The notes beneath the pieces were generated by a model. The model saw only the letters and a list, made by a program, of their open reading frames with translations. It ran no database searches and was not told where the DNA came from. From the NCBI GenBank assembly GCA_903900685.1, contig CAIUOC010000086.1, positions 1-52,835 of the forward strand: DNA of 52,835 bases, written 5' to 3'. The position numbers were made by a program, and so were the translations under genes. Shown here in pieces: positions 1-52,835 of this stretch; position 1 is the stretch's first letter, and each line of letters begins with the position of its first letter. The stretch comes from an uncultured Candidatus Saccharibacteria bacterium. Lineage in GTDB: Bacteria > Patescibacteriota > Saccharimonadia > Saccharimonadales > UBA4665.

Positions 1-1
1 A

Positions 2-298
2 AGAAAAGAAAGCCCTAATGGAACAGGCATAGGCCTATACCTAGTTAAACGAGTCATAGGTGACCAGCACGGTAGAATAATCTTCAGCTCACAAGTCGGT
101 AAGGGTTCAATCTTTGGCTTTACGCTACCGATAACAACAATTTCCTTCCCAAGATCGGCAGCTGATATATCAAGCCATCAGCAAATAAATATTGGCATGG
201 GTGATGATGAAAAATTAGTGAATAATATAGAGCAGAAATCAGTTGATGATTCGATTATTTCTCAGAATCCACAAGAAAAAGAGAGTAAACTTAAGTAA
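2..298 (+). CDS. Sensor histidine kinase, C-terminal HATPase_c fragment (5' part lies outside the window)
   Basis: Frame 2 is open from the window edge to TAA at 296-298. The translation ...NGTGIGLYLVKRVIGDQHGRIIFSSQVGKGSIFGFTLP matches the G2-box/ATP-lid end of HATPase_c kinases. Confidence 0.7.
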   Translation, partial: RKESPNGTGIGLYLVKRVIGDQHGRIIFSSQVGKGSIFGFTLPITTISFPRSAADISSHQQINIGMGDDEKLVNNIEQKSVDDSIISQNPQEKESKLK

Positions 299-357
299 GT
301 TTTATTTTTTATATACTGCTATAATCAGAATAGTTATTAAATACGACAAGGATTAAT

Positions 358-1290
358 ATTAGTAAATACGATTCTATTCAATCAAATAATCAAAATTTAA
401 TTAATGAGCTTGCTGAGCCAGCTGAAGATTTATTAAACCATCACCTTGAGGTTTGTAAAACCTGGTATCCTCATGAAGAAGTCCCTTTTACCGAAGCCCG
501 TAATTTTACGAAGGAAGATCCATGGTCACCAGATGACTATCCTCTCGAACAAGGTGTACGTAGTGCAATATATGTAAACTTATTAACAGAAGATAATCTT
601 CCTTATTATACTAATACATTACTAAGTCAATCAGACAAAGATCATCCTCTCAATGAATGGACTCATCAATGGACAAGTGAAGAATGGAGACATTCAGCTG
701 TGATTAGGGATTGGGCACTAACAACAAGAGCAATAGATCCAACTGAATTAGAGGATGCGCGAAGAGTTCAGATGAAACTTGGAGAAGTCCCCCAGCCAGA
801 AGATCTTACAGATATGCTGGTCTACACATCATTACAAGAACTAGCTACTCAGGTAGCTCACAGGAATACAGGTAAAGAATTAGAAAAGGATAAAATGGGT
901 CGCCGGGTAATGGCGCTAGTTGCTGGTGATGAAGGACTGCATCATGAATTTTACAGCGGCCTTGCTACTGCAGCTTTTGAAGTCGATCCATCAAGTATGG
1001 CGATAGCATCATTAAGACAGCTAAAAGGGTTTAAGATGCCTGGTACTGGGATACCTAATTTTGAAGAACACTCAAGACATATAGAAAAAGCTGGAATTTA
1101 TGATATTCCTCAGTTTTATGAGAATGTAGTCACACCAACGTTCGATAAATGGAAAATAAATGAATTGACTAATTTAAGTGACGAAGCTGAAGTTGCAAGA
1201 GATAAAGTCAATAGACATCTTGGATTATTAGCAAGAGTTGCAGTCAGATATCAAGAACGCAAAGAAGAAGATCAAGAGAAAACTACTTAA
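358..1290 (+). CDS. Acyl-ACP desaturase-like di-iron protein (FA_desaturase_2 type); start codon non-canonical and uncertain
   Basis: The frame is open from 334 (stop TAG 331-333) to 1290. Family-like sequence (LLTEDNLPYY, WTSEEWRHS, GDEGLHHEF = two E-x-x-H di-iron motifs) begins well upstream of the track's GTG at 700. There is no ATG/GTG/TTG in frame between 334 and 699. AAGGA at 347-351 precedes ATT at 358. Confidence 0.6.
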   Translation: MSKYDSIQSNNQNLINELAEPAEDLLNHHLEVCKTWYPHEEVPFTEARNFTKEDPWSPDDYPLEQGVRSAIYVNLLTEDNLPYYTNTLLSQSDKDHPLNEWTHQWTSEEWRHSAVIRDWALTTRAIDPTELEDARRVQMKLGEVPQPEDLTDMLVYTSLQELATQVAHRNTGKELEKDKMGRRVMALVAGDEGLHHEFYSGLATAAFEVDPSSMAIASLRQLKGFKMPGTGIPNFEEHSRHIEKAGIYDIPQFYENVVTPTFDKWKINELTNLSDEAEVARDKVNRHLGLLARVAVRYQERKEEDQEKTT

Positions 1291-1706
1291 TGAGTATCCT
1301 CACTTGAACTAGATAATTTTTTAAGCATTTTAACTCCTGTTATAGCATTTAATGCGAATATATCCTCTTCAATACCTAATTCTCTAGATGCAACAGGAAT
1401 TAAGTTTTCCCTAGCGCTATATTCAAAAAAATTCAAAAAATATTTAAGCGAGACTCTAGATAAAAAGAAGTCTGACTCTGATGCTAACACCCTAACTCCT
1501 TTATTTAGATCATCAATTAATTCTTCAGCCATAAGATATCCAACAATAAATTTATCGTTATCTGGATTTTCATAGTCATGTATTTTATCTTCTTTTATAA
1601 CTCCATTCAGATAAGTATTAATCGACAGACTTAAAGTATTGGCTTCGAGATCGGAATCGAGTACATAGCCTACCAATTTATTATTCTTTTGTCTTATTTC
1701 TTCCAC
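1287..1706 (-). CDS. Hypothetical protein (139 aa)
   Basis: Clean ORF, last gene of the minus-strand run 5940->1287. No motif recognised. Confidence 0.5.
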   Translation of the reverse strand: MEEIRQKNNKLVGYVLDSDLEANTLSLSINTYLNGVIKEDKIHDYENPDNDKFIVGYLMAEELIDDLNKGVRVLASESDFFLSRVSLKYFLNFFEYSARENLIPVASRELGIEEDIFALNAITGVKMLKKLSSSSEDTH

Positions 1707-1715
1707 AGTTGATTG

Positions 1716-2441
1716 CTACTTATTGTTTTTTAGTTTAAAAGGAAGAATCAATGTTGCTGGGATTGTAGATTTAGGTAGTTTTGACTTACCAAATTTTCTA
1801 TCATTGAAAGTAATAGGAATTTCAACCACATTATTGTCAATTGTATAAATTTTGTATTTAAGTTCGGCTAAGAAACTATAACCCCTTGAATTTATTTTTT
1901 GTAGATTTATTTTTTTCAATACATCAATTTTTATTAGGTTATAACCTGTTGTGTAATCGTTTATATTACTACCTAACATTATTTTCAAGTATAGATTACC
2001 AAATTTGCTAATGATTCTTCTTTGAAAACTCCAATCCGGCGTAGATCCTTTTTTTATATATCTAGACCCAATAATCAATGATTTTCCATCCATATTACGA
2101 ATAAAGTTTTTTATATATTTTGGATTATGAGATAAATCAGCGTCCATTTGTAATAGATGTGAAAATTTATTCATATCTATTACTTTTTGAAATCCTTCGA
2201 TATAGGCAGTACCAAGGCCTTGCTTATTCTTTCTTTTTATTAAGGATATTTTAAAATTATTAGAATTATACTTATTGGAGACTCTAGTAATTTCTTGTGA
2301 TGTATTGTCTGGTGAATTATCGTCTACAAACAGTACTAAAAGTTTAATATCTTTAGTATTAGCCTTAATTCTTTTAATCAAGGTTTCGATATTGTTTATT
2401 TCATTATAGGTAGGAATTACAATACATAGATTCATTTTCAT
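1716..2441 (-). CDS. GT2 glycosyltransferase, polyprenol/dolichol-phosphate mannose synthase-like
   Basis: IVIPTYNE...VDDNSPDNT...QMDADLSHNP motifs typical of DPM1/Ppm1-type GT2 enzymes. Confidence 0.75.
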   Translation of the reverse strand: MKMNLCIVIPTYNEINNIETLIKRIKANTKDIKLLVLFVDDNSPDNTSQEITRVSNKYNSNNFKISLIKRKNKQGLGTAYIEGFQKVIDMNKFSHLLQMDADLSHNPKYIKNFIRNMDGKSLIIGSRYIKKGSTPDWSFQRRIISKFGNLYLKIMLGSNINDYTTGYNLIKIDVLKKINLQKINSRGYSFLAELKYKIYTIDNNVVEIPITFNDRKFGKSKLPKSTIPATLILPFKLKNNK

Positions 2442-2482
2442 TTATATACATTCTAAGGGAATATTCGATTTATTACTAATAG

Positions 2483-4372
2483 CTATAAACTAATTAATGT
2501 TGTAAATTCCTCTGTTCTATCGATTGGTAGATGATAAAAATCTGAATCACTAAGTTCATTTTGAGCCATGAATAAATACAGACTTTTACGCCACTTAGAC
2601 ATATTATGGGATTTACTTATAACTGGTTTATCTAGCGACACATAATATATAGATTTATTAGGATTAAATTTAAGCTCTGGGCTAAGATTCATGATTGATT
2701 TGAGTGTCTGAGGCAGATTAATTTGATCTTTATAGCCATAGTATAAGTTTATGTGACTGATGCCATCATTATATCCCAGATCATCAACCAGAGCTCTTTT
2801 AATCGGTGGAATGTGGGCATGAGAAGATGTTTTGATAGATACAATGACTAGATTCTTTGGCATGACCTGAAATTGCCTAGTATTATTCTGTAATGCAATC
2901 GGTACATTATCGGTAAACTCTGTCAAATATATAGCAGAACCATTAGTTCGTTCAATTCTTTGCTTCGTCGCTCTAATATAGCCCATAAAACTTTCAAATG
3001 TTTCTTCCATATCATCTCGTTTTTGAGCCATAATTCTCTCACCATTTGTCCAGGTTCGAATTATAGTAAAAGTTATTAATCCAATTAATAAGGGGTATAT
3101 ACCACCTTCGAGTACTTTTTGTAAATTTGACGAAACAAAAATAAAATCAATAGGAATAAATATTAACAATGAGGCCATATAATAAAGTAATGCGTCCTTA
3201 AAAATATATTGAATTACTGAAATAAATAATATTGTGTCTATGGCAATAGTGCCACTAACCGCTATTCCATAAGCGTTTGCCAGTCTAGTTGATGAACCAA
3301 ATACGATGACTAAAAAGATAACCGCTATGTACATTAATAAGTTTATTAGTGGTAGATATATTTGACCAATCTCGCTATATGAAGTGTGTTTAATTTTCAT
3401 TTTTGGCAGGAAATCAAGCTGTATAGCTTGACGTGTTAGTGAAAATATACCAGAAATTACTGCTTGTGAGGCAATGATGGTAGCAACTGCCGATAAGATT
3501 AGAACCGGAAACTGAAATTGACTGGGAAATAACTTTATTAATAGATCATTTGTGCCGGAATTACCATTTATTATTAATGCCCCTTGGCCGACGTAGCAAA
3601 GCACTAATGATGGAAAGACAATAAAAAACCAAGCACGTCTTATTGGTGATATGCCAAAATGCCCAAGATCTGCGTATAAAGCTTCAACTCCAGTTATAGC
3701 AAGCACAACTGCTGTCATTGATATAAAGGCTGCTATAGGACTACTACCAATAAAATGTAGTGCAGTTATTGGAGATAAAGCAATTAGTGAACTTGGGTAA
3801 TGATATATCTGATAAATTCCTCCAGATGCAATTGTTAGAAACCATACAAGCATAACAGGGCCAAATAATTTTCCAACAACAGCTGTTCCAAACTTTTGAA
3901 TGAAAAAAAGTACAGTCAGCAGAATAATCACAATCGGTATTACTAATGGTGCCATATTAGGAGCAACAACCCTAAGGCCCTCAACTGCAGACATAACAGA
4001 AATAGCCGGCGTAATTATTCCATCACCATAAAAAAGAGAAACACCAATTACTCCAATTAAGATTAAACCAAATCTCAATCTTTTAGTACCAATATGTCGT
4101 TTAACTAATGCAACGAGGGCCATAATACCACCCTCACCCTCATTATCGGCCTTCATTATGAAGCTAACGTATTTTACTGTTACTACTAGAAAAATAGACC
4201 ATAGAATCAGAGATATTATTCCAAACACATTATTGCTGTTGGGCAATAGATGATGATTTTTTATATTAAATGCAGCTCCTAGAGCATACAGGGGACTTGT
4301 TCCAATATCTCCATAAACAACTCCTAAAGCACCTAAAACTAATAAGACAGTGCCTTTTTTATGTTTTATCAT
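2483..4372 (-). CDS. kup: KUP/HAK/KT potassium uptake transporter
   Basis: N-terminal GALGVVYGDIGTSPLYAL signature, about 12 TM segments plus a C-terminal cytoplasmic domain; 629 aa. Confidence 0.9.
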   Translation of the reverse strand: MIKHKKGTVLLVLGALGVVYGDIGTSPLYALGAAFNIKNHHLLPNSNNVFGIISLILWSIFLVVTVKYVSFIMKADNEGEGGIMALVALVKRHIGTKRLRFGLILIGVIGVSLFYGDGIITPAISVMSAVEGLRVVAPNMAPLVIPIVIILLTVLFFIQKFGTAVVGKLFGPVMLVWFLTIASGGIYQIYHYPSSLIALSPITALHFIGSSPIAAFISMTAVVLAITGVEALYADLGHFGISPIRRAWFFIVFPSLVLCYVGQGALIINGNSGTNDLLIKLFPSQFQFPVLILSAVATIIASQAVISGIFSLTRQAIQLDFLPKMKIKHTSYSEIGQIYLPLINLLMYIAVIFLVIVFGSSTRLANAYGIAVSGTIAIDTILFISVIQYIFKDALLYYMASLLIFIPIDFIFVSSNLQKVLEGGIYPLLIGLITFTIIRTWTNGERIMAQKRDDMEETFESFMGYIRATKQRIERTNGSAIYLTEFTDNVPIALQNNTRQFQVMPKNLVIVSIKTSSHAHIPPIKRALVDDLGYNDGISHINLYYGYKDQINLPQTLKSIMNLSPELKFNPNKSIYYVSLDKPVISKSHNMSKWRKSLYLFMAQNELSDSDFYHLPIDRTEEFTTLISL

Positions 4373-4401
4373 AAGCTTTATTATACCTGATATATTACTA
4401 A

Positions 4402-5940
4402 CTAGTTAAAGAACCAGGGTTTAGTCCAATAGTACTTATTACCATTTATAATAATTGGACTAGTTACATGTCTTGCACCGTTGTTTAGCTGCCTAATCGT
4501 CTTATTCGGGATATCCCATGAATCGTCACTTCTCTGGATAAAGGTAAAGAAGCCACCGCCTTCGATAAAAAGAAGTAAAACTATAATAGCCAAAATAACT
4601 TTAATTTTATGATATTTTTTCAGGGCCAATACATACCCCTCTATAAAGACTGCAACTAAAGGAATCATAACGGGAAGCAAATAACGACCATTCATATTCT
4701 CAAGAATTTTTGTATATCTATATGTTGCAAAACCCTGAAGGTAAAGCACAAGTATATAAAAAAGGCAGCTTGAGAATAAGAGTATTAAATATATATGTTT
4801 TTGAAAAATATTTTTAAAATACCTAATAAACAAGATAACACTAAATGAAAAAATGCCAAGAGCTGCAGCGCTTGGTAGCGGTAAGGGTGGATAGTTTTTG
4901 AATACACTAATAGGGCCATTAACTGCAAAAAATAATCTATACCACATCCAATATAACCATTCACCAGTATAGTAAATAGGCCCATTAATTGGATTTTGCC
5001 CATGACTCTTAGCACTCAAAAGAATATTATGATTAATATAATTGAATTCCCATGGGCCATATGCCGAACATTGATTGACACTTAGTACCTGAGAACAATT
5101 TGGTGCTACATTATGGTATTCAATTAGATTTATAAAATCACGCTGGATGAACATTCCAATGAATAAAATAAATAAACCTAGAAGTGCGATTTTTATATAA
5201 TTTGATTCCACCTTGAAGCTCTCGAATAAAGTCTTGAGAAATTTTGGTAGGTTTTTTTTGTATTCTACTAAAATAAGAGCGGTTAAAAATATTACAATGG
5301 CAAGAAATATCGGTAAGTATACGTACTTAACCAAAGTAGCTATTAGACCAACAATTAAAAAGCTTATTGATGTTTTAAATGTTGGTTTGTGACTTTTTAT
5401 CTGATCGATGAGATTAAAAGATAGAAGAAACGACCAGACAATTATAGGTATTAGCAAATTGTCATAATTTATTTGAGCAGATAATTGAGGGACAATAGGA
5501 ATTAGTATAAAAAGAAGTAAAATAATATTGGTTAATATTTTCGAAGTACCTGTTCTTCTTAGTAATTTGTAAGATAACATTAAAGCAGCAACCATTAAAG
5601 CAATATTTATGAATCTTAGGCTGATAACCTGAATTAGTTGATCTGATGTAAAATTAGCAATTATACGATAAGGAAAACTCATTATATATTGATAGAGGTA
5701 TGATGGATCTCTAGCAACAGCTCCAAAGGCATTCGCTCCTACTGGCTGAGAGCTTAGAAAAGGTGACCAATGATGGGAATAGACCTTTATAATTCCGAAA
5801 TGAAAATCTTCGTCGAATGCCTGAGGGAATGTTGCTGAAATTGCAATCCAGGCTGACTCAAATATAAAAAATAAAATTACAAATAAGCTCATACCTTTAG
5901 AGCTTAGTAATTTATATATTTTTTTAGAAAATTTATTCAT
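4402..5940 (-). CDS. Polytopic membrane protein, putative GT-C fold glycosyltransferase (PMT/ArnT-like)
   Basis: 512 aa with more than 10 hydrophobic segments. An acidic DEDFH motif follows the first TM, as in GT-C enzymes. Shares an operon with the polyprenol-P-sugar synthase-like GT2. Confidence 0.45.
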   Translation of the reverse strand: MNKFSKKIYKLLSSKGMSLFVILFFIFESAWIAISATFPQAFDEDFHFGIIKVYSHHWSPFLSSQPVGANAFGAVARDPSYLYQYIMSFPYRIIANFTSDQLIQVISLRFINIALMVAALMLSYKLLRRTGTSKILTNIILLLFILIPIVPQLSAQINYDNLLIPIIVWSFLLSFNLIDQIKSHKPTFKTSISFLIVGLIATLVKYVYLPIFLAIVIFLTALILVEYKKNLPKFLKTLFESFKVESNYIKIALLGLFILFIGMFIQRDFINLIEYHNVAPNCSQVLSVNQCSAYGPWEFNYINHNILLSAKSHGQNPINGPIYYTGEWLYWMWYRLFFAVNGPISVFKNYPPLPLPSAAALGIFSFSVILFIRYFKNIFQKHIYLILLFSSCLFYILVLYLQGFATYRYTKILENMNGRYLLPVMIPLVAVFIEGYVLALKKYHKIKVILAIIVLLLFIEGGGFFTFIQRSDDSWDIPNKTIRQLNNGARHVTSPIIINGNKYYWTKPWFFN

Positions 5941-6037
5941 TAGTAATATGATTATTATACTTATATATCTGAGATTTTTCTTTAGTATGTTACTAATTAT
6001 AGTATATTTTTAAATCTTATTTTTGGAAATTTTTAAA

Positions 6038-6733
6038 TCATAACTTTCGTTCGGTAACTATTGGACTACCACTGAGAACATTAATTCCACACTCCATTAT
6101 CTTTCTACCCTGTCTTTTTGAACCAGGTAGTGTCACATGTAAATCACCAACTGATTCGAAGCCTTCATAAAATAATTTATTTCTTGGTAGTTTATTTTTT
6201 TCAATGTACTCATTAACATCTATATGCGACCAGTCCAGAAATGGATTAATTCTATATACGCCGTCACTGCTTTTATCTATAAAGTTTAATGTTGACCGGT
6301 TATTGGTTTGGTCAGATCTCACACCACTGATAAGAGCAGATATTGTAAGATCAGCTATAACTTGCTTTAATGGATTAATTTTAGTTAGTTTGGAATAGAG
6401 TGCTGAGTCTTCAACCCATAAATCCATGTCATTTATATCCTTAATTACTTCTTTACTTGGGCTATATTCAATAAATTGTTTGTTATATAGTTTTTCTAAT
6501 TGTTTTTTAAAGTTAATTGTCTCGATTGGTAAAAAGCCAGAGTTTATGTGAATGATATCTATTTCTTTTTTAGTTTTGAATAAATAATCTATCATTAATG
6601 CGGAATCAACTCCTGCACTTGTAAGAGCGTATAATTTATCTCCAAATATTTGATAAGCAAGCAATATCCTTTCCTTAGGAGTCTTATTCTTCATTGTTTT
6701 ATTTATATGATCTATATTAATTTTTTCTTCCAT
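6038..6733 (-). CDS. Phosphoadenosine phosphosulfate (PAPS) reductase family protein, CysH-like
   Basis: PP-loop-like TSAGVDSALMIDY near the N-terminus and a C-terminal ...GRKIMECGIN resembling the CysH ECGLH catalytic-Cys motif. Confidence 0.65.
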   Translation of the reverse strand: MEEKINIDHINKTMKNKTPKERILLAYQIFGDKLYALTSAGVDSALMIDYLFKTKKEIDIIHINSGFLPIETINFKKQLEKLYNKQFIEYSPSKEVIKDINDMDLWVEDSALYSKLTKINPLKQVIADLTISALISGVRSDQTNNRSTLNFIDKSSDGVYRINPFLDWSHIDVNEYIEKNKLPRNKLFYEGFESVGDLHVTLPGSKRQGRKIMECGINVLSGSPIVTERKL

Positions 6734-6807
6734 TAATCCTTATTATACCAACATAAACTTAGATATAGCTTATCTATGTTAACTTTATAGTTTATACTAA
6801 TTAGGTC

Positions 6808-9061
<2,254 letters not shown>

Positions 9062-9118
9062 ATAGGCCACATTTTTAAGCTATACTGTTATTTGAAATAA
9101 TATAATCAAGGTAATTAA

Positions 9119-9703
9119 ATGGATATTAAACCAGTCAAGAAAAAACCTCAGAAGACACAAGTAATATTGTCTAAAAAAAATGACAATAAAACTGGCAAAA
9201 CTTTCTTATATTTTCTGATTGGACTAGGACTAATTTCGGTCATAGTTGCATGTTGGGTCTATATATTTAAGAGTAATCCCAGTAACTATATTGAATCGGG
9301 TAACTATCAAGCAGTTGATGTAGGCTCTTCTGGTAATGATCAAATATATTTTGGAAAAATCGTTAATGTGAATAGTCAGAATTTAGTTTTGGATAATGTC
9401 TACTATATTCCAAATTCTTCGAAAGGCTCAAACATTCAACTTCAACCAGTTGTTTGTCAAATAGACAAGCCAAGCGATAGAATGGTGTTCAATAGAAGCA
9501 GTGTGAATTGGTATCAAAATCTACAACCAAGTAGTCAAGTTACAAGTGCAATAAATGACTATAAGAAAAATAGCTCATCTTCATGTCCGGCCACCAGCGC
9601 ACCATCCTCCGAAACAACCAGCTCCCCAACATCTGACTCAGCTACCACACCAGCTACTACACCTACCTCACCAAGTACCAAGCCAGCAACTACAAAACAA
9701 TAA
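9119..9703 (+). CDS. Membrane-anchored hypothetical protein with Ser/Thr/Pro-rich C-terminal tail
   Basis: N-terminal basic stretch plus one TM (FLYFLIGLGLISVIVACWVYIF), a globular part, then SAPSSETTSSPTSDSATTPATTPTSPSTKPATT. Confidence 0.55.
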   Translation: MDIKPVKKKPQKTQVILSKKNDNKTGKTFLYFLIGLGLISVIVACWVYIFKSNPSNYIESGNYQAVDVGSSGNDQIYFGKIVNVNSQNLVLDNVYYIPNSSKGSNIQLQPVVCQIDKPSDRMVFNRSSVNWYQNLQPSSQVTSAINDYKKNSSSSCPATSAPSSETTSSPTSDSATTPATTPTSPSTKPATTKQ

Positions 9704-9791
9704 CTGCTATATATAAAGATCATTTAATGGAATTAATGACTAATCGTTATTTTTACATAAGCTTGATATAAATTTATATTATAAATTGACT

Positions 9792-12700
9792 TTAGTATGA
9801 GGACTTATAGCTAATATTAATATTGCCAAGCTGTACTATTCCATTCAGTGGTGCAGTTAGTCTTATTCTAAAAGTCATTAATCCAGCGCCGTTATTATAG
9901 CTATTATCGGTTACGGCTGTAATTGCACAGACACTAGTACTGCTTTGAGTAGCCCAAGAAGTACTAACCGGTATAACACATCCAGAAGTGCTTGGATTCC
10001 AGTTACCCGCTTCGGGTGTATTATTGTTCCATAGCCAAGCTGTGATTGTGCTCGATGCCGTACCTTTAGTGTCTATAGATATTGGATTTAAAGAAGCAAA
10101 GCTTGCAAAATCTGAGGGAATTGGCACCTGAATTATCACGTCATAACTTTGAGATAAGCTTTGGGATGTTGTCCATGAGTAGTTATTCTCACCAGGCCTG
10201 GCGGACAAGGTGCCAGTGCTTGTATCAAAACCTGCTGTCATTGTACCGATACTACCATTAGTCGGAGCTTGAGTAAAAGAAGCTCCATTATCTAGGACTG
10301 CTCCAGAGTATTCAGGAGTTAAGGTTATTGTTTTTGAATGTCGTGCATTGCCTGAAAGAGTTATTCCTGATGATGATATAGCTACGGTATCTGAACCAGT
10401 ACCTATTGTTATTGTCCCACTTCCACTGCTACTTGTCTGTATGAATGCGCTGTTGCTAGCGTTATTAATAGCTAAGCTTCCCGATGCTCCTATATTTACT
10501 GCACCCGAAATAGTTCCGTTAATTGCAACGCTACCAGCTGCATTACCAATATTAACGGTACCGCCATTATTGTATGAAATTGAATAGGTTGTACCTGAAC
10601 TAATAGCTGTTGTTCCAGTTGCAGTCAAAACTGTTGATGATGTGAATCCAGTTATTGGCTCAACTGTAGCAGTTGGAGTAGTGTTGATTGTTATAATTCC
10701 ACCAACCATATTGCTATTAAATGAAGTACCTGCACCCGTTATTGTTGCAATAGATCCAACGGAAGTTTGTCCTACTGAGTTAGTAGAGTATGAAGTATTT
10801 CCGGAATTTATGTTTGTTGTAGAAACTGAGGATAAGGTAGATGTATTGCCATTTATGCTTATAGTACTTAATGAGTTACCGATAGATACAGTGCCTGTAC
10901 TGCTCCCGGTGTTTATATTAGTATTGAAGTTTGAGTTAGCATTGATGTTAGTCGTTGCTCCACTAACACTAAGTCCGCCAGTGCCTTGGATTTGACCTGT
11001 GCCTGAGTTAATACCAACTCCTGTTATTGATCCGCTTTGATTTATATTACCAGCAACAGCCGATGCTGGACTTATTTGAACATATCCATTAGCTGATGGA
11101 GATATTGGCGCATAGTTAAGGGCTAGATTTGTGTTGTTGGTATAGTTACTGCTTAGGCTATTACTAAGGTTAGTGACACTTGAAGAAGAAGCATAGTTAG
11201 TACATGTGGTAAGATTACCCTGAGTACATATAGCATATGCATTAAGTGTAGGACTACCCGTACCTTGAAGTGTTAGACTGCTTAATGAGTTACCGATAGA
11301 TACAGTGCCTGTACTGCTCCCGGTGTTTATATTAGTATTGAAGTTTGATGAGGCGTTTATATTCACATCAGCTCCACTCGTTGTTAAACCGGTGCTTGTT
11401 AACTTACCATTCTTATCAAATGATGCAACTACTGAATTAGAATTATTTGTAATATCTAATATATCTGTTGACTGGCCTGAAGTGCCACTGAATGTAGCGG
11501 TAACACTAGAGGCTGAGATGGATTTTATGTTTATATTTGTATCTGCTTGTTGAGTCGTTGAATTTTGGACGTAGTAAGGTGATTCTTTTGAAGGAGCACA
11601 GAGGTAAGCGCCACTACATATAGGAGTACCGTTGATTAAATAGTTTGAACCGGCTGCTATATTCACATTACCATTTACATCAAGTGTATAACCAGGTGTG
11701 TTTGTGCCTATACCAATTCGGCTGTTAGTTGTATCTGCTACAAAAAGATTGTCAGTTCCAGCCGCATTTTGGATTTGAAAGGCAGCAGTTGAATCTGAAG
11801 TATTTTGCTGCAAGACTGTACCTGTAAATGTCGAATTTCCACTAAGTGTATTATTGCCTGTATAAGTCTGATTTCCGTTCAGAAGTCCAATATTACTAGA
11901 GTCACTTAGATTTGTGGAACTAATTTGGCTACCGTTAATTTGATAAGCTCCTGCAATATTTACATTACCGCTTGCTGAGAAAGCTACCTTATTTGTACCG
12001 CTTGAGTTTTGGAGATCTAATAGGTCTGCAGATTGACCCGATGCTCCTTTTAAAATACCAACAATGCTTGAAGAGCTTGAAGATTGAATATTAAAGTTAG
12101 CATTAGTCTGGTTTGATGTTCCGTTTTGAATGTAGAATCCAGAGCCACCGATTGATCCACAGCCGGTAGAGTCACAGACCTTAGTTCCGTTAACATAGAG
12201 ACCAGTTGAAGAGTTAATGTTTCCAGTGACATCTAGAGGATAATTAGGACTTGAGTTGCCAATTCCGATTCTTCCATTGGTTGTGTTGGCGGTAAATAAT
12301 GGGTTAGCTGTTGCATCTTGAATGACAAAAGTTGAGGCAGAGTTTACCGTTGGAGCAACTGTCAAATTCCCTGCAACTGATACATTGCTACCTGTTTGGG
12401 TTAATTTAGAATTTCCAATGCTTTGAGTACCGTTGAATAGTGCTATAGTGCCGGTTGTGCCAGATCCTGAGAGAGAGCTACCCGTTCCACAATTACCAAC
12501 TGTTGTACATACAAAATATGTTCCTGGTGTTGTTGCTGCATCAAACTGATAGTTAACACTACCGCTTGATGTACCGTTAAATCCAACTGTTGTTGTTCCG
12601 CCTGAATTAGTTGAACTTATTGTTGTTGATGAACCTTGAAGCGTTAGAGGGTTGCTAGTTGACCCTACAGTTAATGAAGTTGAAGGTTGAATTGAATTAG

Positions 12701-14714
12701 TAGTAATACCGCCACTGAAAGTATTATTTTGAGTAAAAGTATTAGAAGCGTTTTTAAGAGGAATATTTGAGCTGAGCCTTGAGTCAGATAAAGTTCCTTG
12801 GTTAATACTGCTGGCATTTAAGTTGGTTACAAGTGAGCCGTTTAGGGCCGGTATGTAGCCGATAGCTGTAGCTTGAATTAACTGATTTGCTCCATTGAAT
12901 GAGTTTCCTTGCAGTGTTACGTCATTGCTTAGTCTTAGGTTGTTTATGGTGCCTGTTGTAACGTTACTAGCATTAATATTAGATAGTAGATGGCCATCAC
13001 CACTAAAGTAGGCAGCTATATTGGTTCCAGATATGTTTATATTACCTGTTTGTGGTGTGCCTGGAGTTGCTCCTTGAATACTAACGTAATTTCCAGCTGT
13101 TTGGTAGTTACAGTTATTGCTAGCTCCTAAACAAACGTTTGAGGTAAGTAGTGAGTCATTTATTGTTCCGCTATTATTCGTTTGGACAAGTTCGTTATTT
13201 CCATTAAAGGTGTTGCCTTGAACAGTAACATTGTTGCTTAGTCTTGAATCAGATACAGTCCCGGTTGATACGTTAGAACCATTAATATTATTTATTTGAG
13301 AACCATCCCCTTTGAAAGAACCAGCTATAACGCTACCTGATACGTTTATATTGCCATTTTGAGGAGTGCCTGGTGTTGCGCTTTGAAGATTAATATAGTT
13401 ACCAGCTACTTGATAATTTCCAGCAGCCTGATAGTTACAGTTGTTGGTAGAGCCTAAACATACATTACTTGAAAGTGCAGAATCTGGAACTGATCCTGTT
13501 TGCAAATTGGCACCGTTTAGGTTTGTTAAGTTACTACCATCTAGTGTAGTTAGTTTTCCGTCACTTCCAACCTGAACTAACTGACTTGCGCCATTGAAAG
13601 TATTACCTTGTAAAGTTACATCGCCAGTGAGTCTAGCATTATCTATAGTTCCACTTGATATATTAGAGGCATTTATATTAGTTAGGTTAGTCGCATCAAG
13701 AACAGGTAGTTGTGCGCTTGAGTTAAGCTGAACTAAATCGTTTGCTCCGTTGAAAGTATTACCTTGTAAAGTTACTGAACCGTCGAGCCCAATTAATACA
13801 TTACCAGTTGTACCACCACCTGTTAGACCAGTTCCAACAGTTACTCCAGTAAGTGTTCCTCCAGCTGTTGAACTTATAGTTAATGTATTGGTTGCAGTGT
13901 CATTAACAACACTAATGTTACCACTTCCAACAACATCTATATTTCCACCGTTATTAATAATTCCATTAATACTAGAAACTATATTGGCTTGAATTGCACT
14001 GAGAGGAATGGATTGGCCAAGCTGTGTGACATTACTTGGAAGTTGTGCAGTATTTATTGTTCCGCTGGTTATGTTGTTGGCGTTAATTGCAGTTAGAGCT
14101 GATCCATTTCCACTTAAACTAGATGCTGTGATAGTACCACCAGTTACTATATTCCCTTGGATGCTAAGATTTCCTCCAGTTATATTACTTGAAGTCTTTA
14201 TTGCCCCAGTGGTATTTAAGCTACCTTGTATCGCAACATCACCATTTAGACTTATAGATTGACCTGCAATCTGTGCAGGGGTGAGACTTGCTTGGTTATT
14301 AGATAAGGGAACATTAAGTGAAATGGTTTTAGAAACTTTAGTCGATGCTAAAGTCGAGGCTTTTTGCTTATTACTACTACTAACTAATTTGTAGGCACCA
14401 AAACCTATGACAGACATTAATACAAACCCTAATAAAGACAACGTAAGATATTTAACGATGAGATTTGATGGCTTCTTTATTTTATTAGACAAATTTGTGT
14501 TAGTTGAGTTTGTATAGTTTAAATTAGATATTTCAGATATAGGCTTATCAGAGGCATTTTGAGCAGCTAAATCATCGTTTACGTTTAGTGATCCTAGATT
14601 ATTTTGGTCGCCAATAAAAGGACCTGAGTTTCCACTGGAAACCTGGCCATTAGGTTTATTATTATCTGGTAAATTATTACTAATTTCAGAATGCTTTTGG
14701 TTACCCTCTTGCAC
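9792..14714 (-). CDS. Giant (1640 aa) membrane-anchored surface fibre protein with tail-fibre-like repeats
   Basis: GTG start preceded by AGAGGGG. About 85 aa of cytoplasmic N-terminus, then a single TM (YLTLSLLGFVLMSVIGFGAYKLV). Recurring modules follow: L(T/S)N(L/I)NASN(I/V)xxGT(I/L)xxxRLSxxVTLQGNxFNGANQLVQ, NCNYQxAGNY, and IGIG(N/T)xxPxYxLDVxGN. Ser/Thr/Asn/Gly-rich throughout. Confidence 0.85.
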   Translation of the reverse strand: MQEGNQKHSEISNNLPDNNKPNGQVSSGNSGPFIGDQNNLGSLNVNDDLAAQNASDKPISEISNLNYTNSTNTNLSNKIKKPSNLIVKYLTLSLLGFVLMSVIGFGAYKLVSSSNKQKASTLASTKVSKTISLNVPLSNNQASLTPAQIAGQSISLNGDVAIQGSLNTTGAIKTSSNITGGNLSIQGNIVTGGTITASSLSGNGSALTAINANNITSGTINTAQLPSNVTQLGQSIPLSAIQANIVSSINGIINNGGNIDVVGSGNISVVNDTATNTLTISSTAGGTLTGVTVGTGLTGGGTTGNVLIGLDGSVTLQGNTFNGANDLVQLNSSAQLPVLDATNLTNINASNISSGTIDNARLTGDVTLQGNTFNGASQLVQVGSDGKLTTLDGSNLTNLNGANLQTGSVPDSALSSNVCLGSTNNCNYQAAGNYQVAGNYINLQSATPGTPQNGNINVSGSVIAGSFKGDGSQINNINGSNVSTGTVSDSRLSNNVTVQGNTFNGNNELVQTNNSGTINDSLLTSNVCLGASNNCNYQTAGNYVSIQGATPGTPQTGNINISGTNIAAYFSGDGHLLSNINASNVTTGTINNLRLSNDVTLQGNSFNGANQLIQATAIGYIPALNGSLVTNLNASSINQGTLSDSRLSSNIPLKNASNTFTQNNTFSGGITTNSIQPSTSLTVGSTSNPLTLQGSSTTISSTNSGGTTTVGFNGTSSGSVNYQFDAATTPGTYFVCTTVGNCGTGSSLSGSGTTGTIALFNGTQSIGNSKLTQTGSNVSVAGNLTVAPTVNSASTFVIQDATANPLFTANTTNGRIGIGNSSPNYPLDVTGNINSSTGLYVNGTKVCDSTGCGSIGGSGFYIQNGTSNQTNANFNIQSSSSSSIVGILKGASGQSADLLDLQNSSGTNKVAFSASGNVNIAGAYQINGSQISSTNLSDSSNIGLLNGNQTYTGNNTLSGNSTFTGTVLQQNTSDSTAAFQIQNAAGTDNLFVADTTNSRIGIGTNTPGYTLDVNGNVNIAAGSNYLINGTPICSGAYLCAPSKESPYYVQNSTTQQADTNINIKSISASSVTATFSGTSGQSTDILDITNNSNSVVASFDKNGKLTSTGLTTSGADVNINASSNFNTNINTGSSTGTVSIGNSLSSLTLQGTGSPTLNAYAICTQGNLTTCTNYASSSSVTNLSNSLSSNYTNNTNLALNYAPISPSANGYVQISPASAVAGNINQSGSITGVGINSGTGQIQGTGGLSVSGATTNINANSNFNTNINTGSSTGTVSIGNSLSTISINGNTSTLSSVSTTNINSGNTSYSTNSVGQTSVGSIATITGAGTSFNSNMVGGIITINTTPTATVEPITGFTSSTVLTATGTTAISSGTTYSISYNNGGTVNIGNAAGSVAINGTISGAVNIGASGSLAINNASNSAFIQTSSSGSGTITIGTGSDTVAISSSGITLSGNARHSKTITLTPEYSGAVLDNGASFTQAPTNGSIGTMTAGFDTSTGTLSARPGENNYSWTTSQSLSQSYDVIIQVPIPSDFASFASLNPISIDTKGTASSTITAWLWNNNTPEAGNWNPSTSGCVIPVSTSWATQSSTSVCAITAVTDNSYNNGAGLMTFRIRLTAPLNGIVQLGNINISYKSSY
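10867..10934. repeat. 68-bp perfect direct repeat, copy 1 (inside giant surface-protein gene)
   Basis: cttaatgagttaccgatagatacagtgcctgtactgctcccggtgtttatattagtattgaagtttga is identical at 11281-11348. Confidence 0.9.
11281..11348. repeat. 68-bp perfect direct repeat, copy 2 (inside giant surface-protein gene)
   Basis: Identical to 10867-10934 and offset by 414 bp (in frame, 138 codons). Encodes the NFNTNINTGSSTGTVSIGNSLS module. Confidence 0.9.
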
Positions 14715-14897
14715 TAGTTACCCCTCTTAATGGTTATATATATTTTAGATACTCCATAAGCTTATTACAACCCCTGTTAATACAATAATAGCTAAACTTA
14801 TTATTAACAGAGACAGAATTATCCACAGTCGATAAATACTTAATTATTTATTTCAATAAGTTATAATCAACGTATTAACTAAAAATTTGGATATTAT

Positions 14898-16052
14898 ATG
14901 AAAAGTGATTCAAAGATGTCAGGACTATCCGGCAATGAAATGTATTGTGTAGATTTACTTGGGTTCACTCCAGGAAATATTGTAATTGGAAATAGTGTAT
15001 TTTCAATGGGTCTAATTGGCAGTATTGGCTCTAGTCTTAGAACTATTGCTGGCGGTGAAATTAAGCAGTTTACTAATATGATTGCTGAAGGACGAAGATT
15101 GTCGTTAGAGCGTTTCGATAAAGAGCTTGCAGAAAATAAGGGTTCTGGGGCTAGTGGCGTTAGCAGTCAGCTCGTTTTCCATCCAGGAAATATTGAATTT
15201 TTATCAGTTGGATCAACAATTCACAATCGAGATAATTCATCTAAAACCTTCAGCACAAGTGCAGACGGACAAGAGTTATTCTGTCAATGGGATGCTGGTT
15301 ATACACCAATTAGTTTTGTATTTGGAAATGTTGCTTATTCTATTGGAATTGGTCGAGGAATTGTAGGATCTTTTAGAAAACTAGCTAAGGGTGAGGTAAA
15401 ACAGTTTAGCGATATATTTAATACAACTCGTAATCTATCAATTGAGCGAATTAGTAATGAAGCAAAGATAAAAGGTGCTAATAGTGTCGTCGGCGTAAGA
15501 ACAACAATTCTTCCAATAGCAACTACTGGTGTGCAAGAAATGGTTATGATCGGTACTGCCTCTTCTAATCCTAAAATCGAAGAAATTGCTAAAATGGTTG
15601 GCGGTGTAACAACTTCAGATCTTACGGCTGAGGAAACATGGAACGTTGCTAAATTGGGTTATGCACCAATGAAGGTTATTATTGGAACATCTGTATATTC
15701 ATTAGGTTTTATCGGGGGTGTAGCATCAGCTTTTAAGAATCTTGTTAAAGGTGAAATTAGTCAGATGACAGAGTTAATTTATGGTGCTCGTGAAAATTCA
15801 CTGGCTAAAGTTAAAGCACAGGCCGATGAAATTGGAGCTGATGATGTACTTGGTATAAAAACTTATGTATATAGCCTAGGAGGTGGAGTTATAGAATTTT
15901 TGGCTATTGGAACTGCGGTTAAGCGAGTTTCAGGTGTTGCGCCAAAAACCGCCAATCTTCCACCACAAGCAATAATTAGAGACAAAGATACATTTTATAA
16001 CACCGCCAATTATGCATATGGTTCAACTCTACAAAATCCTTCGAGAATTTAA
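14898..16052 (+). CDS. Protein with three tandem YbjQ/UPF0145 (DUF74-type) domains
   Basis: Three internal repeats each match the YbjQ pattern: (G)xxV(I/F)GxxV(F/Y)S(M/I/L)G...(R/K)xxxxGE(I/V)xQ(F/M)...A(R/K)...GA(S/N/D)xVxG(V/I)...(I/L)xxGTA. Confidence 0.7.
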   Translation: MKSDSKMSGLSGNEMYCVDLLGFTPGNIVIGNSVFSMGLIGSIGSSLRTIAGGEIKQFTNMIAEGRRLSLERFDKELAENKGSGASGVSSQLVFHPGNIEFLSVGSTIHNRDNSSKTFSTSADGQELFCQWDAGYTPISFVFGNVAYSIGIGRGIVGSFRKLAKGEVKQFSDIFNTTRNLSIERISNEAKIKGANSVVGVRTTILPIATTGVQEMVMIGTASSNPKIEEIAKMVGGVTTSDLTAEETWNVAKLGYAPMKVIIGTSVYSLGFIGGVASAFKNLVKGEISQMTELIYGARENSLAKVKAQADEIGADDVLGIKTYVYSLGGGVIEFLAIGTAVKRVSGVAPKTANLPPQAIIRDKDTFYNTANYAYGSTLQNPSRI

Positions 16053-16134
16053 ATTTTATATTTTTACTTGATGAAAATTTATATAATAGATTAAAGTATT
16101 ATATAATTTTTTCTAAGAGAGGAAAATCAATACT

Positions 16135-16629
16135 ATGCAAGAAGTCGACAAGATTAAGAGGAAACTAGTGTTAGTGAATGCTACCCTGTTCTTTTTTTTG
16201 ATATTAACTATCAGACTAATTGTGATGCTAAATGATAATATCGTTAACTATAATAATATAAAATTCATAACAAATAACCGAACTGCTTCTATTATGTTTG
16301 ACGTTAATTCATATTATGTAAATAAAGCTGGTTATGGCTCAGTAACTGGTTATAATATTTTACATAATAATCTTGTAACGGTAGCAATAAACCTATCTGA
16401 GTACAACAGTGCCTGTAATAACAGTAAAGTATCATCTGTAACTTTTTACACTAAGATAAAAGGAGTTAACACTCCAAGCTGTGTCAATAAAAATGGTTCT
16501 ATTGTCATTACAAATATTATAGAAAATTACAAATGGTACCAAATTGAGATATCGTCACTGAATCATAAGACCCCAGTAGATAAAATAACTATTCAAAAAA
16601 TATTAACATCATTTGAGGTTTCTTCATGA
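16135..16629 (+). CDS. Small N-terminally anchored secreted protein, paralogue A
   Basis: RBS GAGAGGA upstream, N-terminal TM. The C-terminal half aligns with the next ORF (C-x20-C, W(Y)(Q/E)I(E/D)I(S/Y)S, PVDK(I/L)T.Q.IL.SF.V). Confidence 0.6.
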   Translation: MQEVDKIKRKLVLVNATLFFFLILTIRLIVMLNDNIVNYNNIKFITNNRTASIMFDVNSYYVNKAGYGSVTGYNILHNNLVTVAINLSEYNSACNNSKVSSVTFYTKIKGVNTPSCVNKNGSIVITNIIENYKWYQIEISSLNHKTPVDKITIQKILTSFEVSS

Positions 16630-17147
16630 ACCAAAGACAATTCAGACAAAAAACTATCAATGACTTTCGTAAACTTTTAAATTATGAATATATAGTTTTA
16701 ATATTATTAATTCTACTTTGTTTGTTGATATCATTTGGAATTTATTATAGTAATATTAATTATCGTACAATAAAATATAAGTCTAATAATGATACCTACT
16801 CATTAAGTTTTTCTCCATCATCATCCATCCAAGGAGTTCCAGAATCAACGTATTTACTAGGTAATAATTTAGGTAAAAATAATACTATTGCATTACATAT
16901 TTTCAGAACAATAAATGTAAGCAACTGTAAGGTTAACTCGAGTGAAAACTTAATTATTTATTACACACCAATTGATGGAACTAACTACCCAACTTGTACA
17001 TCGGATGGAAGTTTCTTTCTTCAGACTAATGCTAAAATAAAAAATGTTTGGTATGAAATAGATATCTACTCATACAATAAATCATATCCTGTTGATAAAC
17101 TTACTGCCCAAACAATTTTGAAATCATTTAAAGTAATTTATAACTGA
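16626..17147 (+). CDS. Small N-terminally anchored secreted protein, paralogue B
   Basis: Start overlaps the stop of paralogue A (ATGA 16626-16629). Same architecture and conserved Cys pair. Confidence 0.6.
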   Translation: MNQRQFRQKTINDFRKLLNYEYIVLILLILLCLLISFGIYYSNINYRTIKYKSNNDTYSLSFSPSSSIQGVPESTYLLGNNLGKNNTIALHIFRTINVSNCKVNSSENLIIYYTPIDGTNYPTCTSDGSFFLQTNAKIKNVWYEIDIYSYNKSYPVDKLTAQTILKSFKVIYN

Positions 17148-18037
17148 AAACTATCAATACTTTCTAATAACATCTCTGTTCTTAAGTCTAATTCTCTGGT
17201 TAACCTTTCGGCTGATTCTGGTCTATTCAATTCAATATCAACAGCATTTATAATGCGACCAGCAACATTTATTTCATTAGTACTCAATCTTAAATCTTCT
17301 CGAACATAAATCGTATTTGCTCCACTGTCATTTTCTAATGTACGTTCATTTTTTATACTTTTCACTTGTAATTTATAAGGATTTTCTATTGGTTCATTCA
17401 CATCAAGTTTGGTAAATATATTAATGTCCCAAGTTGGCACCGAGGATTTATTAATACAACTATCACCATGATCTTCTGAAAAATAACTTTGTACTGGCGA
17501 CCATGTTGCCTCTGGCATTTCATTGATAGAAAAACGTTGGGCTAAAAGCAATACCGACATTTCTGCTAAGTGGCCTCTGAGTTCAATATTGTCATTATTC
17601 TGAGAAATTGGATCAAGGCTAGATAGTTTAGAATATTTTACAGATTCACTTACTAAACCCCTATAAGCATTTACCGCTTCAGTTTGACTTGGTAATCGTT
17701 CATATGAATTAATTTTCCGATATAGATCTATTTGACTAAGTTTAGCTCCAGCTTTTGCAATAGTCGACGTGGTTGTTTTGTTTTCACTAGAATTATTGGC
17801 TTTTGTATAACTATTTTTAGCTATTCTAATCCATTCTAATGAATCCTTATGTGGTACATGCAATGATCTTTCAAGTGCAATCTCACCGATTAAATATTGT
17901 CCAAAACCATTTCTCTTACTTAATTTATGGGTAGTTTGATCTATATTAGACAAACCATTTAGATAATCATCTGCATACTCAAGGGCATTTCTATCCCTGT
18001 ATTTAGGTGTTTTTCTGAGCAGATTGAATTCATTCAT
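17138..18037 (-). CDS. Hypothetical protein (299 aa)
   Basis: Clean ORF. An extended -10 (TGGTATAGT, minus strand, 18054-18046) lies 8 nt upstream of the ATG. Convergent 10-nt overlap with 16626..17147. Confidence 0.55.
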   Translation of the reverse strand: MNEFNLLRKTPKYRDRNALEYADDYLNGLSNIDQTTHKLSKRNGFGQYLIGEIALERSLHVPHKDSLEWIRIAKNSYTKANNSSENKTTTSTIAKAGAKLSQIDLYRKINSYERLPSQTEAVNAYRGLVSESVKYSKLSSLDPISQNNDNIELRGHLAEMSVLLLAQRFSINEMPEATWSPVQSYFSEDHGDSCINKSSVPTWDINIFTKLDVNEPIENPYKLQVKSIKNERTLENDSGANTIYVREDLRLSTNEINVAGRIINAVDIELNRPESAERLTRELDLRTEMLLESIDSFQL

Positions 18038-18097
18038 AAAAGATTACTATACCATAAACAAAATCATCTTACAACAAAATAGATCTAACTTTTTATT

Positions 18098-19696
18098 TCA
18101 CAAATGTTCAACCGGCAGTATCCCAAGAATTGCCCAGTATTGATCCATGAATAAGATATATTGGCTTATGAAATATAGTTTTTTTTCAGCAACTTCTTTA
18201 GGGAGATTGATTATTCTTTCGTTTTCATAATAAGTTTGGAATAATCTAGCTATTTCAGATCCATAAAACAATAACTTATGAACTTCATGATCACTTGCTA
18301 TATTTTTGATTAATTCCGGTAATTTCGACATAGTTTTGACTAAATTAATTTCATACTCATTTAAGTAATCTATTGAATTTGAGGAAAAAATATCGTTCTC
18401 TTTTGCTTTGCCGATGATCGAATGAGCTCTAGCGTATGAATACATTACGTAGAAATATGGGTTTTGGCTTGATTGCTGACTAGCTAGCGTTAGGTCAAAA
18501 TCTATTCTATTGTCAGAAGATCTAGATAGGAAAAACCATCTGGCTACTGATGATGCATACTCTCTTCCAACTGCAGATTCTAAATTTTTTATTAGTTCAT
18601 CAATAGTTACGTATGTTCCGGCACGCTTACTCATCTTAACTTCAATGCCTTCGCTCATTAATCTAACAAATTGAATTAATATAAAGTCTAGCTCAGCTCT
18701 CGGAATTAATTCCTTAATTGTAAGTTTTAGTGATTCAACTTGGCCTGCATGATCAGCACCCCACAACTTAATCGAGCGATCAAAATTACGTTTATTGAAT
18801 ATATTTACGTGATAAGCAATGTCATTTAATAAATAGGTGTAGCTTCCATCGGACTTAACTATTACTCGATCGCGTTCATCACCATAAATAGAAGATTTTA
18901 TCCATGTTGCATTATCCTTTTCGTAAGACAATTGCATTTTTTCGAGTAAATCAATTACATCTTTCACCGAACCATCATCAATTAGCGATTGCTCTGAAAA
19001 CCAAACATTAAAATTGATGCCAAGTGTGTTTACGGCTTTTTTAATTTCTTCGATGAGTAAAGCAACTGCTGTTTTTGCTAGCTTACTATCGTCATTTAGG
19101 TCATCTTTATTGATTGCTTTGACCAAATCTTTTATATACTCACCGGAATATTGTCTATTCTCAGGGTTAATGAGGCCAGCTTCAGCTTTAATGGACTCAA
19201 CTAGTTTTCCAATTTGTACGCCACCGTCATTAACGTAATATTCTTTTGTAACTATGTAGCCACATTTGGTGTAGATATTAGCTAGTACGTCTCCTAAAAA
19301 ACCTCCACGGGCATTTGCTAGCGTCAATGGACCGGTTGGATTAGCTGAAATGAACTCAATTTGAAGTTTGTTGTTATTGCCCAAATTGTTCTTTAGGTAA
19401 TCTGAATTGATACCTTTGATTATTTCTAGCCAGTAATTTTGATTCATCGTTATATTGATATAGCCAGAACCTGCAGCTTCAACTTTTTCGATATATGATT
19501 CTTTTATTAAAGGAGCTAGCGTATTTGCTATTTCTCTAGGAGAGGTTTTAAGAGTTCTTGAAAGTTCAAATGCTATATTTGAACTAAAATCTCCAAATTC
19601 TGATTCAGAATAATCTATATGGGTCGAAATAATGTTAGTACCATAGTGCTCATTGGCTAAATCTAAAACTAATTTCGCTAATTTATCTCGTATCAT
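18098..19696 (-). CDS. argS: Arginine--tRNA ligase
   Basis: FISANPTGPLTLANARGG (class I HIGH region of ArgRS), KMSKRAG (KMSKS), and a DALR-type C-terminal anticodon-binding domain. Confidence 0.9.
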   Translation of the reverse strand: MIRDKLAKLVLDLANEHYGTNIISTHIDYSESEFGDFSSNIAFELSRTLKTSPREIANTLAPLIKESYIEKVEAAGSGYINITMNQNYWLEIIKGINSDYLKNNLGNNNKLQIEFISANPTGPLTLANARGGFLGDVLANIYTKCGYIVTKEYYVNDGGVQIGKLVESIKAEAGLINPENRQYSGEYIKDLVKAINKDDLNDDSKLAKTAVALLIEEIKKAVNTLGINFNVWFSEQSLIDDGSVKDVIDLLEKMQLSYEKDNATWIKSSIYGDERDRVIVKSDGSYTYLLNDIAYHVNIFNKRNFDRSIKLWGADHAGQVESLKLTIKELIPRAELDFILIQFVRLMSEGIEVKMSKRAGTYVTIDELIKNLESAVGREYASSVARWFFLSRSSDNRIDFDLTLASQQSSQNPYFYVMYSYARAHSIIGKAKENDIFSSNSIDYLNEYEINLVKTMSKLPELIKNIASDHEVHKLLFYGSEIARLFQTYYENERIINLPKEVAEKKLYFISQYILFMDQYWAILGILPVEHL

Positions 19697-19904
19697 ATTA
19701 AATATTATACAGTAGATGAGATTAATATATTAGCTGTACCAATCTAACATAATTATATAACTCATTTGTTGTGTAGTTCCCGAATATATTTTTTTATTAA
19801 TTAAATTACGAACAGAAATTACGTTTTGATATATTCAGATATGAAAAAAAGAATACGATATTAAGATATTGCTATTATTAAATATAATATTTGAAACAAG
19901 CAAA

Positions 19905-21305
19905 TTATCTTTGAAATAATTTATACATTTTTAGCTTTTCTGGAATCTTATTTACGTAAGGTATGTATGGGAAAGCGATGAGAAGAAGTATGAATAGTCC
20001 AATTAGTACTGCTGTATCTCTATCTCCATTGGAGTCATTCTTGAAAATGGTATGAACTGCCAATCCGATTGGAGCTAACCACCAGGCACCAACAGGATTT
20101 TTACTACTTTCTTCATGGAGCATTCCGTATTGATCTGTTGTCAGATTTAGCGTAGTTGCCTTTTCTTCAAGTACACCAGTGTCTGCTAAGAATCTAAGTA
20201 CGTAAGTTGTATGATTCCCGGTAGCAAAGGTATCGTTAGAATTTGCTATATTCTGCTCATATAGTCCTGTTGCTGCCATTTGAACAAGAGAGTTGATAAG
20301 ATCATGGGTTGGAGTTTTAGGAGCTGTTAGATTTGAGCTATCCTCGTAATATTTAACTAGCTGACTAATTTGACTGGTTTTTGTGTCTTCAGGTAAATTG
20401 TTAAAGACTGTAAGCTGGTTTTTAATTTGCGGATTTATAGTCAGTAAAGTTTTATATGGATTATCTATGTAAATATTCTTTGTGCTAAAAGTATAGGGAT
20501 TGATACTGTCCATATAATTAGCAGTATCTGATGAGCTATTTAATTCAGCAGTCAGTGTCTTTCCAAGTAAAGATGGGTCTGAAATAGCAATTTCCTTGAT
20601 TGTAACTGGCTTTAGGAATGGCGATGGGAAGATTATAGCTAAGGCAACTATAACAATAATTAGGATTCCACCCCTTTTAAATAGCAATCCATGATTAGCA
20701 GGAACTGTTTTTGCTATATTTTTATTAGCCCTTTTAGGATTTGATAGTCCTAATAGTCGAACTAAAGAATAGTGAACCAACAGAATGAGGCCTATTATTG
20801 CTGGAATAATGACGATATGAAAGCCATACATCTGTTTGTAGTTTAGTGTATCTATTAATTTACCCAAATAGCTTCCGTTATAAAAATCTGCACCTTGCAA
20901 GCTTCGCCACTGCGAAGAGTAATCACCTCTTAATACGTAACCGAACTCAGTTTCAGCCATTACGAATACAAACATAAGTACACCTAATATCCAGACTAAT
21001 GTCCTGGGCTTTTTGTAGCCAGAAGTAGAGAAAACTACAAATAAGTGCAATATTATGAATAGCACAAATGCTTGAGTTGACCAAAGATGAACACTTCTAA
21101 AGAAAACACCAACTGGATTAATAAGCCACCAATTTGGCCCAAATATTATCATGATAATACCAGTCAAAAGTAGCAGAATAAATGAAATCATAGACAAAAA
21201 ACCCAGTGAATAGAAGAACTTATTGCCAAACTCCGGTACTTTTTGAATCATTAAGATAGATAATTTATTGAGAGCAGAAATGTTATTTTTGTTTTTCTTA
21301 AGCAT
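19905..21305 (-). CDS. Cytochrome b/b6 N-terminal-domain-like membrane protein with long C-terminal extension
   Basis: Helix-B-like FFRSVH-x13-HLF and helix-D-like GFH-x14-HYS histidine pairs. Between them lies the PRTLVWILGV...EFGYVL segment resembling the cytochrome b 'prexxW..Gv...f.GY.L' region. A further TM, about 190 aa of soluble region and a C-terminal TM follow. Confidence 0.55.
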   Translation of the reverse strand: MLKKNKNNISALNKLSILMIQKVPEFGNKFFYSLGFLSMISFILLLLTGIIMIIFGPNWWLINPVGVFFRSVHLWSTQAFVLFIILHLFVVFSTSGYKKPRTLVWILGVLMFVFVMAETEFGYVLRGDYSSQWRSLQGADFYNGSYLGKLIDTLNYKQMYGFHIVIIPAIIGLILLVHYSLVRLLGLSNPKRANKNIAKTVPANHGLLFKRGGILIIVIVALAIIFPSPFLKPVTIKEIAISDPSLLGKTLTAELNSSSDTANYMDSINPYTFSTKNIYIDNPYKTLLTINPQIKNQLTVFNNLPEDTKTSQISQLVKYYEDSSNLTAPKTPTHDLINSLVQMAATGLYEQNIANSNDTFATGNHTTYVLRFLADTGVLEEKATTLNLTTDQYGMLHEESSKNPVGAWWLAPIGLAVHTIFKNDSNGDRDTAVLIGLFILLLIAFPYIPYVNKIPEKLKMYKLFQR

Positions 21306-21404
21306 AATGGGCAGTATACTCCTTTTTTAAGACTTGTATTTTTTATTATGAATTCAATCAATAGATAATTATTGCTAATCTATCTCATATGATTAAATAT
21401 ACTG

Positions 21405-22001
21405 ATGAAGTTACAAATACTTATAATACATGGCGGCAATACTTTTGCTAATCATTCGGATTACATAGACCACATTAAGAATATTGAGATAGATAAGACA
21501 CGGCTTTATTCTACTATTGAATGGAAGCAGACTATTCCCAACAGACTAGGTGTTAATTATGAAGTATTGAATCCTAGAATGCCTAATGCTTCGTACGCTC
21601 GATATGATGAGTGGAAATTATATTTTGAAGCTGTAACTAAAGTACTTGATAATAATGTTATTTTAATTGGTCATTCACTCGGTGGAATATTTTTAGCTAA
21701 ATACTTATCTGAAAACAAATTTCCTAAAATTATTGACGCCTTATTTCTTTTAGCTGCACCATTCGAAGAAAACGGAGAGAGCCTGGGGGATTTTAAGCTC
21801 GGTACTAATTTTGATAAATTGAATAAGCAGGTTAAAAAAATCTACATACTGCACTCAGAAGATGACCCGGTAGTGCCTATCACTGATTCAGACAAGTATA
21901 TTTCTGCACTTCCATCAGCAGAACTCGTAATATTCCATGATAAAGGTCATTTTAACACTGAAGAATTTAGCGGTCTTGTCTATTTAATTAAAGATCTATA
22001 G
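21405..22001 (+). CDS. Alpha/beta-fold serine hydrolase (YdeN/RBBP9-like)
   Basis: ILIIHGG..., GHSLGG nucleophile elbow, HSEDDPVVP (Asp), KGHF (His); 198 aa. Confidence 0.6.
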   Translation: MKLQILIIHGGNTFANHSDYIDHIKNIEIDKTRLYSTIEWKQTIPNRLGVNYEVLNPRMPNASYARYDEWKLYFEAVTKVLDNNVILIGHSLGGIFLAKYLSENKFPKIIDALFLLAAPFEENGESLGDFKLGTNFDKLNKQVKKIYILHSEDDPVVPITDSDKYISALPSAELVIFHDKGHFNTEEFSGLVYLIKDL

Positions 22002-22541
22002 TTTAGAGTACCACTTAGCAAATTCGTAATAAATCAGTTCGTCTGGTTTTTCAGCTAGGTCACCATCGTCATGATGCTCAGCTAGTGTTTTTCCGTTTAG
22101 CACAACTACCTGTTCAATCGAATTTCCCTTACCTTTTGGTTCCATTACAAATTCACAAGGTATCTCTTTGGAAAAAACTTTCATGCCATTTTTATCTATA
22201 TATACAGTACAGTCAGTTATTATAATTGACTTATCTTTTTTATCTTTCATGAGATTGATAAAATCTCGGCTTTCAAGCCATTCTGAAACATCTTTCATAT
22301 AGCCCCCGGGAAAGCCATTAAGAGCAGTTATAGACCAAAACGCATCGTTTACTATCAAAGGTTCCTTAATTGCATTAAATGCGTCCCTAGCCTTCTGCTT
22401 GGTAATATTGATTGGGTCATGATCTTGAATTTCATTTATAAATACGGATTTAGGTTCTACATTTATATCGAAGAGATCACAGCTAGATCTGGCTTCTCGT
22501 ATCTTTCTTTGATTGCCTGTTAAAAATATAATATTCTTCAT
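21996..22541 (-). CDS. Ham1/ITPase-family non-canonical purine NTP pyrophosphatase-like
   Basis: IIFLTGNQRKIREA N-terminus and ALNGFPGGY motif, typical of the Ham1/RdgB family. Confidence 0.6.
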   Translation of the reverse strand: MKNIIFLTGNQRKIREARSSCDLFDINVEPKSVFINEIQDHDPINITKQKARDAFNAIKEPLIVNDAFWSITALNGFPGGYMKDVSEWLESRDFINLMKDKKDKSIIITDCTVYIDKNGMKVFSKEIPCEFVMEPKGKGNSIEQVVVLNGKTLAEHHDDGDLAEKPDELIYYEFAKWYSKL

Positions 22542-22602
22542 GAGTATTTCATCCTAAAAAATATTATATAACATATTTATCATTTTGAACTATAATAGCT
22601 CT

Positions 22603-22986
22603 ATGGCTAGATGTGCTTTTGGAATTATTAGGAATAAAGAAGGTAAAATATTGCTTGTTCAAATTGCGCCTCCTTTTAGTGAGCATCATAAATGGAACTT
22701 CCCAGGTGGTGTTATTGAAGAATATGAAGAATTAGAAATAGGACTTGCCCGAGAAGTATTAGAAGAGACAAATATTGTCTGTGAAATTACAGAAATGATC
22801 GATAAATTTTCCACTGATAATCCAGAAAATGATATCCATATCTTCAACGGAAACTACACCTCCGGTAAAATTGAACCAGATACATATGAAGTTCTCCAGG
22901 CCAAATGGTATTCGATATTAGAAGCACTAGAGCTTCCAATGGCCCATAATTCTAAAACATATATAGAAAAATTAAGTAGGCTGTAA
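22603..22986 (+). CDS. NUDIX hydrolase
   Basis: Nudix box GGVIEEYEELEIGLAREVLEETNI. ATG at 22603 is preferred over the track's TTG at 22585 because TATAAT (22591-22596) sits 6 nt upstream of it. Confidence 0.75.
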   Translation: MARCAFGIIRNKEGKILLVQIAPPFSEHHKWNFPGGVIEEYEELEIGLAREVLEETNIVCEITEMIDKFSTDNPENDIHIFNGNYTSGKIEPDTYEVLQAKWYSILEALELPMAHNSKTYIEKLSRL

Positions 22987-22993
22987 TTATCTG

Positions 22994-23506
22994 ATGAAAA
23001 AGATAACAACTAATGAATTGACTGAAAGGTTAAAAGCCGGAAAAATTAAACCGCGACTTCGTAGTAAGCTTCGATTTAATCCTGATAATATTGAAAATTG
23101 GGAAGATATGGAATTTATCGCCGTATTTGATCAGAATCATAAAGAAGGAGTTATATTACTAGATAATTCTAATCATTCATATGTAATACCTTTTAACTTA
23201 ACAACTGGACTTACTAATAAGAGTACGGGAAGATCAAACGCTATTACTTGTGATTTTTGTACTACATGGCAGATTGGCAAAAGAGCTGCTAGTATAACAA
23301 TTATTAATCCTACCGAACCTAATCGGACATTTGGTTTTCTTTGTTGTACAGATCTTGATTGCAGCTCTCACGTAAGAAATAAAACTGCTGAATCGGTATT
23401 ATCTAGAACTCAGTTAAGAGAAGACCTAACCGTAAATGATAGAATAGTTAGATTAAAGAAAAATCTAATTAAAATTATTGAAAACACTAATATTCAATCT
23501 CTTTAA
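22994..23506 (+). CDS. FBP-like protein with C-terminal treble-clef zinc-finger pattern
   Basis: CDFC...x(27)...CCTDLDCSSHVR cysteine pattern, recalled from the FBP_C family. Family assignment rests on memory only. Confidence 0.45.
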   Translation: MKKITTNELTERLKAGKIKPRLRSKLRFNPDNIENWEDMEFIAVFDQNHKEGVILLDNSNHSYVIPFNLTTGLTNKSTGRSNAITCDFCTTWQIGKRAASITIINPTEPNRTFGFLCCTDLDCSSHVRNKTAESVLSRTQLREDLTVNDRIVRLKKNLIKIIENTNIQSL

Positions 23507-23533
23507 ATTTATTAGTGTTACAATTATCTCAAT

Positions 23534-24013
23534 ATGAAGACAGAAGAAAACGTTACATATAGAGCATCGATTGGTGCATTAATAGTTGACTCAAGAAAGA
23601 GATTTTTATTGACTGAATTAACAGACGCAAAACCTAAAGAATGCGATTTTGTTAAAGGTGGAAGACGAATCGGAGAAACCGAGTTACAAACACTCCATCG
23701 TGAAATAGGAGAAGAACTTGGTAATGATTTTGAATATGAAGTTATTGAAAAAAGTAATTGGAATGTAATTTATGAATGGCCAAAAGAACTCCAAGATAAA
23801 TTAGGATATTACGGACAAGCAAGAACTAGTTATTGGGTAAGGTATAAAGCTGGAGATATAAAATTGGATTCAACTGAATTAAGAAAATCATACTGGGTTG
23901 ATGAGTATGATTTAGCAGGTTGTCTTTTGGGGTTATTTTCAGAGGGTTATATTAAATCACTCTCTCTTGAGTGGGAAATTATAAAAAATAATCATTCTGA
24001 GTTATTTAATTAG
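23534..24013 (+). CDS. NUDIX hydrolase
   Basis: Nudix box GGRRIGETELQTLHREIGEELG. Confidence 0.7.
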   Translation: MKTEENVTYRASIGALIVDSRKRFLLTELTDAKPKECDFVKGGRRIGETELQTLHREIGEELGNDFEYEVIEKSNWNVIYEWPKELQDKLGYYGQARTSYWVRYKAGDIKLDSTELRKSYWVDEYDLAGCLLGLFSEGYIKSLSLEWEIIKNNHSELFN

Positions 24014-25237
24014 TAGATATCTATATTTTCTTAATAGATAAAAAGAGCCAGTTATTATGAGTAATTCATCATCTGATTTTAATAGTTCGGCTAACGCAGA
24101 TAATGGATCGGCAATAAATGTAATTTTTATCTTATTTGTTGATTTATTTGAGTTATAGAACTTGTCTTTTAGCTGATTATTATCCAAGTCCAGCAACGTA
24201 GTAATTATTAAATTATTCGATAACTGAAGAATTGATAAAATAATTTCATTATTTTTGAGCAAATCATCTGAATCTAGAGTAAGAAGAACTCTCATAGATT
24301 TACCTGGATATATTTTCTCTATATCATGAACTAAAGTTCTAATTTTCTGAAGATTATGTGCCCCGTCTAATATAACTGTTTTTTTATTATCTTTAATTAC
24401 TTCAAATCTTCCAGGAATTATAATACTTGCAGCTTTTTCTAATTGTAATTTATTCAGTTCAGCCTTATTATTTTCAACTATAATATTGCTAACTAAAGAG
24501 TTTGCAAGTATAAAATTTCTTTTTTGGAAATCATTTAGCGGTAAAGCGTATTTTCTTTCTTTTGGATGATAGACTGAGGCATTATTTAATTTAGCCACTT
24601 TTTGGATTATGTTGTTTATCTCATTGCTCTGTTTATAGCAGAATACTTTACTATTCTTTGTAATAATACCAGCTTTTTGCTTAGTTATTTGAGCTATGGT
24701 ATTACCCAGTAATTTAGTATGGTCTAAACCAATATCTGTAATTACACAAATTTTATTTGGATTATCGACTACATTCGTTCCATCAAGCAATCCACCAATA
24801 CCTACTTCAATAACTGCATAATCTACATTTTGTTTATTGAAATACCAAAATGCCATGGCTATTAAAAATTCATAATATGTTATCTTTTCATCAAAAGTAT
24901 TTATAAGTTCAATAAATTCGTTGAAAGCTTTTATATAATCCGTTTCATTCAGCGGTGTAAGGTTTATCTGTAGTCTTTCATTAATCTCATCAATGTGTGG
25001 CGATATAGACATTCCAGTTGAGTATCCAGCTTGTTTAAGAAGTGAGGCTATATAGTAACTAGTTGATGTTTTGCCCGATGTTCCAGCAACGTGAATAATT
25101 TTGATTTTATTTTGAGGATTGCCCAGAAACTTCATCAAGTCTTTCATGCATTTCAGATTATATGGCTGGGTAGTTGTTGTATGTTTAAATCTTCTCAGGT
25201 ATTTATCTATATCTTTAAAGTTATTTATATCCTTCAT
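24002..25237 (-). CDS. folC: Folylpolyglutamate synthase/dihydrofolate synthase family (Mur ligase fold)
   Basis: P-loop HVAGTSGKTSTS, EVGIGGLLD, DGAHN motifs; 411 aa. Confidence 0.8.
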   Translation of the reverse strand: MKDINNFKDIDKYLRRFKHTTTTQPYNLKCMKDLMKFLGNPQNKIKIIHVAGTSGKTSTSYYIASLLKQAGYSTGMSISPHIDEINERLQINLTPLNETDYIKAFNEFIELINTFDEKITYYEFLIAMAFWYFNKQNVDYAVIEVGIGGLLDGTNVVDNPNKICVITDIGLDHTKLLGNTIAQITKQKAGIITKNSKVFCYKQSNEINNIIQKVAKLNNASVYHPKERKYALPLNDFQKRNFILANSLVSNIIVENNKAELNKLQLEKAASIIIPGRFEVIKDNKKTVILDGAHNLQKIRTLVHDIEKIYPGKSMRVLLTLDSDDLLKNNEIILSILQLSNNLIITTLLDLDNNQLKDKFYNSNKSTNKIKITFIADPLSALAELLKSDDELLIITGSFYLLRKYRYLLIK

Positions 25238-25342
25238 ATCTAGGATATTATCCTAATTTTATTAGAATGCGCAATATATATAATGGAAAATTTCATCTAA
25301 TCAATTCAATATGTAATAATTGGAATTAGGACATATTTAAAT

Positions 25343-26095
25343 ATGAATAATATTATACAGATAAAAACATTACCTAAAGTCCCATATATAGATAATGGAG
25401 ATAATATTGCTGATATAATTATTGCTTCTGCTGATATAGCCAAAATAACTTTTAAAGAAAATGACATATTGTGCGTGTCTTCAAAGGCAGTGTCCATTTC
25501 TGAAGGCAGAATAATGTCTTTAAATGATGTAGTTGTTAGTGATGTAGCAAATAAAATCCATAAAAAAATTCCTCGTAAAGATCCTAGAACAATTCAGGCA
25601 ATAATAGATGAGACCGGTTCTCCGGATGGAAGTCGAATAGATCTAGATATTAACTATATAGCAGGCTGGCTACCTAATGGGTTAAGGTTAACAAGTTCAG
25701 GTGTTGATAAGAAAAACTCAGACGAGGTAATATTACTGCCAAAAAATCCAGATAAAAGTGCCAGGGAGATTGGTGAAAAAATTCATTCTGTATTTGGAGT
25801 AAAGGTAGCAGTTATTATAACGGATAGTGATGGTCGTGTTGAGAAGCGTGGAGCTACGCAGCTTGCAATAGGATTATATGGAATACCGCCTATCAGGTAT
25901 GCTGAGTCAAAAGATGAAGAAGGAAAGATAAATAAATCCGAGGAAACAATTTCGGATATGTTAGCTGCTTCTGCAGGGCTTATTATGGGCCAAAGAGGAA
26001 CAAATAAACCAGTTGTTATAATCAGTGGATTTGAATTCGAATTTGATGATAAAAGTACAATTTTAGAATCACTTAGTAGGGCTAATCTTGTATAG
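25343..26095 (+). CDS. CofE-like (F420-0:gamma-glutamyl ligase family) protein
   Basis: DILCVSSKAVSISEGR and ITDSDGRVEKRGATQLAIG resemble the F420_ligase family core. Confidence 0.55.
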   Translation: MNNIIQIKTLPKVPYIDNGDNIADIIIASADIAKITFKENDILCVSSKAVSISEGRIMSLNDVVVSDVANKIHKKIPRKDPRTIQAIIDETGSPDGSRIDLDINYIAGWLPNGLRLTSSGVDKKNSDEVILLPKNPDKSAREIGEKIHSVFGVKVAVIITDSDGRVEKRGATQLAIGLYGIPPIRYAESKDEEGKINKSEETISDMLAASAGLIMGQRGTNKPVVIISGFEFEFDDKSTILESLSRANLV

Positions 26096-26618
26096 ATGTA
26101 ATATAGTCTAAAATCTCTTCAAAATTATCATAATTATGATGAATATTTCTTACTTCTTCCGTAGGGATAAACATACGTTCTGAAACTTCATGCATTGGAA
26201 CAAAGTCATTAACCTTAATAGCATCAGCAATATAAAGTAACTGATAGCCTTCATCGGGATATTTCTTATTAGATTCTAGGTTTTTTAATTTTTTTGTCTT
26301 CCAATAGCCAATTAGTTTAAGATTACTTATTTCAACATTTGCTTCTTCAATACATTCTCTCCTTAAGCATTCTTCTGGGGATTCATTTGCTTCTATATGA
26401 CCACCCGGTAGTCCCCAGCCACGTATTGGTTTAGTGAGTAGTAAATTACCGTTATTGAATACTGCGCCCATTACAGAAGTTATATTGTCTGTGTTATCGG
26501 GCAAAGATTGAGAAATATGAAATTGAACTTCTGTAGAATTATCCTCGCCCCAGTAATTGACATTAAACTTCATAAACTCCATAAACTCCATCGAACCATA
26601 ATAATTATATTTTTTCAT
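26082..26618 (-). CDS. NUDIX hydrolase
   Basis: Nudix box GGHIEANESPEECLRRECIEEANV. Confidence 0.75.
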   Translation of the reverse strand: MKKYNYYGSMEFMEFMKFNVNYWGEDNSTEVQFHISQSLPDNTDNITSVMGAVFNNGNLLLTKPIRGWGLPGGHIEANESPEECLRRECIEEANVEISNLKLIGYWKTKKLKNLESNKKYPDEGYQLLYIADAIKVNDFVPMHEVSERMFIPTEEVRNIHHNYDNFEEILDYITSIQD

Positions 26619-26630
26619 AGTACTGAGTTA

Positions 26631-26659
26631 TTGACAAATTTACAATGCTATTCTATAGT
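26631..26659 (+). promoter_or_regulatory. Sigma-70-type promoter (TTGACA-17 nt-TATAGT)
   Basis: TTGACA at 26631-26636, 17-nt spacer, TATAGT at 26654-26659. ATG at 26666 lies 6 nt downstream of the -10. Confidence 0.5.
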
Positions 26660-26665
26660 TTTAGC

Positions 26666-26737
26666 ATGAGTTCAATAATTATAAACTCAACATATTATGT
26701 CCGCATTTATCTGGCGGACTATTATTCTGTATCATAA
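26666..26737 (+). CDS. Candidate Tyr-rich leader peptide (23 aa, MSSIIINSTYYVRIYLADYYSVS)
   Basis: ATG at 26666 to TAA at 26735-26737. Five TAT codons among 23. No SD, which is leaderless geometry. Overlaps the hairpin GTCCGC/GCGGAC. Confidence 0.4.
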   Translation: MSSIIINSTYYVRIYLADYYSVS

Positions 26738-26760
26738 TAAATATAAATGAATCGAGACTT

Positions 26761-26783
26761 AACCGCCAAAAAGGCGGTTTTTT
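26761..26783 (+). terminator. Rho-independent terminator (AACCGCC-AAAAA-GGCGGTT + T-run)
   Basis: 7-bp GC-rich stem, 5-nt loop, then T-run to 26783. No upstream plus-strand gene it could serve. Lies 24 nt before the tyrA-like ATG region. Confidence 0.6.
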
Positions 26784-26807
26784 AATTTAACAAGTAAAGG
26801 AAAAGGA

Positions 26808-27539
26808 ATGAATAAAAATACTAAATTTGGAGTTATAGGGTTTGGAGAATTTGGGAAGTTAGTCGTACATAAGCTATTACCAACAGAATCTAAAATATTC
26901 GTAAATGATAAAAATAAATCACTGAATTTAAAAAGCAATATAAAGTTTGATGATCTTAGGACTGTTTGTTCTGCTAACGTAATAATACTAGCTGTACCAT
27001 TTGATGCCTATATCGATCTACTCCCTAAGATAGCTAAACTAATCAATAAAGATACGCTTGTTGTTGATGTTTGTTCTGTGAAAATTGAGCCTCATGAGCT
27101 ATTTAAGATAAATGGGTTATTTAATCGGAATAACATACTCATGACCCACCCTCTTTTTGGTCCACAGTCATCAGTCAATGGAGTGGCAGACATGGACATA
27201 GTCATAACCAAACAATCCGGTGAATTATCTAGACAACTTATCAATTTTTGGCAGAGTATTGGATTAAAAACTACTCATTTGTCTGCAGATAAACATGATT
27301 TTGAAATGGCAAGAGTGCACGCTTTAACTTCATTTGTTGGTCGGACACTGTTAAATATGGATATTAAGGACTCATCAGTACCAACTAATTATTTTATTCA
27401 ACTACTTTCACTTATTGATGTTGAGCAGCATCATAGCAAAAAGTTATTTGAAACCATACAAAGACATAATCCATATGCTAGAGATATTAGAAAAAAGTTT
27501 ATCGAAGCTGCAATTTCACTCGATAAATCTATTCAATAG
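26808..27539 (+). CDS. tyrA: Prephenate/arogenate dehydrogenase family protein
   Basis: FGVIGFGEFGK (NAD fold), DVCSVK, THPLFGP, HDFEMARVHALT, NPYA motifs of the PDH family. RBS AAAGGAAAAGGA. Confidence 0.7.
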   Translation: MNKNTKFGVIGFGEFGKLVVHKLLPTESKIFVNDKNKSLNLKSNIKFDDLRTVCSANVIILAVPFDAYIDLLPKIAKLINKDTLVVDVCSVKIEPHELFKINGLFNRNNILMTHPLFGPQSSVNGVADMDIVITKQSGELSRQLINFWQSIGLKTTHLSADKHDFEMARVHALTSFVGRTLLNMDIKDSSVPTNYFIQLLSLIDVEQHHSKKLFETIQRHNPYARDIRKKFIEAAISLDKSIQ

Positions 27540-27590
27540 CTTTAATGTTTATGACAGCTAAAAACTTGAGAACTGATATAATCTAATCAT

Positions 27591-28853
27591 ATGGACAAAA
27601 AATTAAATAAAAAAGGTAATCCCCTCCTAGCAGTTTTTTCTACTATTTTTATAGATATGCTTGGAGTTGGAATTCTTATTCCAGTCTTCCCTCTTCTTAT
27701 ATTACCGCATAGTCCATACCGAATAACTCCAACTGGATGGAGTGTAGCAGATGGTTTTATATTACTTGGCTGGCTTAGCGCTGTTTATCCCCTAGCTCAG
27801 TTCTTTGCGGCTCCAGTTCTTGGTCAACTATCTGATAGGTATGGTAGAAAGATTGTACTGACAGTATCAATTATTGGAACTTCCTTGTCCTATGCGCTAT
27901 TTGCTATAGGAGTAGCCACCAAAAATATTCCTTTGATGTTCATAAGCAGAATAGTCGATGGGCTAACAGGGGGCAATATTTCTGTTGCACAAGCTGTTAT
28001 TGCAGATATTAGTACTCCAAAAAATAGAGCAAAGAATTTTGGGTTAGTTGGAGCGGCTTTTGGTCTTGGGTTTATTTTTGGCCCATATGTTGGGGGTAAA
28101 CTCGCGGACCCTCATGTAGTAAGCTGGTTCAGTGCTTCAACTGCTTTTTGGTTTGCAGCAATTCTTTCGGCCATTAATGCGGTAGTTGTAATTAGGTTCC
28201 TGCCTGAAACTATTAAAAAAAGATCTGCCAAGTTTACCCTGCACATTTTAGAATCTTTCTCGAATGTGATTAAGGCATTTACTAACACTGGCATTAAAAA
28301 CATTACCCCATCTACATTTTTGTTTAATGCTGGTTTCACATTTTTTACCACATTCTTTGCAGTTTTTCTAGCTGTAAGGTTTGGATTTTCACAAGGCAAT
28401 ACTGGTGATTATTTTGCATATTTTGGAATTTGGATTGCCGTAGTTCAAGGCGGCCTAATAGGAATAGTCTCTAAGAAATTTAAGGATTACCAGGTGTTGA
28501 GGTATAGTTTTTTTGGTGCTGCAATAACATTCATGACATATTTATTAATACCCAATGGTCAGCATAGATGGTTATTCGTAATTCCTCCGGTACTGGCTTT
28601 ATTTACAGGTATGACCCAAGCATTTTTGCCATCTATTATAAGTAGAGTCACGCCTAAGGAAATTCAGGGCGAGACACTTGGAATTAATACTAGTGTCAGT
28701 GCTTTGGCACAAGCAATACCGGCAATCATAGCTGGGTACGTTGCAACCATTAATACATCGGCAACAGTCATTACAGCTAGTGCACTTATTGGATTAGCAG
28801 GATTAGTTTTTTGGGTTCTCTTCAAACCTAAGAAATTCAATACAAATATTTAA
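27591..28853 (+). CDS. MFS transporter (DHA1/tetracycline-efflux-like)
   Basis: 12 TM segments, motif A GQLSDRYGRK; 420 aa. Confidence 0.85.
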   Translation: MDKKLNKKGNPLLAVFSTIFIDMLGVGILIPVFPLLILPHSPYRITPTGWSVADGFILLGWLSAVYPLAQFFAAPVLGQLSDRYGRKIVLTVSIIGTSLSYALFAIGVATKNIPLMFISRIVDGLTGGNISVAQAVIADISTPKNRAKNFGLVGAAFGLGFIFGPYVGGKLADPHVVSWFSASTAFWFAAILSAINAVVVIRFLPETIKKRSAKFTLHILESFSNVIKAFTNTGIKNITPSTFLFNAGFTFFTTFFAVFLAVRFGFSQGNTGDYFAYFGIWIAVVQGGLIGIVSKKFKDYQVLRYSFFGAAITFMTYLLIPNGQHRWLFVIPPVLALFTGMTQAFLPSIISRVTPKEIQGETLGINTSVSALAQAIPAIIAGYVATINTSATVITASALIGLAGLVFWVLFKPKKFNTNI

Positions 28854-28953
28854 TAAATGCTATTTATTTGATTAGAGAAATTCTTCAACTTATCAAAGGG
28901 TTTGATTTTCAATTCAGTAGTTTTATCATCTTCATTCATCTTAGCTCTTGTAG

Positions 28954-29259
28954 TTATATAACGTTCTGGAAGATATTTAATTCACTAGAATCTTTCATAA
29001 GCAATAGGTCATTGGATGATATTTTATTCCGCGTAAAACCCGTTCCAGACTTATAGACTATTATTGCGTCAGTTCCCGGAATACAAGCAATGATACTAAA
29101 CCCTGTCGAAGTTATCTTAGACTGCAAATCAGTATTGCTCGCCGAAGTAACCGGTTGCTGAACAATATCAGTAACAGATCTTACTGGAGGAGATTTCGCT
29201 CCCGGGATAACAGCACCATTTTCAGCAATATCTTTTACTTTCGGTATATTGTTAGGCAT
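28954..29259 (-). CDS. Hypothetical protein (101 aa), weakly supported
   Basis: ORF preceded by a minus-strand extended -10 (TGGTATAAT, 29304-29296). No SD and no recognised motif. Confidence 0.3.
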   Translation of the reverse strand: MPNNIPKVKDIAENGAVIPGAKSPPVRSVTDIVQQPVTSASNTDLQSKITSTGFSIIACIPGTDAIIVYKSGTGFTRNKISSNDLLLMKDSSELNIFQNVI

Positions 29260-29383
29260 TTGTTCTGGAGTAAATTTATTGCTTTTCGAAGATGAATTAT
29301 ACCATAAGTTTTATATATCTTTTGCGATAACTCTATGATACAATTCATCTAATTGATATAAATAAAAAGAAAGTATTAAAAAA

Positions 29384-30301
29384 ATGAAATATTTTAAATT
29401 AAAAGAATTAGATAATAAAGGTTTTAGTCTGCATTATCTTCTGCCCTTGATAATCATAGCAATTATAGCTTCAATAGGTGCGAGAGTTATTTTTACGAGT
29501 CACGCACAGACACCTACGAAGATTCCTAAAATAATTTTGAGCTACGGTCCAGATCCTACTCAGACAGTTCAAATATATGCCCAGACACAACCAAATTCAC
29601 CAGTTGTCGTTATGGTCCATGGAGGAGGCTGGAAATCGGATGTCAACGCAAACATGGAAAACATTAGCGCTGAACAGCTTAGAAATAATGGTAACGTAGT
29701 TTTTGACGTTAATTATCCTTCAGACTCAGACACTATGCCAGCTTTTCCCAACGAGATAGACAGTGTAGTGAGTGCAACTAATTATGCTATTGCAAATGCT
29801 TCCATTTACAATGGAAACGCAACGAAATTAACTTTACTCGGCGGGTCGTCAGGCGCCCAGTTAGTAGCTATGGCCGCACTGCAACTTAACAGCCTTAATA
29901 AAGGTACAGTTTCTCAAGTAATAACCCTAAGCGGACCATTTGATTTTCCTTTATTAATAGCTAATTGGGCGGCTACAGATGGTCCCATCGGTGACTTGCA
30001 TATAAATAACGAAATGGACGCCTTGGGATGTTCGAAGCCGTCTACATGCCAAGTGAGTATTGAGGATAAATGGTCACCAGATAAGCAAGTCACACATGAT
30101 AATTGTCCTGCAAATTGGTTAATACTCAACGAGAGCAATGAGACAATGCCAGTAGAACAGGCAGATGTTATGACTCGAGCCTTAAAAGCTGTAAACTGTA
30201 ACGTAACTGAAACCATAACTTCTGGTACTAAGCATTCATTTGCTTACTTTCATCCATATGATAACGGTCCTATCATAGGGAATTTTTTAACCAGAAAATA
30301 G
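29384..30301 (+). CDS. Secreted/anchored alpha/beta hydrolase (esterase/lipase-like)
   Basis: N-terminal TM or signal sequence, VVMVHGGGW oxyanion-hole motif, GGSSGA (GxSxG). Confidence 0.65.
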   Translation: MKYFKLKELDNKGFSLHYLLPLIIIAIIASIGARVIFTSHAQTPTKIPKIILSYGPDPTQTVQIYAQTQPNSPVVVMVHGGGWKSDVNANMENISAEQLRNNGNVVFDVNYPSDSDTMPAFPNEIDSVVSATNYAIANASIYNGNATKLTLLGGSSGAQLVAMAALQLNSLNKGTVSQVITLSGPFDFPLLIANWAATDGPIGDLHINNEMDALGCSKPSTCQVSIEDKWSPDKQVTHDNCPANWLILNESNETMPVEQADVMTRALKAVNCNVTETITSGTKHSFAYFHPYDNGPIIGNFLTRK

Positions 30302-30800
30302 ATTATTTTAGAATATAATTAATAGCGCTTTTAGGATGAAAATAAGATTTCGAATTTTATGTTTATATAAGTTATAGTTTACGGTCTTCTAATATATAAG
30401 ATTATTATAAAAATATCCCATGATTAAGAGTACATAATGTTGGCTCTAAGCTTATTGCTCAAAAAAAACAAAGAATAGATTATAGATTATTTTATATATC
30501 TAAACTTCCATAGTTGGATATTTAAAAAAGTACAGTAATGTACTAATCATTGATGATGCACTTGTTCATGAGCTACACTTAACAAATTAACTAAACAAAT
30601 ACTACAAAAATGATTTGCAATAGCATACTACGGACTTGTTCTTGTAGCATCTCCATCAGTGAATTAGTATAGTTAATTGAATTTGGCTGAGCGTACTGGT
30701 CTAGAACATTATTACAGGGATGAACAATAATCAGACACTAATGCCTGGACTTGTTTCGATGAATATAGCCTAACTTCTTAAAATGAGACAAATGAGACAC

Positions 30801-31124
30801 CTATGCGCCTGCTATCCTTAAATTCCTCATATTAATAAAATTTGAGGTGGCTTCCATGTATTTCAAATATTCATCTACATCGTTAGGTATTGGTGAAGAG
30901 GCAAAATTATCGAAAGGAACAGCGATCTTGACGGAAGTATAGTCATCAGATACCGCATCCTGGAGTAAAAAGAACTCAATATATTCCTTAAAGCCACCGA
31001 ATATATCAAAGAAATCCTTATATCGTGTAAGTAAAGCGTTTAACGGGCTGCTTTCTCCCAGGTAGAAGCGCCGAATGCACTCGATAGTTAAGTCTAAACG
31101 GTCTACTATTTTTTTGTTGAAGCC
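30801..31124 (-). pseudogene. 3' remnant of an uncharacterised-family gene (..IVDRLDLTIECIRRFYLGESSPL..), 5' part replaced by duplicated MFS DNA
   Basis: The track ORF 30801..31370 is chimeric. Codons from 31125 upward are antisense to a copy of MFS gene DNA. Only the C-terminal ~107 aa look like native coding sequence; the DRxDLTxECIRRxY motif is recalled from a widespread hypothetical family, unverified. Confidence 0.45.
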
Positions 31125-31367
31125 TCTTTCGGCTATAAATGCGGTAGTTGTAATTAGGTTTCTGCCTGAAACTATCAAAGAAAGATCTACCAAGTTTACC
31201 CTGCACATTTTAGAATCCTTCTCGAATGTGATTAAGGCATTTACTAACACTGGCATTAAAAACATTACCCCATCTACATTTTTATTTAATGCTGGCTTCA
31301 CATTCTTTACCACTTTCTTTGCAGTTTTTCTAGCAGTAAGGTTTGGATTTTCACAAGGCAATACTGG
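31125..31367 (+). pseudogene. Diverged duplicate of an internal MFS-transporter gene fragment (copy of 28163-28405)
   Basis: Manual alignment gives 243 bp in the same orientation with about a dozen substitutions (~95% identity). It has no start and no continuation. Confidence 0.85.
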
Positions 31368-31368
31368 C

Positions 31369-31443
31369 AATCATAGCTTCAATAGGTGCTAGAGTTATTT
31401 TTACAAGTCACGCACAGACACTTACGTAGATTCCTAAAATAAT
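31369..31443 (+). pseudogene. Diverged duplicate of the 5' part of the esterase gene (copy of ~29452/29461-29535)
   Basis: Directly joined to the MFS fragment. Four substitutions plus a 9-bp indel at a tandem near-repeat (aatcatagc/aattatagc). Confidence 0.8.
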
Positions 31444-31490
31444 AAGGCAAGAGTATATCTATTGACATTTATCAATAAAGATATATTATA

Positions 31491-32090
31491 ATGAAAATAC
31501 TTAGAGAAAAATTTTTTATGAAAACGTACGATGGAAATTCAGAAAATCAACCTCTCGGAGAAACACTCCCTCTAAACGATCTAACCTCGGGATTTGAAGT
31601 ATCACCAGTGATATTCGCGCTAGTCCATCTCAATAAACCTTTTGATGTGGCAATGATTGCTCAAACTGTAGCATCTACTTGTCATGTGCGAGTTGATTTA
31701 GTTGGACAGAGTATCGATTTCGATCATCCAAAAGTCGTTACAAAGCTAAAGTCGTGGGTCATATCTGATCCAGTTAAACTTTTGAGTGGAAAGAGCTCCC
31801 AATATGAGAGTATTGATGATTTGAAACAAAAAAATCGTGAATCACGTTTAATAGGAGCCGTTGTTACGGGCGGATCAAACCCATTCCAGTACGAATGGGA
31901 AGATAATGACATCATCGTCATTGGTGGTGCAAATGGTCTCTCAAGACAGGATGTAGAGCAAATGGACGACACTATTACTATACCTACAGTACCTGAAGTA
32001 GAATTCCTTACGGTTAGTACAGTTGTGTCTTCTCTTACATACCACATTCTTACACAAAGAGGGTTGTGGAATAAATTAGCTAGAGGGTAA
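31491..32090 (+). CDS. SpoU/TrmH-class RNA 2'-O-methyltransferase-like protein
   Basis: C-terminal IIVIGGANGLSRQDVEQMDDTITIPTVPEVEFLTVSTVVSSLTYHI matches SPOUT motifs 2-3. The start is ambiguous (ATG at 31491 or 31518). Confidence 0.6.
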   Translation: MKILREKFFMKTYDGNSENQPLGETLPLNDLTSGFEVSPVIFALVHLNKPFDVAMIAQTVASTCHVRVDLVGQSIDFDHPKVVTKLKSWVISDPVKLLSGKSSQYESIDDLKQKNRESRLIGAVVTGGSNPFQYEWEDNDIIVIGGANGLSRQDVEQMDDTITIPTVPEVEFLTVSTVVSSLTYHILTQRGLWNKLARG

Positions 32091-32132
32091 CGTTATGAAC
32101 ACGCACATAGATTTACTGAAAGGAAAAGTCAT

Positions 32133-32483
32133 CTATCTCGTTGTTAATGCCGCACCAGCATGACCGGCATCGTCTACCGAATATCCGGCTAATAATATAC
32201 TAGTACGGCCATTAGTCTGTTTTAATTGTACGGGTGTGAACACGCTAAGTAGCTGAAGCGGATTACTGTTGCCGGTGACTTTAGCTGTGTCGCGATATAG
32301 CTTCCAGCCGACCCAGCTTGCACTCACTATTCCAATTAATAAGACAGCACAAACGACACTCAGAGCTAGTCTTTTTAGACTAGGTCGTCTAAATCGAAGC
32401 TGGTGAGATATAAATGATTGCTCTCCATCACCGTAGTCCAGTGGCGGTACAGTCGCTTTACGATTTAAAATGATTCTAGACAC
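32133..32483 (-). pseudogene. LytR-CpsA-Psr (LCP) family gene, N-terminal fragment only
   Basis: Cytoplasmic tail plus TM, then NGRTSILLAGYSVDDAGHAGAALT, followed by a stop inside the conserved LCP entry motif. It is 116 aa, whereas the family is typically more than 300 aa. Confidence 0.5.
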
Positions 32484-32593
32484 TATTCACATCCTTAAAC
32501 TATTTACTAAAGTCCGCACCAGACAAGCTGCTAGCGAGACTTCCTAAAAGTTTATTGAATAGACCTTAAAATCTATTTAAAACGCCTGTTTAT

Positions 32594-33097
32594 CTAGTTG
32601 GAAGATGTAGGTGGAGCATTACCACCAGCGCTAGGGTTTACTAAAATACGAGATGCTTGGCTCGAGCTGGAACTATCGGCAATGACCGCAACGGTAGCGC
32701 CAACGCTTATGTCGCTTGTTGTGACTGTCTGGCTGTTGTCTGTAATCGTCGTAGCGCTCGTAATACTAAAGGTTTTACTAGAGCCACTTGACTGGTCATT
32801 AACGGTTATGCTGGACGCATCAACTGCCGTTACAGAGCCGAAGGTCGGTCGCTGTCCTCTGAATCCACCTCTGGGGCCACCGCCTGGACCTCCTTGACCA
32901 AAAGGGCTACCCTGACCACCAGCGCTAGCTGTAGCCTTTGGCTGATGTCCTTTTTGATATTGAATACCACCGTAGAAACTAAGTCCGCTAAAGATTAGTA
33001 CAGCGACAACAATTACTATAGGTTTTACAAAATTATTTTGTGATTGAACTTGATTGCGTGTCTTATGATGTTGCTCACCAGATGTATACTCTGTCAT
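32594..33097 (-). CDS. Membrane-anchored Gly-rich hypothetical protein, last gene of the ABC operon
   Basis: One TM, then GGQGSPFGQGGPGGGPRGGFRGQRP, then a Ser/Thr-rich beta-like region. Start lies 1 nt after the ATPase stop. Confidence 0.55.
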   Translation of the reverse strand: MTEYTSGEQHHKTRNQVQSQNNFVKPIVIVVAVLIFSGLSFYGGIQYQKGHQPKATASAGGQGSPFGQGGPGGGPRGGFRGQRPTFGSVTAVDASSITVNDQSSGSSKTFSITSATTITDNSQTVTTSDISVGATVAVIADSSSSSQASRILVNPSAGGNAPPTSSN

Positions 33098-33098
33098 A

Positions 33099-33770
33099 CT
33101 ATCTCTTTACCAGCTTTCCGTCACTCAGAATAAATGTCACATCCGTTTTGCCAGCAATGGACAAGTCGTGGGTCACTGTTAGTATAGTTGTATTCTCGGT
33201 CTTTGCTAGATCATGTAGCAAGTCAAATATCATTTTGCCCGTTTGACTATCAAGGTTACCTGTCGGTTCATCAGCCAGAATGAGCTGAGGTTTATTGGCA
33301 AGTGCGCGGGCAATTGCTACTCGCTGTTGTTCACCACCACTTAGACGCCCAGGCTTACGTTTCTGCTTATCGTCCTTTAACCCAACTTGATCAAGGAGTT
33401 TTCCAGCTCTCTCGATACGCTGCTTCTTGGGTACTTTAGCAAACTCCATAGGCAGCATAACGTTCTCTAAGGCGGTAAGGTTTGGTACCAAGTTATAGCT
33501 CTGGAAAACGTAACCGATTTTACGCCCACGATACTTTATAAGTGCCCGGTCATGCAGTTTAGTAATATCTTTATCGCCTACCATGATGTGCCCACTGGTT
33601 GGTTTATCTAGAGCGCCCAGCAAGCTGAGTAAAGTACTTTTACCACTTCCACTTTTGCCGATTATTGACGCGAATTGTCCGTCAGATACGCTGAAACTTA
33701 CATCATCCACGGCTAATACGTTTGTATCGCCTGACTTAAAAACTTTTTTTAATTCTTTAATCTGTAACAT
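33099..33770 (-). CDS. ABC transporter ATP-binding protein (MacB/LolD/FtsE-like)
   Basis: Walker A GKSGSGKST, signature LSGGEQQRVAIARAL, Walker B LILADEPT. Confidence 0.9.
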   Translation of the reverse strand: MLQIKELKKVFKSGDTNVLAVDDVSFSVSDGQFASIIGKSGSGKSTLLSLLGALDKPTSGHIMVGDKDITKLHDRALIKYRGRKIGYVFQSYNLVPNLTALENVMLPMEFAKVPKKQRIERAGKLLDQVGLKDDKQKRKPGRLSGGEQQRVAIARALANKPQLILADEPTGNLDSQTGKMIFDLLHDLAKTENTTILTVTHDLSIAGKTDVTFILSDGKLVKR

Positions 33771-33771
33771 A

Positions 33772-35112
33772 TTATTCTGCCCTCATTACTTCTGCTGGTC
33801 TTACTTTTGCTATGAAATACGATGCTAGGGTGCTACCTATAATTGCTATTACGAGGGCACCGACTAAGCCGTACAGGATTATGCTCCAGCCCACCGATCC
33901 ATGAACACTGGATAGACTATTGCCGATACCTCCAAATGCCCTTCTAAATCTGCCCGGGCCCGCTAATGTGGAGCTATTTGTGCTGTTGGTAACCAGTAAT
34001 TTGGTTATAGGGTTACCGGCCACCACGCCTATCCCAATTCCAATAACTGCCCCGAGTAAGGTAAGTGTAATCGCCTCAGTCATAAACTGAATCATGATCT
34101 TTATGTTCGACGCACCAATGGCTTTAATGACCCCGATTTCACGGCGGCGCTCACGGACAATCATAACCATAGTAAGTAGGATAATGACCGCACCAGCCAC
34201 TACCGCACCGAGTAAGCTGTACAGTGAAATAGTTTGAATGCTCTTAAGTGGCGCAATGGTTGTCTGAGCTTGTGCCGCTGCATTGGTAACATCCGCCGCT
34301 GAGCCAAGCGCATTTTTAACTGCTGTAGTAGCTGAGTCGACGTTAGTTATTGAATCTATGTTAGCGGTCGCACTGGTGATATCACCGGATTGGCTAGATA
34401 GCGTTTGCACAGTCTTAAGCGGCATAACTACTTGGTTATTGGAGAAGGTGTTACCAGCGTCAAAGATACCAACCACTGTGATATTAGTGCTATAGGCTGT
34501 AAAAGTAGATCCGACTTTTAAGTTATTCTTAGTAGCTAAACTGCTACCAATAACGGCTACATTGTCTGAGCTAGTGGACGAGAACACATTACCAGAAGTA
34601 AGTTTAAATGTGCCACCACCTAGAGTATCTGAAAGGTTTGTCGGATTAGTCGTACCATTTACCGTGACGGGTGGGGTAAAGGTCGTCGTACCGCCACTCT
34701 GACTTCTACCGAACGCATCTGGTGGTGGGGTGAAGCTTTGGCCACTGTTACCGGCAAATCGTTGACCGAGTGTGCCCGCATCGACTGCTGATACCAGATT
34801 ACTGTTGCTCGTTGTTAGCCTATCGCTTAGACTTTCATCAACTGAAGTGACATGAGCCAATTTTTGAACCTTGGCAATTTGTGTTTCTGTTAAAGGACTG
34901 CCCCCACCCGAAAAACCTCGGACGCCAGCAGGGCTAATTGATACTGTGTTGCCAACAGAACTTTCCACTGAACTTATTTTTTGGCCGACAGCTTGGTGGG
35001 CTACTAACATCGCTAGTGATAAACCTATAATTAGACCCAGTATAAGAACTATCGAAAAAGTTCGAATAGTATTTCGGAAAGCGTTCCGTATACCTCTAGT
35101 TACTACATTCAT
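33772..35112 (-). CDS. ABC transporter permease, FtsX/MacB-type
   Basis: N-terminal TM, about 250 aa of extracytoplasmic domain, and a C-terminal 3-TM FtsX-like module (IVRERRREIGVIKAIGAS). Confidence 0.8.
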   Translation of the reverse strand: MNVVTRGIRNAFRNTIRTFSIVLILGLIIGLSLAMLVAHQAVGQKISSVESSVGNTVSISPAGVRGFSGGGSPLTETQIAKVQKLAHVTSVDESLSDRLTTSNSNLVSAVDAGTLGQRFAGNSGQSFTPPPDAFGRSQSGGTTTFTPPVTVNGTTNPTNLSDTLGGGTFKLTSGNVFSSTSSDNVAVIGSSLATKNNLKVGSTFTAYSTNITVVGIFDAGNTFSNNQVVMPLKTVQTLSSQSGDITSATANIDSITNVDSATTAVKNALGSAADVTNAAAQAQTTIAPLKSIQTISLYSLLGAVVAGAVIILLTMVMIVRERRREIGVIKAIGASNIKIMIQFMTEAITLTLLGAVIGIGIGVVAGNPITKLLVTNSTNSSTLAGPGRFRRAFGGIGNSLSSVHGSVGWSIILYGLVGALVIAIIGSTLASYFIAKVRPAEVMRAE

Positions 35113-35155
35113 TAATATTCCTTTCCTTTAAGTATTGTTTTAGATGTTATCAGCT

Positions 35156-35177
35156 GAACTTTAAAGTTGGCTTAAAG
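35156..35177 (-). promoter_or_regulatory. Candidate response-regulator operator upstream of the ABC operon
   Basis: The minus-strand sequence CTTTAAGCCAACTTTAAAGTTC matches 36892-36913 at 20 of 22 positions. It has two CTTTAAG-like half-sites 11 bp apart and lies 43 nt upstream of the permease ATG. Confidence 0.45.
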
Positions 35178-35178
35178 C

Positions 35179-36198
35179 CTAAACAATCGGCAATTTGATG
35201 GTAAATACTGAGCCATGTCCAGGGTTACTGGTGACTAAAATTTCTCCATGCATCTGTCCAACTAGCTTGTCTGCAATAGAAAGGCCAAGCCCGTAGCCAT
35301 CACGTTGGTCTTTAGAACGTGATCGATCAACTCTATAGAAACGTTTAAAAATATACGGTAAGTCAGTTGCTCTAATCCCAATGCCCCGGTCACGAATATT
35401 TATATAAGCGAACTTTTCGTTTACTTCGCTTGCTAGAGTAACGGTAGCCTTGGGCTCGCTATACTTAATAGCATTATCTAGGAGAATTGCGATAACCTGT
35501 GCCAAACTTTGTTTATTGCCGAGTGCCTTGATGTTGGCTACCCCATCATTAACCGTGATGTCTTTAGCTTGAGCCAATAGAACAACTTGATTCATAGCCT
35601 CTGCCACTACCTCTTGAAGGGCAATTGGTGATAATTTAAGCGGTATATCTGTGTTACTGGCCAAGCGTAGTAGACCGTCACTAAGTTCTTGCAGCTTTAT
35701 AACATCTTCGGTGTTTTGTTTGATCACTTGTTTTGCATCTTGAAGATTCAACTTTGGCTTGCGCATGGCCACCTCATTTGTTGCTCTAATAGCAGTCAGT
35801 GGTGTTCGTAGCTCATGCGAAGCGTCACCAATAAATTGCGTCTGTGCTTCCATGGCTTCCTCTATTGGGCGTAACGTGCGGCGGGATAGATAGTAGCTTA
35901 CAGTTGCTCCAGCACCCAACGCTAGTATGTTAAGCCATACCAACCTCACCAGCAGGGCATGACGGCCCTCATCAATCCTTTGCTGCAAGAAACTTTGAAC
36001 ATCAGGCCCAAATTCATTAGGGCTAAATCCGCCACCTACTGATGATTGTGGTGGTATCTGCCTACCGAGTTGATGAAATGACGTATTATAAAAGACTATG
36101 CTAAAACCAATACTCATAAGCATAATGATTGCCAAGTATGTCATAGCCAGTCGGCCAGTGGCTGAGCGTAAAAAGCGAAATGTATTTTCTGTACTCAT
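35179..36198 (-). CDS. Sensor histidine kinase (HisKA + HATPase_c)
   Basis: 2 TM segments, H-box ASHELRTPLTAI, N-box LLDNAIKYS, G-boxes DRGIGI and GYGLGLSI. Has a 4-nt overlap with the regulator gene. Confidence 0.85.
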   Translation of the reverse strand: MSTENTFRFLRSATGRLAMTYLAIIMLMSIGFSIVFYNTSFHQLGRQIPPQSSVGGGFSPNEFGPDVQSFLQQRIDEGRHALLVRLVWLNILALGAGATVSYYLSRRTLRPIEEAMEAQTQFIGDASHELRTPLTAIRATNEVAMRKPKLNLQDAKQVIKQNTEDVIKLQELSDGLLRLASNTDIPLKLSPIALQEVVAEAMNQVVLLAQAKDITVNDGVANIKALGNKQSLAQVIAILLDNAIKYSEPKATVTLASEVNEKFAYINIRDRGIGIRATDLPYIFKRFYRVDRSRSKDQRDGYGLGLSIADKLVGQMHGEILVTSNPGHGSVFTIKLPIV

Positions 36199-36872
36199 GA
36201 GTTTTCACCAATCTTATAGCCAAAGCCTCGTACCGTCTGTATAAGTTCTGCGTCTTTGAATGGCTTATCAACTTTGGCACGGACATAGGCGACGAACACT
36301 TCGACGGTATTAGGCAAAATATTGGCATCAAAGTCCCAAACATGGGACATAATGTTGTTTTTGCTCAGTACCTGTCCTTTGTTCCGTAGCATATATTCAA
36401 GCAATGAATACTCCTTACTCGATAGCTTAATGGACTGTCCAGATCGTTTTACTTCGTGGGTGTTGGTGTTAAGTGTTAGTTCACCCACTTTAAGTATTTC
36501 GCCAATGGATTCATTGGGTCGACGCATCAAGGCACGTACACGCGCTAACAGTACTTCAAACGAGAATGGTTTTGGCAGATAATCATCGGCTCCTGCGTCT
36601 AGTCCATGGACGATATCGTGATTCTGGTCTTTTGCAGTTAACATAAGTATCGGTGTATGGTTACCCTCTGCCCGAAGTTTCCTGCATACCTCAATGCCAT
36701 CCATCCCGGGTAGCATTACATCCAAGATAATCAGATCGTACTCATCGGCACTGGCAGTATTATAGCCATCTTCACCGTCATGACAGACGTCTACAGCATA
36801 GCTCTCTTGCTCCAGCCCCTCCTTGAGGGCTTGGGCTATTCGATGTTCATCCTCAATTACTAGTAATCTCAT
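36195..36872 (-). CDS. OmpR/PhoB-family response regulator
   Basis: MRLLVIEDE..., DLIILDVMLPGMDG, LMLTAKD, and a winged-helix C-terminus (..VRGFGYKI). Confidence 0.9.
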   Translation of the reverse strand: MRLLVIEDEHRIAQALKEGLEQESYAVDVCHDGEDGYNTASADEYDLIILDVMLPGMDGIEVCRKLRAEGNHTPILMLTAKDQNHDIVHGLDAGADDYLPKPFSFEVLLARVRALMRRPNESIGEILKVGELTLNTNTHEVKRSGQSIKLSSKEYSLLEYMLRNKGQVLSKNNIMSHVWDFDANILPNTVEVFVAYVRAKVDKPFKDAELIQTVRGFGYKIGENS

Positions 36873-36878
36873 AACTAC

Positions 36879-36913
36879 ATTATAGAGTGTAGAACTTTAA
36901 AATTAGCTTAAAG
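36879..36913 (-). promoter_or_regulatory. Two-component operon promoter: operator copy plus TATAAT 6 nt from the ATG
   Basis: Minus strand reads CTTTAAGCTAATTTTAAAGTTC (36913-36892), 7 nt, TATAAT (36884-36879), 6 nt, ATG (36872). Confidence 0.45.
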
Positions 36914-37018
36914 AACTGGCTTCACACGGCTTTCATGGTGTTTGATTGATAATGGTGACAAAAGCCGAAAATGTACCTGACTGAAATGCTCAGTCGGAAA
37001 GTAATTAACAAACGCAAA

Positions 37019-37053
37019 AGCTCAAAATAAGCACATGGGTCTGATTTTGAGCT
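37019..37053. repeat. Perfect 10-bp inverted repeat AGCTCAAAAT-N15-ATTTTGAGCT
   Basis: Arms at 37019-37028 and 37044-37053 in the divergent intergenic region. No T-run follows on either strand. Confidence 0.6.
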
Positions 37054-37127
37054 GTCGCATCTGGCTGAGAATGCCGGTCAGGAACATTTTCATATTTATT
37101 CATACTTTATTGGCATATAATGAAATC

Positions 37128-37307
37128 ATGATCAAAAAATACCCATACTGGAATTATGTTGTAGGCGTATTTGTAGTTTGGGCAGTAGTACTACTAATAG
37201 CTTGGCAGTTTATTAGTACTAGCCGGTTCCACAAAGTACTTATTTTCAGCTGTGGTTGGCTGGTCGGACTCTTATTTGCTAGTCTAGCGCGCAAGTTTTT
37301 TAAATAG
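37128..37307 (+). CDS. Small membrane protein (59 aa, 2 TM)
   Basis: ATG at 37128 lies 6 nt after TATAAT (37116-37121). The track's longer version from 37035 starts inside the inverted repeat and is unlikely. Confidence 0.45.
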   Translation: MIKKYPYWNYVVGVFVVWAVVLLIAWQFISTSRFHKVLIFSCGWLVGLLFASLARKFFK

Positions 37308-37315
37308 TAACCAAA

Positions 37316-37483
37316 ATGAGTAAAAGCTCAATGATTGTAATTTATATCCTGGCTATGACATCTACCGTAGTGATTGTTGATGTACTTTTCTTTAGACAAC
37401 TATTTTGGGAACGTCTGGCAGCAAACGTTGGTATAGTTTTGGTCTACGTTGCCTTTTATTTCGCATTCATAAAGAATCGATAA
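37316..37483 (+). CDS. Small membrane protein (55 aa, 2 TM), not in the ORF track
   Basis: ATG at 37316 lies 8 nt after the previous stop. MSKSSMIVIYILAMTSTVVIVDVLFFRQLFWERLAANVGIVLVYVAFYFAFIKNR. Confidence 0.35.
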   Translation: MSKSSMIVIYILAMTSTVVIVDVLFFRQLFWERLAANVGIVLVYVAFYFAFIKNR

Positions 37484-37556
37484 ATTAGCCCTGTATTACC
37501 TAAAAATATGTAACCGAAACCCTTAGTGGCTCAGGTTAGAACTTTGATTGTCGAGT

Positions 37557-37850
37557 CTATCTGTGACGTCTAGACACCTTAAGCCCAGTCCATACTAGGA
37601 TTGATCCAACAAGAAGACCAATGGACAGAGTGAGTAATATAATCTTGATCACCGGAGAGATAAGAGTTATAGACCCTGCAGGGCAGTTGTAAACGGCTCC
37701 GGGAATAACATGGTATGGGTGAAAAATACTTTCATAATTCCAACCACTCCCGCATGGCGTGTTGGCATCTGATGAATAGCTTGAGACCGCTAGAATGATC
37801 AGTAATATGATCTCGCCAGAAAATATGTAACGCCATAGATGCTTTTTCAT
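37557..37850 (-). CDS. Small membrane protein (97 aa) with N- and C-terminal TM and a Cys-containing loop
   Basis: Clean ORF whose hydrophobic termini flank ...NTPCGSGWNYESIFHPYHVIPGAVYNCPAGS. Confidence 0.45.
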   Translation of the reverse strand: MKKHLWRYIFSGEIILLIILAVSSYSSDANTPCGSGWNYESIFHPYHVIPGAVYNCPAGSITLISPVIKIILLTLSIGLLVGSILVWTGLKVSRRHR

Positions 37851-37873
37851 GAACTAATCTTAGCATAAGTGCT

Positions 37874-37899
37874 TTGGCTGGGGATGAGGGATTCGAACC
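37874..37899 (-). repeat. 26-bp duplicate of the tRNA-Gln 3' end (att-like core copy)
   Basis: ttggctggggatgagggattcgaacc is identical to 39055-39080. The sequence diverges immediately beyond it. Confidence 0.85.
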
Positions 37900-37973
37900 A
37901 ACAATAATATACTACCATCGATTTTCGCGACTCGCTCTATATTAGCTTACAATTCACCCCCGTCAAAATGATT

Positions 37974-39014
37974 TTAATAGTTGAAAAATATCTTTTGTTG
38001 ACTACTAGATATACGTGCCTTATTCCCTGAGGGGACTATGATTTGTGGATCGGTGTGTCCAAAATCTAGATTCTGTATGACAGGAATGGTTTTAGAGTAT
38101 TCTCTAATTGTTTTTAATATTATTTGATTTTGTTCAGTGGTATAGTCAATTTTTTCTTGAAGAGTTTTTTGTTTGTCTGAGTTCCATGCTTTAGGGCGTC
38201 CAACAAAGACTGCATTAAATTTGTCCAGCCAGCCACGTTCACCAAAACCGTACAGTAAATACGCTAAGACCCAAGGATCTGGAATCTCTTCTGAAGTTTC
38301 TAAATACAAAACACAGTTTTCTAGTTCTTCATCTTTTGGTAAATATTTACCTACTGTAAATTGTGCAATGAGTGATTCAACGCATCCGCCCCAAAGCACG
38401 CCTTCGACATCTGTCTTGCCATCCCAGAACCAGCCTCTATTTGGCTCCATCATCCTTTTATTCTTCAGATTATCTTTATCTGCCCATTCTAGACCTTCAT
38501 CGTTATATTCTGTTGAACATATAACCTCGTATTCACCAATATCAAAAAGAGCGTGATTTATAGATTCAATAGTCTGGGGTATCATTCCTTGTTGAAAAGC
38601 AAACTGAGTCATGATAGCACCACCATAATACGATGGTATGCCAAGACTCCATAAATAGTTGTGAAGATGCGTGTTGTCGCTAAAACCAAAAAAAGGTTTA
38701 GGATTTTTAAGCAGTACTTTTGGATCGAGAAGTTTTATCAATTTAATTTGATCGAAACCCCCAATAGATGTGAAGACGGCTTTGTTATTTGGGTCTGAGA
38801 ATGCAGCCAAAATATCTTTAGCGCGGTCTTCGAGTGAAGAGTTCATTTGTCTTGTTGTATGGTATTCAATGGGTTTGAGGCCAAAATGCTCCCTTAGTCT
38901 ATCTATCCCTAATTCATAGACCCACGGGAATATACCCGGTAATCCAGCAGATGGAGATATAACGGCAACTTGATCGCCCTTCTTTAATTTTGGAAGTGTA
39001 ATAAACTGTTTCAT
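37974..39014 (-). CDS. Peptidase S66 family LD-carboxypeptidase (LdcA/MccF-like)
   Basis: GDQVAVISPS, SIGGFDQ, FGFSDNTHLH (Ser nucleophile), ETSEE, FGHTDP (His). Confidence 0.8.
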   Translation of the reverse strand: MKQFITLPKLKKGDQVAVISPSAGLPGIFPWVYELGIDRLREHFGLKPIEYHTTRQMNSSLEDRAKDILAAFSDPNNKAVFTSIGGFDQIKLIKLLDPKVLLKNPKPFFGFSDNTHLHNYLWSLGIPSYYGGAIMTQFAFQQGMIPQTIESINHALFDIGEYEVICSTEYNDEGLEWADKDNLKNKRMMEPNRGWFWDGKTDVEGVLWGGCVESLIAQFTVGKYLPKDEELENCVLYLETSEEIPDPWVLAYLLYGFGERGWLDKFNAVFVGRPKAWNSDKQKTLQEKIDYTTEQNQIILKTIREYSKTIPVIQNLDFGHTDPQIIVPSGNKARISSSQQKIFFNY

Positions 39015-39055
39015 TAAAATATACTATGCAAAGCGATTACTTTTGGTGCAAGTCT

Positions 39056-39130
39056 TGGCTGGGGATGAGGGATTCGAACCCCCGAATGCCAGTACCAAAA
39101 ACTGGTGCCTTACCACTTGGCCAATCCCCA
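39056..39130 (-). tRNA. tRNA-Gln (anticodon UUG), CCA encoded
   Basis: The reverse complement UGGGGAUUGGCCAAGUGGUAAGGCACCAGUUUUUGGUACUGGCAUUCGGGGGUUCGAAUCCCUCAUCCCCAGCCA folds as a cloverleaf. It has a 7-bp acceptor stem, anticodon stem CCAGU/ACUGG with loop UUUUGGU, and T-loop UUCGAAU. It is very similar to E. coli tRNA-Gln. Confidence 0.9.
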
Positions 39131-39244
39131 ATAACAGACTAATTTTATCCTATAATAACGTGTCTGACAAATTAAAGCATATATGATTTGTAATATGTTG
39201 TAAATATGTTGTTATATAGACTTTTATAGAGTAGAGTTATATAT

Positions 39245-40153
39245 ATGAAATCGAGGTTACTTAGGACTCCAAATAAATATATAATGCCTTTAAATGTGAA
39301 TTCACTTAGGGGAAATTTATATTATAAAAAAAATTACAGTATAACTTCAAAACATTTACTTTATATTCCTGACTTAAGGTCAGATATTCACACAAACTTT
39401 AATGTGCTACAAACATTATCAGCTTATGGTTCAGTTACAGCAATTGATCTTCCAGGAATTGGTGGAATGGAGAGTTTCTATAAAATTGATAGAAAACCAA
39501 CAATTGAAAACTACGCAGATTACTTATCCTCGCTAATAAGACTAAGATATAAAAATAAAAATATTATACTAGTAGGACAAGGTTTTGGTTTTATAGTTTT
39601 AACTAGAATGCTTCAAAAAAATCCAAATATTGCCAAGCAAGTGAGATTAGTGATCGCTATCGACGGTATCGCTAGGTTTGATGACTTATCTATAGACAAA
39701 AAAACTCGAATATATTACAGATTTATTGGCTTATTACATATCATAGCTCAACTTTTGGTTTCAATTGGTCTAAAGTATCATTTCCTAGAAAAAGGAATAT
39801 TTAATAGATCAAATAAAAAAGATCTTTTTCAAAATTTGTTATCAACTGATACAAAATTTGCTAATAAATCATTACATAGTAATGATTTAGCTACTCATCT
39901 CTATTTACTTAGGAGAATTTCTATGTTTGATAATTGTACTAGCGAACAACTAGATATACCCCTTTGGAATATAATATTAGATGATTCATCGATAGATAAA
40001 GAAGTTAATGAGCAGCATCTAAGGATTATATATAAAAGATATTATCAGTCGACACCGAAAATTGGATACTATGACCTTTTTGTCGTAAACGATAAACTTA
40101 TGTCAAGTTTAATCAACTCAAAGCTTAAAAGATTATTGACAAGAAAACGTTAG
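39245..40153 (+). CDS. Alpha/beta-hydrolase-fold protein lacking the nucleophile serine
   Basis: AIDLPGIGGMES resembles the DLPGxGxS strand-loop. The nucleophile elbow reads LVGQGFGF (G-x-G-x-G instead of G-x-S-x-G). Confidence 0.45.
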   Translation: MKSRLLRTPNKYIMPLNVNSLRGNLYYKKNYSITSKHLLYIPDLRSDIHTNFNVLQTLSAYGSVTAIDLPGIGGMESFYKIDRKPTIENYADYLSSLIRLRYKNKNIILVGQGFGFIVLTRMLQKNPNIAKQVRLVIAIDGIARFDDLSIDKKTRIYYRFIGLLHIIAQLLVSIGLKYHFLEKGIFNRSNKKDLFQNLLSTDTKFANKSLHSNDLATHLYLLRRISMFDNCTSEQLDIPLWNIILDDSSIDKEVNEQHLRIIYKRYYQSTPKIGYYDLFVVNDKLMSSLINSKLKRLLTRKR

Positions 40154-40158
40154 AGGAA

Positions 40159-41265
40159 TTATAGCCAAGTTAAACTCTGGTAATAGTAGTTATTAGAGAA
40201 AAATACTTGTGCGGCCACAGACCACAATTGCTGTTTATTACCAAGAAGTGTTATTTCTGGAATTATGCCGATTAACTCAGTACCCTCACCTATATAGGGA
40301 ATACATCTCCTAGTTATTTCATCGATTCCATCTATCCCGAACTTACGACAACCATAGTTTATTAATGCCTGTTCGAAAATCCAAACAACATAACCATGAT
40401 ACTTATCATGGAGTTTTTCACCGATGTCTTTTGGGTTACACGCTATTCCAGCTTCTGTAGTTAAGGATTTTGATCGACTGAGCATATACTCAATTGGTAA
40501 TAATTCTTTATAATCTAGCGGTATATAGGCTAATGAGTGAAGCTCGTCAGATGATGGCTGTTTAAGAAAACCCGATTTATCCTCAAATATCCTATATGAT
40601 TTTTCTGTAATAAATTTTTTAATCCCTTTCTTGAACATTTCATCGGCCAGATTCTTAAGCTCAACATTATCCAATATTTTTGAAGCAGCTAGAATACCTC
40701 TAGCGTTTATAAAGTGAGCAAGTCCATAGGCAATGGGATAATCTGGTTCTCCGTTTTCAGATGTTAGCGGCAGAATAGAGTCTTTCCAGTAGGTTGTAAG
40801 TAATGCAAATTCAGTTGCATCCGATGGCGGAAATTCCCAAAATATGCTATCTTTAAGATGATTTTTTATGTAATCAACGCATTTTTTTGTACTAGTTTTT
40901 AAAGATGATAATTTTTCGTCAGATAATTGTCTATCATCTAATAAGAGCCTTTCAATTGCCATAAGAAATAAAGCTGTAGTATCGCAAGCATTATAGGTTG
41001 TAATCAAATTTTGACGAAGCATAATACCCGGAAATTCATGATGAATCTTACCTACTTCAGCTCCATCGTATTGATTTTCTTTTTCCGACTGATAAGAATA
41101 TGATATGTCTATCTGGCTCGATAACATATCCATATTATTTGCAAGAAAAGCAGAGATCAAAACATCTCTTGTGAAATTGTTAGGATAACCAGGAATTCCA
41201 GCAACATAACTGGTTTCATTTCCTACTTTTTTCTCAAAAATTTTAAACTTAGGATTTTTAGGCAT
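40159..41265 (-). CDS. Amylo-alpha-1,6-glucosidase/glycogen-debranching-like (alpha/alpha)6 toroid protein
   Basis: TRDVLISAFL, GKIHHEF, ACDTTALFLMAI, TYWKDS, YHGYVVWIFEQA resemble the GDE_C family pattern. Confidence 0.5.
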   Translation of the reverse strand: MPKNPKFKIFEKKVGNETSYVAGIPGYPNNFTRDVLISAFLANNMDMLSSQIDISYSYQSEKENQYDGAEVGKIHHEFPGIMLRQNLITTYNACDTTALFLMAIERLLLDDRQLSDEKLSSLKTSTKKCVDYIKNHLKDSIFWEFPPSDATEFALLTTYWKDSILPLTSENGEPDYPIAYGLAHFINARGILAASKILDNVELKNLADEMFKKGIKKFITEKSYRIFEDKSGFLKQPSSDELHSLAYIPLDYKELLPIEYMLSRSKSLTTEAGIACNPKDIGEKLHDKYHGYVVWIFEQALINYGCRKFGIDGIDEITRRCIPYIGEGTELIGIIPEITLLGNKQQLWSVAAQVFFSNNYYYQSLTWL

Positions 41266-41371
41266 CTATATAGTCTAGCAAACAACATTATGTATATAAA
41301 ATTGTGTTAAATTACTTAATTTTGTTTACATAGTATTTATGCTATTATATAGAAAATATTAAGAAATAGAA

Positions 41372-42478
41372 ATGAGTAATATTATGGAAAATCAACCAGA
41401 AAATGTTCAGCAGAATAACGAACAATCAATAGATCCAGAGCACGACGCCGGGCGTCAAGAAGATAGAAGTGAATTTCTCGCTGAAACTGTCACTCAGCCT
41501 GAAGTTTCTCCTCAAAATGATCAACCAGAAGATCCAAATAACGTTGAGAATACTGGTTTAAGCCCTGAAGATAATCAAAAAGCTATTGAATTACGTGAGG
41601 CACATAAAAATGCAGTTAATGATATAGAAACTGCCGGTCAAGGTGCTTCAGAAAATAGCCCTAATACTGATATTGCAAATTTTACTGATCCATCAGAATT
41701 AGATACTGCTGTACAGAGGAATAATGATGTTATAGAAGAATCGAAAGAACATCTTGACCAGCATCTGCCCGAGTATATTGAAACTGCGAAACAGGAAGCT
41801 GAAGCTGATGGTGTCCAAATAAATTCAAACATGGAAGATAATAAGGAATCTGATAATTCAACATCACCAGAAAATTCTATTAAAGATATTGATCTAGCAA
41901 ATCAACTTGCAACCATGGAGGATCAAATAAGACCTCTCGAATCTATGATTGACCATATTCAAAACACTGATTTTTCTGATGAAAAAAAAATAATGTTGAA
42001 AGAAAAATTAATTAATACTGTAGAAAGCTTAAAAACAAAATCTGCGGATCTTGAACGTGAATATACTGATTCTTATAGAAAAGAATTAGATTATATATTA
42101 GAGAGAGTTGTAAATGCTGTCACTGACAATGAAGTTTTTAAAGATGTTGGGATAATAGAATTAACCGGCAATAATACATTAACATATGCTCAAAACGTTT
42201 CCCTGACTAAAGAGCTTGCAAGAGCTACTGGTGCAGAAATTGACGAATCAATTTTCGATAGAAGCGTGAAGCCTAAAATTGCTCTCGATGAAGAGCTTGC
42301 AAGTGGCAAACAAAAACAAGATCAACCTTATGTTTATGAAATTCCTGATAAATTTGGTAATTATTTGATATTTCATTTTGAAGTAGATGAATCTGGAAAT
42401 AAGTATAATTTGGTGACTGATTATAAATCTGGAAAAGACAACCATGATACAGATATTAATCCCGTACACTTCGATTAA
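41372..42478 (+). CDS. Highly acidic hypothetical protein (368 aa)
   Basis: Clean ORF. The N-terminal ~200 aa are Glu/Asp/Asn/Gln-rich and probably disordered, followed by a helical middle part and a small C-terminal globular part. Confidence 0.5.
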   Translation: MSNIMENQPENVQQNNEQSIDPEHDAGRQEDRSEFLAETVTQPEVSPQNDQPEDPNNVENTGLSPEDNQKAIELREAHKNAVNDIETAGQGASENSPNTDIANFTDPSELDTAVQRNNDVIEESKEHLDQHLPEYIETAKQEAEADGVQINSNMEDNKESDNSTSPENSIKDIDLANQLATMEDQIRPLESMIDHIQNTDFSDEKKIMLKEKLINTVESLKTKSADLEREYTDSYRKELDYILERVVNAVTDNEVFKDVGIIELTGNNTLTYAQNVSLTKELARATGAEIDESIFDRSVKPKIALDEELASGKQKQDQPYVYEIPDKFGNYLIFHFEVDESGNKYNLVTDYKSGKDNHDTDINPVHFD

Positions 42479-42528
42479 TATTATTTAGCTTAGCTTGTAT
42501 TATGATATTTTCATGAGATAATAAAGTT

Positions 42529-43629
42529 ATGTTAAATTTTCTCAATCGCAATAAAGATAATGAAGTTAATATAAATATTAGTAACAGAAATGTTGTAAGA
42601 GTTATTTTTATAATTTTAATTTCGTATTTTTTTTTACTTGGATTAAAGAAAACAGCCTATCCTATTAAATTAGTTATAATTTCAATATTTATTACCTTCG
42701 CTATTAATCATCCAGTTCATAAACTTTCTCATTTAATGCCAGGCAGACTGAAGGGTAATCGAGTACTAGGTACTGCTATATCATTAATAATCGTCTTAGC
42801 GGGATTATCAATCTTTATGGCAAGTATTGTTCCACCACTTATAAAACAAACAGATAATTTCATTAAAATTGCACCATCCCTTGTGCAAGATTTACATAAT
42901 CAAAATAGTAGTATTGGAAAGATTATTAATAAGTATCACCTGGATAGTTCTGTTAATTATGTATCAACACAACTAGCTAATCGTGTTAATTCTGTTTCAG
43001 GTAAAACCTTTTCAACAATTACAGACGTTACTTCAAGTATATTCTCAGTAGTTTCGGTTCTCGTTCTAACTTTTATGATGCTGATAGAAGGCCCTCGGTG
43101 GTTAAAATTCGGACATAATTTACTCGACGATCGTAAACAAAAGATTGCAACCAGAATTAGTAATGAAATGTATGACGTAATCAAAGGCTATGTAAATGGA
43201 CAGGTATTAATGGCAGCAATTGCAGCTGTTATTATTGTACTGCCATTAATCTATCTCAATGTTAGCTATCCTATTGCACTTATGGTTATAGTTTTTATCT
43301 GCGGTCTAATTCCTATGGTTGGACATACCTTAGGTGCAGTCATAATAACTACTGTATCTTTATTCCATTCACCAATTGATGCTGTTATAGTTCTTGCGTA
43401 TTATATTCTATATATGCAAATTGAAGCATACGTCATACAGCCTAAAATACAATCCTCTAAGACAAATTTAACACCTTTGATGGTATTTGTATCATTACTT
43501 ATTGGACTTAGCATTGATGGGCTTGTGGGAGGTCTAATGGCTATTCCAATCGCTGGTTGTCTCAAAGTTTTGATAGAAGAGTACTTGAGAACACATGGTT
43601 ATATTAGTCGAGAGGAAACCAAAGGCTAG
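42529..43629 (+). CDS. AI-2E family transporter (PerM/YhhT-like, UPF0118)
   Basis: About 8 TM segments, with the characteristic ...GLIPMVGHTLGAVI... and QPKI...PL motifs. Confidence 0.75.
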   Translation: MLNFLNRNKDNEVNINISNRNVVRVIFIILISYFFLLGLKKTAYPIKLVIISIFITFAINHPVHKLSHLMPGRLKGNRVLGTAISLIIVLAGLSIFMASIVPPLIKQTDNFIKIAPSLVQDLHNQNSSIGKIINKYHLDSSVNYVSTQLANRVNSVSGKTFSTITDVTSSIFSVVSVLVLTFMMLIEGPRWLKFGHNLLDDRKQKIATRISNEMYDVIKGYVNGQVLMAAIAAVIIVLPLIYLNVSYPIALMVIVFICGLIPMVGHTLGAVIITTVSLFHSPIDAVIVLAYYILYMQIEAYVIQPKIQSSKTNLTPLMVFVSLLIGLSIDGLVGGLMAIPIAGCLKVLIEEYLRTHGYISREETKG

Positions 43630-45019
43630 CTTCACCGACATCACGTAGTCCGATTCCCTGTTCTTCAAGAATTTTCCTTGACTCATCAGCTTTATCCCAA
43701 TTTTTATCTAATCTGTAATTTTTTCTATCGCTAATAAGTTTTTTCTGATCATTAGTTAGGCTAATTTTTTTGACTATATTGATTCCAAATAATTCATTGA
43801 CAAATATATTAAATTTCTCAATAACCAATATATCATCATCACTTATTTGATTAAGATTAGACACATAACTAGCTAGCTCGTGAAGAGCAGATAGTGCTCT
43901 AGGTGTATTAAGGTTATCGGCCATAAAATCAAGCATAGATCTTTTTGTTCTAGCTATATTAGTACGAAGCTGTTTATTTTCATTATTAGTTTTTACGCCA
44001 GAGTATATCCATGAGAAATCTCTTATTAAATTTTTAAGTGAGGATTGAGCTCCAGATAAAAGTTCAAATGTGAACTGTGACTGATTTATGTAATTTGATT
44101 GGATTACTAGTAGTCTAAACGCTTCAAGTGATATGTTCCTCGATTCGATATCTTCCAAATTTATACCATTGTCTAAGCTTTTAGAGATCTTACTACCGTC
44201 AATACTTAAGTGACTAGTATGAAACCAAATATTTGCGAGTGGCTGACCATTGGCGGCTTCTGACTGAGCTATTTCATTTGTATGGTGTACGGGGATGTGA
44301 TCAATCCCGCCTGCATGAATATCCATTGTGGGACCTAGGTATTTAAGGGCCATTGCAGAACATTCAATATGCCATCCGGGAAAACCCTTTCCCCATGGAC
44401 TATCCCATTCCATATCTCTCTTACCGCTACTTGGTGAAAATTTCCATAAAGCGAAATCTATTTGACGATGTTTTTCAGGATTTACTTCAACTCTTGCTCC
44501 ATCAACCTGATCTTCTAAGTTTAGTCGAGCTAGCTTAATGTATTGAGGAAACTTAGCAACATCAAAATATATTCCATCGGATATTTTATATGTGAGCCCT
44601 TTCTCTTCAAGAACTTTTATAAAGTCAATTTGTTCCTGAATGTGGTCGGTTGCTTTTGGCATAAAGTCTGGTTTTAGAATATTGAGCCTAGATAGACCAC
44701 TTATGAAATAGTCCGTATAGAGCTTAGCAATTGCATAAGCGTCCTTATTTTCTTTGAGAGCCTTTTTTACAAGCTTGTCCTCACCTTGATCTGCATCACT
44801 AACAAGATGACCAACATCAGTAATATTAAGGACCCATTTTGTTTTATAATTATGTGCTTTCAGTGATCTGACTAATAAATCATATCTGATGAATGTAAAC
44901 CAATTACCAATATGTGGATAATCGTAAACAGTTGGGCCACAAGTATAGATTGATACTTCTGGCTTATTTATTGGTTTAAGCTCATCAATTTGACGTGATA
45001 ATGTATTATAAAGTTTCAT
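43604..45019 (-). CDS. cysS: Cysteine--tRNA ligase
   Basis: CGPTVYDYPHIGN (HIGH), WHIECS zinc site, KISKS (KMSKS). Confidence 0.9.
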   Translation of the reverse strand: MKLYNTLSRQIDELKPINKPEVSIYTCGPTVYDYPHIGNWFTFIRYDLLVRSLKAHNYKTKWVLNITDVGHLVSDADQGEDKLVKKALKENKDAYAIAKLYTDYFISGLSRLNILKPDFMPKATDHIQEQIDFIKVLEEKGLTYKISDGIYFDVAKFPQYIKLARLNLEDQVDGARVEVNPEKHRQIDFALWKFSPSSGKRDMEWDSPWGKGFPGWHIECSAMALKYLGPTMDIHAGGIDHIPVHHTNEIAQSEAANGQPLANIWFHTSHLSIDGSKISKSLDNGINLEDIESRNISLEAFRLLVIQSNYINQSQFTFELLSGAQSSLKNLIRDFSWIYSGVKTNNENKQLRTNIARTKRSMLDFMADNLNTPRALSALHELASYVSNLNQISDDDILVIEKFNIFVNELFGINIVKKISLTNDQKKLISDRKNYRLDKNWDKADESRKILEEQGIGLRDVGEASLWFPLD

Positions 45020-46024
45020 TTAATTATTTCTTTCTAATAGGTTTGCAGTTTGTTTGACTAACTCATTTTTAAATTCAGTAATATCCTTTGATTTTTCTAT
45101 CTTAAAACCACTAGCAAATTTATGGCCACCGCCACCAAACGACTCAGCAACTTTATCTGCAATTGCATGACCATAATTACATCTAATCTTACCAGTTATT
45201 CTACCATTCTTATAAGTTTTTAAAGCAATTGCAATTTCTACATCCTCAACTTGTCTCATTTCATCGATGACAAGCATAGAAGGATTATATTCGTGTGAGT
45301 ATTTTTCTATTTCATCCCATGGAATTACAATAATGGCAATTTTTCCGCTATTGAAATACTCAATTCTCTTGATAAGACTTCCTTTATAATCCAAAATTCT
45401 TTGGGATTTCTTCATAAGTTCGCGGCGCTTATTCTCTAAATCAGCCATAATAACACCGCCTTCAACAAGCTCAGAAACAATAGCTATACTTCTAGAAGTT
45501 GTTGCTTCGCTTGTAAGACCCAATGAATCTGACATTATCGATGCCGTTATCATATTTTTTGCATCTATGTTCAGATCCCAGCCTAGCATCTGGGAGAGCT
45601 CATATATTAATTCCCCAGTAGATACTACTTTTTCGTTAACAATCACTTCAGCGCCTTCTATATTAGCTGCAGTGATGTGATGATCGAGTACTATAAGTGG
45701 TTTTGATGAAATAATTGACCTTTTACCATTTCTAGTCATACTTTCCAATAAACTTTCAGAGCTAGTGTCAACGATAATCGAGCAATCAATATCATTGGGT
45801 ATGTCGTTAGTAACACGATCCCATCCTGATAAATAATGGAGATAGGTGGGCATATCTACGCTACAATAAAGTATTGGCTCCTTACCCAAATCACCAATAA
45901 TTTGTTCTAAAGCTAATGCACTACCGAGACTATCGGCGTCAGGATTGTCGGCTTGGATAATAGCAATCTTATTAGATGAATCGATAATTTCATTAATTTT
46001 TTCTGCTTCCTTATATCTATTCAT
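45020..46024 (-). CDS. nrnA: DHH/DHHA1 phosphoesterase (NrnA-like oligoribonuclease/pAp phosphatase)
   Basis: DNPDADSLGSALAL, VLDHH, GGGGHKFASG. Confidence 0.75.
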   Translation of the reverse strand: MNRYKEAEKINEIIDSSNKIAIIQADNPDADSLGSALALEQIIGDLGKEPILYCSVDMPTYLHYLSGWDRVTNDIPNDIDCSIIVDTSSESLLESMTRNGKRSIISSKPLIVLDHHITAANIEGAEVIVNEKVVSTGELIYELSQMLGWDLNIDAKNMITASIMSDSLGLTSEATTSRSIAIVSELVEGGVIMADLENKRRELMKKSQRILDYKGSLIKRIEYFNSGKIAIIVIPWDEIEKYSHEYNPSMLVIDEMRQVEDVEIAIALKTYKNGRITGKIRCNYGHAIADKVAESFGGGGHKFASGFKIEKSKDITEFKNELVKQTANLLERNN

Positions 46025-46626
46025 AGAATCGTTCTTCCATCCAATGCTCTTCCTAATGTAATTTGATCTGCATATTCTAAATCAACTCCAATTGGTAATC
46101 CCCGAGCTAATCTTGTAATTTTTACATTCCGCTCACCAATTGCTTGATTTAAATATAATGCAGTTGATTCACCTTCAACGCTAGCATTTGTTGCTAGAAT
46201 TATTTCATTTACCTCATCTTTATCTATTCTCTGTATTAATTCTTCGATATGTAACTGTTCTGGGCCAATTCCATCAATCGGCGAAACGAGGCCACCGAGT
46301 ACATGATATGTACCTTTATAGGTTCCTATACGTTCTATAGCTAGTAAATCAAAGGGCGATGAAACTACTGCTATTGTTTTTTTATCTCTGGATTTATCAG
46401 CATATAAAGGAGATATATCTTGACTACTATCTATCAATGCAAAAGTTATTGGACAAAAGGAAATGGAATTATGAATTTTAGATAAAGAGTTTATTAATTT
46501 ATCTGAAATTAATTTATCATTTTGGACTAAGTAATACGCATAACGTTCAGCAGTTCTAGGGCCAACACCAGGCAAACCCTCAAAAGAATAAATAAGGTCA
46601 TTTAATGCCTTTGGTAATACGCTCAT
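46021..46626 (-). CDS. recR: Recombination protein RecR (zinc-finger cysteines largely absent)
   Basis: LPGVGPRTAERYAYYL helix-hairpin-helix, and a Toprim part (IILATNASVEGESTALYL). Only one Cys lies in the region that normally holds CxxC...CxxC. Confidence 0.85.
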   Translation of the reverse strand: MSVLPKALNDLIYSFEGLPGVGPRTAERYAYYLVQNDKLISDKLINSLSKIHNSISFCPITFALIDSSQDISPLYADKSRDKKTIAVVSSPFDLLAIERIGTYKGTYHVLGGLVSPIDGIGPEQLHIEELIQRIDKDEVNEIILATNASVEGESTALYLNQAIGERNVKITRLARGLPIGVDLEYADQITLGRALDGRTIL

Positions 46627-46634
46627 GTTTGAAT

Positions 46635-46928
46635 CTAAAGTCCTAAGTCGCCTAATGCACTCATGAATGGTTGCATTTTTTCTGCAGCAATTTTTTGAGA
46701 TTCTGACATTGCTTCTTTAACAGCCTCTTCTAGCCAACGCTCCAAAACACCAATATCATCGATATCTATAGCATCTGGATCTATTGATATATGTTTAAGC
46801 TTCTGTTCAGCAGTTATTTCTACTTTTACCGCTCCATCTCCACGTTCAACTACAATAATTTGTTTTTGAAGCTCCTTTTGGACTTTCTTTATTTTCATTA
46901 ACATTTTTGCTTGATCAAATTTACTCAT
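46635..46928 (-). CDS. ybaB: YbaB/EbfC nucleoid-associated protein
   Basis: MSKFDQAKMLMKIKKVQKELQK... is typical of YbaB. GGAG lies 8 nt upstream of the ATG at 46928. The track's longer start at 46961 is unlikely. Confidence 0.8.
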   Translation of the reverse strand: MSKFDQAKMLMKIKKVQKELQKQIIVVERGDGAVKVEITAEQKLKHISIDPDAIDIDDIGVLERWLEEAVKEAMSESQKIAAEKMQPFMSALGDLGL

Positions 46929-46976
46929 AATTTTCTCCTTATCTTGTACATATTGTAACAAATAATCAAAGAAAAA

Positions 46977-48158
46977 TTAACCTGGATGCTGATAATAGTA
47001 TGACTTTACGTTTTTTGAGTTAGGCCAGGCTACAAAATAGGATCGGGTCTGGTAGAAAAAAATACTAAATATTGCTATTGATAGAATACTAAGTCCCACA
47101 TATCTAGATATCGGATTTTTAGGGAATACTTCAAACCACCTATCAATTAGAAACGATAAACCGGAAGCCACAATTAGATAAGTAGATGGGATAAGAATCG
47201 TTAGACTAACCGGTCCACCTAATGAATACAGGAATCCGCCGAATAAGAATGAGATTAATAGAACTTTTGAATAATTATGTTGCCAATTTTTAATTAGTTG
47301 GTAAACCCCAATTATAAAGAAAACTGAAGTCGCAAAGTCCAGAAATGGTAGATTGGAGAGCCAATTAATTGGATTATATGTATTTTCATAAAACAAATTA
47401 ATCGGAATCATAATAAATAATTTAGTAGAATCAAGGAGGTTTGGGCTAGTAACCGGAAAACCTAAAATTGAAAATAGATTATTAGGATATCTAACAACAC
47501 TGAGAATTAATGGAATAAGCATTAAAATGCCAATTAGTATTATGCTCATAAAATAATTCTTATTTAATTTCTTTATGAGTGCTTTGAGTATATTTCTCTC
47601 CCATAAATATCCTAGAATAACAAACCAAATTAGCCCAGGTATATAGGTTAGGAAAACAGCGATTAATATGGCAATCATGAATATTAGATTATAATTCTTA
47701 GAAGTTCGAATATATGTATGAAACCAAAGTAAAGCAATAACTGAAACAAATAATATATCTGGAGTTGCTGTTCTAGATGAATGGAGAAGCCAAGCCGATG
47801 AGGCTATCAAAACAGTTGTAAGTGGAGCGGTATATTTACCATAATGATTTTGTAGGTGAGTATAGAAGAAAATTAGCATAGGGATTGATGCAATTACAGG
47901 AATAATCCTGAAATAGTAGATTGAACTTGGAGATAAATTATTTACAAAAAACTGAATAAGATTATAAGGTAAATCAACTCCATTATTGAGTATATTTGTT
48001 AAATTTTTTGTACCATTAATGGAATTAATTTCATTGAAATTCATTCCACCCAATAAGCTAGAAAGACGATACTGGAGTAGAAATAATATAAATAATATAA
48101 AGACAAGAATTGGCAATTTAGATCTATATTTATGGTATATTTTTTTTATGTCAATCAT
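46977..48158 (-). CDS. Polytopic membrane protein, possible GT-C/ArnT-like glycosyltransferase
   Basis: 393 aa with about 10 TM segments. No firm motif. Confidence 0.4.
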   Translation of the reverse strand: MIDIKKIYHKYRSKLPILVFILFILFLLQYRLSSLLGGMNFNEINSINGTKNLTNILNNGVDLPYNLIQFFVNNLSPSSIYYFRIIPVIASIPMLIFFYTHLQNHYGKYTAPLTTVLIASSAWLLHSSRTATPDILFVSVIALLWFHTYIRTSKNYNLIFMIAILIAVFLTYIPGLIWFVILGYLWERNILKALIKKLNKNYFMSIILIGILMLIPLILSVVRYPNNLFSILGFPVTSPNLLDSTKLFIMIPINLFYENTYNPINWLSNLPFLDFATSVFFIIGVYQLIKNWQHNYSKVLLISFLFGGFLYSLGGPVSLTILIPSTYLIVASGLSFLIDRWFEVFPKNPISRYVGLSILSIAIFSIFFYQTRSYFVAWPNSKNVKSYYYQHPG

Positions 48159-48184
48159 TAATTATGAATTATATCATTTTTTGA

Positions 48185-49540
48185 TCAACTCATGCTATCA
48201 CTTGAATGCTTTGAGTCAATTGATCTAAACCTCTGTTTTTGTCTATCAAAGAATAGTTCAACTTCACCAGTAGGGCCATTTCTGTGTTTTTTTATAAAAA
48301 TATCTATGATAGATCTTCTTTCAGTTTCAGGATTGTAGTAATCTTCTCGATAAAGAAAGGCTACAACATCAGCATCCTGTTCGATTGATCCTGATTCGCG
48401 AAGATCTGCCAGTTGTGGAATTTGTGGTGTTCTCGACTCAACAGAACGACTTAATTGAGAAAGTGCAATAACAGGTACATTCAATTCACGAGCAATGCCT
48501 TTAAGTCCTCTAGAAATCTCAGATATCTCCTGTACTCTATTACCGTCTCCAAATGATCTACTACCGCTCATAAGCTGTAAGTAATCAACGATAATAAGAC
48601 CTATTGGTCGAAGATGTGCCTCTCTTCTAGCTCTGGTTCTTAAATCACTAACGGTTATTCCTGGTGTATCATCAATATATATCGGAGCCTCGGATAGTGT
48701 CCCCATTGCTCTACCAATTTTTTCAAAATCAGAATCTGATAGATTGCCTGTTCGAAGGTTCCATGCATCGACTCCACTTTCAGTAGATAGCAATCTGTCT
48801 ACTAACTGTTCTTTGCTCATCTCAAGACTAAATAATAATACTGCTTCCTGAGACTGAACAGCAACATTATGGGCGAGACTTAGAGCAAAGGCCGTTTTAC
48901 CCATACTCGGCCTTGCAGCTAATATAAATAAATCAGATTTTTGCAGTCCAGCTAAGATATTGTCTAGGTCTTTAAAACCAGTAGGAATGCCTCTTAGTTT
49001 ATTCTTATCTTTGTGTAAATCATCTAATCTATCAAATGATTCAGCCAATATAGTTTCTAGACTAACTACGTTTTGCTTAATATGCTGCTGAGAGACATTG
49101 AAAATATTAGTTTCTGCTTCTTCAATTAAACTCTGAAGTACTTTAGTTTCATCAAAGCCCAATTGAGCTATATTTTGAGATGCCTTGATGAGCCTTCTTC
49201 TTAATGCTTTTTGTGAAACAATTTCAGCATACTGCTCAATATGTGAAGCAGTTGGAACATAATTTGTAAGTTCGGTAATATAGCTAGCACCTCCGACAGC
49301 ATCAATATTACCGTTATTTTTTACTTGATCAGTGATAGTTAATACATCAATCGCATACTGCTTGTTGTATAGTTGGTCAATTGCTTCATATATTTTTTGA
49401 TGTCTAGGGTCATAAAAATCAGCAGCTGAAATAATATCAGCAATTTTAATAACAGAATCACTATCAATCAAAATAGCACCAAGTAAAGAAGCTTCTGCTT
49501 CTAAGTTTTGTGGTGGAACATTACCCATGTTCTTATCCAT
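48185..49540 (-). CDS. dnaB: Replicative DNA helicase
   Basis: PPQNLEAEASLLGAIL N-terminus, Walker A ARPSMGKTAF, IVDYLQLM, SQLSR. Confidence 0.9.
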   Translation of the reverse strand: MDKNMGNVPPQNLEAEASLLGAILIDSDSVIKIADIISAADFYDPRHQKIYEAIDQLYNKQYAIDVLTITDQVKNNGNIDAVGGASYITELTNYVPTASHIEQYAEIVSQKALRRRLIKASQNIAQLGFDETKVLQSLIEEAETNIFNVSQQHIKQNVVSLETILAESFDRLDDLHKDKNKLRGIPTGFKDLDNILAGLQKSDLFILAARPSMGKTAFALSLAHNVAVQSQEAVLLFSLEMSKEQLVDRLLSTESGVDAWNLRTGNLSDSDFEKIGRAMGTLSEAPIYIDDTPGITVSDLRTRARREAHLRPIGLIIVDYLQLMSGSRSFGDGNRVQEISEISRGLKGIARELNVPVIALSQLSRSVESRTPQIPQLADLRESGSIEQDADVVAFLYREDYYNPETERRSIIDIFIKKHRNGPTGEVELFFDRQKQRFRSIDSKHSSDSMS

Positions 49541-49569
49541 TATTTCCCCTTGAATTAGTCATTCGTTAA

Positions 49570-51054
49570 TTATGATTTTATCACTTTAGCACCGTCAAAA
49601 ATATTGGTTATGTTTTTTATATTAGATAAATCGTCGGATTTGGGTTCAATATTTGCTTTTTTATCTATTTTTTTAAATATACATTCAATTTCAATATTAT
49701 TACCAGTTAATTCTTTGTATTTAAGATTAATAATTTCCTTATTTTTTGGATCATTAATTCTTTTCTGATGAAAAACAAAATCAAAAGTTAACTCTAGCTT
49801 ATTTTCAAACATTTTAGGTTTAGCATTCTTAAGTATTCCATAGACAGTATTATTTGATTTTTTTATAAGATTTAATAAATCCTGCCAAATTAATAGGTTA
49901 AATTCATTATTTGAACTTTTTTTTGTGGTTGTTTTTTTAATTGTTACCAAATCAACTTCTTCATCTTCTTTTATTATTTTTTGCTCTTTATTATTTTTTT
50001 TGGGATTATTAATTTTTTTGATAATATAATCCGGCGTATTAATTGGTTTTATTTTTTTAGACTCAACATTACTTGCCATAACCTTATTTGAATGATTGCT
50101 AGTAATTAAATATTTATACAATGTAATTTCTAGTAATGATTCAGGACTAAGGCTTGATGGTATCTCAATCAAATCCCTCATAAGATCAATGTAATTAATC
50201 TCTGTAGTATTGCCATCAATTATAATATTTTGTCTTAAATATGAAGATATTTGTTTTGCAATGCTACTAGGGTTATATCCATTAGATATAAGTAAATTCA
50301 ACTTCAGTATTAAATTCGATGCATCGCCTGCCTCAACAAGTTTTATTAATTCAGCAATTTCAGAAGATGATGTTAACCCAAGGCTTTGATTAACATTATC
50401 GAGAGTTATCTCACCATCTTGATTCTTTATTTGATCTAAAATACTAATACTGTCGCGAAAAGAACCATCACCATGCTTAGCTATAGCTTTGATAGCATCG
50501 TCGGTAATTTTAATTTTCTCATTCTTAGCTATGACTTTTAAATGTTTTTCAAGATTTAAAAGTTCAATTGGCTTAAAATTATACCTCTGAGTTCGAGAAA
50601 TAATTGTATCTGGTAATTTATAGCTCTCCGTGGTTGCAAGGATAAATATTACATGCTCTGGAGGTTCTTCGAGTGTTTTTAAAAGAGCATTGAAGGCTTC
50701 ACGAGTTAACATATGAACTTCATCAATAATGTAAACCTTATACTTACTTGAAGTCGGAGCAATATTCACTTTTTCTCTAAGATCTCTAATTTCATCAATG
50801 CGCCTATTACTGGCTGCATCAATTTCAATAATATCTAGATGAGTTGTTCCGTCAATATAGGGTATATCGTTAACTAGATGAGCTAAGATTCTCGCAACAG
50901 ATGTTTTACCAACACCCCTTGGGCCTGTGAACAAGTAAGCATGAGCAATTTTTTTATTTTGAATAGCATTATCAAGAGATGCCGTAATATAATCTTGTCC
51001 AATTACTTCAGCAAAGTTTTTTGATCTGTATTTGTTATATAACACCTGCCCCAT
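49570..51054 (-). CDS. dnaX: DNA polymerase III subunit gamma/tau
   Basis: LYNKYRSKNFAEVIGQ, GPRGVGKTS, IIDEVHML, SRTQRY. Confidence 0.9.
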   Translation of the reverse strand: MGQVLYNKYRSKNFAEVIGQDYITASLDNAIQNKKIAHAYLFTGPRGVGKTSVARILAHLVNDIPYIDGTTHLDIIEIDAASNRRIDEIRDLREKVNIAPTSSKYKVYIIDEVHMLTREAFNALLKTLEEPPEHVIFILATTESYKLPDTIISRTQRYNFKPIELLNLEKHLKVIAKNEKIKITDDAIKAIAKHGDGSFRDSISILDQIKNQDGEITLDNVNQSLGLTSSSEIAELIKLVEAGDASNLILKLNLLISNGYNPSSIAKQISSYLRQNIIIDGNTTEINYIDLMRDLIEIPSSLSPESLLEITLYKYLITSNHSNKVMASNVESKKIKPINTPDYIIKKINNPKKNNKEQKIIKEDEEVDLVTIKKTTTKKSSNNEFNLLIWQDLLNLIKKSNNTVYGILKNAKPKMFENKLELTFDFVFHQKRINDPKNKEIINLKYKELTGNNIEIECIFKKIDKKANIEPKSDDLSNIKNITNIFDGAKVIKS

Positions 51055-51103
51055 ACTTGGAACATTATACTCTATAAATATGTAGATTATGAATTAAAAA
51101 AAA

Positions 51104-51613
51104 TTACAGCGCTGCTTCTAGAGCAGCCCACTCTGTACCTTCATCATCTTCGGGCACGTTGATACTAACTTGGTCGCCTGGTTTAGCTTTAAAATAAGTA
51201 ACTGATGCTAATAAAACTCGGTATTTTCTTGATCCTACTTCAACAAAGTAATGACCAGATTCGAGTTTTAATGCACCAACAAGTTGTTTTCTAGGTATTG
51301 GTCCAATTTGCTTATATAAAAATGCTCCATCGTCAGCTATTGTTAGTTTAAGTATATCGCCCTGAACTAACTTAGATTTACTGGCATAGTTTGCGGGAAC
51401 GGGATAAGTCTTAGCATCGCTACCAACCATATTCTGTCCGTCGAATACACCTTCAATAACCTTACCCAAGGAAACTTCCTTAGTTTTTGTTGTTACGCTA
51501 GAATCTTCACCGACTAAGCTAAGAATTAATTCATTAGCCGCAGCTAAGTTTGTTTCTGCTTCTTGTATCAGTGCTCTAAGTCGTTTGATTTGTTTGTCTG
51601 GTACATCTGCCAT
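51104..51613 (-). CDS. Hypothetical protein (169 aa)
   Basis: Clean ORF with TATAAT and a GAGAGA-type RBS upstream. No motif recognised. Confidence 0.5.
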   Translation of the reverse strand: MADVPDKQIKRLRALIQEAETNLAAANELILSLVGEDSSVTTKTKEVSLGKVIEGVFDGQNMVGSDAKTYPVPANYASKSKLVQGDILKLTIADDGAFLYKQIGPIPRKQLVGALKLESGHYFVEVGSRKYRVLLASVTYFKAKPGDQVSINVPEDDEGTEWAALEAAL

Positions 51614-51730
51614 GTTTGTCTCTCAAAATATTATAGTGTTTTATTTTCACACACTTACCATAAAATTAACATTTTTTTATTGTCAAGTCAAAATATTACT
51701 ATAAAGCTGTGGATAAGTCATTAACTATTG

Positions 51731-52138
51731 TTAAGCTAATTCGACTCCAGCGCCGGCGCCTTCAAGGAGTTTCTTGGCTGATTCTGCATCTTCTTTATTA
51801 GCTTTTTCGAGAATAGTTTTTGGAGCACCGTCGACTAGCGCTTTTGCTTCACCAAGTCCAAGACCTGTTAATTCTTTAACTGCCTTAATAACTGCAACCT
51901 TCTGAACACCTGCATCCTTAAGGACTACATCGAATTCAGACTTTTCATCAGCAGCAGGAGCAGCATCACCTTCAGGTGCAGCTGACATAGCTACCATTGG
52001 TGCTGCAGCACTAACGCCCCAATATTCTTCTAGGAACTTAACGAACTTACTAATTTCTAGTGCGCTCATTTTATCTAGCTCCGTTACGATTTTTTCAAAT
52101 TCCTTAGGAATTTTAACTTCTTTCTTGTCTTCTGACAT
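51731..52138 (-). CDS. rplL: 50S ribosomal protein L7/L12
   Basis: Ala-rich hinge and C-terminal [24 protein letters not shown]...[10 protein letters not shown]. Confidence 0.9.
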
Positions 52139-52164
52139 GATTATTTACCTTTCTTATTACTTAA

Positions 52165-52698
52165 TTAATTATTCATCGCATCAGCATGGGCATTGAGGAC
52201 GTTATAAACTCCTCTTATATTGCCTGCTAATACATTGACAAAACCATTTAATGGAGCTGAAATAGTGCCAATCAATTGCGCTCTCAATTGATCCTTGGTT
52301 GGTAACTGGGATAATGCCGTAACATCATCAGCAGACAAAAATTGTCCATCAGATGATATTGCACCGACAAATTCTATTGTTGGATTAATTCTGGCAAATG
52401 CAGCTAAGTCCTTAGCAGGAGATACTTCATCAAGTGAATTAAATGCATAAAGTAGTTGACCTTTAATTTCACTAGTGTCAATATCCTTAAACTTATCATT
52501 GTCTGCCAATGCTTTAATTATCAGTCTATTCTTAATGACCTTTATATTCGTTTGATTAGCTTCAGCTTGATCTCTTAATGTCTGAATTGCCTTAACGGTT
52601 GTGCCGGTGTACTTAGCTACTACAGTTAATTTAGAGTCATTTAGAAGATTAATAACATCTGTTATAATATTTTCTTTTTTTTGTCTAGTTAAAGCCAT
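52165..52698 (-). CDS. rplJ: 50S ribosomal protein L10
   Basis: Located upstream of rplL, with ...VVAKYTGTTVKAIQTLRDQA... typical of L10; 177 aa. Confidence 0.9.
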   Translation of the reverse strand: MALTRQKKENIITDVINLLNDSKLTVVAKYTGTTVKAIQTLRDQAEANQTNIKVIKNRLIIKALADNDKFKDIDTSEIKGQLLYAFNSLDEVSPAKDLAAFARINPTIEFVGAISSDGQFLSADDVTALSQLPTKDQLRAQLIGTISAPLNGFVNVLAGNIRGVYNVLNAHADAMNN

Positions 52699-52835
52699 AT
52701 TTATCCTTTAAAATTAAAAAAACTTCAGCGAACCAAAGTTTTATCGTAAGTTACAAATTAGTAGCCTCGGTAGCAAATTAAGTAATATATTACTGCTACT
52801 GTCTTTGGTCGATATATTTATATTAGCAGTTCAAG
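52699..52835 (-). promoter_or_regulatory. Structured 5' leader of rplJ (candidate L10 autoregulatory leader)
   Basis: Long-range pairing ACCAAAG (52732-52738) / CTTTGGT (52803-52809) encloses nested stems GTAGCA (52770-52775) / TGCTAC (52794-52799) and AGTAA (52781-52785) / TTACT (52790-52794). Confidence 0.3.

Follow-up and report, generated by a model that had tools for sequence, protein, structure and literature searches.

Does the short tyrosine-rich open reading frame in front of a tyrA-like gene of an uncultured Saccharibacteria bacterium decide, by the way it is translated, whether RNA polymerase proceeds into the gene? The frame lies between this gene and a Nudix gene of opposite orientation, in a stretch of 52,835 nucleotides that is called the window below. 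Leader-peptide attenuation is a textbook mechanism of the trp, phe and his systems, and a sequence-only reading of the locus proposed a leader-peptide attenuator that responds to tyrosine. The conservation of the element, the predicted folding of its segments 2 and 3 and its apparently leaderless layout support this proposal. We consider it likely, with good though not complete confidence, that the element is a ribosome-mediated attenuator with charged tRNA-Tyr as its signal and with the tyrA-like gene, and probably also the gene of an MFS transporter, under its control.

Promoter, leader ORF and terminator

The features of the locus are listed in Table 1. The near-consensus promoter, the 23-codon ORF with its five TAT codons (codons 10, 11, 15, 19 and 20; stop codon at 26735-26737) and the four segments with their 1:2 and 3:4 pairings were all recovered at the coordinates that the sequence-only reading had assigned to them.

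Table 1. Features of the tyrA leader locus, with positions in the window
Feature	Position	Strand	Evidence or remark
Nudix gene, upstream neighbour	26082-26618	-	
-35 hexamer TTGACA	26631-26636	+	L005, L006a/b, L032, L094, L101 and L106 have it, exactly or nearly so, at this position
-10 hexamer TATAGT, 17-nt spacer	26654-26659	+	11/12 match
Leader-peptide ORF MSSIIINSTYYVRIYLADYYSVS and stop, candidate leaderless	26666-26737	+	Frame, length and Tyr positions conserved
Tyr codons 10-11 (TAT TAT), proposed sensing site	26693-26698	+	Codon 10 aligns at position -7, which is Tyr in 10 of 10 lineages
Segment 1 GTCCGC	26699-26704	+	6-bp hairpin with 26714-26719 GCGGAC; MFE and centroid folds
Tyr codon 15, loop of hairpin 1:2	26708-26710	+	Invariant Tyr at alignment position -2
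Segment 2 UGGCGGAC	26712-26719	+	26714-26719 in hairpin 1:2; 26712-26717 in antiterminator 2:3
Tyr codons 19-20, tail of long-form peptide	26720-26725	+	Sequence alignment
Segment 3: AACCGCC (5' arm of the terminator) and A 26768	26761-26768	+	26763-26768 alternatively pairs with segment 2
Segment 4 GGCGGTT and T run	26773-26783	+	Terminator 3' arm; predicted attenuated 3' end
Shine-Dalgarno region AAAGGAAAAGGA of the tyrA-like gene	26796-26807	+	Sequence
TyrA-family (prephenate/arogenate dehydrogenase-like) protein, 243 aa	26808-27539	+	Pfam PDH_N 50.2 bits, cut-off 26.5
MFS transporter, 420 aa, probable second regulated gene	27591-28853	+	MFS_1 174 bits; 51 nt 3' of tyrA

A motif scan of 24000-30500 found no second site that matches the promoter consensus at 11 of 12 positions. 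The ATG of the leader ORF is located 6 nt 3' of the -10 box, and the stop codon 70 nt 5' of the tyrA ATG. The leader ATG lacks a Shine-Dalgarno (SD) sequence, whereas the SD sequence of tyrA is strong. In the ORF listing the mini-ORF forms part of a 30-codon ORF whose ATG falls inside the promoter. The same spacing of 6-8 nt between the -10 box and the ATG, again with no SD sequence, recurs in 19 leaders, in agreement with the earlier guess of a leaderless frame; transcription presumably starts at the A of ATG 26666 and translation would be leaderless. Tyrosine accounts for 5 of the 23 codons, relative to a background of 3.7% (p = 0.0013).

The terminator AACCGCC-AAAAA-GGCGGTT comprises seven pairs, five of them G-C, a loop of five and the T run, and is one of two terminator-like sites within 24000-30500. 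Because the upstream neighbour is the minus-strand Nudix gene, no plus-strand gene upstream could make use of this terminator, as the sequence-only reading had noted. A promoter of its own for tyrA would not fit here, since the T run ends just 24 nt before the tyrA ATG and these 24 nt contain the ribosome-binding site (RBS). The SD region of tyrA is not sequestered (mean unpaired probability 0.61 at 26795-26805 in the full-length fold). The MFE fold of 26660-26790 consists of the 1:2 hairpin and the terminator, with z = -2.96, and 1 of 200 shuffles was as good.

Taken singly, each of these elements is compatible with chance in an AT-rich window. The scanned window sequence contains 33 promoter-like sites, relative to 32.5 expected, and 2 terminator-like sites, relative to 3.3 expected. 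Among 572 random small ORFs, 6 have at least five Tyr codons and 3 have two YY doublets. The finding exceeds chance because the whole arrangement is conserved in other genomes. The window contains no second copy of the leader scaffold.

Conservation in Saccharibacteria

In at least 12 diverged Saccharibacteria lineages, tyrA or a chorismate-mutase (CM)-tyrA operon is preceded by a leader of the same architecture, with mini-ORF, Tyr codons and pairing segments, over a range of TyrA identity that extends from 93% to about 35%. The recurrence that the sequence-only reading called for is thereby confirmed. The shared layout begins with a sigma-70 promoter, an ATG 6-8 nt past the -10 box and an ORF of 17-25 codons that lacks an SD sequence and contains GGCGG; a CCGCC-loop-GGCGG-T-run terminator, the RBS and the gene follow. 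In close relatives, with TyrA proteins 88-93% identical, the leader is about 95% identical. Farther away the peptides are MINL(N/H)VAQSYLVPYYLAD in L005 and L095, MVNLTTAQTYLVPYYSADYVTVS in L006, which has two copies, MQRVMATTYYLVPYYLAD in L032, MSNIRTAQTYLAPYYPAA in L101 and MSIHKHNNCYYLVPYYQAADIFVS in L106, each followed by a stop codon. The leaders of L013, L017, L028 and L037 encode different peptides in which Tyr codons are present. All of these leaders precede tyrA or CM-tyrA.

Across ten distinct tyrA leaders, 31 of 214 residues are tyrosine (p = 1e-10 against the 3.7% background). Two positions, -7 and -2 of the alignment, which correspond to codons 10 and 15 of the window leader, are occupied by Tyr in 10 of 10 lineages, with interchange of TAT and TAC. 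In the short-form leaders L005, L032 and L101, TAA or TAG replaces the TAT at the position of codon 19. A covariance model, R1, was built from nine leaders including that of the window, which scores 122.9 bits as a member of the training set. Outside the training set R1 matched L044 (53.1 bits, E = 6e-7; peptide MLIFTANTTYYARYYNRGAYL and stop) and L058 (41.9 bits, E = 9e-5), both in front of chorismate mutase and tyrA and both with a Tyr-rich small ORF (sORF).

The pattern of change is that of a translated sequence. In all lineages of the LVPYY subfamily the distance from the ATG to a reference GCG codon is 16 codons (17 in L106); the first 8 codons vary freely while the frame and the distance from the ATG to the first Tyr are fixed. 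Synonymous changes affect the codons of Tyr (TAT/TAC), Leu (CTA/CTG/CTT), Pro (CCC/CCA/CCG), Val (GTA/GTG) and Ser. The GGCGG of segment 2 is invariant in the alignment, and the spacer of 31-42 nt between segments 2 and 3 shows no sequence conservation.

These observations bear on the idea of a structured non-coding leader, i.e., a riboswitch, a T-box-like element or a protein-binding attenuator, in which the ORF would be incidental. A pair of terminator and antiterminator is common to all such elements, and the fold is more stable than its shuffles (the z value given above). However, every lineage has the ATG at the predicted +1, the ORF retains its frame and length, changes are synonymous, and instead of a conserved structured aptamer there are 31-42 variable nucleotides between segments 2 and 3. 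Rfam offers no family at threshold: at gathering thresholds none in the whole window corresponds to the leader; at permissive thresholds the best match in 26550-26850 is gltS, with 25.5 bits relative to a threshold of 47.5; and T-box (RF00230) gives no match in 26550-26850 even at E <= 10 with permissive filters. T-boxes, riboswitches and known leader families were rejected on these grounds, and we regard a non-coding leader as highly improbable.

At the level of base pairs the support is uneven. In the alignment of nine lineages, the paired cells amount to 80% for helix 1:2, 94% for helix 2:3 and 95% for the terminator 3:4. A single U-A to C-G compensatory change occurs in helix 2:3, in L006. 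With one compensatory pair per helix set and an invariant core, values as high as those observed came up in 53/500 and 181/500 shuffles. The GGCGG/CCGCC core shows no variation at all, which leaves formal covariation weak and such counts uninformative. Of the earlier expectation that the segments are conserved or covary, conservation was borne out; the compensatory changes do not exceed those of shuffles. In leaders that cannot be aligned (L013, L017, L028, L101, L044), segments 2, 3 and 4 change jointly.

The leader is present at approximately one third of the surveyed Saccharibacteria tyrA loci. It is absent from the inspected upstream regions of the TyrA relatives L098, L100, L102 and L104. 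A pattern scan of metagenomes yielded 13 loci, of which five (L086, L090, L094, L095, L096) are genuine leaders. The other eight look like chance matches, e.g., '..SADY..' at the C-terminal end of a coding sequence with a terminator behind it. One of these eight, L092, does contain the hairpin, but it carries an in-frame stop and was not counted as a leader.

A predicted kinetic switch between alternative folds

Alternative folds were predicted with the footprint of a ribosome excluded from pairing, in nascent RNA, before the 3' arm of the terminator exists, or in full-length RNA. When the ribosome is placed at Tyr codon 10 or 11 of the nascent window RNA, UGGCGG (26712-26717) pairs with CCGCCA (26763-26768), an antiterminator that occupies 7/7 nt of the terminator 5' arm. 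Its energy of -11.0 kcal/mol is close to the -11.3 kcal/mol of the terminator hairpin, and none of 300 shuffles equals its complementarity; the 2:3 pairing, on which the sequence-only reading depended, is thus not negligible in these calculations. The antiterminator pairing beats shuffles in nine of nine leaders (0-13 of 300 shuffles as good). In the predicted folds of all nine, a stall at the first regulatory codon leaves the terminator 5' arm paired with an upstream segment, and a ribosome at the stop codon leaves it free. In the window RNA without a ribosome the arm is likewise free and the terminator forms.

In the full-length stalled RNA at equilibrium, no antiterminator is formed in the window leader or in L001, L005 and L032, where it arises only in folds of the nascent RNA; in the window the terminator is preferred, with -14.9 relative to -11.0 kcal/mol. 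The switch must therefore be kinetic. Attenuation of the trp operon of E. coli is likewise kinetic.

These elements suggest the following sequence of events. Transcription would start at the A of ATG 26666 from the TTGACA/TATAGT promoter and the mini-ORF would be translated without a leader. With plentiful Tyr-tRNA the ribosome would reach the stop at 26735, segment 2 would be covered or re-captured by segment 1, and segment 3 would remain available to segment 4, such that RNA polymerase would terminate at the T run 26778-26783. With scarce Tyr-tRNA the ribosome would halt when Tyr codon 10 or 11 occupies its A site, a position in which it would cover segment 1. Segment 2 would then pair with segment 3 as soon as the latter has been made, no terminator would form and the polymerase would read into tyrA-MFS. 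If the mini-ORF is not translated, hairpins 1:2 and 3:4 would form and transcription would terminate. The element has several of the marks of the class: an sORF, enrichment of Tyr codons, a terminator and an antiterminator whose formation is predicted to depend on the ribosome. The stalling itself and the response to tyrosine are what this model leads one to expect.

One feature fits the model less well. In the masking calculations only the first Tyr cluster supports read-through, and stalling at codon 15 or at codons 19-20 would favour termination. The conservation of codon 15 is unexplained by starvation since a ribosome stalled there masks segment 2, and the model offers no explanation for the conservation of codons 19-20 either.

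Sister leaders and the proposed signal

Sister leaders are located in front of other cargo. The L052 leader, with WFYF, precedes class II DAHP synthase, tyrA, CM-PDT and an aminotransferase; the L014 leader, with FYGYFFF, precedes DAHP synthase and TyrRS; and the L094 leader, with six Asn codons, precedes tRNA-Asn. In these three the regulatory codons match the cargo. In L006 the leader unit occurs twice, in L090 it is located in front of an unrelated gene of 152 aa, and in L006 and L052 several loci of one genome share the leader design.

The unexplained tyrosine codons raise the question of whether the nascent peptide itself is the sensor, as in TnaC, such that the sequence Y-L-V-P-Y-Y-L-A-D(stop) would arrest the ribosome upon sensing free tyrosine or another small molecule, and the choice of terminator or antiterminator would then fall to the arrested ribosome. 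The motif is indeed conserved beyond its tyrosines, in V-P/V-R and A-D, with the stop directly after Asp in four lineages. Moreover, the Asn leader L094 also ends with L-A-D-stop, although GAC is not needed there for pairing 1:2, and an invariant Tyr that adjoins segment 2 is what the starvation model leaves unaccounted for. However, the V-x and A-D codons coincide with segments 1 and 2, and because they are these segments RNA pairing accounts for their conservation. L013, L017, L028, L044 and L058 lack the motif but retain the Tyr codons and the architecture. Replacement of Tyr by Asn or by Trp/Phe follows the cargo, as would be expected for the sensing of tRNA. Finally, one would expect shortage, and not the product itself, to induce a gene of biosynthesis. 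A peptide sensor is, on balance, quite unlikely.

The presence of the unit in two copies in L006 and before an unrelated gene in L090 invites another explanation, namely that promoter, ORF and terminator form an independent gene for a small protein or a small RNA, with tyrA transcribed by constitutive leak-through and the Tyr codons without a sensing role. The unit is complete, it looks portable (L006, L090), and in Sinorhizobium, as far as the accessible part of that literature goes, liberated attenuator RNAs and leader peptides act in trans. Against such a gene, there is no constraint on the first half of the peptide, and conservation coincides with the Tyr codons and with the segments that pair. 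The unit is always positioned 20-60 nt before an SD-led gene, which belongs to the tyrosine or aromatic pathway in at least 12 lineages. The complementarity of the antiterminator exceeds that of shuffles, a property that would be superfluous in an ordinary small gene. We therefore give this explanation very little credence and retain the tRNA-Tyr attenuator as the preferred model.

The putatively regulated genes

The sequence-only reading named the first gene a tyrA-like prephenate dehydrogenase. The family assignment holds (PDH_N, Table 1), but the protein scores 84.9 bits against the NCBIfam prephenate dehydrogenase equivalog, with a cut-off of 310. As the scores are far below the NCBIfam equivalog cut-offs, its exact substrate was left unassigned. 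In the relatives, TyrA is often fused to or adjacent to chorismate mutase.

The MFS gene is probably co-transcribed with tyrA under the attenuator. A scan of 24000-30500 found no terminator-like site between the two genes, and L001-L004 retain both side by side. In NCBIfam the MFS protein is best matched by efflux pumps of the Tet(A)/(B)/(C) families, which brings to mind the drug-responsive leader peptides of erm, cat and tet(L). The score of 185.9 bits is, however, far under the family cut-off of 475, and no lineage but that of the window has an MFS gene behind tyrA; in the other lineages the leader precedes tyrA/chorismate mutase without an MFS gene. A drug-sensing role in the control of an MFS pump was rejected because the gene is not conserved behind the leader, and such a role is extremely improbable.

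Comparison with known systems

In T-boxes a structured RNA of approximately 200-300 nt makes direct contact with uncharged tRNA, and translation is not required. The Tyr T-boxes of Firmicutes (tyrS, aromatic genes) share with the predicted attenuator the charging of tRNA-Tyr as the signal and the choice between terminator and antiterminator as the output. They differ from the window leader, which is approximately 118 nt long, contains an ORF predicted to be translated and has no T-box match.

The closest mechanistic relatives are trpL, pheL (pheA), hisL, leuL, thrL and ilvL of Proteobacteria, which have the same kind of ORF with end-product codons, the same 1:2/2:3/3:4 topology and a terminator. 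In these classical attenuators, too, the position of the ribosome decides, the terminator is thermodynamically favoured and control is kinetic. In pheL and hisL, as here, the series of regulatory codons extends nearly to the stop codon. The window element is distinguished by its tyrosine codons, the tyrA cargo, the lack of an SD sequence, the predicted +1 start and the Saccharibacteria host. It has no sequence or structure similarity to the Rfam families Trp_leader (RF00513; 16.2 bits, threshold 41) and Phe_leader (RF01859; 15.3 bits, threshold 55).

Classical leader-peptide attenuators are summarised in PMC11802643, which also describes aroR of Corynebacterium glutamicum, a Phe-Tyr-Phe leader that attenuates aroF, encoding DAHP synthase (Neshat et al. 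2014), and that is reported there to be unresponsive to tyrosine. As in our case, a leader with aromatic codons precedes an operon of the aromatic pathway, and L052 and L014 are functional analogues of aroR. Unlike aroR, the window leader repeats only Tyr, precedes tyrA instead of DAHP synthase and belongs to another phylum; the two would not be expected to be related in sequence.

Leaderless sensing ORFs at the 5' end of the transcript, without an SD sequence, have been described as ribosome-directed regulons in Deinococcus deserti, with 14 predicted leaderless leader peptides (PMC4007540), and in mycobacteria, with polycysteine sORFs (Canestrari et al., bioRxiv 10.1101/834739). According to the accessible text, the mycobacterial sORFs act on translation by unmasking a downstream RBS, whereas the window has an intrinsic terminator and an unsequestered tyrA RBS. 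The amino acids differ as well, being Cys in mycobacteria, various in Deinococcus and Tyr in the window, and the accessible portions of the two sources describe no Tyr-tyrA case. Since leaderless leaders and F-Y-F leaders are known in Actinobacteria and Deinococcus, the class of mechanism is not new. The novelty suspected by the sequence-only reading lies elsewhere and stands with respect to the searched literature, in which no precedent was found for Tyr leader peptides, for attenuators of tyrA or for attenuation in Saccharibacteria/Patescibacteria (CPR).

Should the model be correct, tyrosine would join the amino acids sensed by leader-peptide attenuation, with aroR as the sole Tyr-containing precedent found, and the element would be the first of its kind described in Saccharibacteria/CPR, in which next to nothing is known of gene regulation and few members can be cultured. 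It would imply transcription-translation coupling and leaderless initiation in Saccharibacteria. Some bacteria with reduced genomes would monitor the charging of tRNA-Tyr to induce the chorismate-mutase/TyrA step, here together with a transporter, which points to a regulated route of tyrosine synthesis or salvage and bears on host dependence.

A wider reading, which we put forward tentatively and with some doubt, is that the window element belongs to a phylum-wide family of modular leaderless attenuators in Saccharibacteria, in which the codons are exchanged and the unit is moved or duplicated to new cargo. If so, L094 would be a leader-peptide attenuator that controls its own cognate tRNA, which might make sense, speculatively, if transamidation on the tRNA is the source of Asn. 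The aminoacyl-tRNAs sensed by such a family would be those of Tyr, of Trp-Trp, of Trp/Phe/Tyr and of six Asn codons. The scaffold offers a search model for Tyr, aromatic, Trp and Asn regulons in metagenome-assembled genomes, in which small ORFs of this kind are never called. It consists of the promoter, an ATG at +1, approximately nine spacer codons, the regulatory codons, the GGCGG antiterminator and the CCGCC/GGCGG terminator, and its GGCGG antiterminator often encodes L-A-D-stop.

Anatomy of the leader

The sequence-only reading had proposed that a Tyr-rich mini-ORF of 23 codons between the Nudix gene and the tyrA-like gene acts as a tyrosine leader-peptide attenuator. All the elements it listed are present where it placed them (see the table): the promoter with its 17-nt spacer, the mini-ORF encoding MSSIIINSTYYVRIYLADYYSVS with TAT at codons 10, 11, 15, 19 and 20, the hairpin of segments 1 and 2, and the terminator of segments 3 and 4, the arms of which are separated by AAAAA. 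Folding of 26660-26790 yields hairpin 1:2 and the terminator in both the MFE and the centroid structures (z = -2.96). The upstream neighbour lies on the minus strand and, as had been claimed, no plus-strand gene lies upstream for the terminator to serve. Only 24 nt lie between the T run and the tyrA ATG, which leaves no space for a separate tyrA promoter. The TyrA-family protein does not reach the NCBIfam equivalog cut-offs.

In a scan of 24000-30500, the leader promoter was the only 11/12 promoter match and the leader hairpin one of two terminator-like sites. Promoter-like and terminator-like sites occur there about as often as in shuffles, and about 1% of random small ORFs equal the mini-ORF in Tyr richness. 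No single element, taken alone, exceeds chance at the 33% G+C of the window, so that the case for the leader depends on how it compares with other genomes.

Features of the window and of related loci (L numbers: other genomes or metagenomes)
Feature	Position (strand)	Remarks
Nudix gene	26082-26618 (-)	upstream neighbour of the leader
Promoter	26631-26636, 26654-26659	TTGACA, TATAGT
Mini-ORF	26666-26737 (+)	stop 26735-26737
Segment 1	26699-26704	GTCCGC
Segment 2	26714-26719	GCGGAC
Segment 3	26761-26767	AACCGCC
Segment 4	26773-26779	GGCGGTT, Ts as far as 26783
Antiterminator pairing	26712-26717, 26763-26768	UGGCGG, CCGCCA
TyrA-family gene	26808-27539 (+)	Pfam PDH_N, 50 bits
MFS transporter gene	(+)	second downstream gene, after the TyrA-family gene
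tRNA-Gln(TTG)	39056-39130 (-)	
L10_leader (Rfam)	52707-52826 (-)	70 bits, threshold 44
L005, L095 leader		MINL(N/H)VAQSYLVPYYLAD-stop
L006 leader	2224-2344 (+), 265-385 (-)	MVNLTTAQTYLVPYYSADYVTVS-stop
L032 leader		MQRVMATTYYLVPYYLAD-stop
L101 leader		MSNIRTAQTYLAPYYPAA-stop
L106 leader		MSIHKHNNCYYLVPYYQAADIFVS-stop
L052 leader	2656-2784 (+)	MAQSMQSNWFYFTG..., WFYF
L052 second leader	about 6723-6860 (+)	...QAWWTG...
L014 leader	5879-5990 (+)	...GFYGYFFF...
L094 leader	182-287 (-)	MKLQSLNNNNNNLPLAD-stop, six Asn codons
L094 tRNA-Asn(GTT)	95-168 (-)	about 20 nt downstream of the leader
L090 Asn-type leader	1-84 (+)	MKLQSLNNNNNNLPLAD-stop, before a 152-aa protein

Conservation in related loci

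The relatives of the TyrA-like protein are mostly from Saccharibacteria MAGs, and chorismate mutase is fused to or adjoins many of them. In five close loci (L001-L004 and L086; 88-93% protein identity) the entire intergenic region is about 95% identical to that of the window, and four of the seven substitutions in the mini-ORF are synonymous. In distant loci (TyrA 35-49% identical; L005, L006, L032, L095, L101, L106 and the four named next) the same architecture, with its Tyr codons, recurs before tyrA or before a chorismate mutase gene followed by tyrA, as the proposed attenuator predicted. The peptides of L013, L017, L028 and L037 look unrelated, yet keep Y-R-Y, Y-L-Y, Y-Y or Y-W. A covariance model (R1) built from nine leaders found two more outside its training set, both before chorismate mutase and tyrA: L044 (MLIFTANTTYYARYYNRGAYL-stop, E = 6e-7) and L058 (E = 9e-5). 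Of the Saccharibacteria tyrA loci surveyed, about one third have such a leader; the others have short plain upstream regions or lie inside operons.

The two L006 copies lie on one Saccharibacteria contig, are identical from ATG to terminator and differ in promoter spacer and downstream genes. One precedes chorismate mutase and tyrA, the other a 22-aa ORF (MNEHQPDW...), which resembles the N-terminus of the L095 HAD-CM gene, and then a gene truncated at the contig end. At about 1450-1533 (+), L092 contains a GTCCGC...GGCGGAC hairpin followed by TAT TTT TAT TAT and a CCGCC/GGCGG terminator, at which the contig stops. It has no ATG and an in-frame TAG just upstream, and may be related to the leader but decayed, or with a different start.

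Coding signature and predicted translation

Among the leaders that can be aligned, the ATG keeps a constant distance of 16 codons (17 in L106) from the downstream GCG alignment-reference codon, even though the first eight codons show free variation. Two positions are always Tyr and four others often so, with TAT and TAC interchanging. Synonymous changes also affect Leu (CTA/CTG/CTT), Pro (CCC/CCA/CCG), Val (GTA/GTG) and Ser (TCA/TCT). Short (18-codon) and long (23-24-codon) peptides differ by a single base in the codon after Asp, TAT in the window (26720-26722) versus TAA or TAG in L005, L032 and L101; three lineages retain the V-S-stop tail of the long form, with synonymous changes. When ten distinct tyrA leaders are pooled, 31 of 214 residues are Tyr, compared with 3.7% of those in the long ORFs of the window (p = 1e-10).

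In all 19 leaders the ATG follows the -10 box by 6-8 nt and lacks a Shine-Dalgarno sequence, which the regulated genes downstream do carry. Leaderless initiation is thus the only plausible route of translation, which would start at the first base of the transcript. Four tyrA homologues without the attenuator (L098, L100, L102 and L104; gene at 2501 in each) lack a clear Shine-Dalgarno sequence and have a -10-like box just 2-9 nt upstream of their own ATG; this group may commonly use leaderless mRNAs.

The predicted switch

Each leader was folded with the ribosome-covered nucleotides (A-site codon plus 12 nt) made unpairable, and the nascent window RNA as it stands before synthesis of the 3' arm of the terminator. 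The fold without a ribosome contains hairpin 1:2, with the 5' arm of the terminator free; the arm is also free with a ribosome at the stop codon. With a stall on Tyr codon 10 or 11, segment 2 pairs with segment 3 and occupies 7/7 nucleotides of the arm. At a computed -11.0 kcal/mol, compared with -11.3 for the terminator hairpin, the postulated antiterminator is not negligible. All nine leaders tested behaved in this way, and for each leader 0-13 of 300 shuffles of the intervening sequence sequestered the arm as well. At equilibrium the full-length RNA of four leaders, including that of the window, still favours the terminator, so that control must be kinetic, as it is in E. coli trp attenuation. 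The computed fold leaves the tyrA ribosome-binding site unsequestered, which points to regulation at termination rather than at translation initiation. A simulated stall at the invariant Tyr codon 15 or at codons 19-20 favours termination, which counts against the model; in the classical pheL and hisL leaders the regulatory codons run up to the stop codon.

Covariation tests each gave one compensatory pair, not above shuffles, since the GGCGG/CCGCC core never varies. In leaders too diverged for alignment, segments 2, 3 and 4 change together: GGCGGCC with GGCCGCC (L101), GGUGGCU with AGCCGCC (L017), GGCGGGU with ACCCGCU (L013), GUGGCG with CGCCAC (L044) and a 12-bp pairing (L028). This joint change is a better argument than formal covariation counts.

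Sister leaders with other codons

The leader appears to belong to a modular family, in which one scaffold bears other codons upstream of matching cargo. The WFYF leader of L052 precedes class II DAHP synthase, tyrA, chorismate mutase-prephenate dehydratase and aminotransferase IV, and the L014 leader class I DAHP synthase and tyrosyl-tRNA synthetase. The Asn-type scaffold (L094, L090) consists of TTGACA-17-TATAAT, an ATG 8 nt further on, TTGGCGGACTAG, which is identical in the Tyr leader of L032, and CCGCC-CAGAA-GGCGG with a T run. In L094 a tRNA gene may be under the control of a leader-peptide attenuator; a separate promoter is also possible, because a -10-like TATATT, though weak, lies between the terminator and tRNA-Asn. 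The protein downstream in L090 has no Pfam match. Downstream of the WW leader of L052 are a 75-aa ORF and a GNAT-like gene, neither obviously linked to tryptophan.

Unless the codons themselves are sensed, their match with the cargo is difficult to account for. The alternatives, namely a sensory peptide of the TnaC kind, a small autonomous gene, a structured non-coding leader and a drug-sensing leader serving the MFS pump, are unlikely even when taken together. The attenuator interpretation is supported by the relatives and by ribosome-mask folding, and we consider it likely that the leader is a leaderless, Tyr-tRNA-sensing transcription attenuator that controls tyrA and probably the MFS gene.

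Relation to known systems

Interpreted in this way, the leader works like the classical trp, phe, his, leu, thr and ilv leader-peptide attenuators. It belongs to none of the Rfam leader families (Trp_leader 16.2 bits versus 41, Phe_leader 15.3 versus 55), and the Rfam search also rejected a T-box. Leaderless leader peptides have been predicted in Deinococcus deserti (PMC4007540). The leaderless poly-Cys sensory ORFs of mycobacteria have been demonstrated and act on translation (bioRxiv 10.1101/834739), whereas the window leader is proposed to act on termination. In C. glutamicum the Phe-Tyr-Phe leader aroR controls aroF, reportedly with no response to tyrosine (PMC11802643). A search of the literature available without subscription found no description of a Tyr-specific leader, of a tyrA attenuator or of leader-peptide attenuation in Saccharibacteria/Patescibacteria. 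What would be new is the amino-acid specificity, the phylum and the leaderless design; the attenuator mechanism itself is already known.

Other features of the window

The 5' end of the Nudix gene contains a 9-nt tandem repeat, CATAAACTC (26573-26590), encoding the N-terminal repeats MEF/MEF/MKF. Its copy number varies in close relatives, with more copies in L001 and L002 (alignment A1). The L10_leader upstream of rplJ-rplL and the tRNA-Gln gene are ordinary. Between 32000 and 38000 the G+C content is 0.41-0.45, versus about 0.31-0.35 across most of the window.
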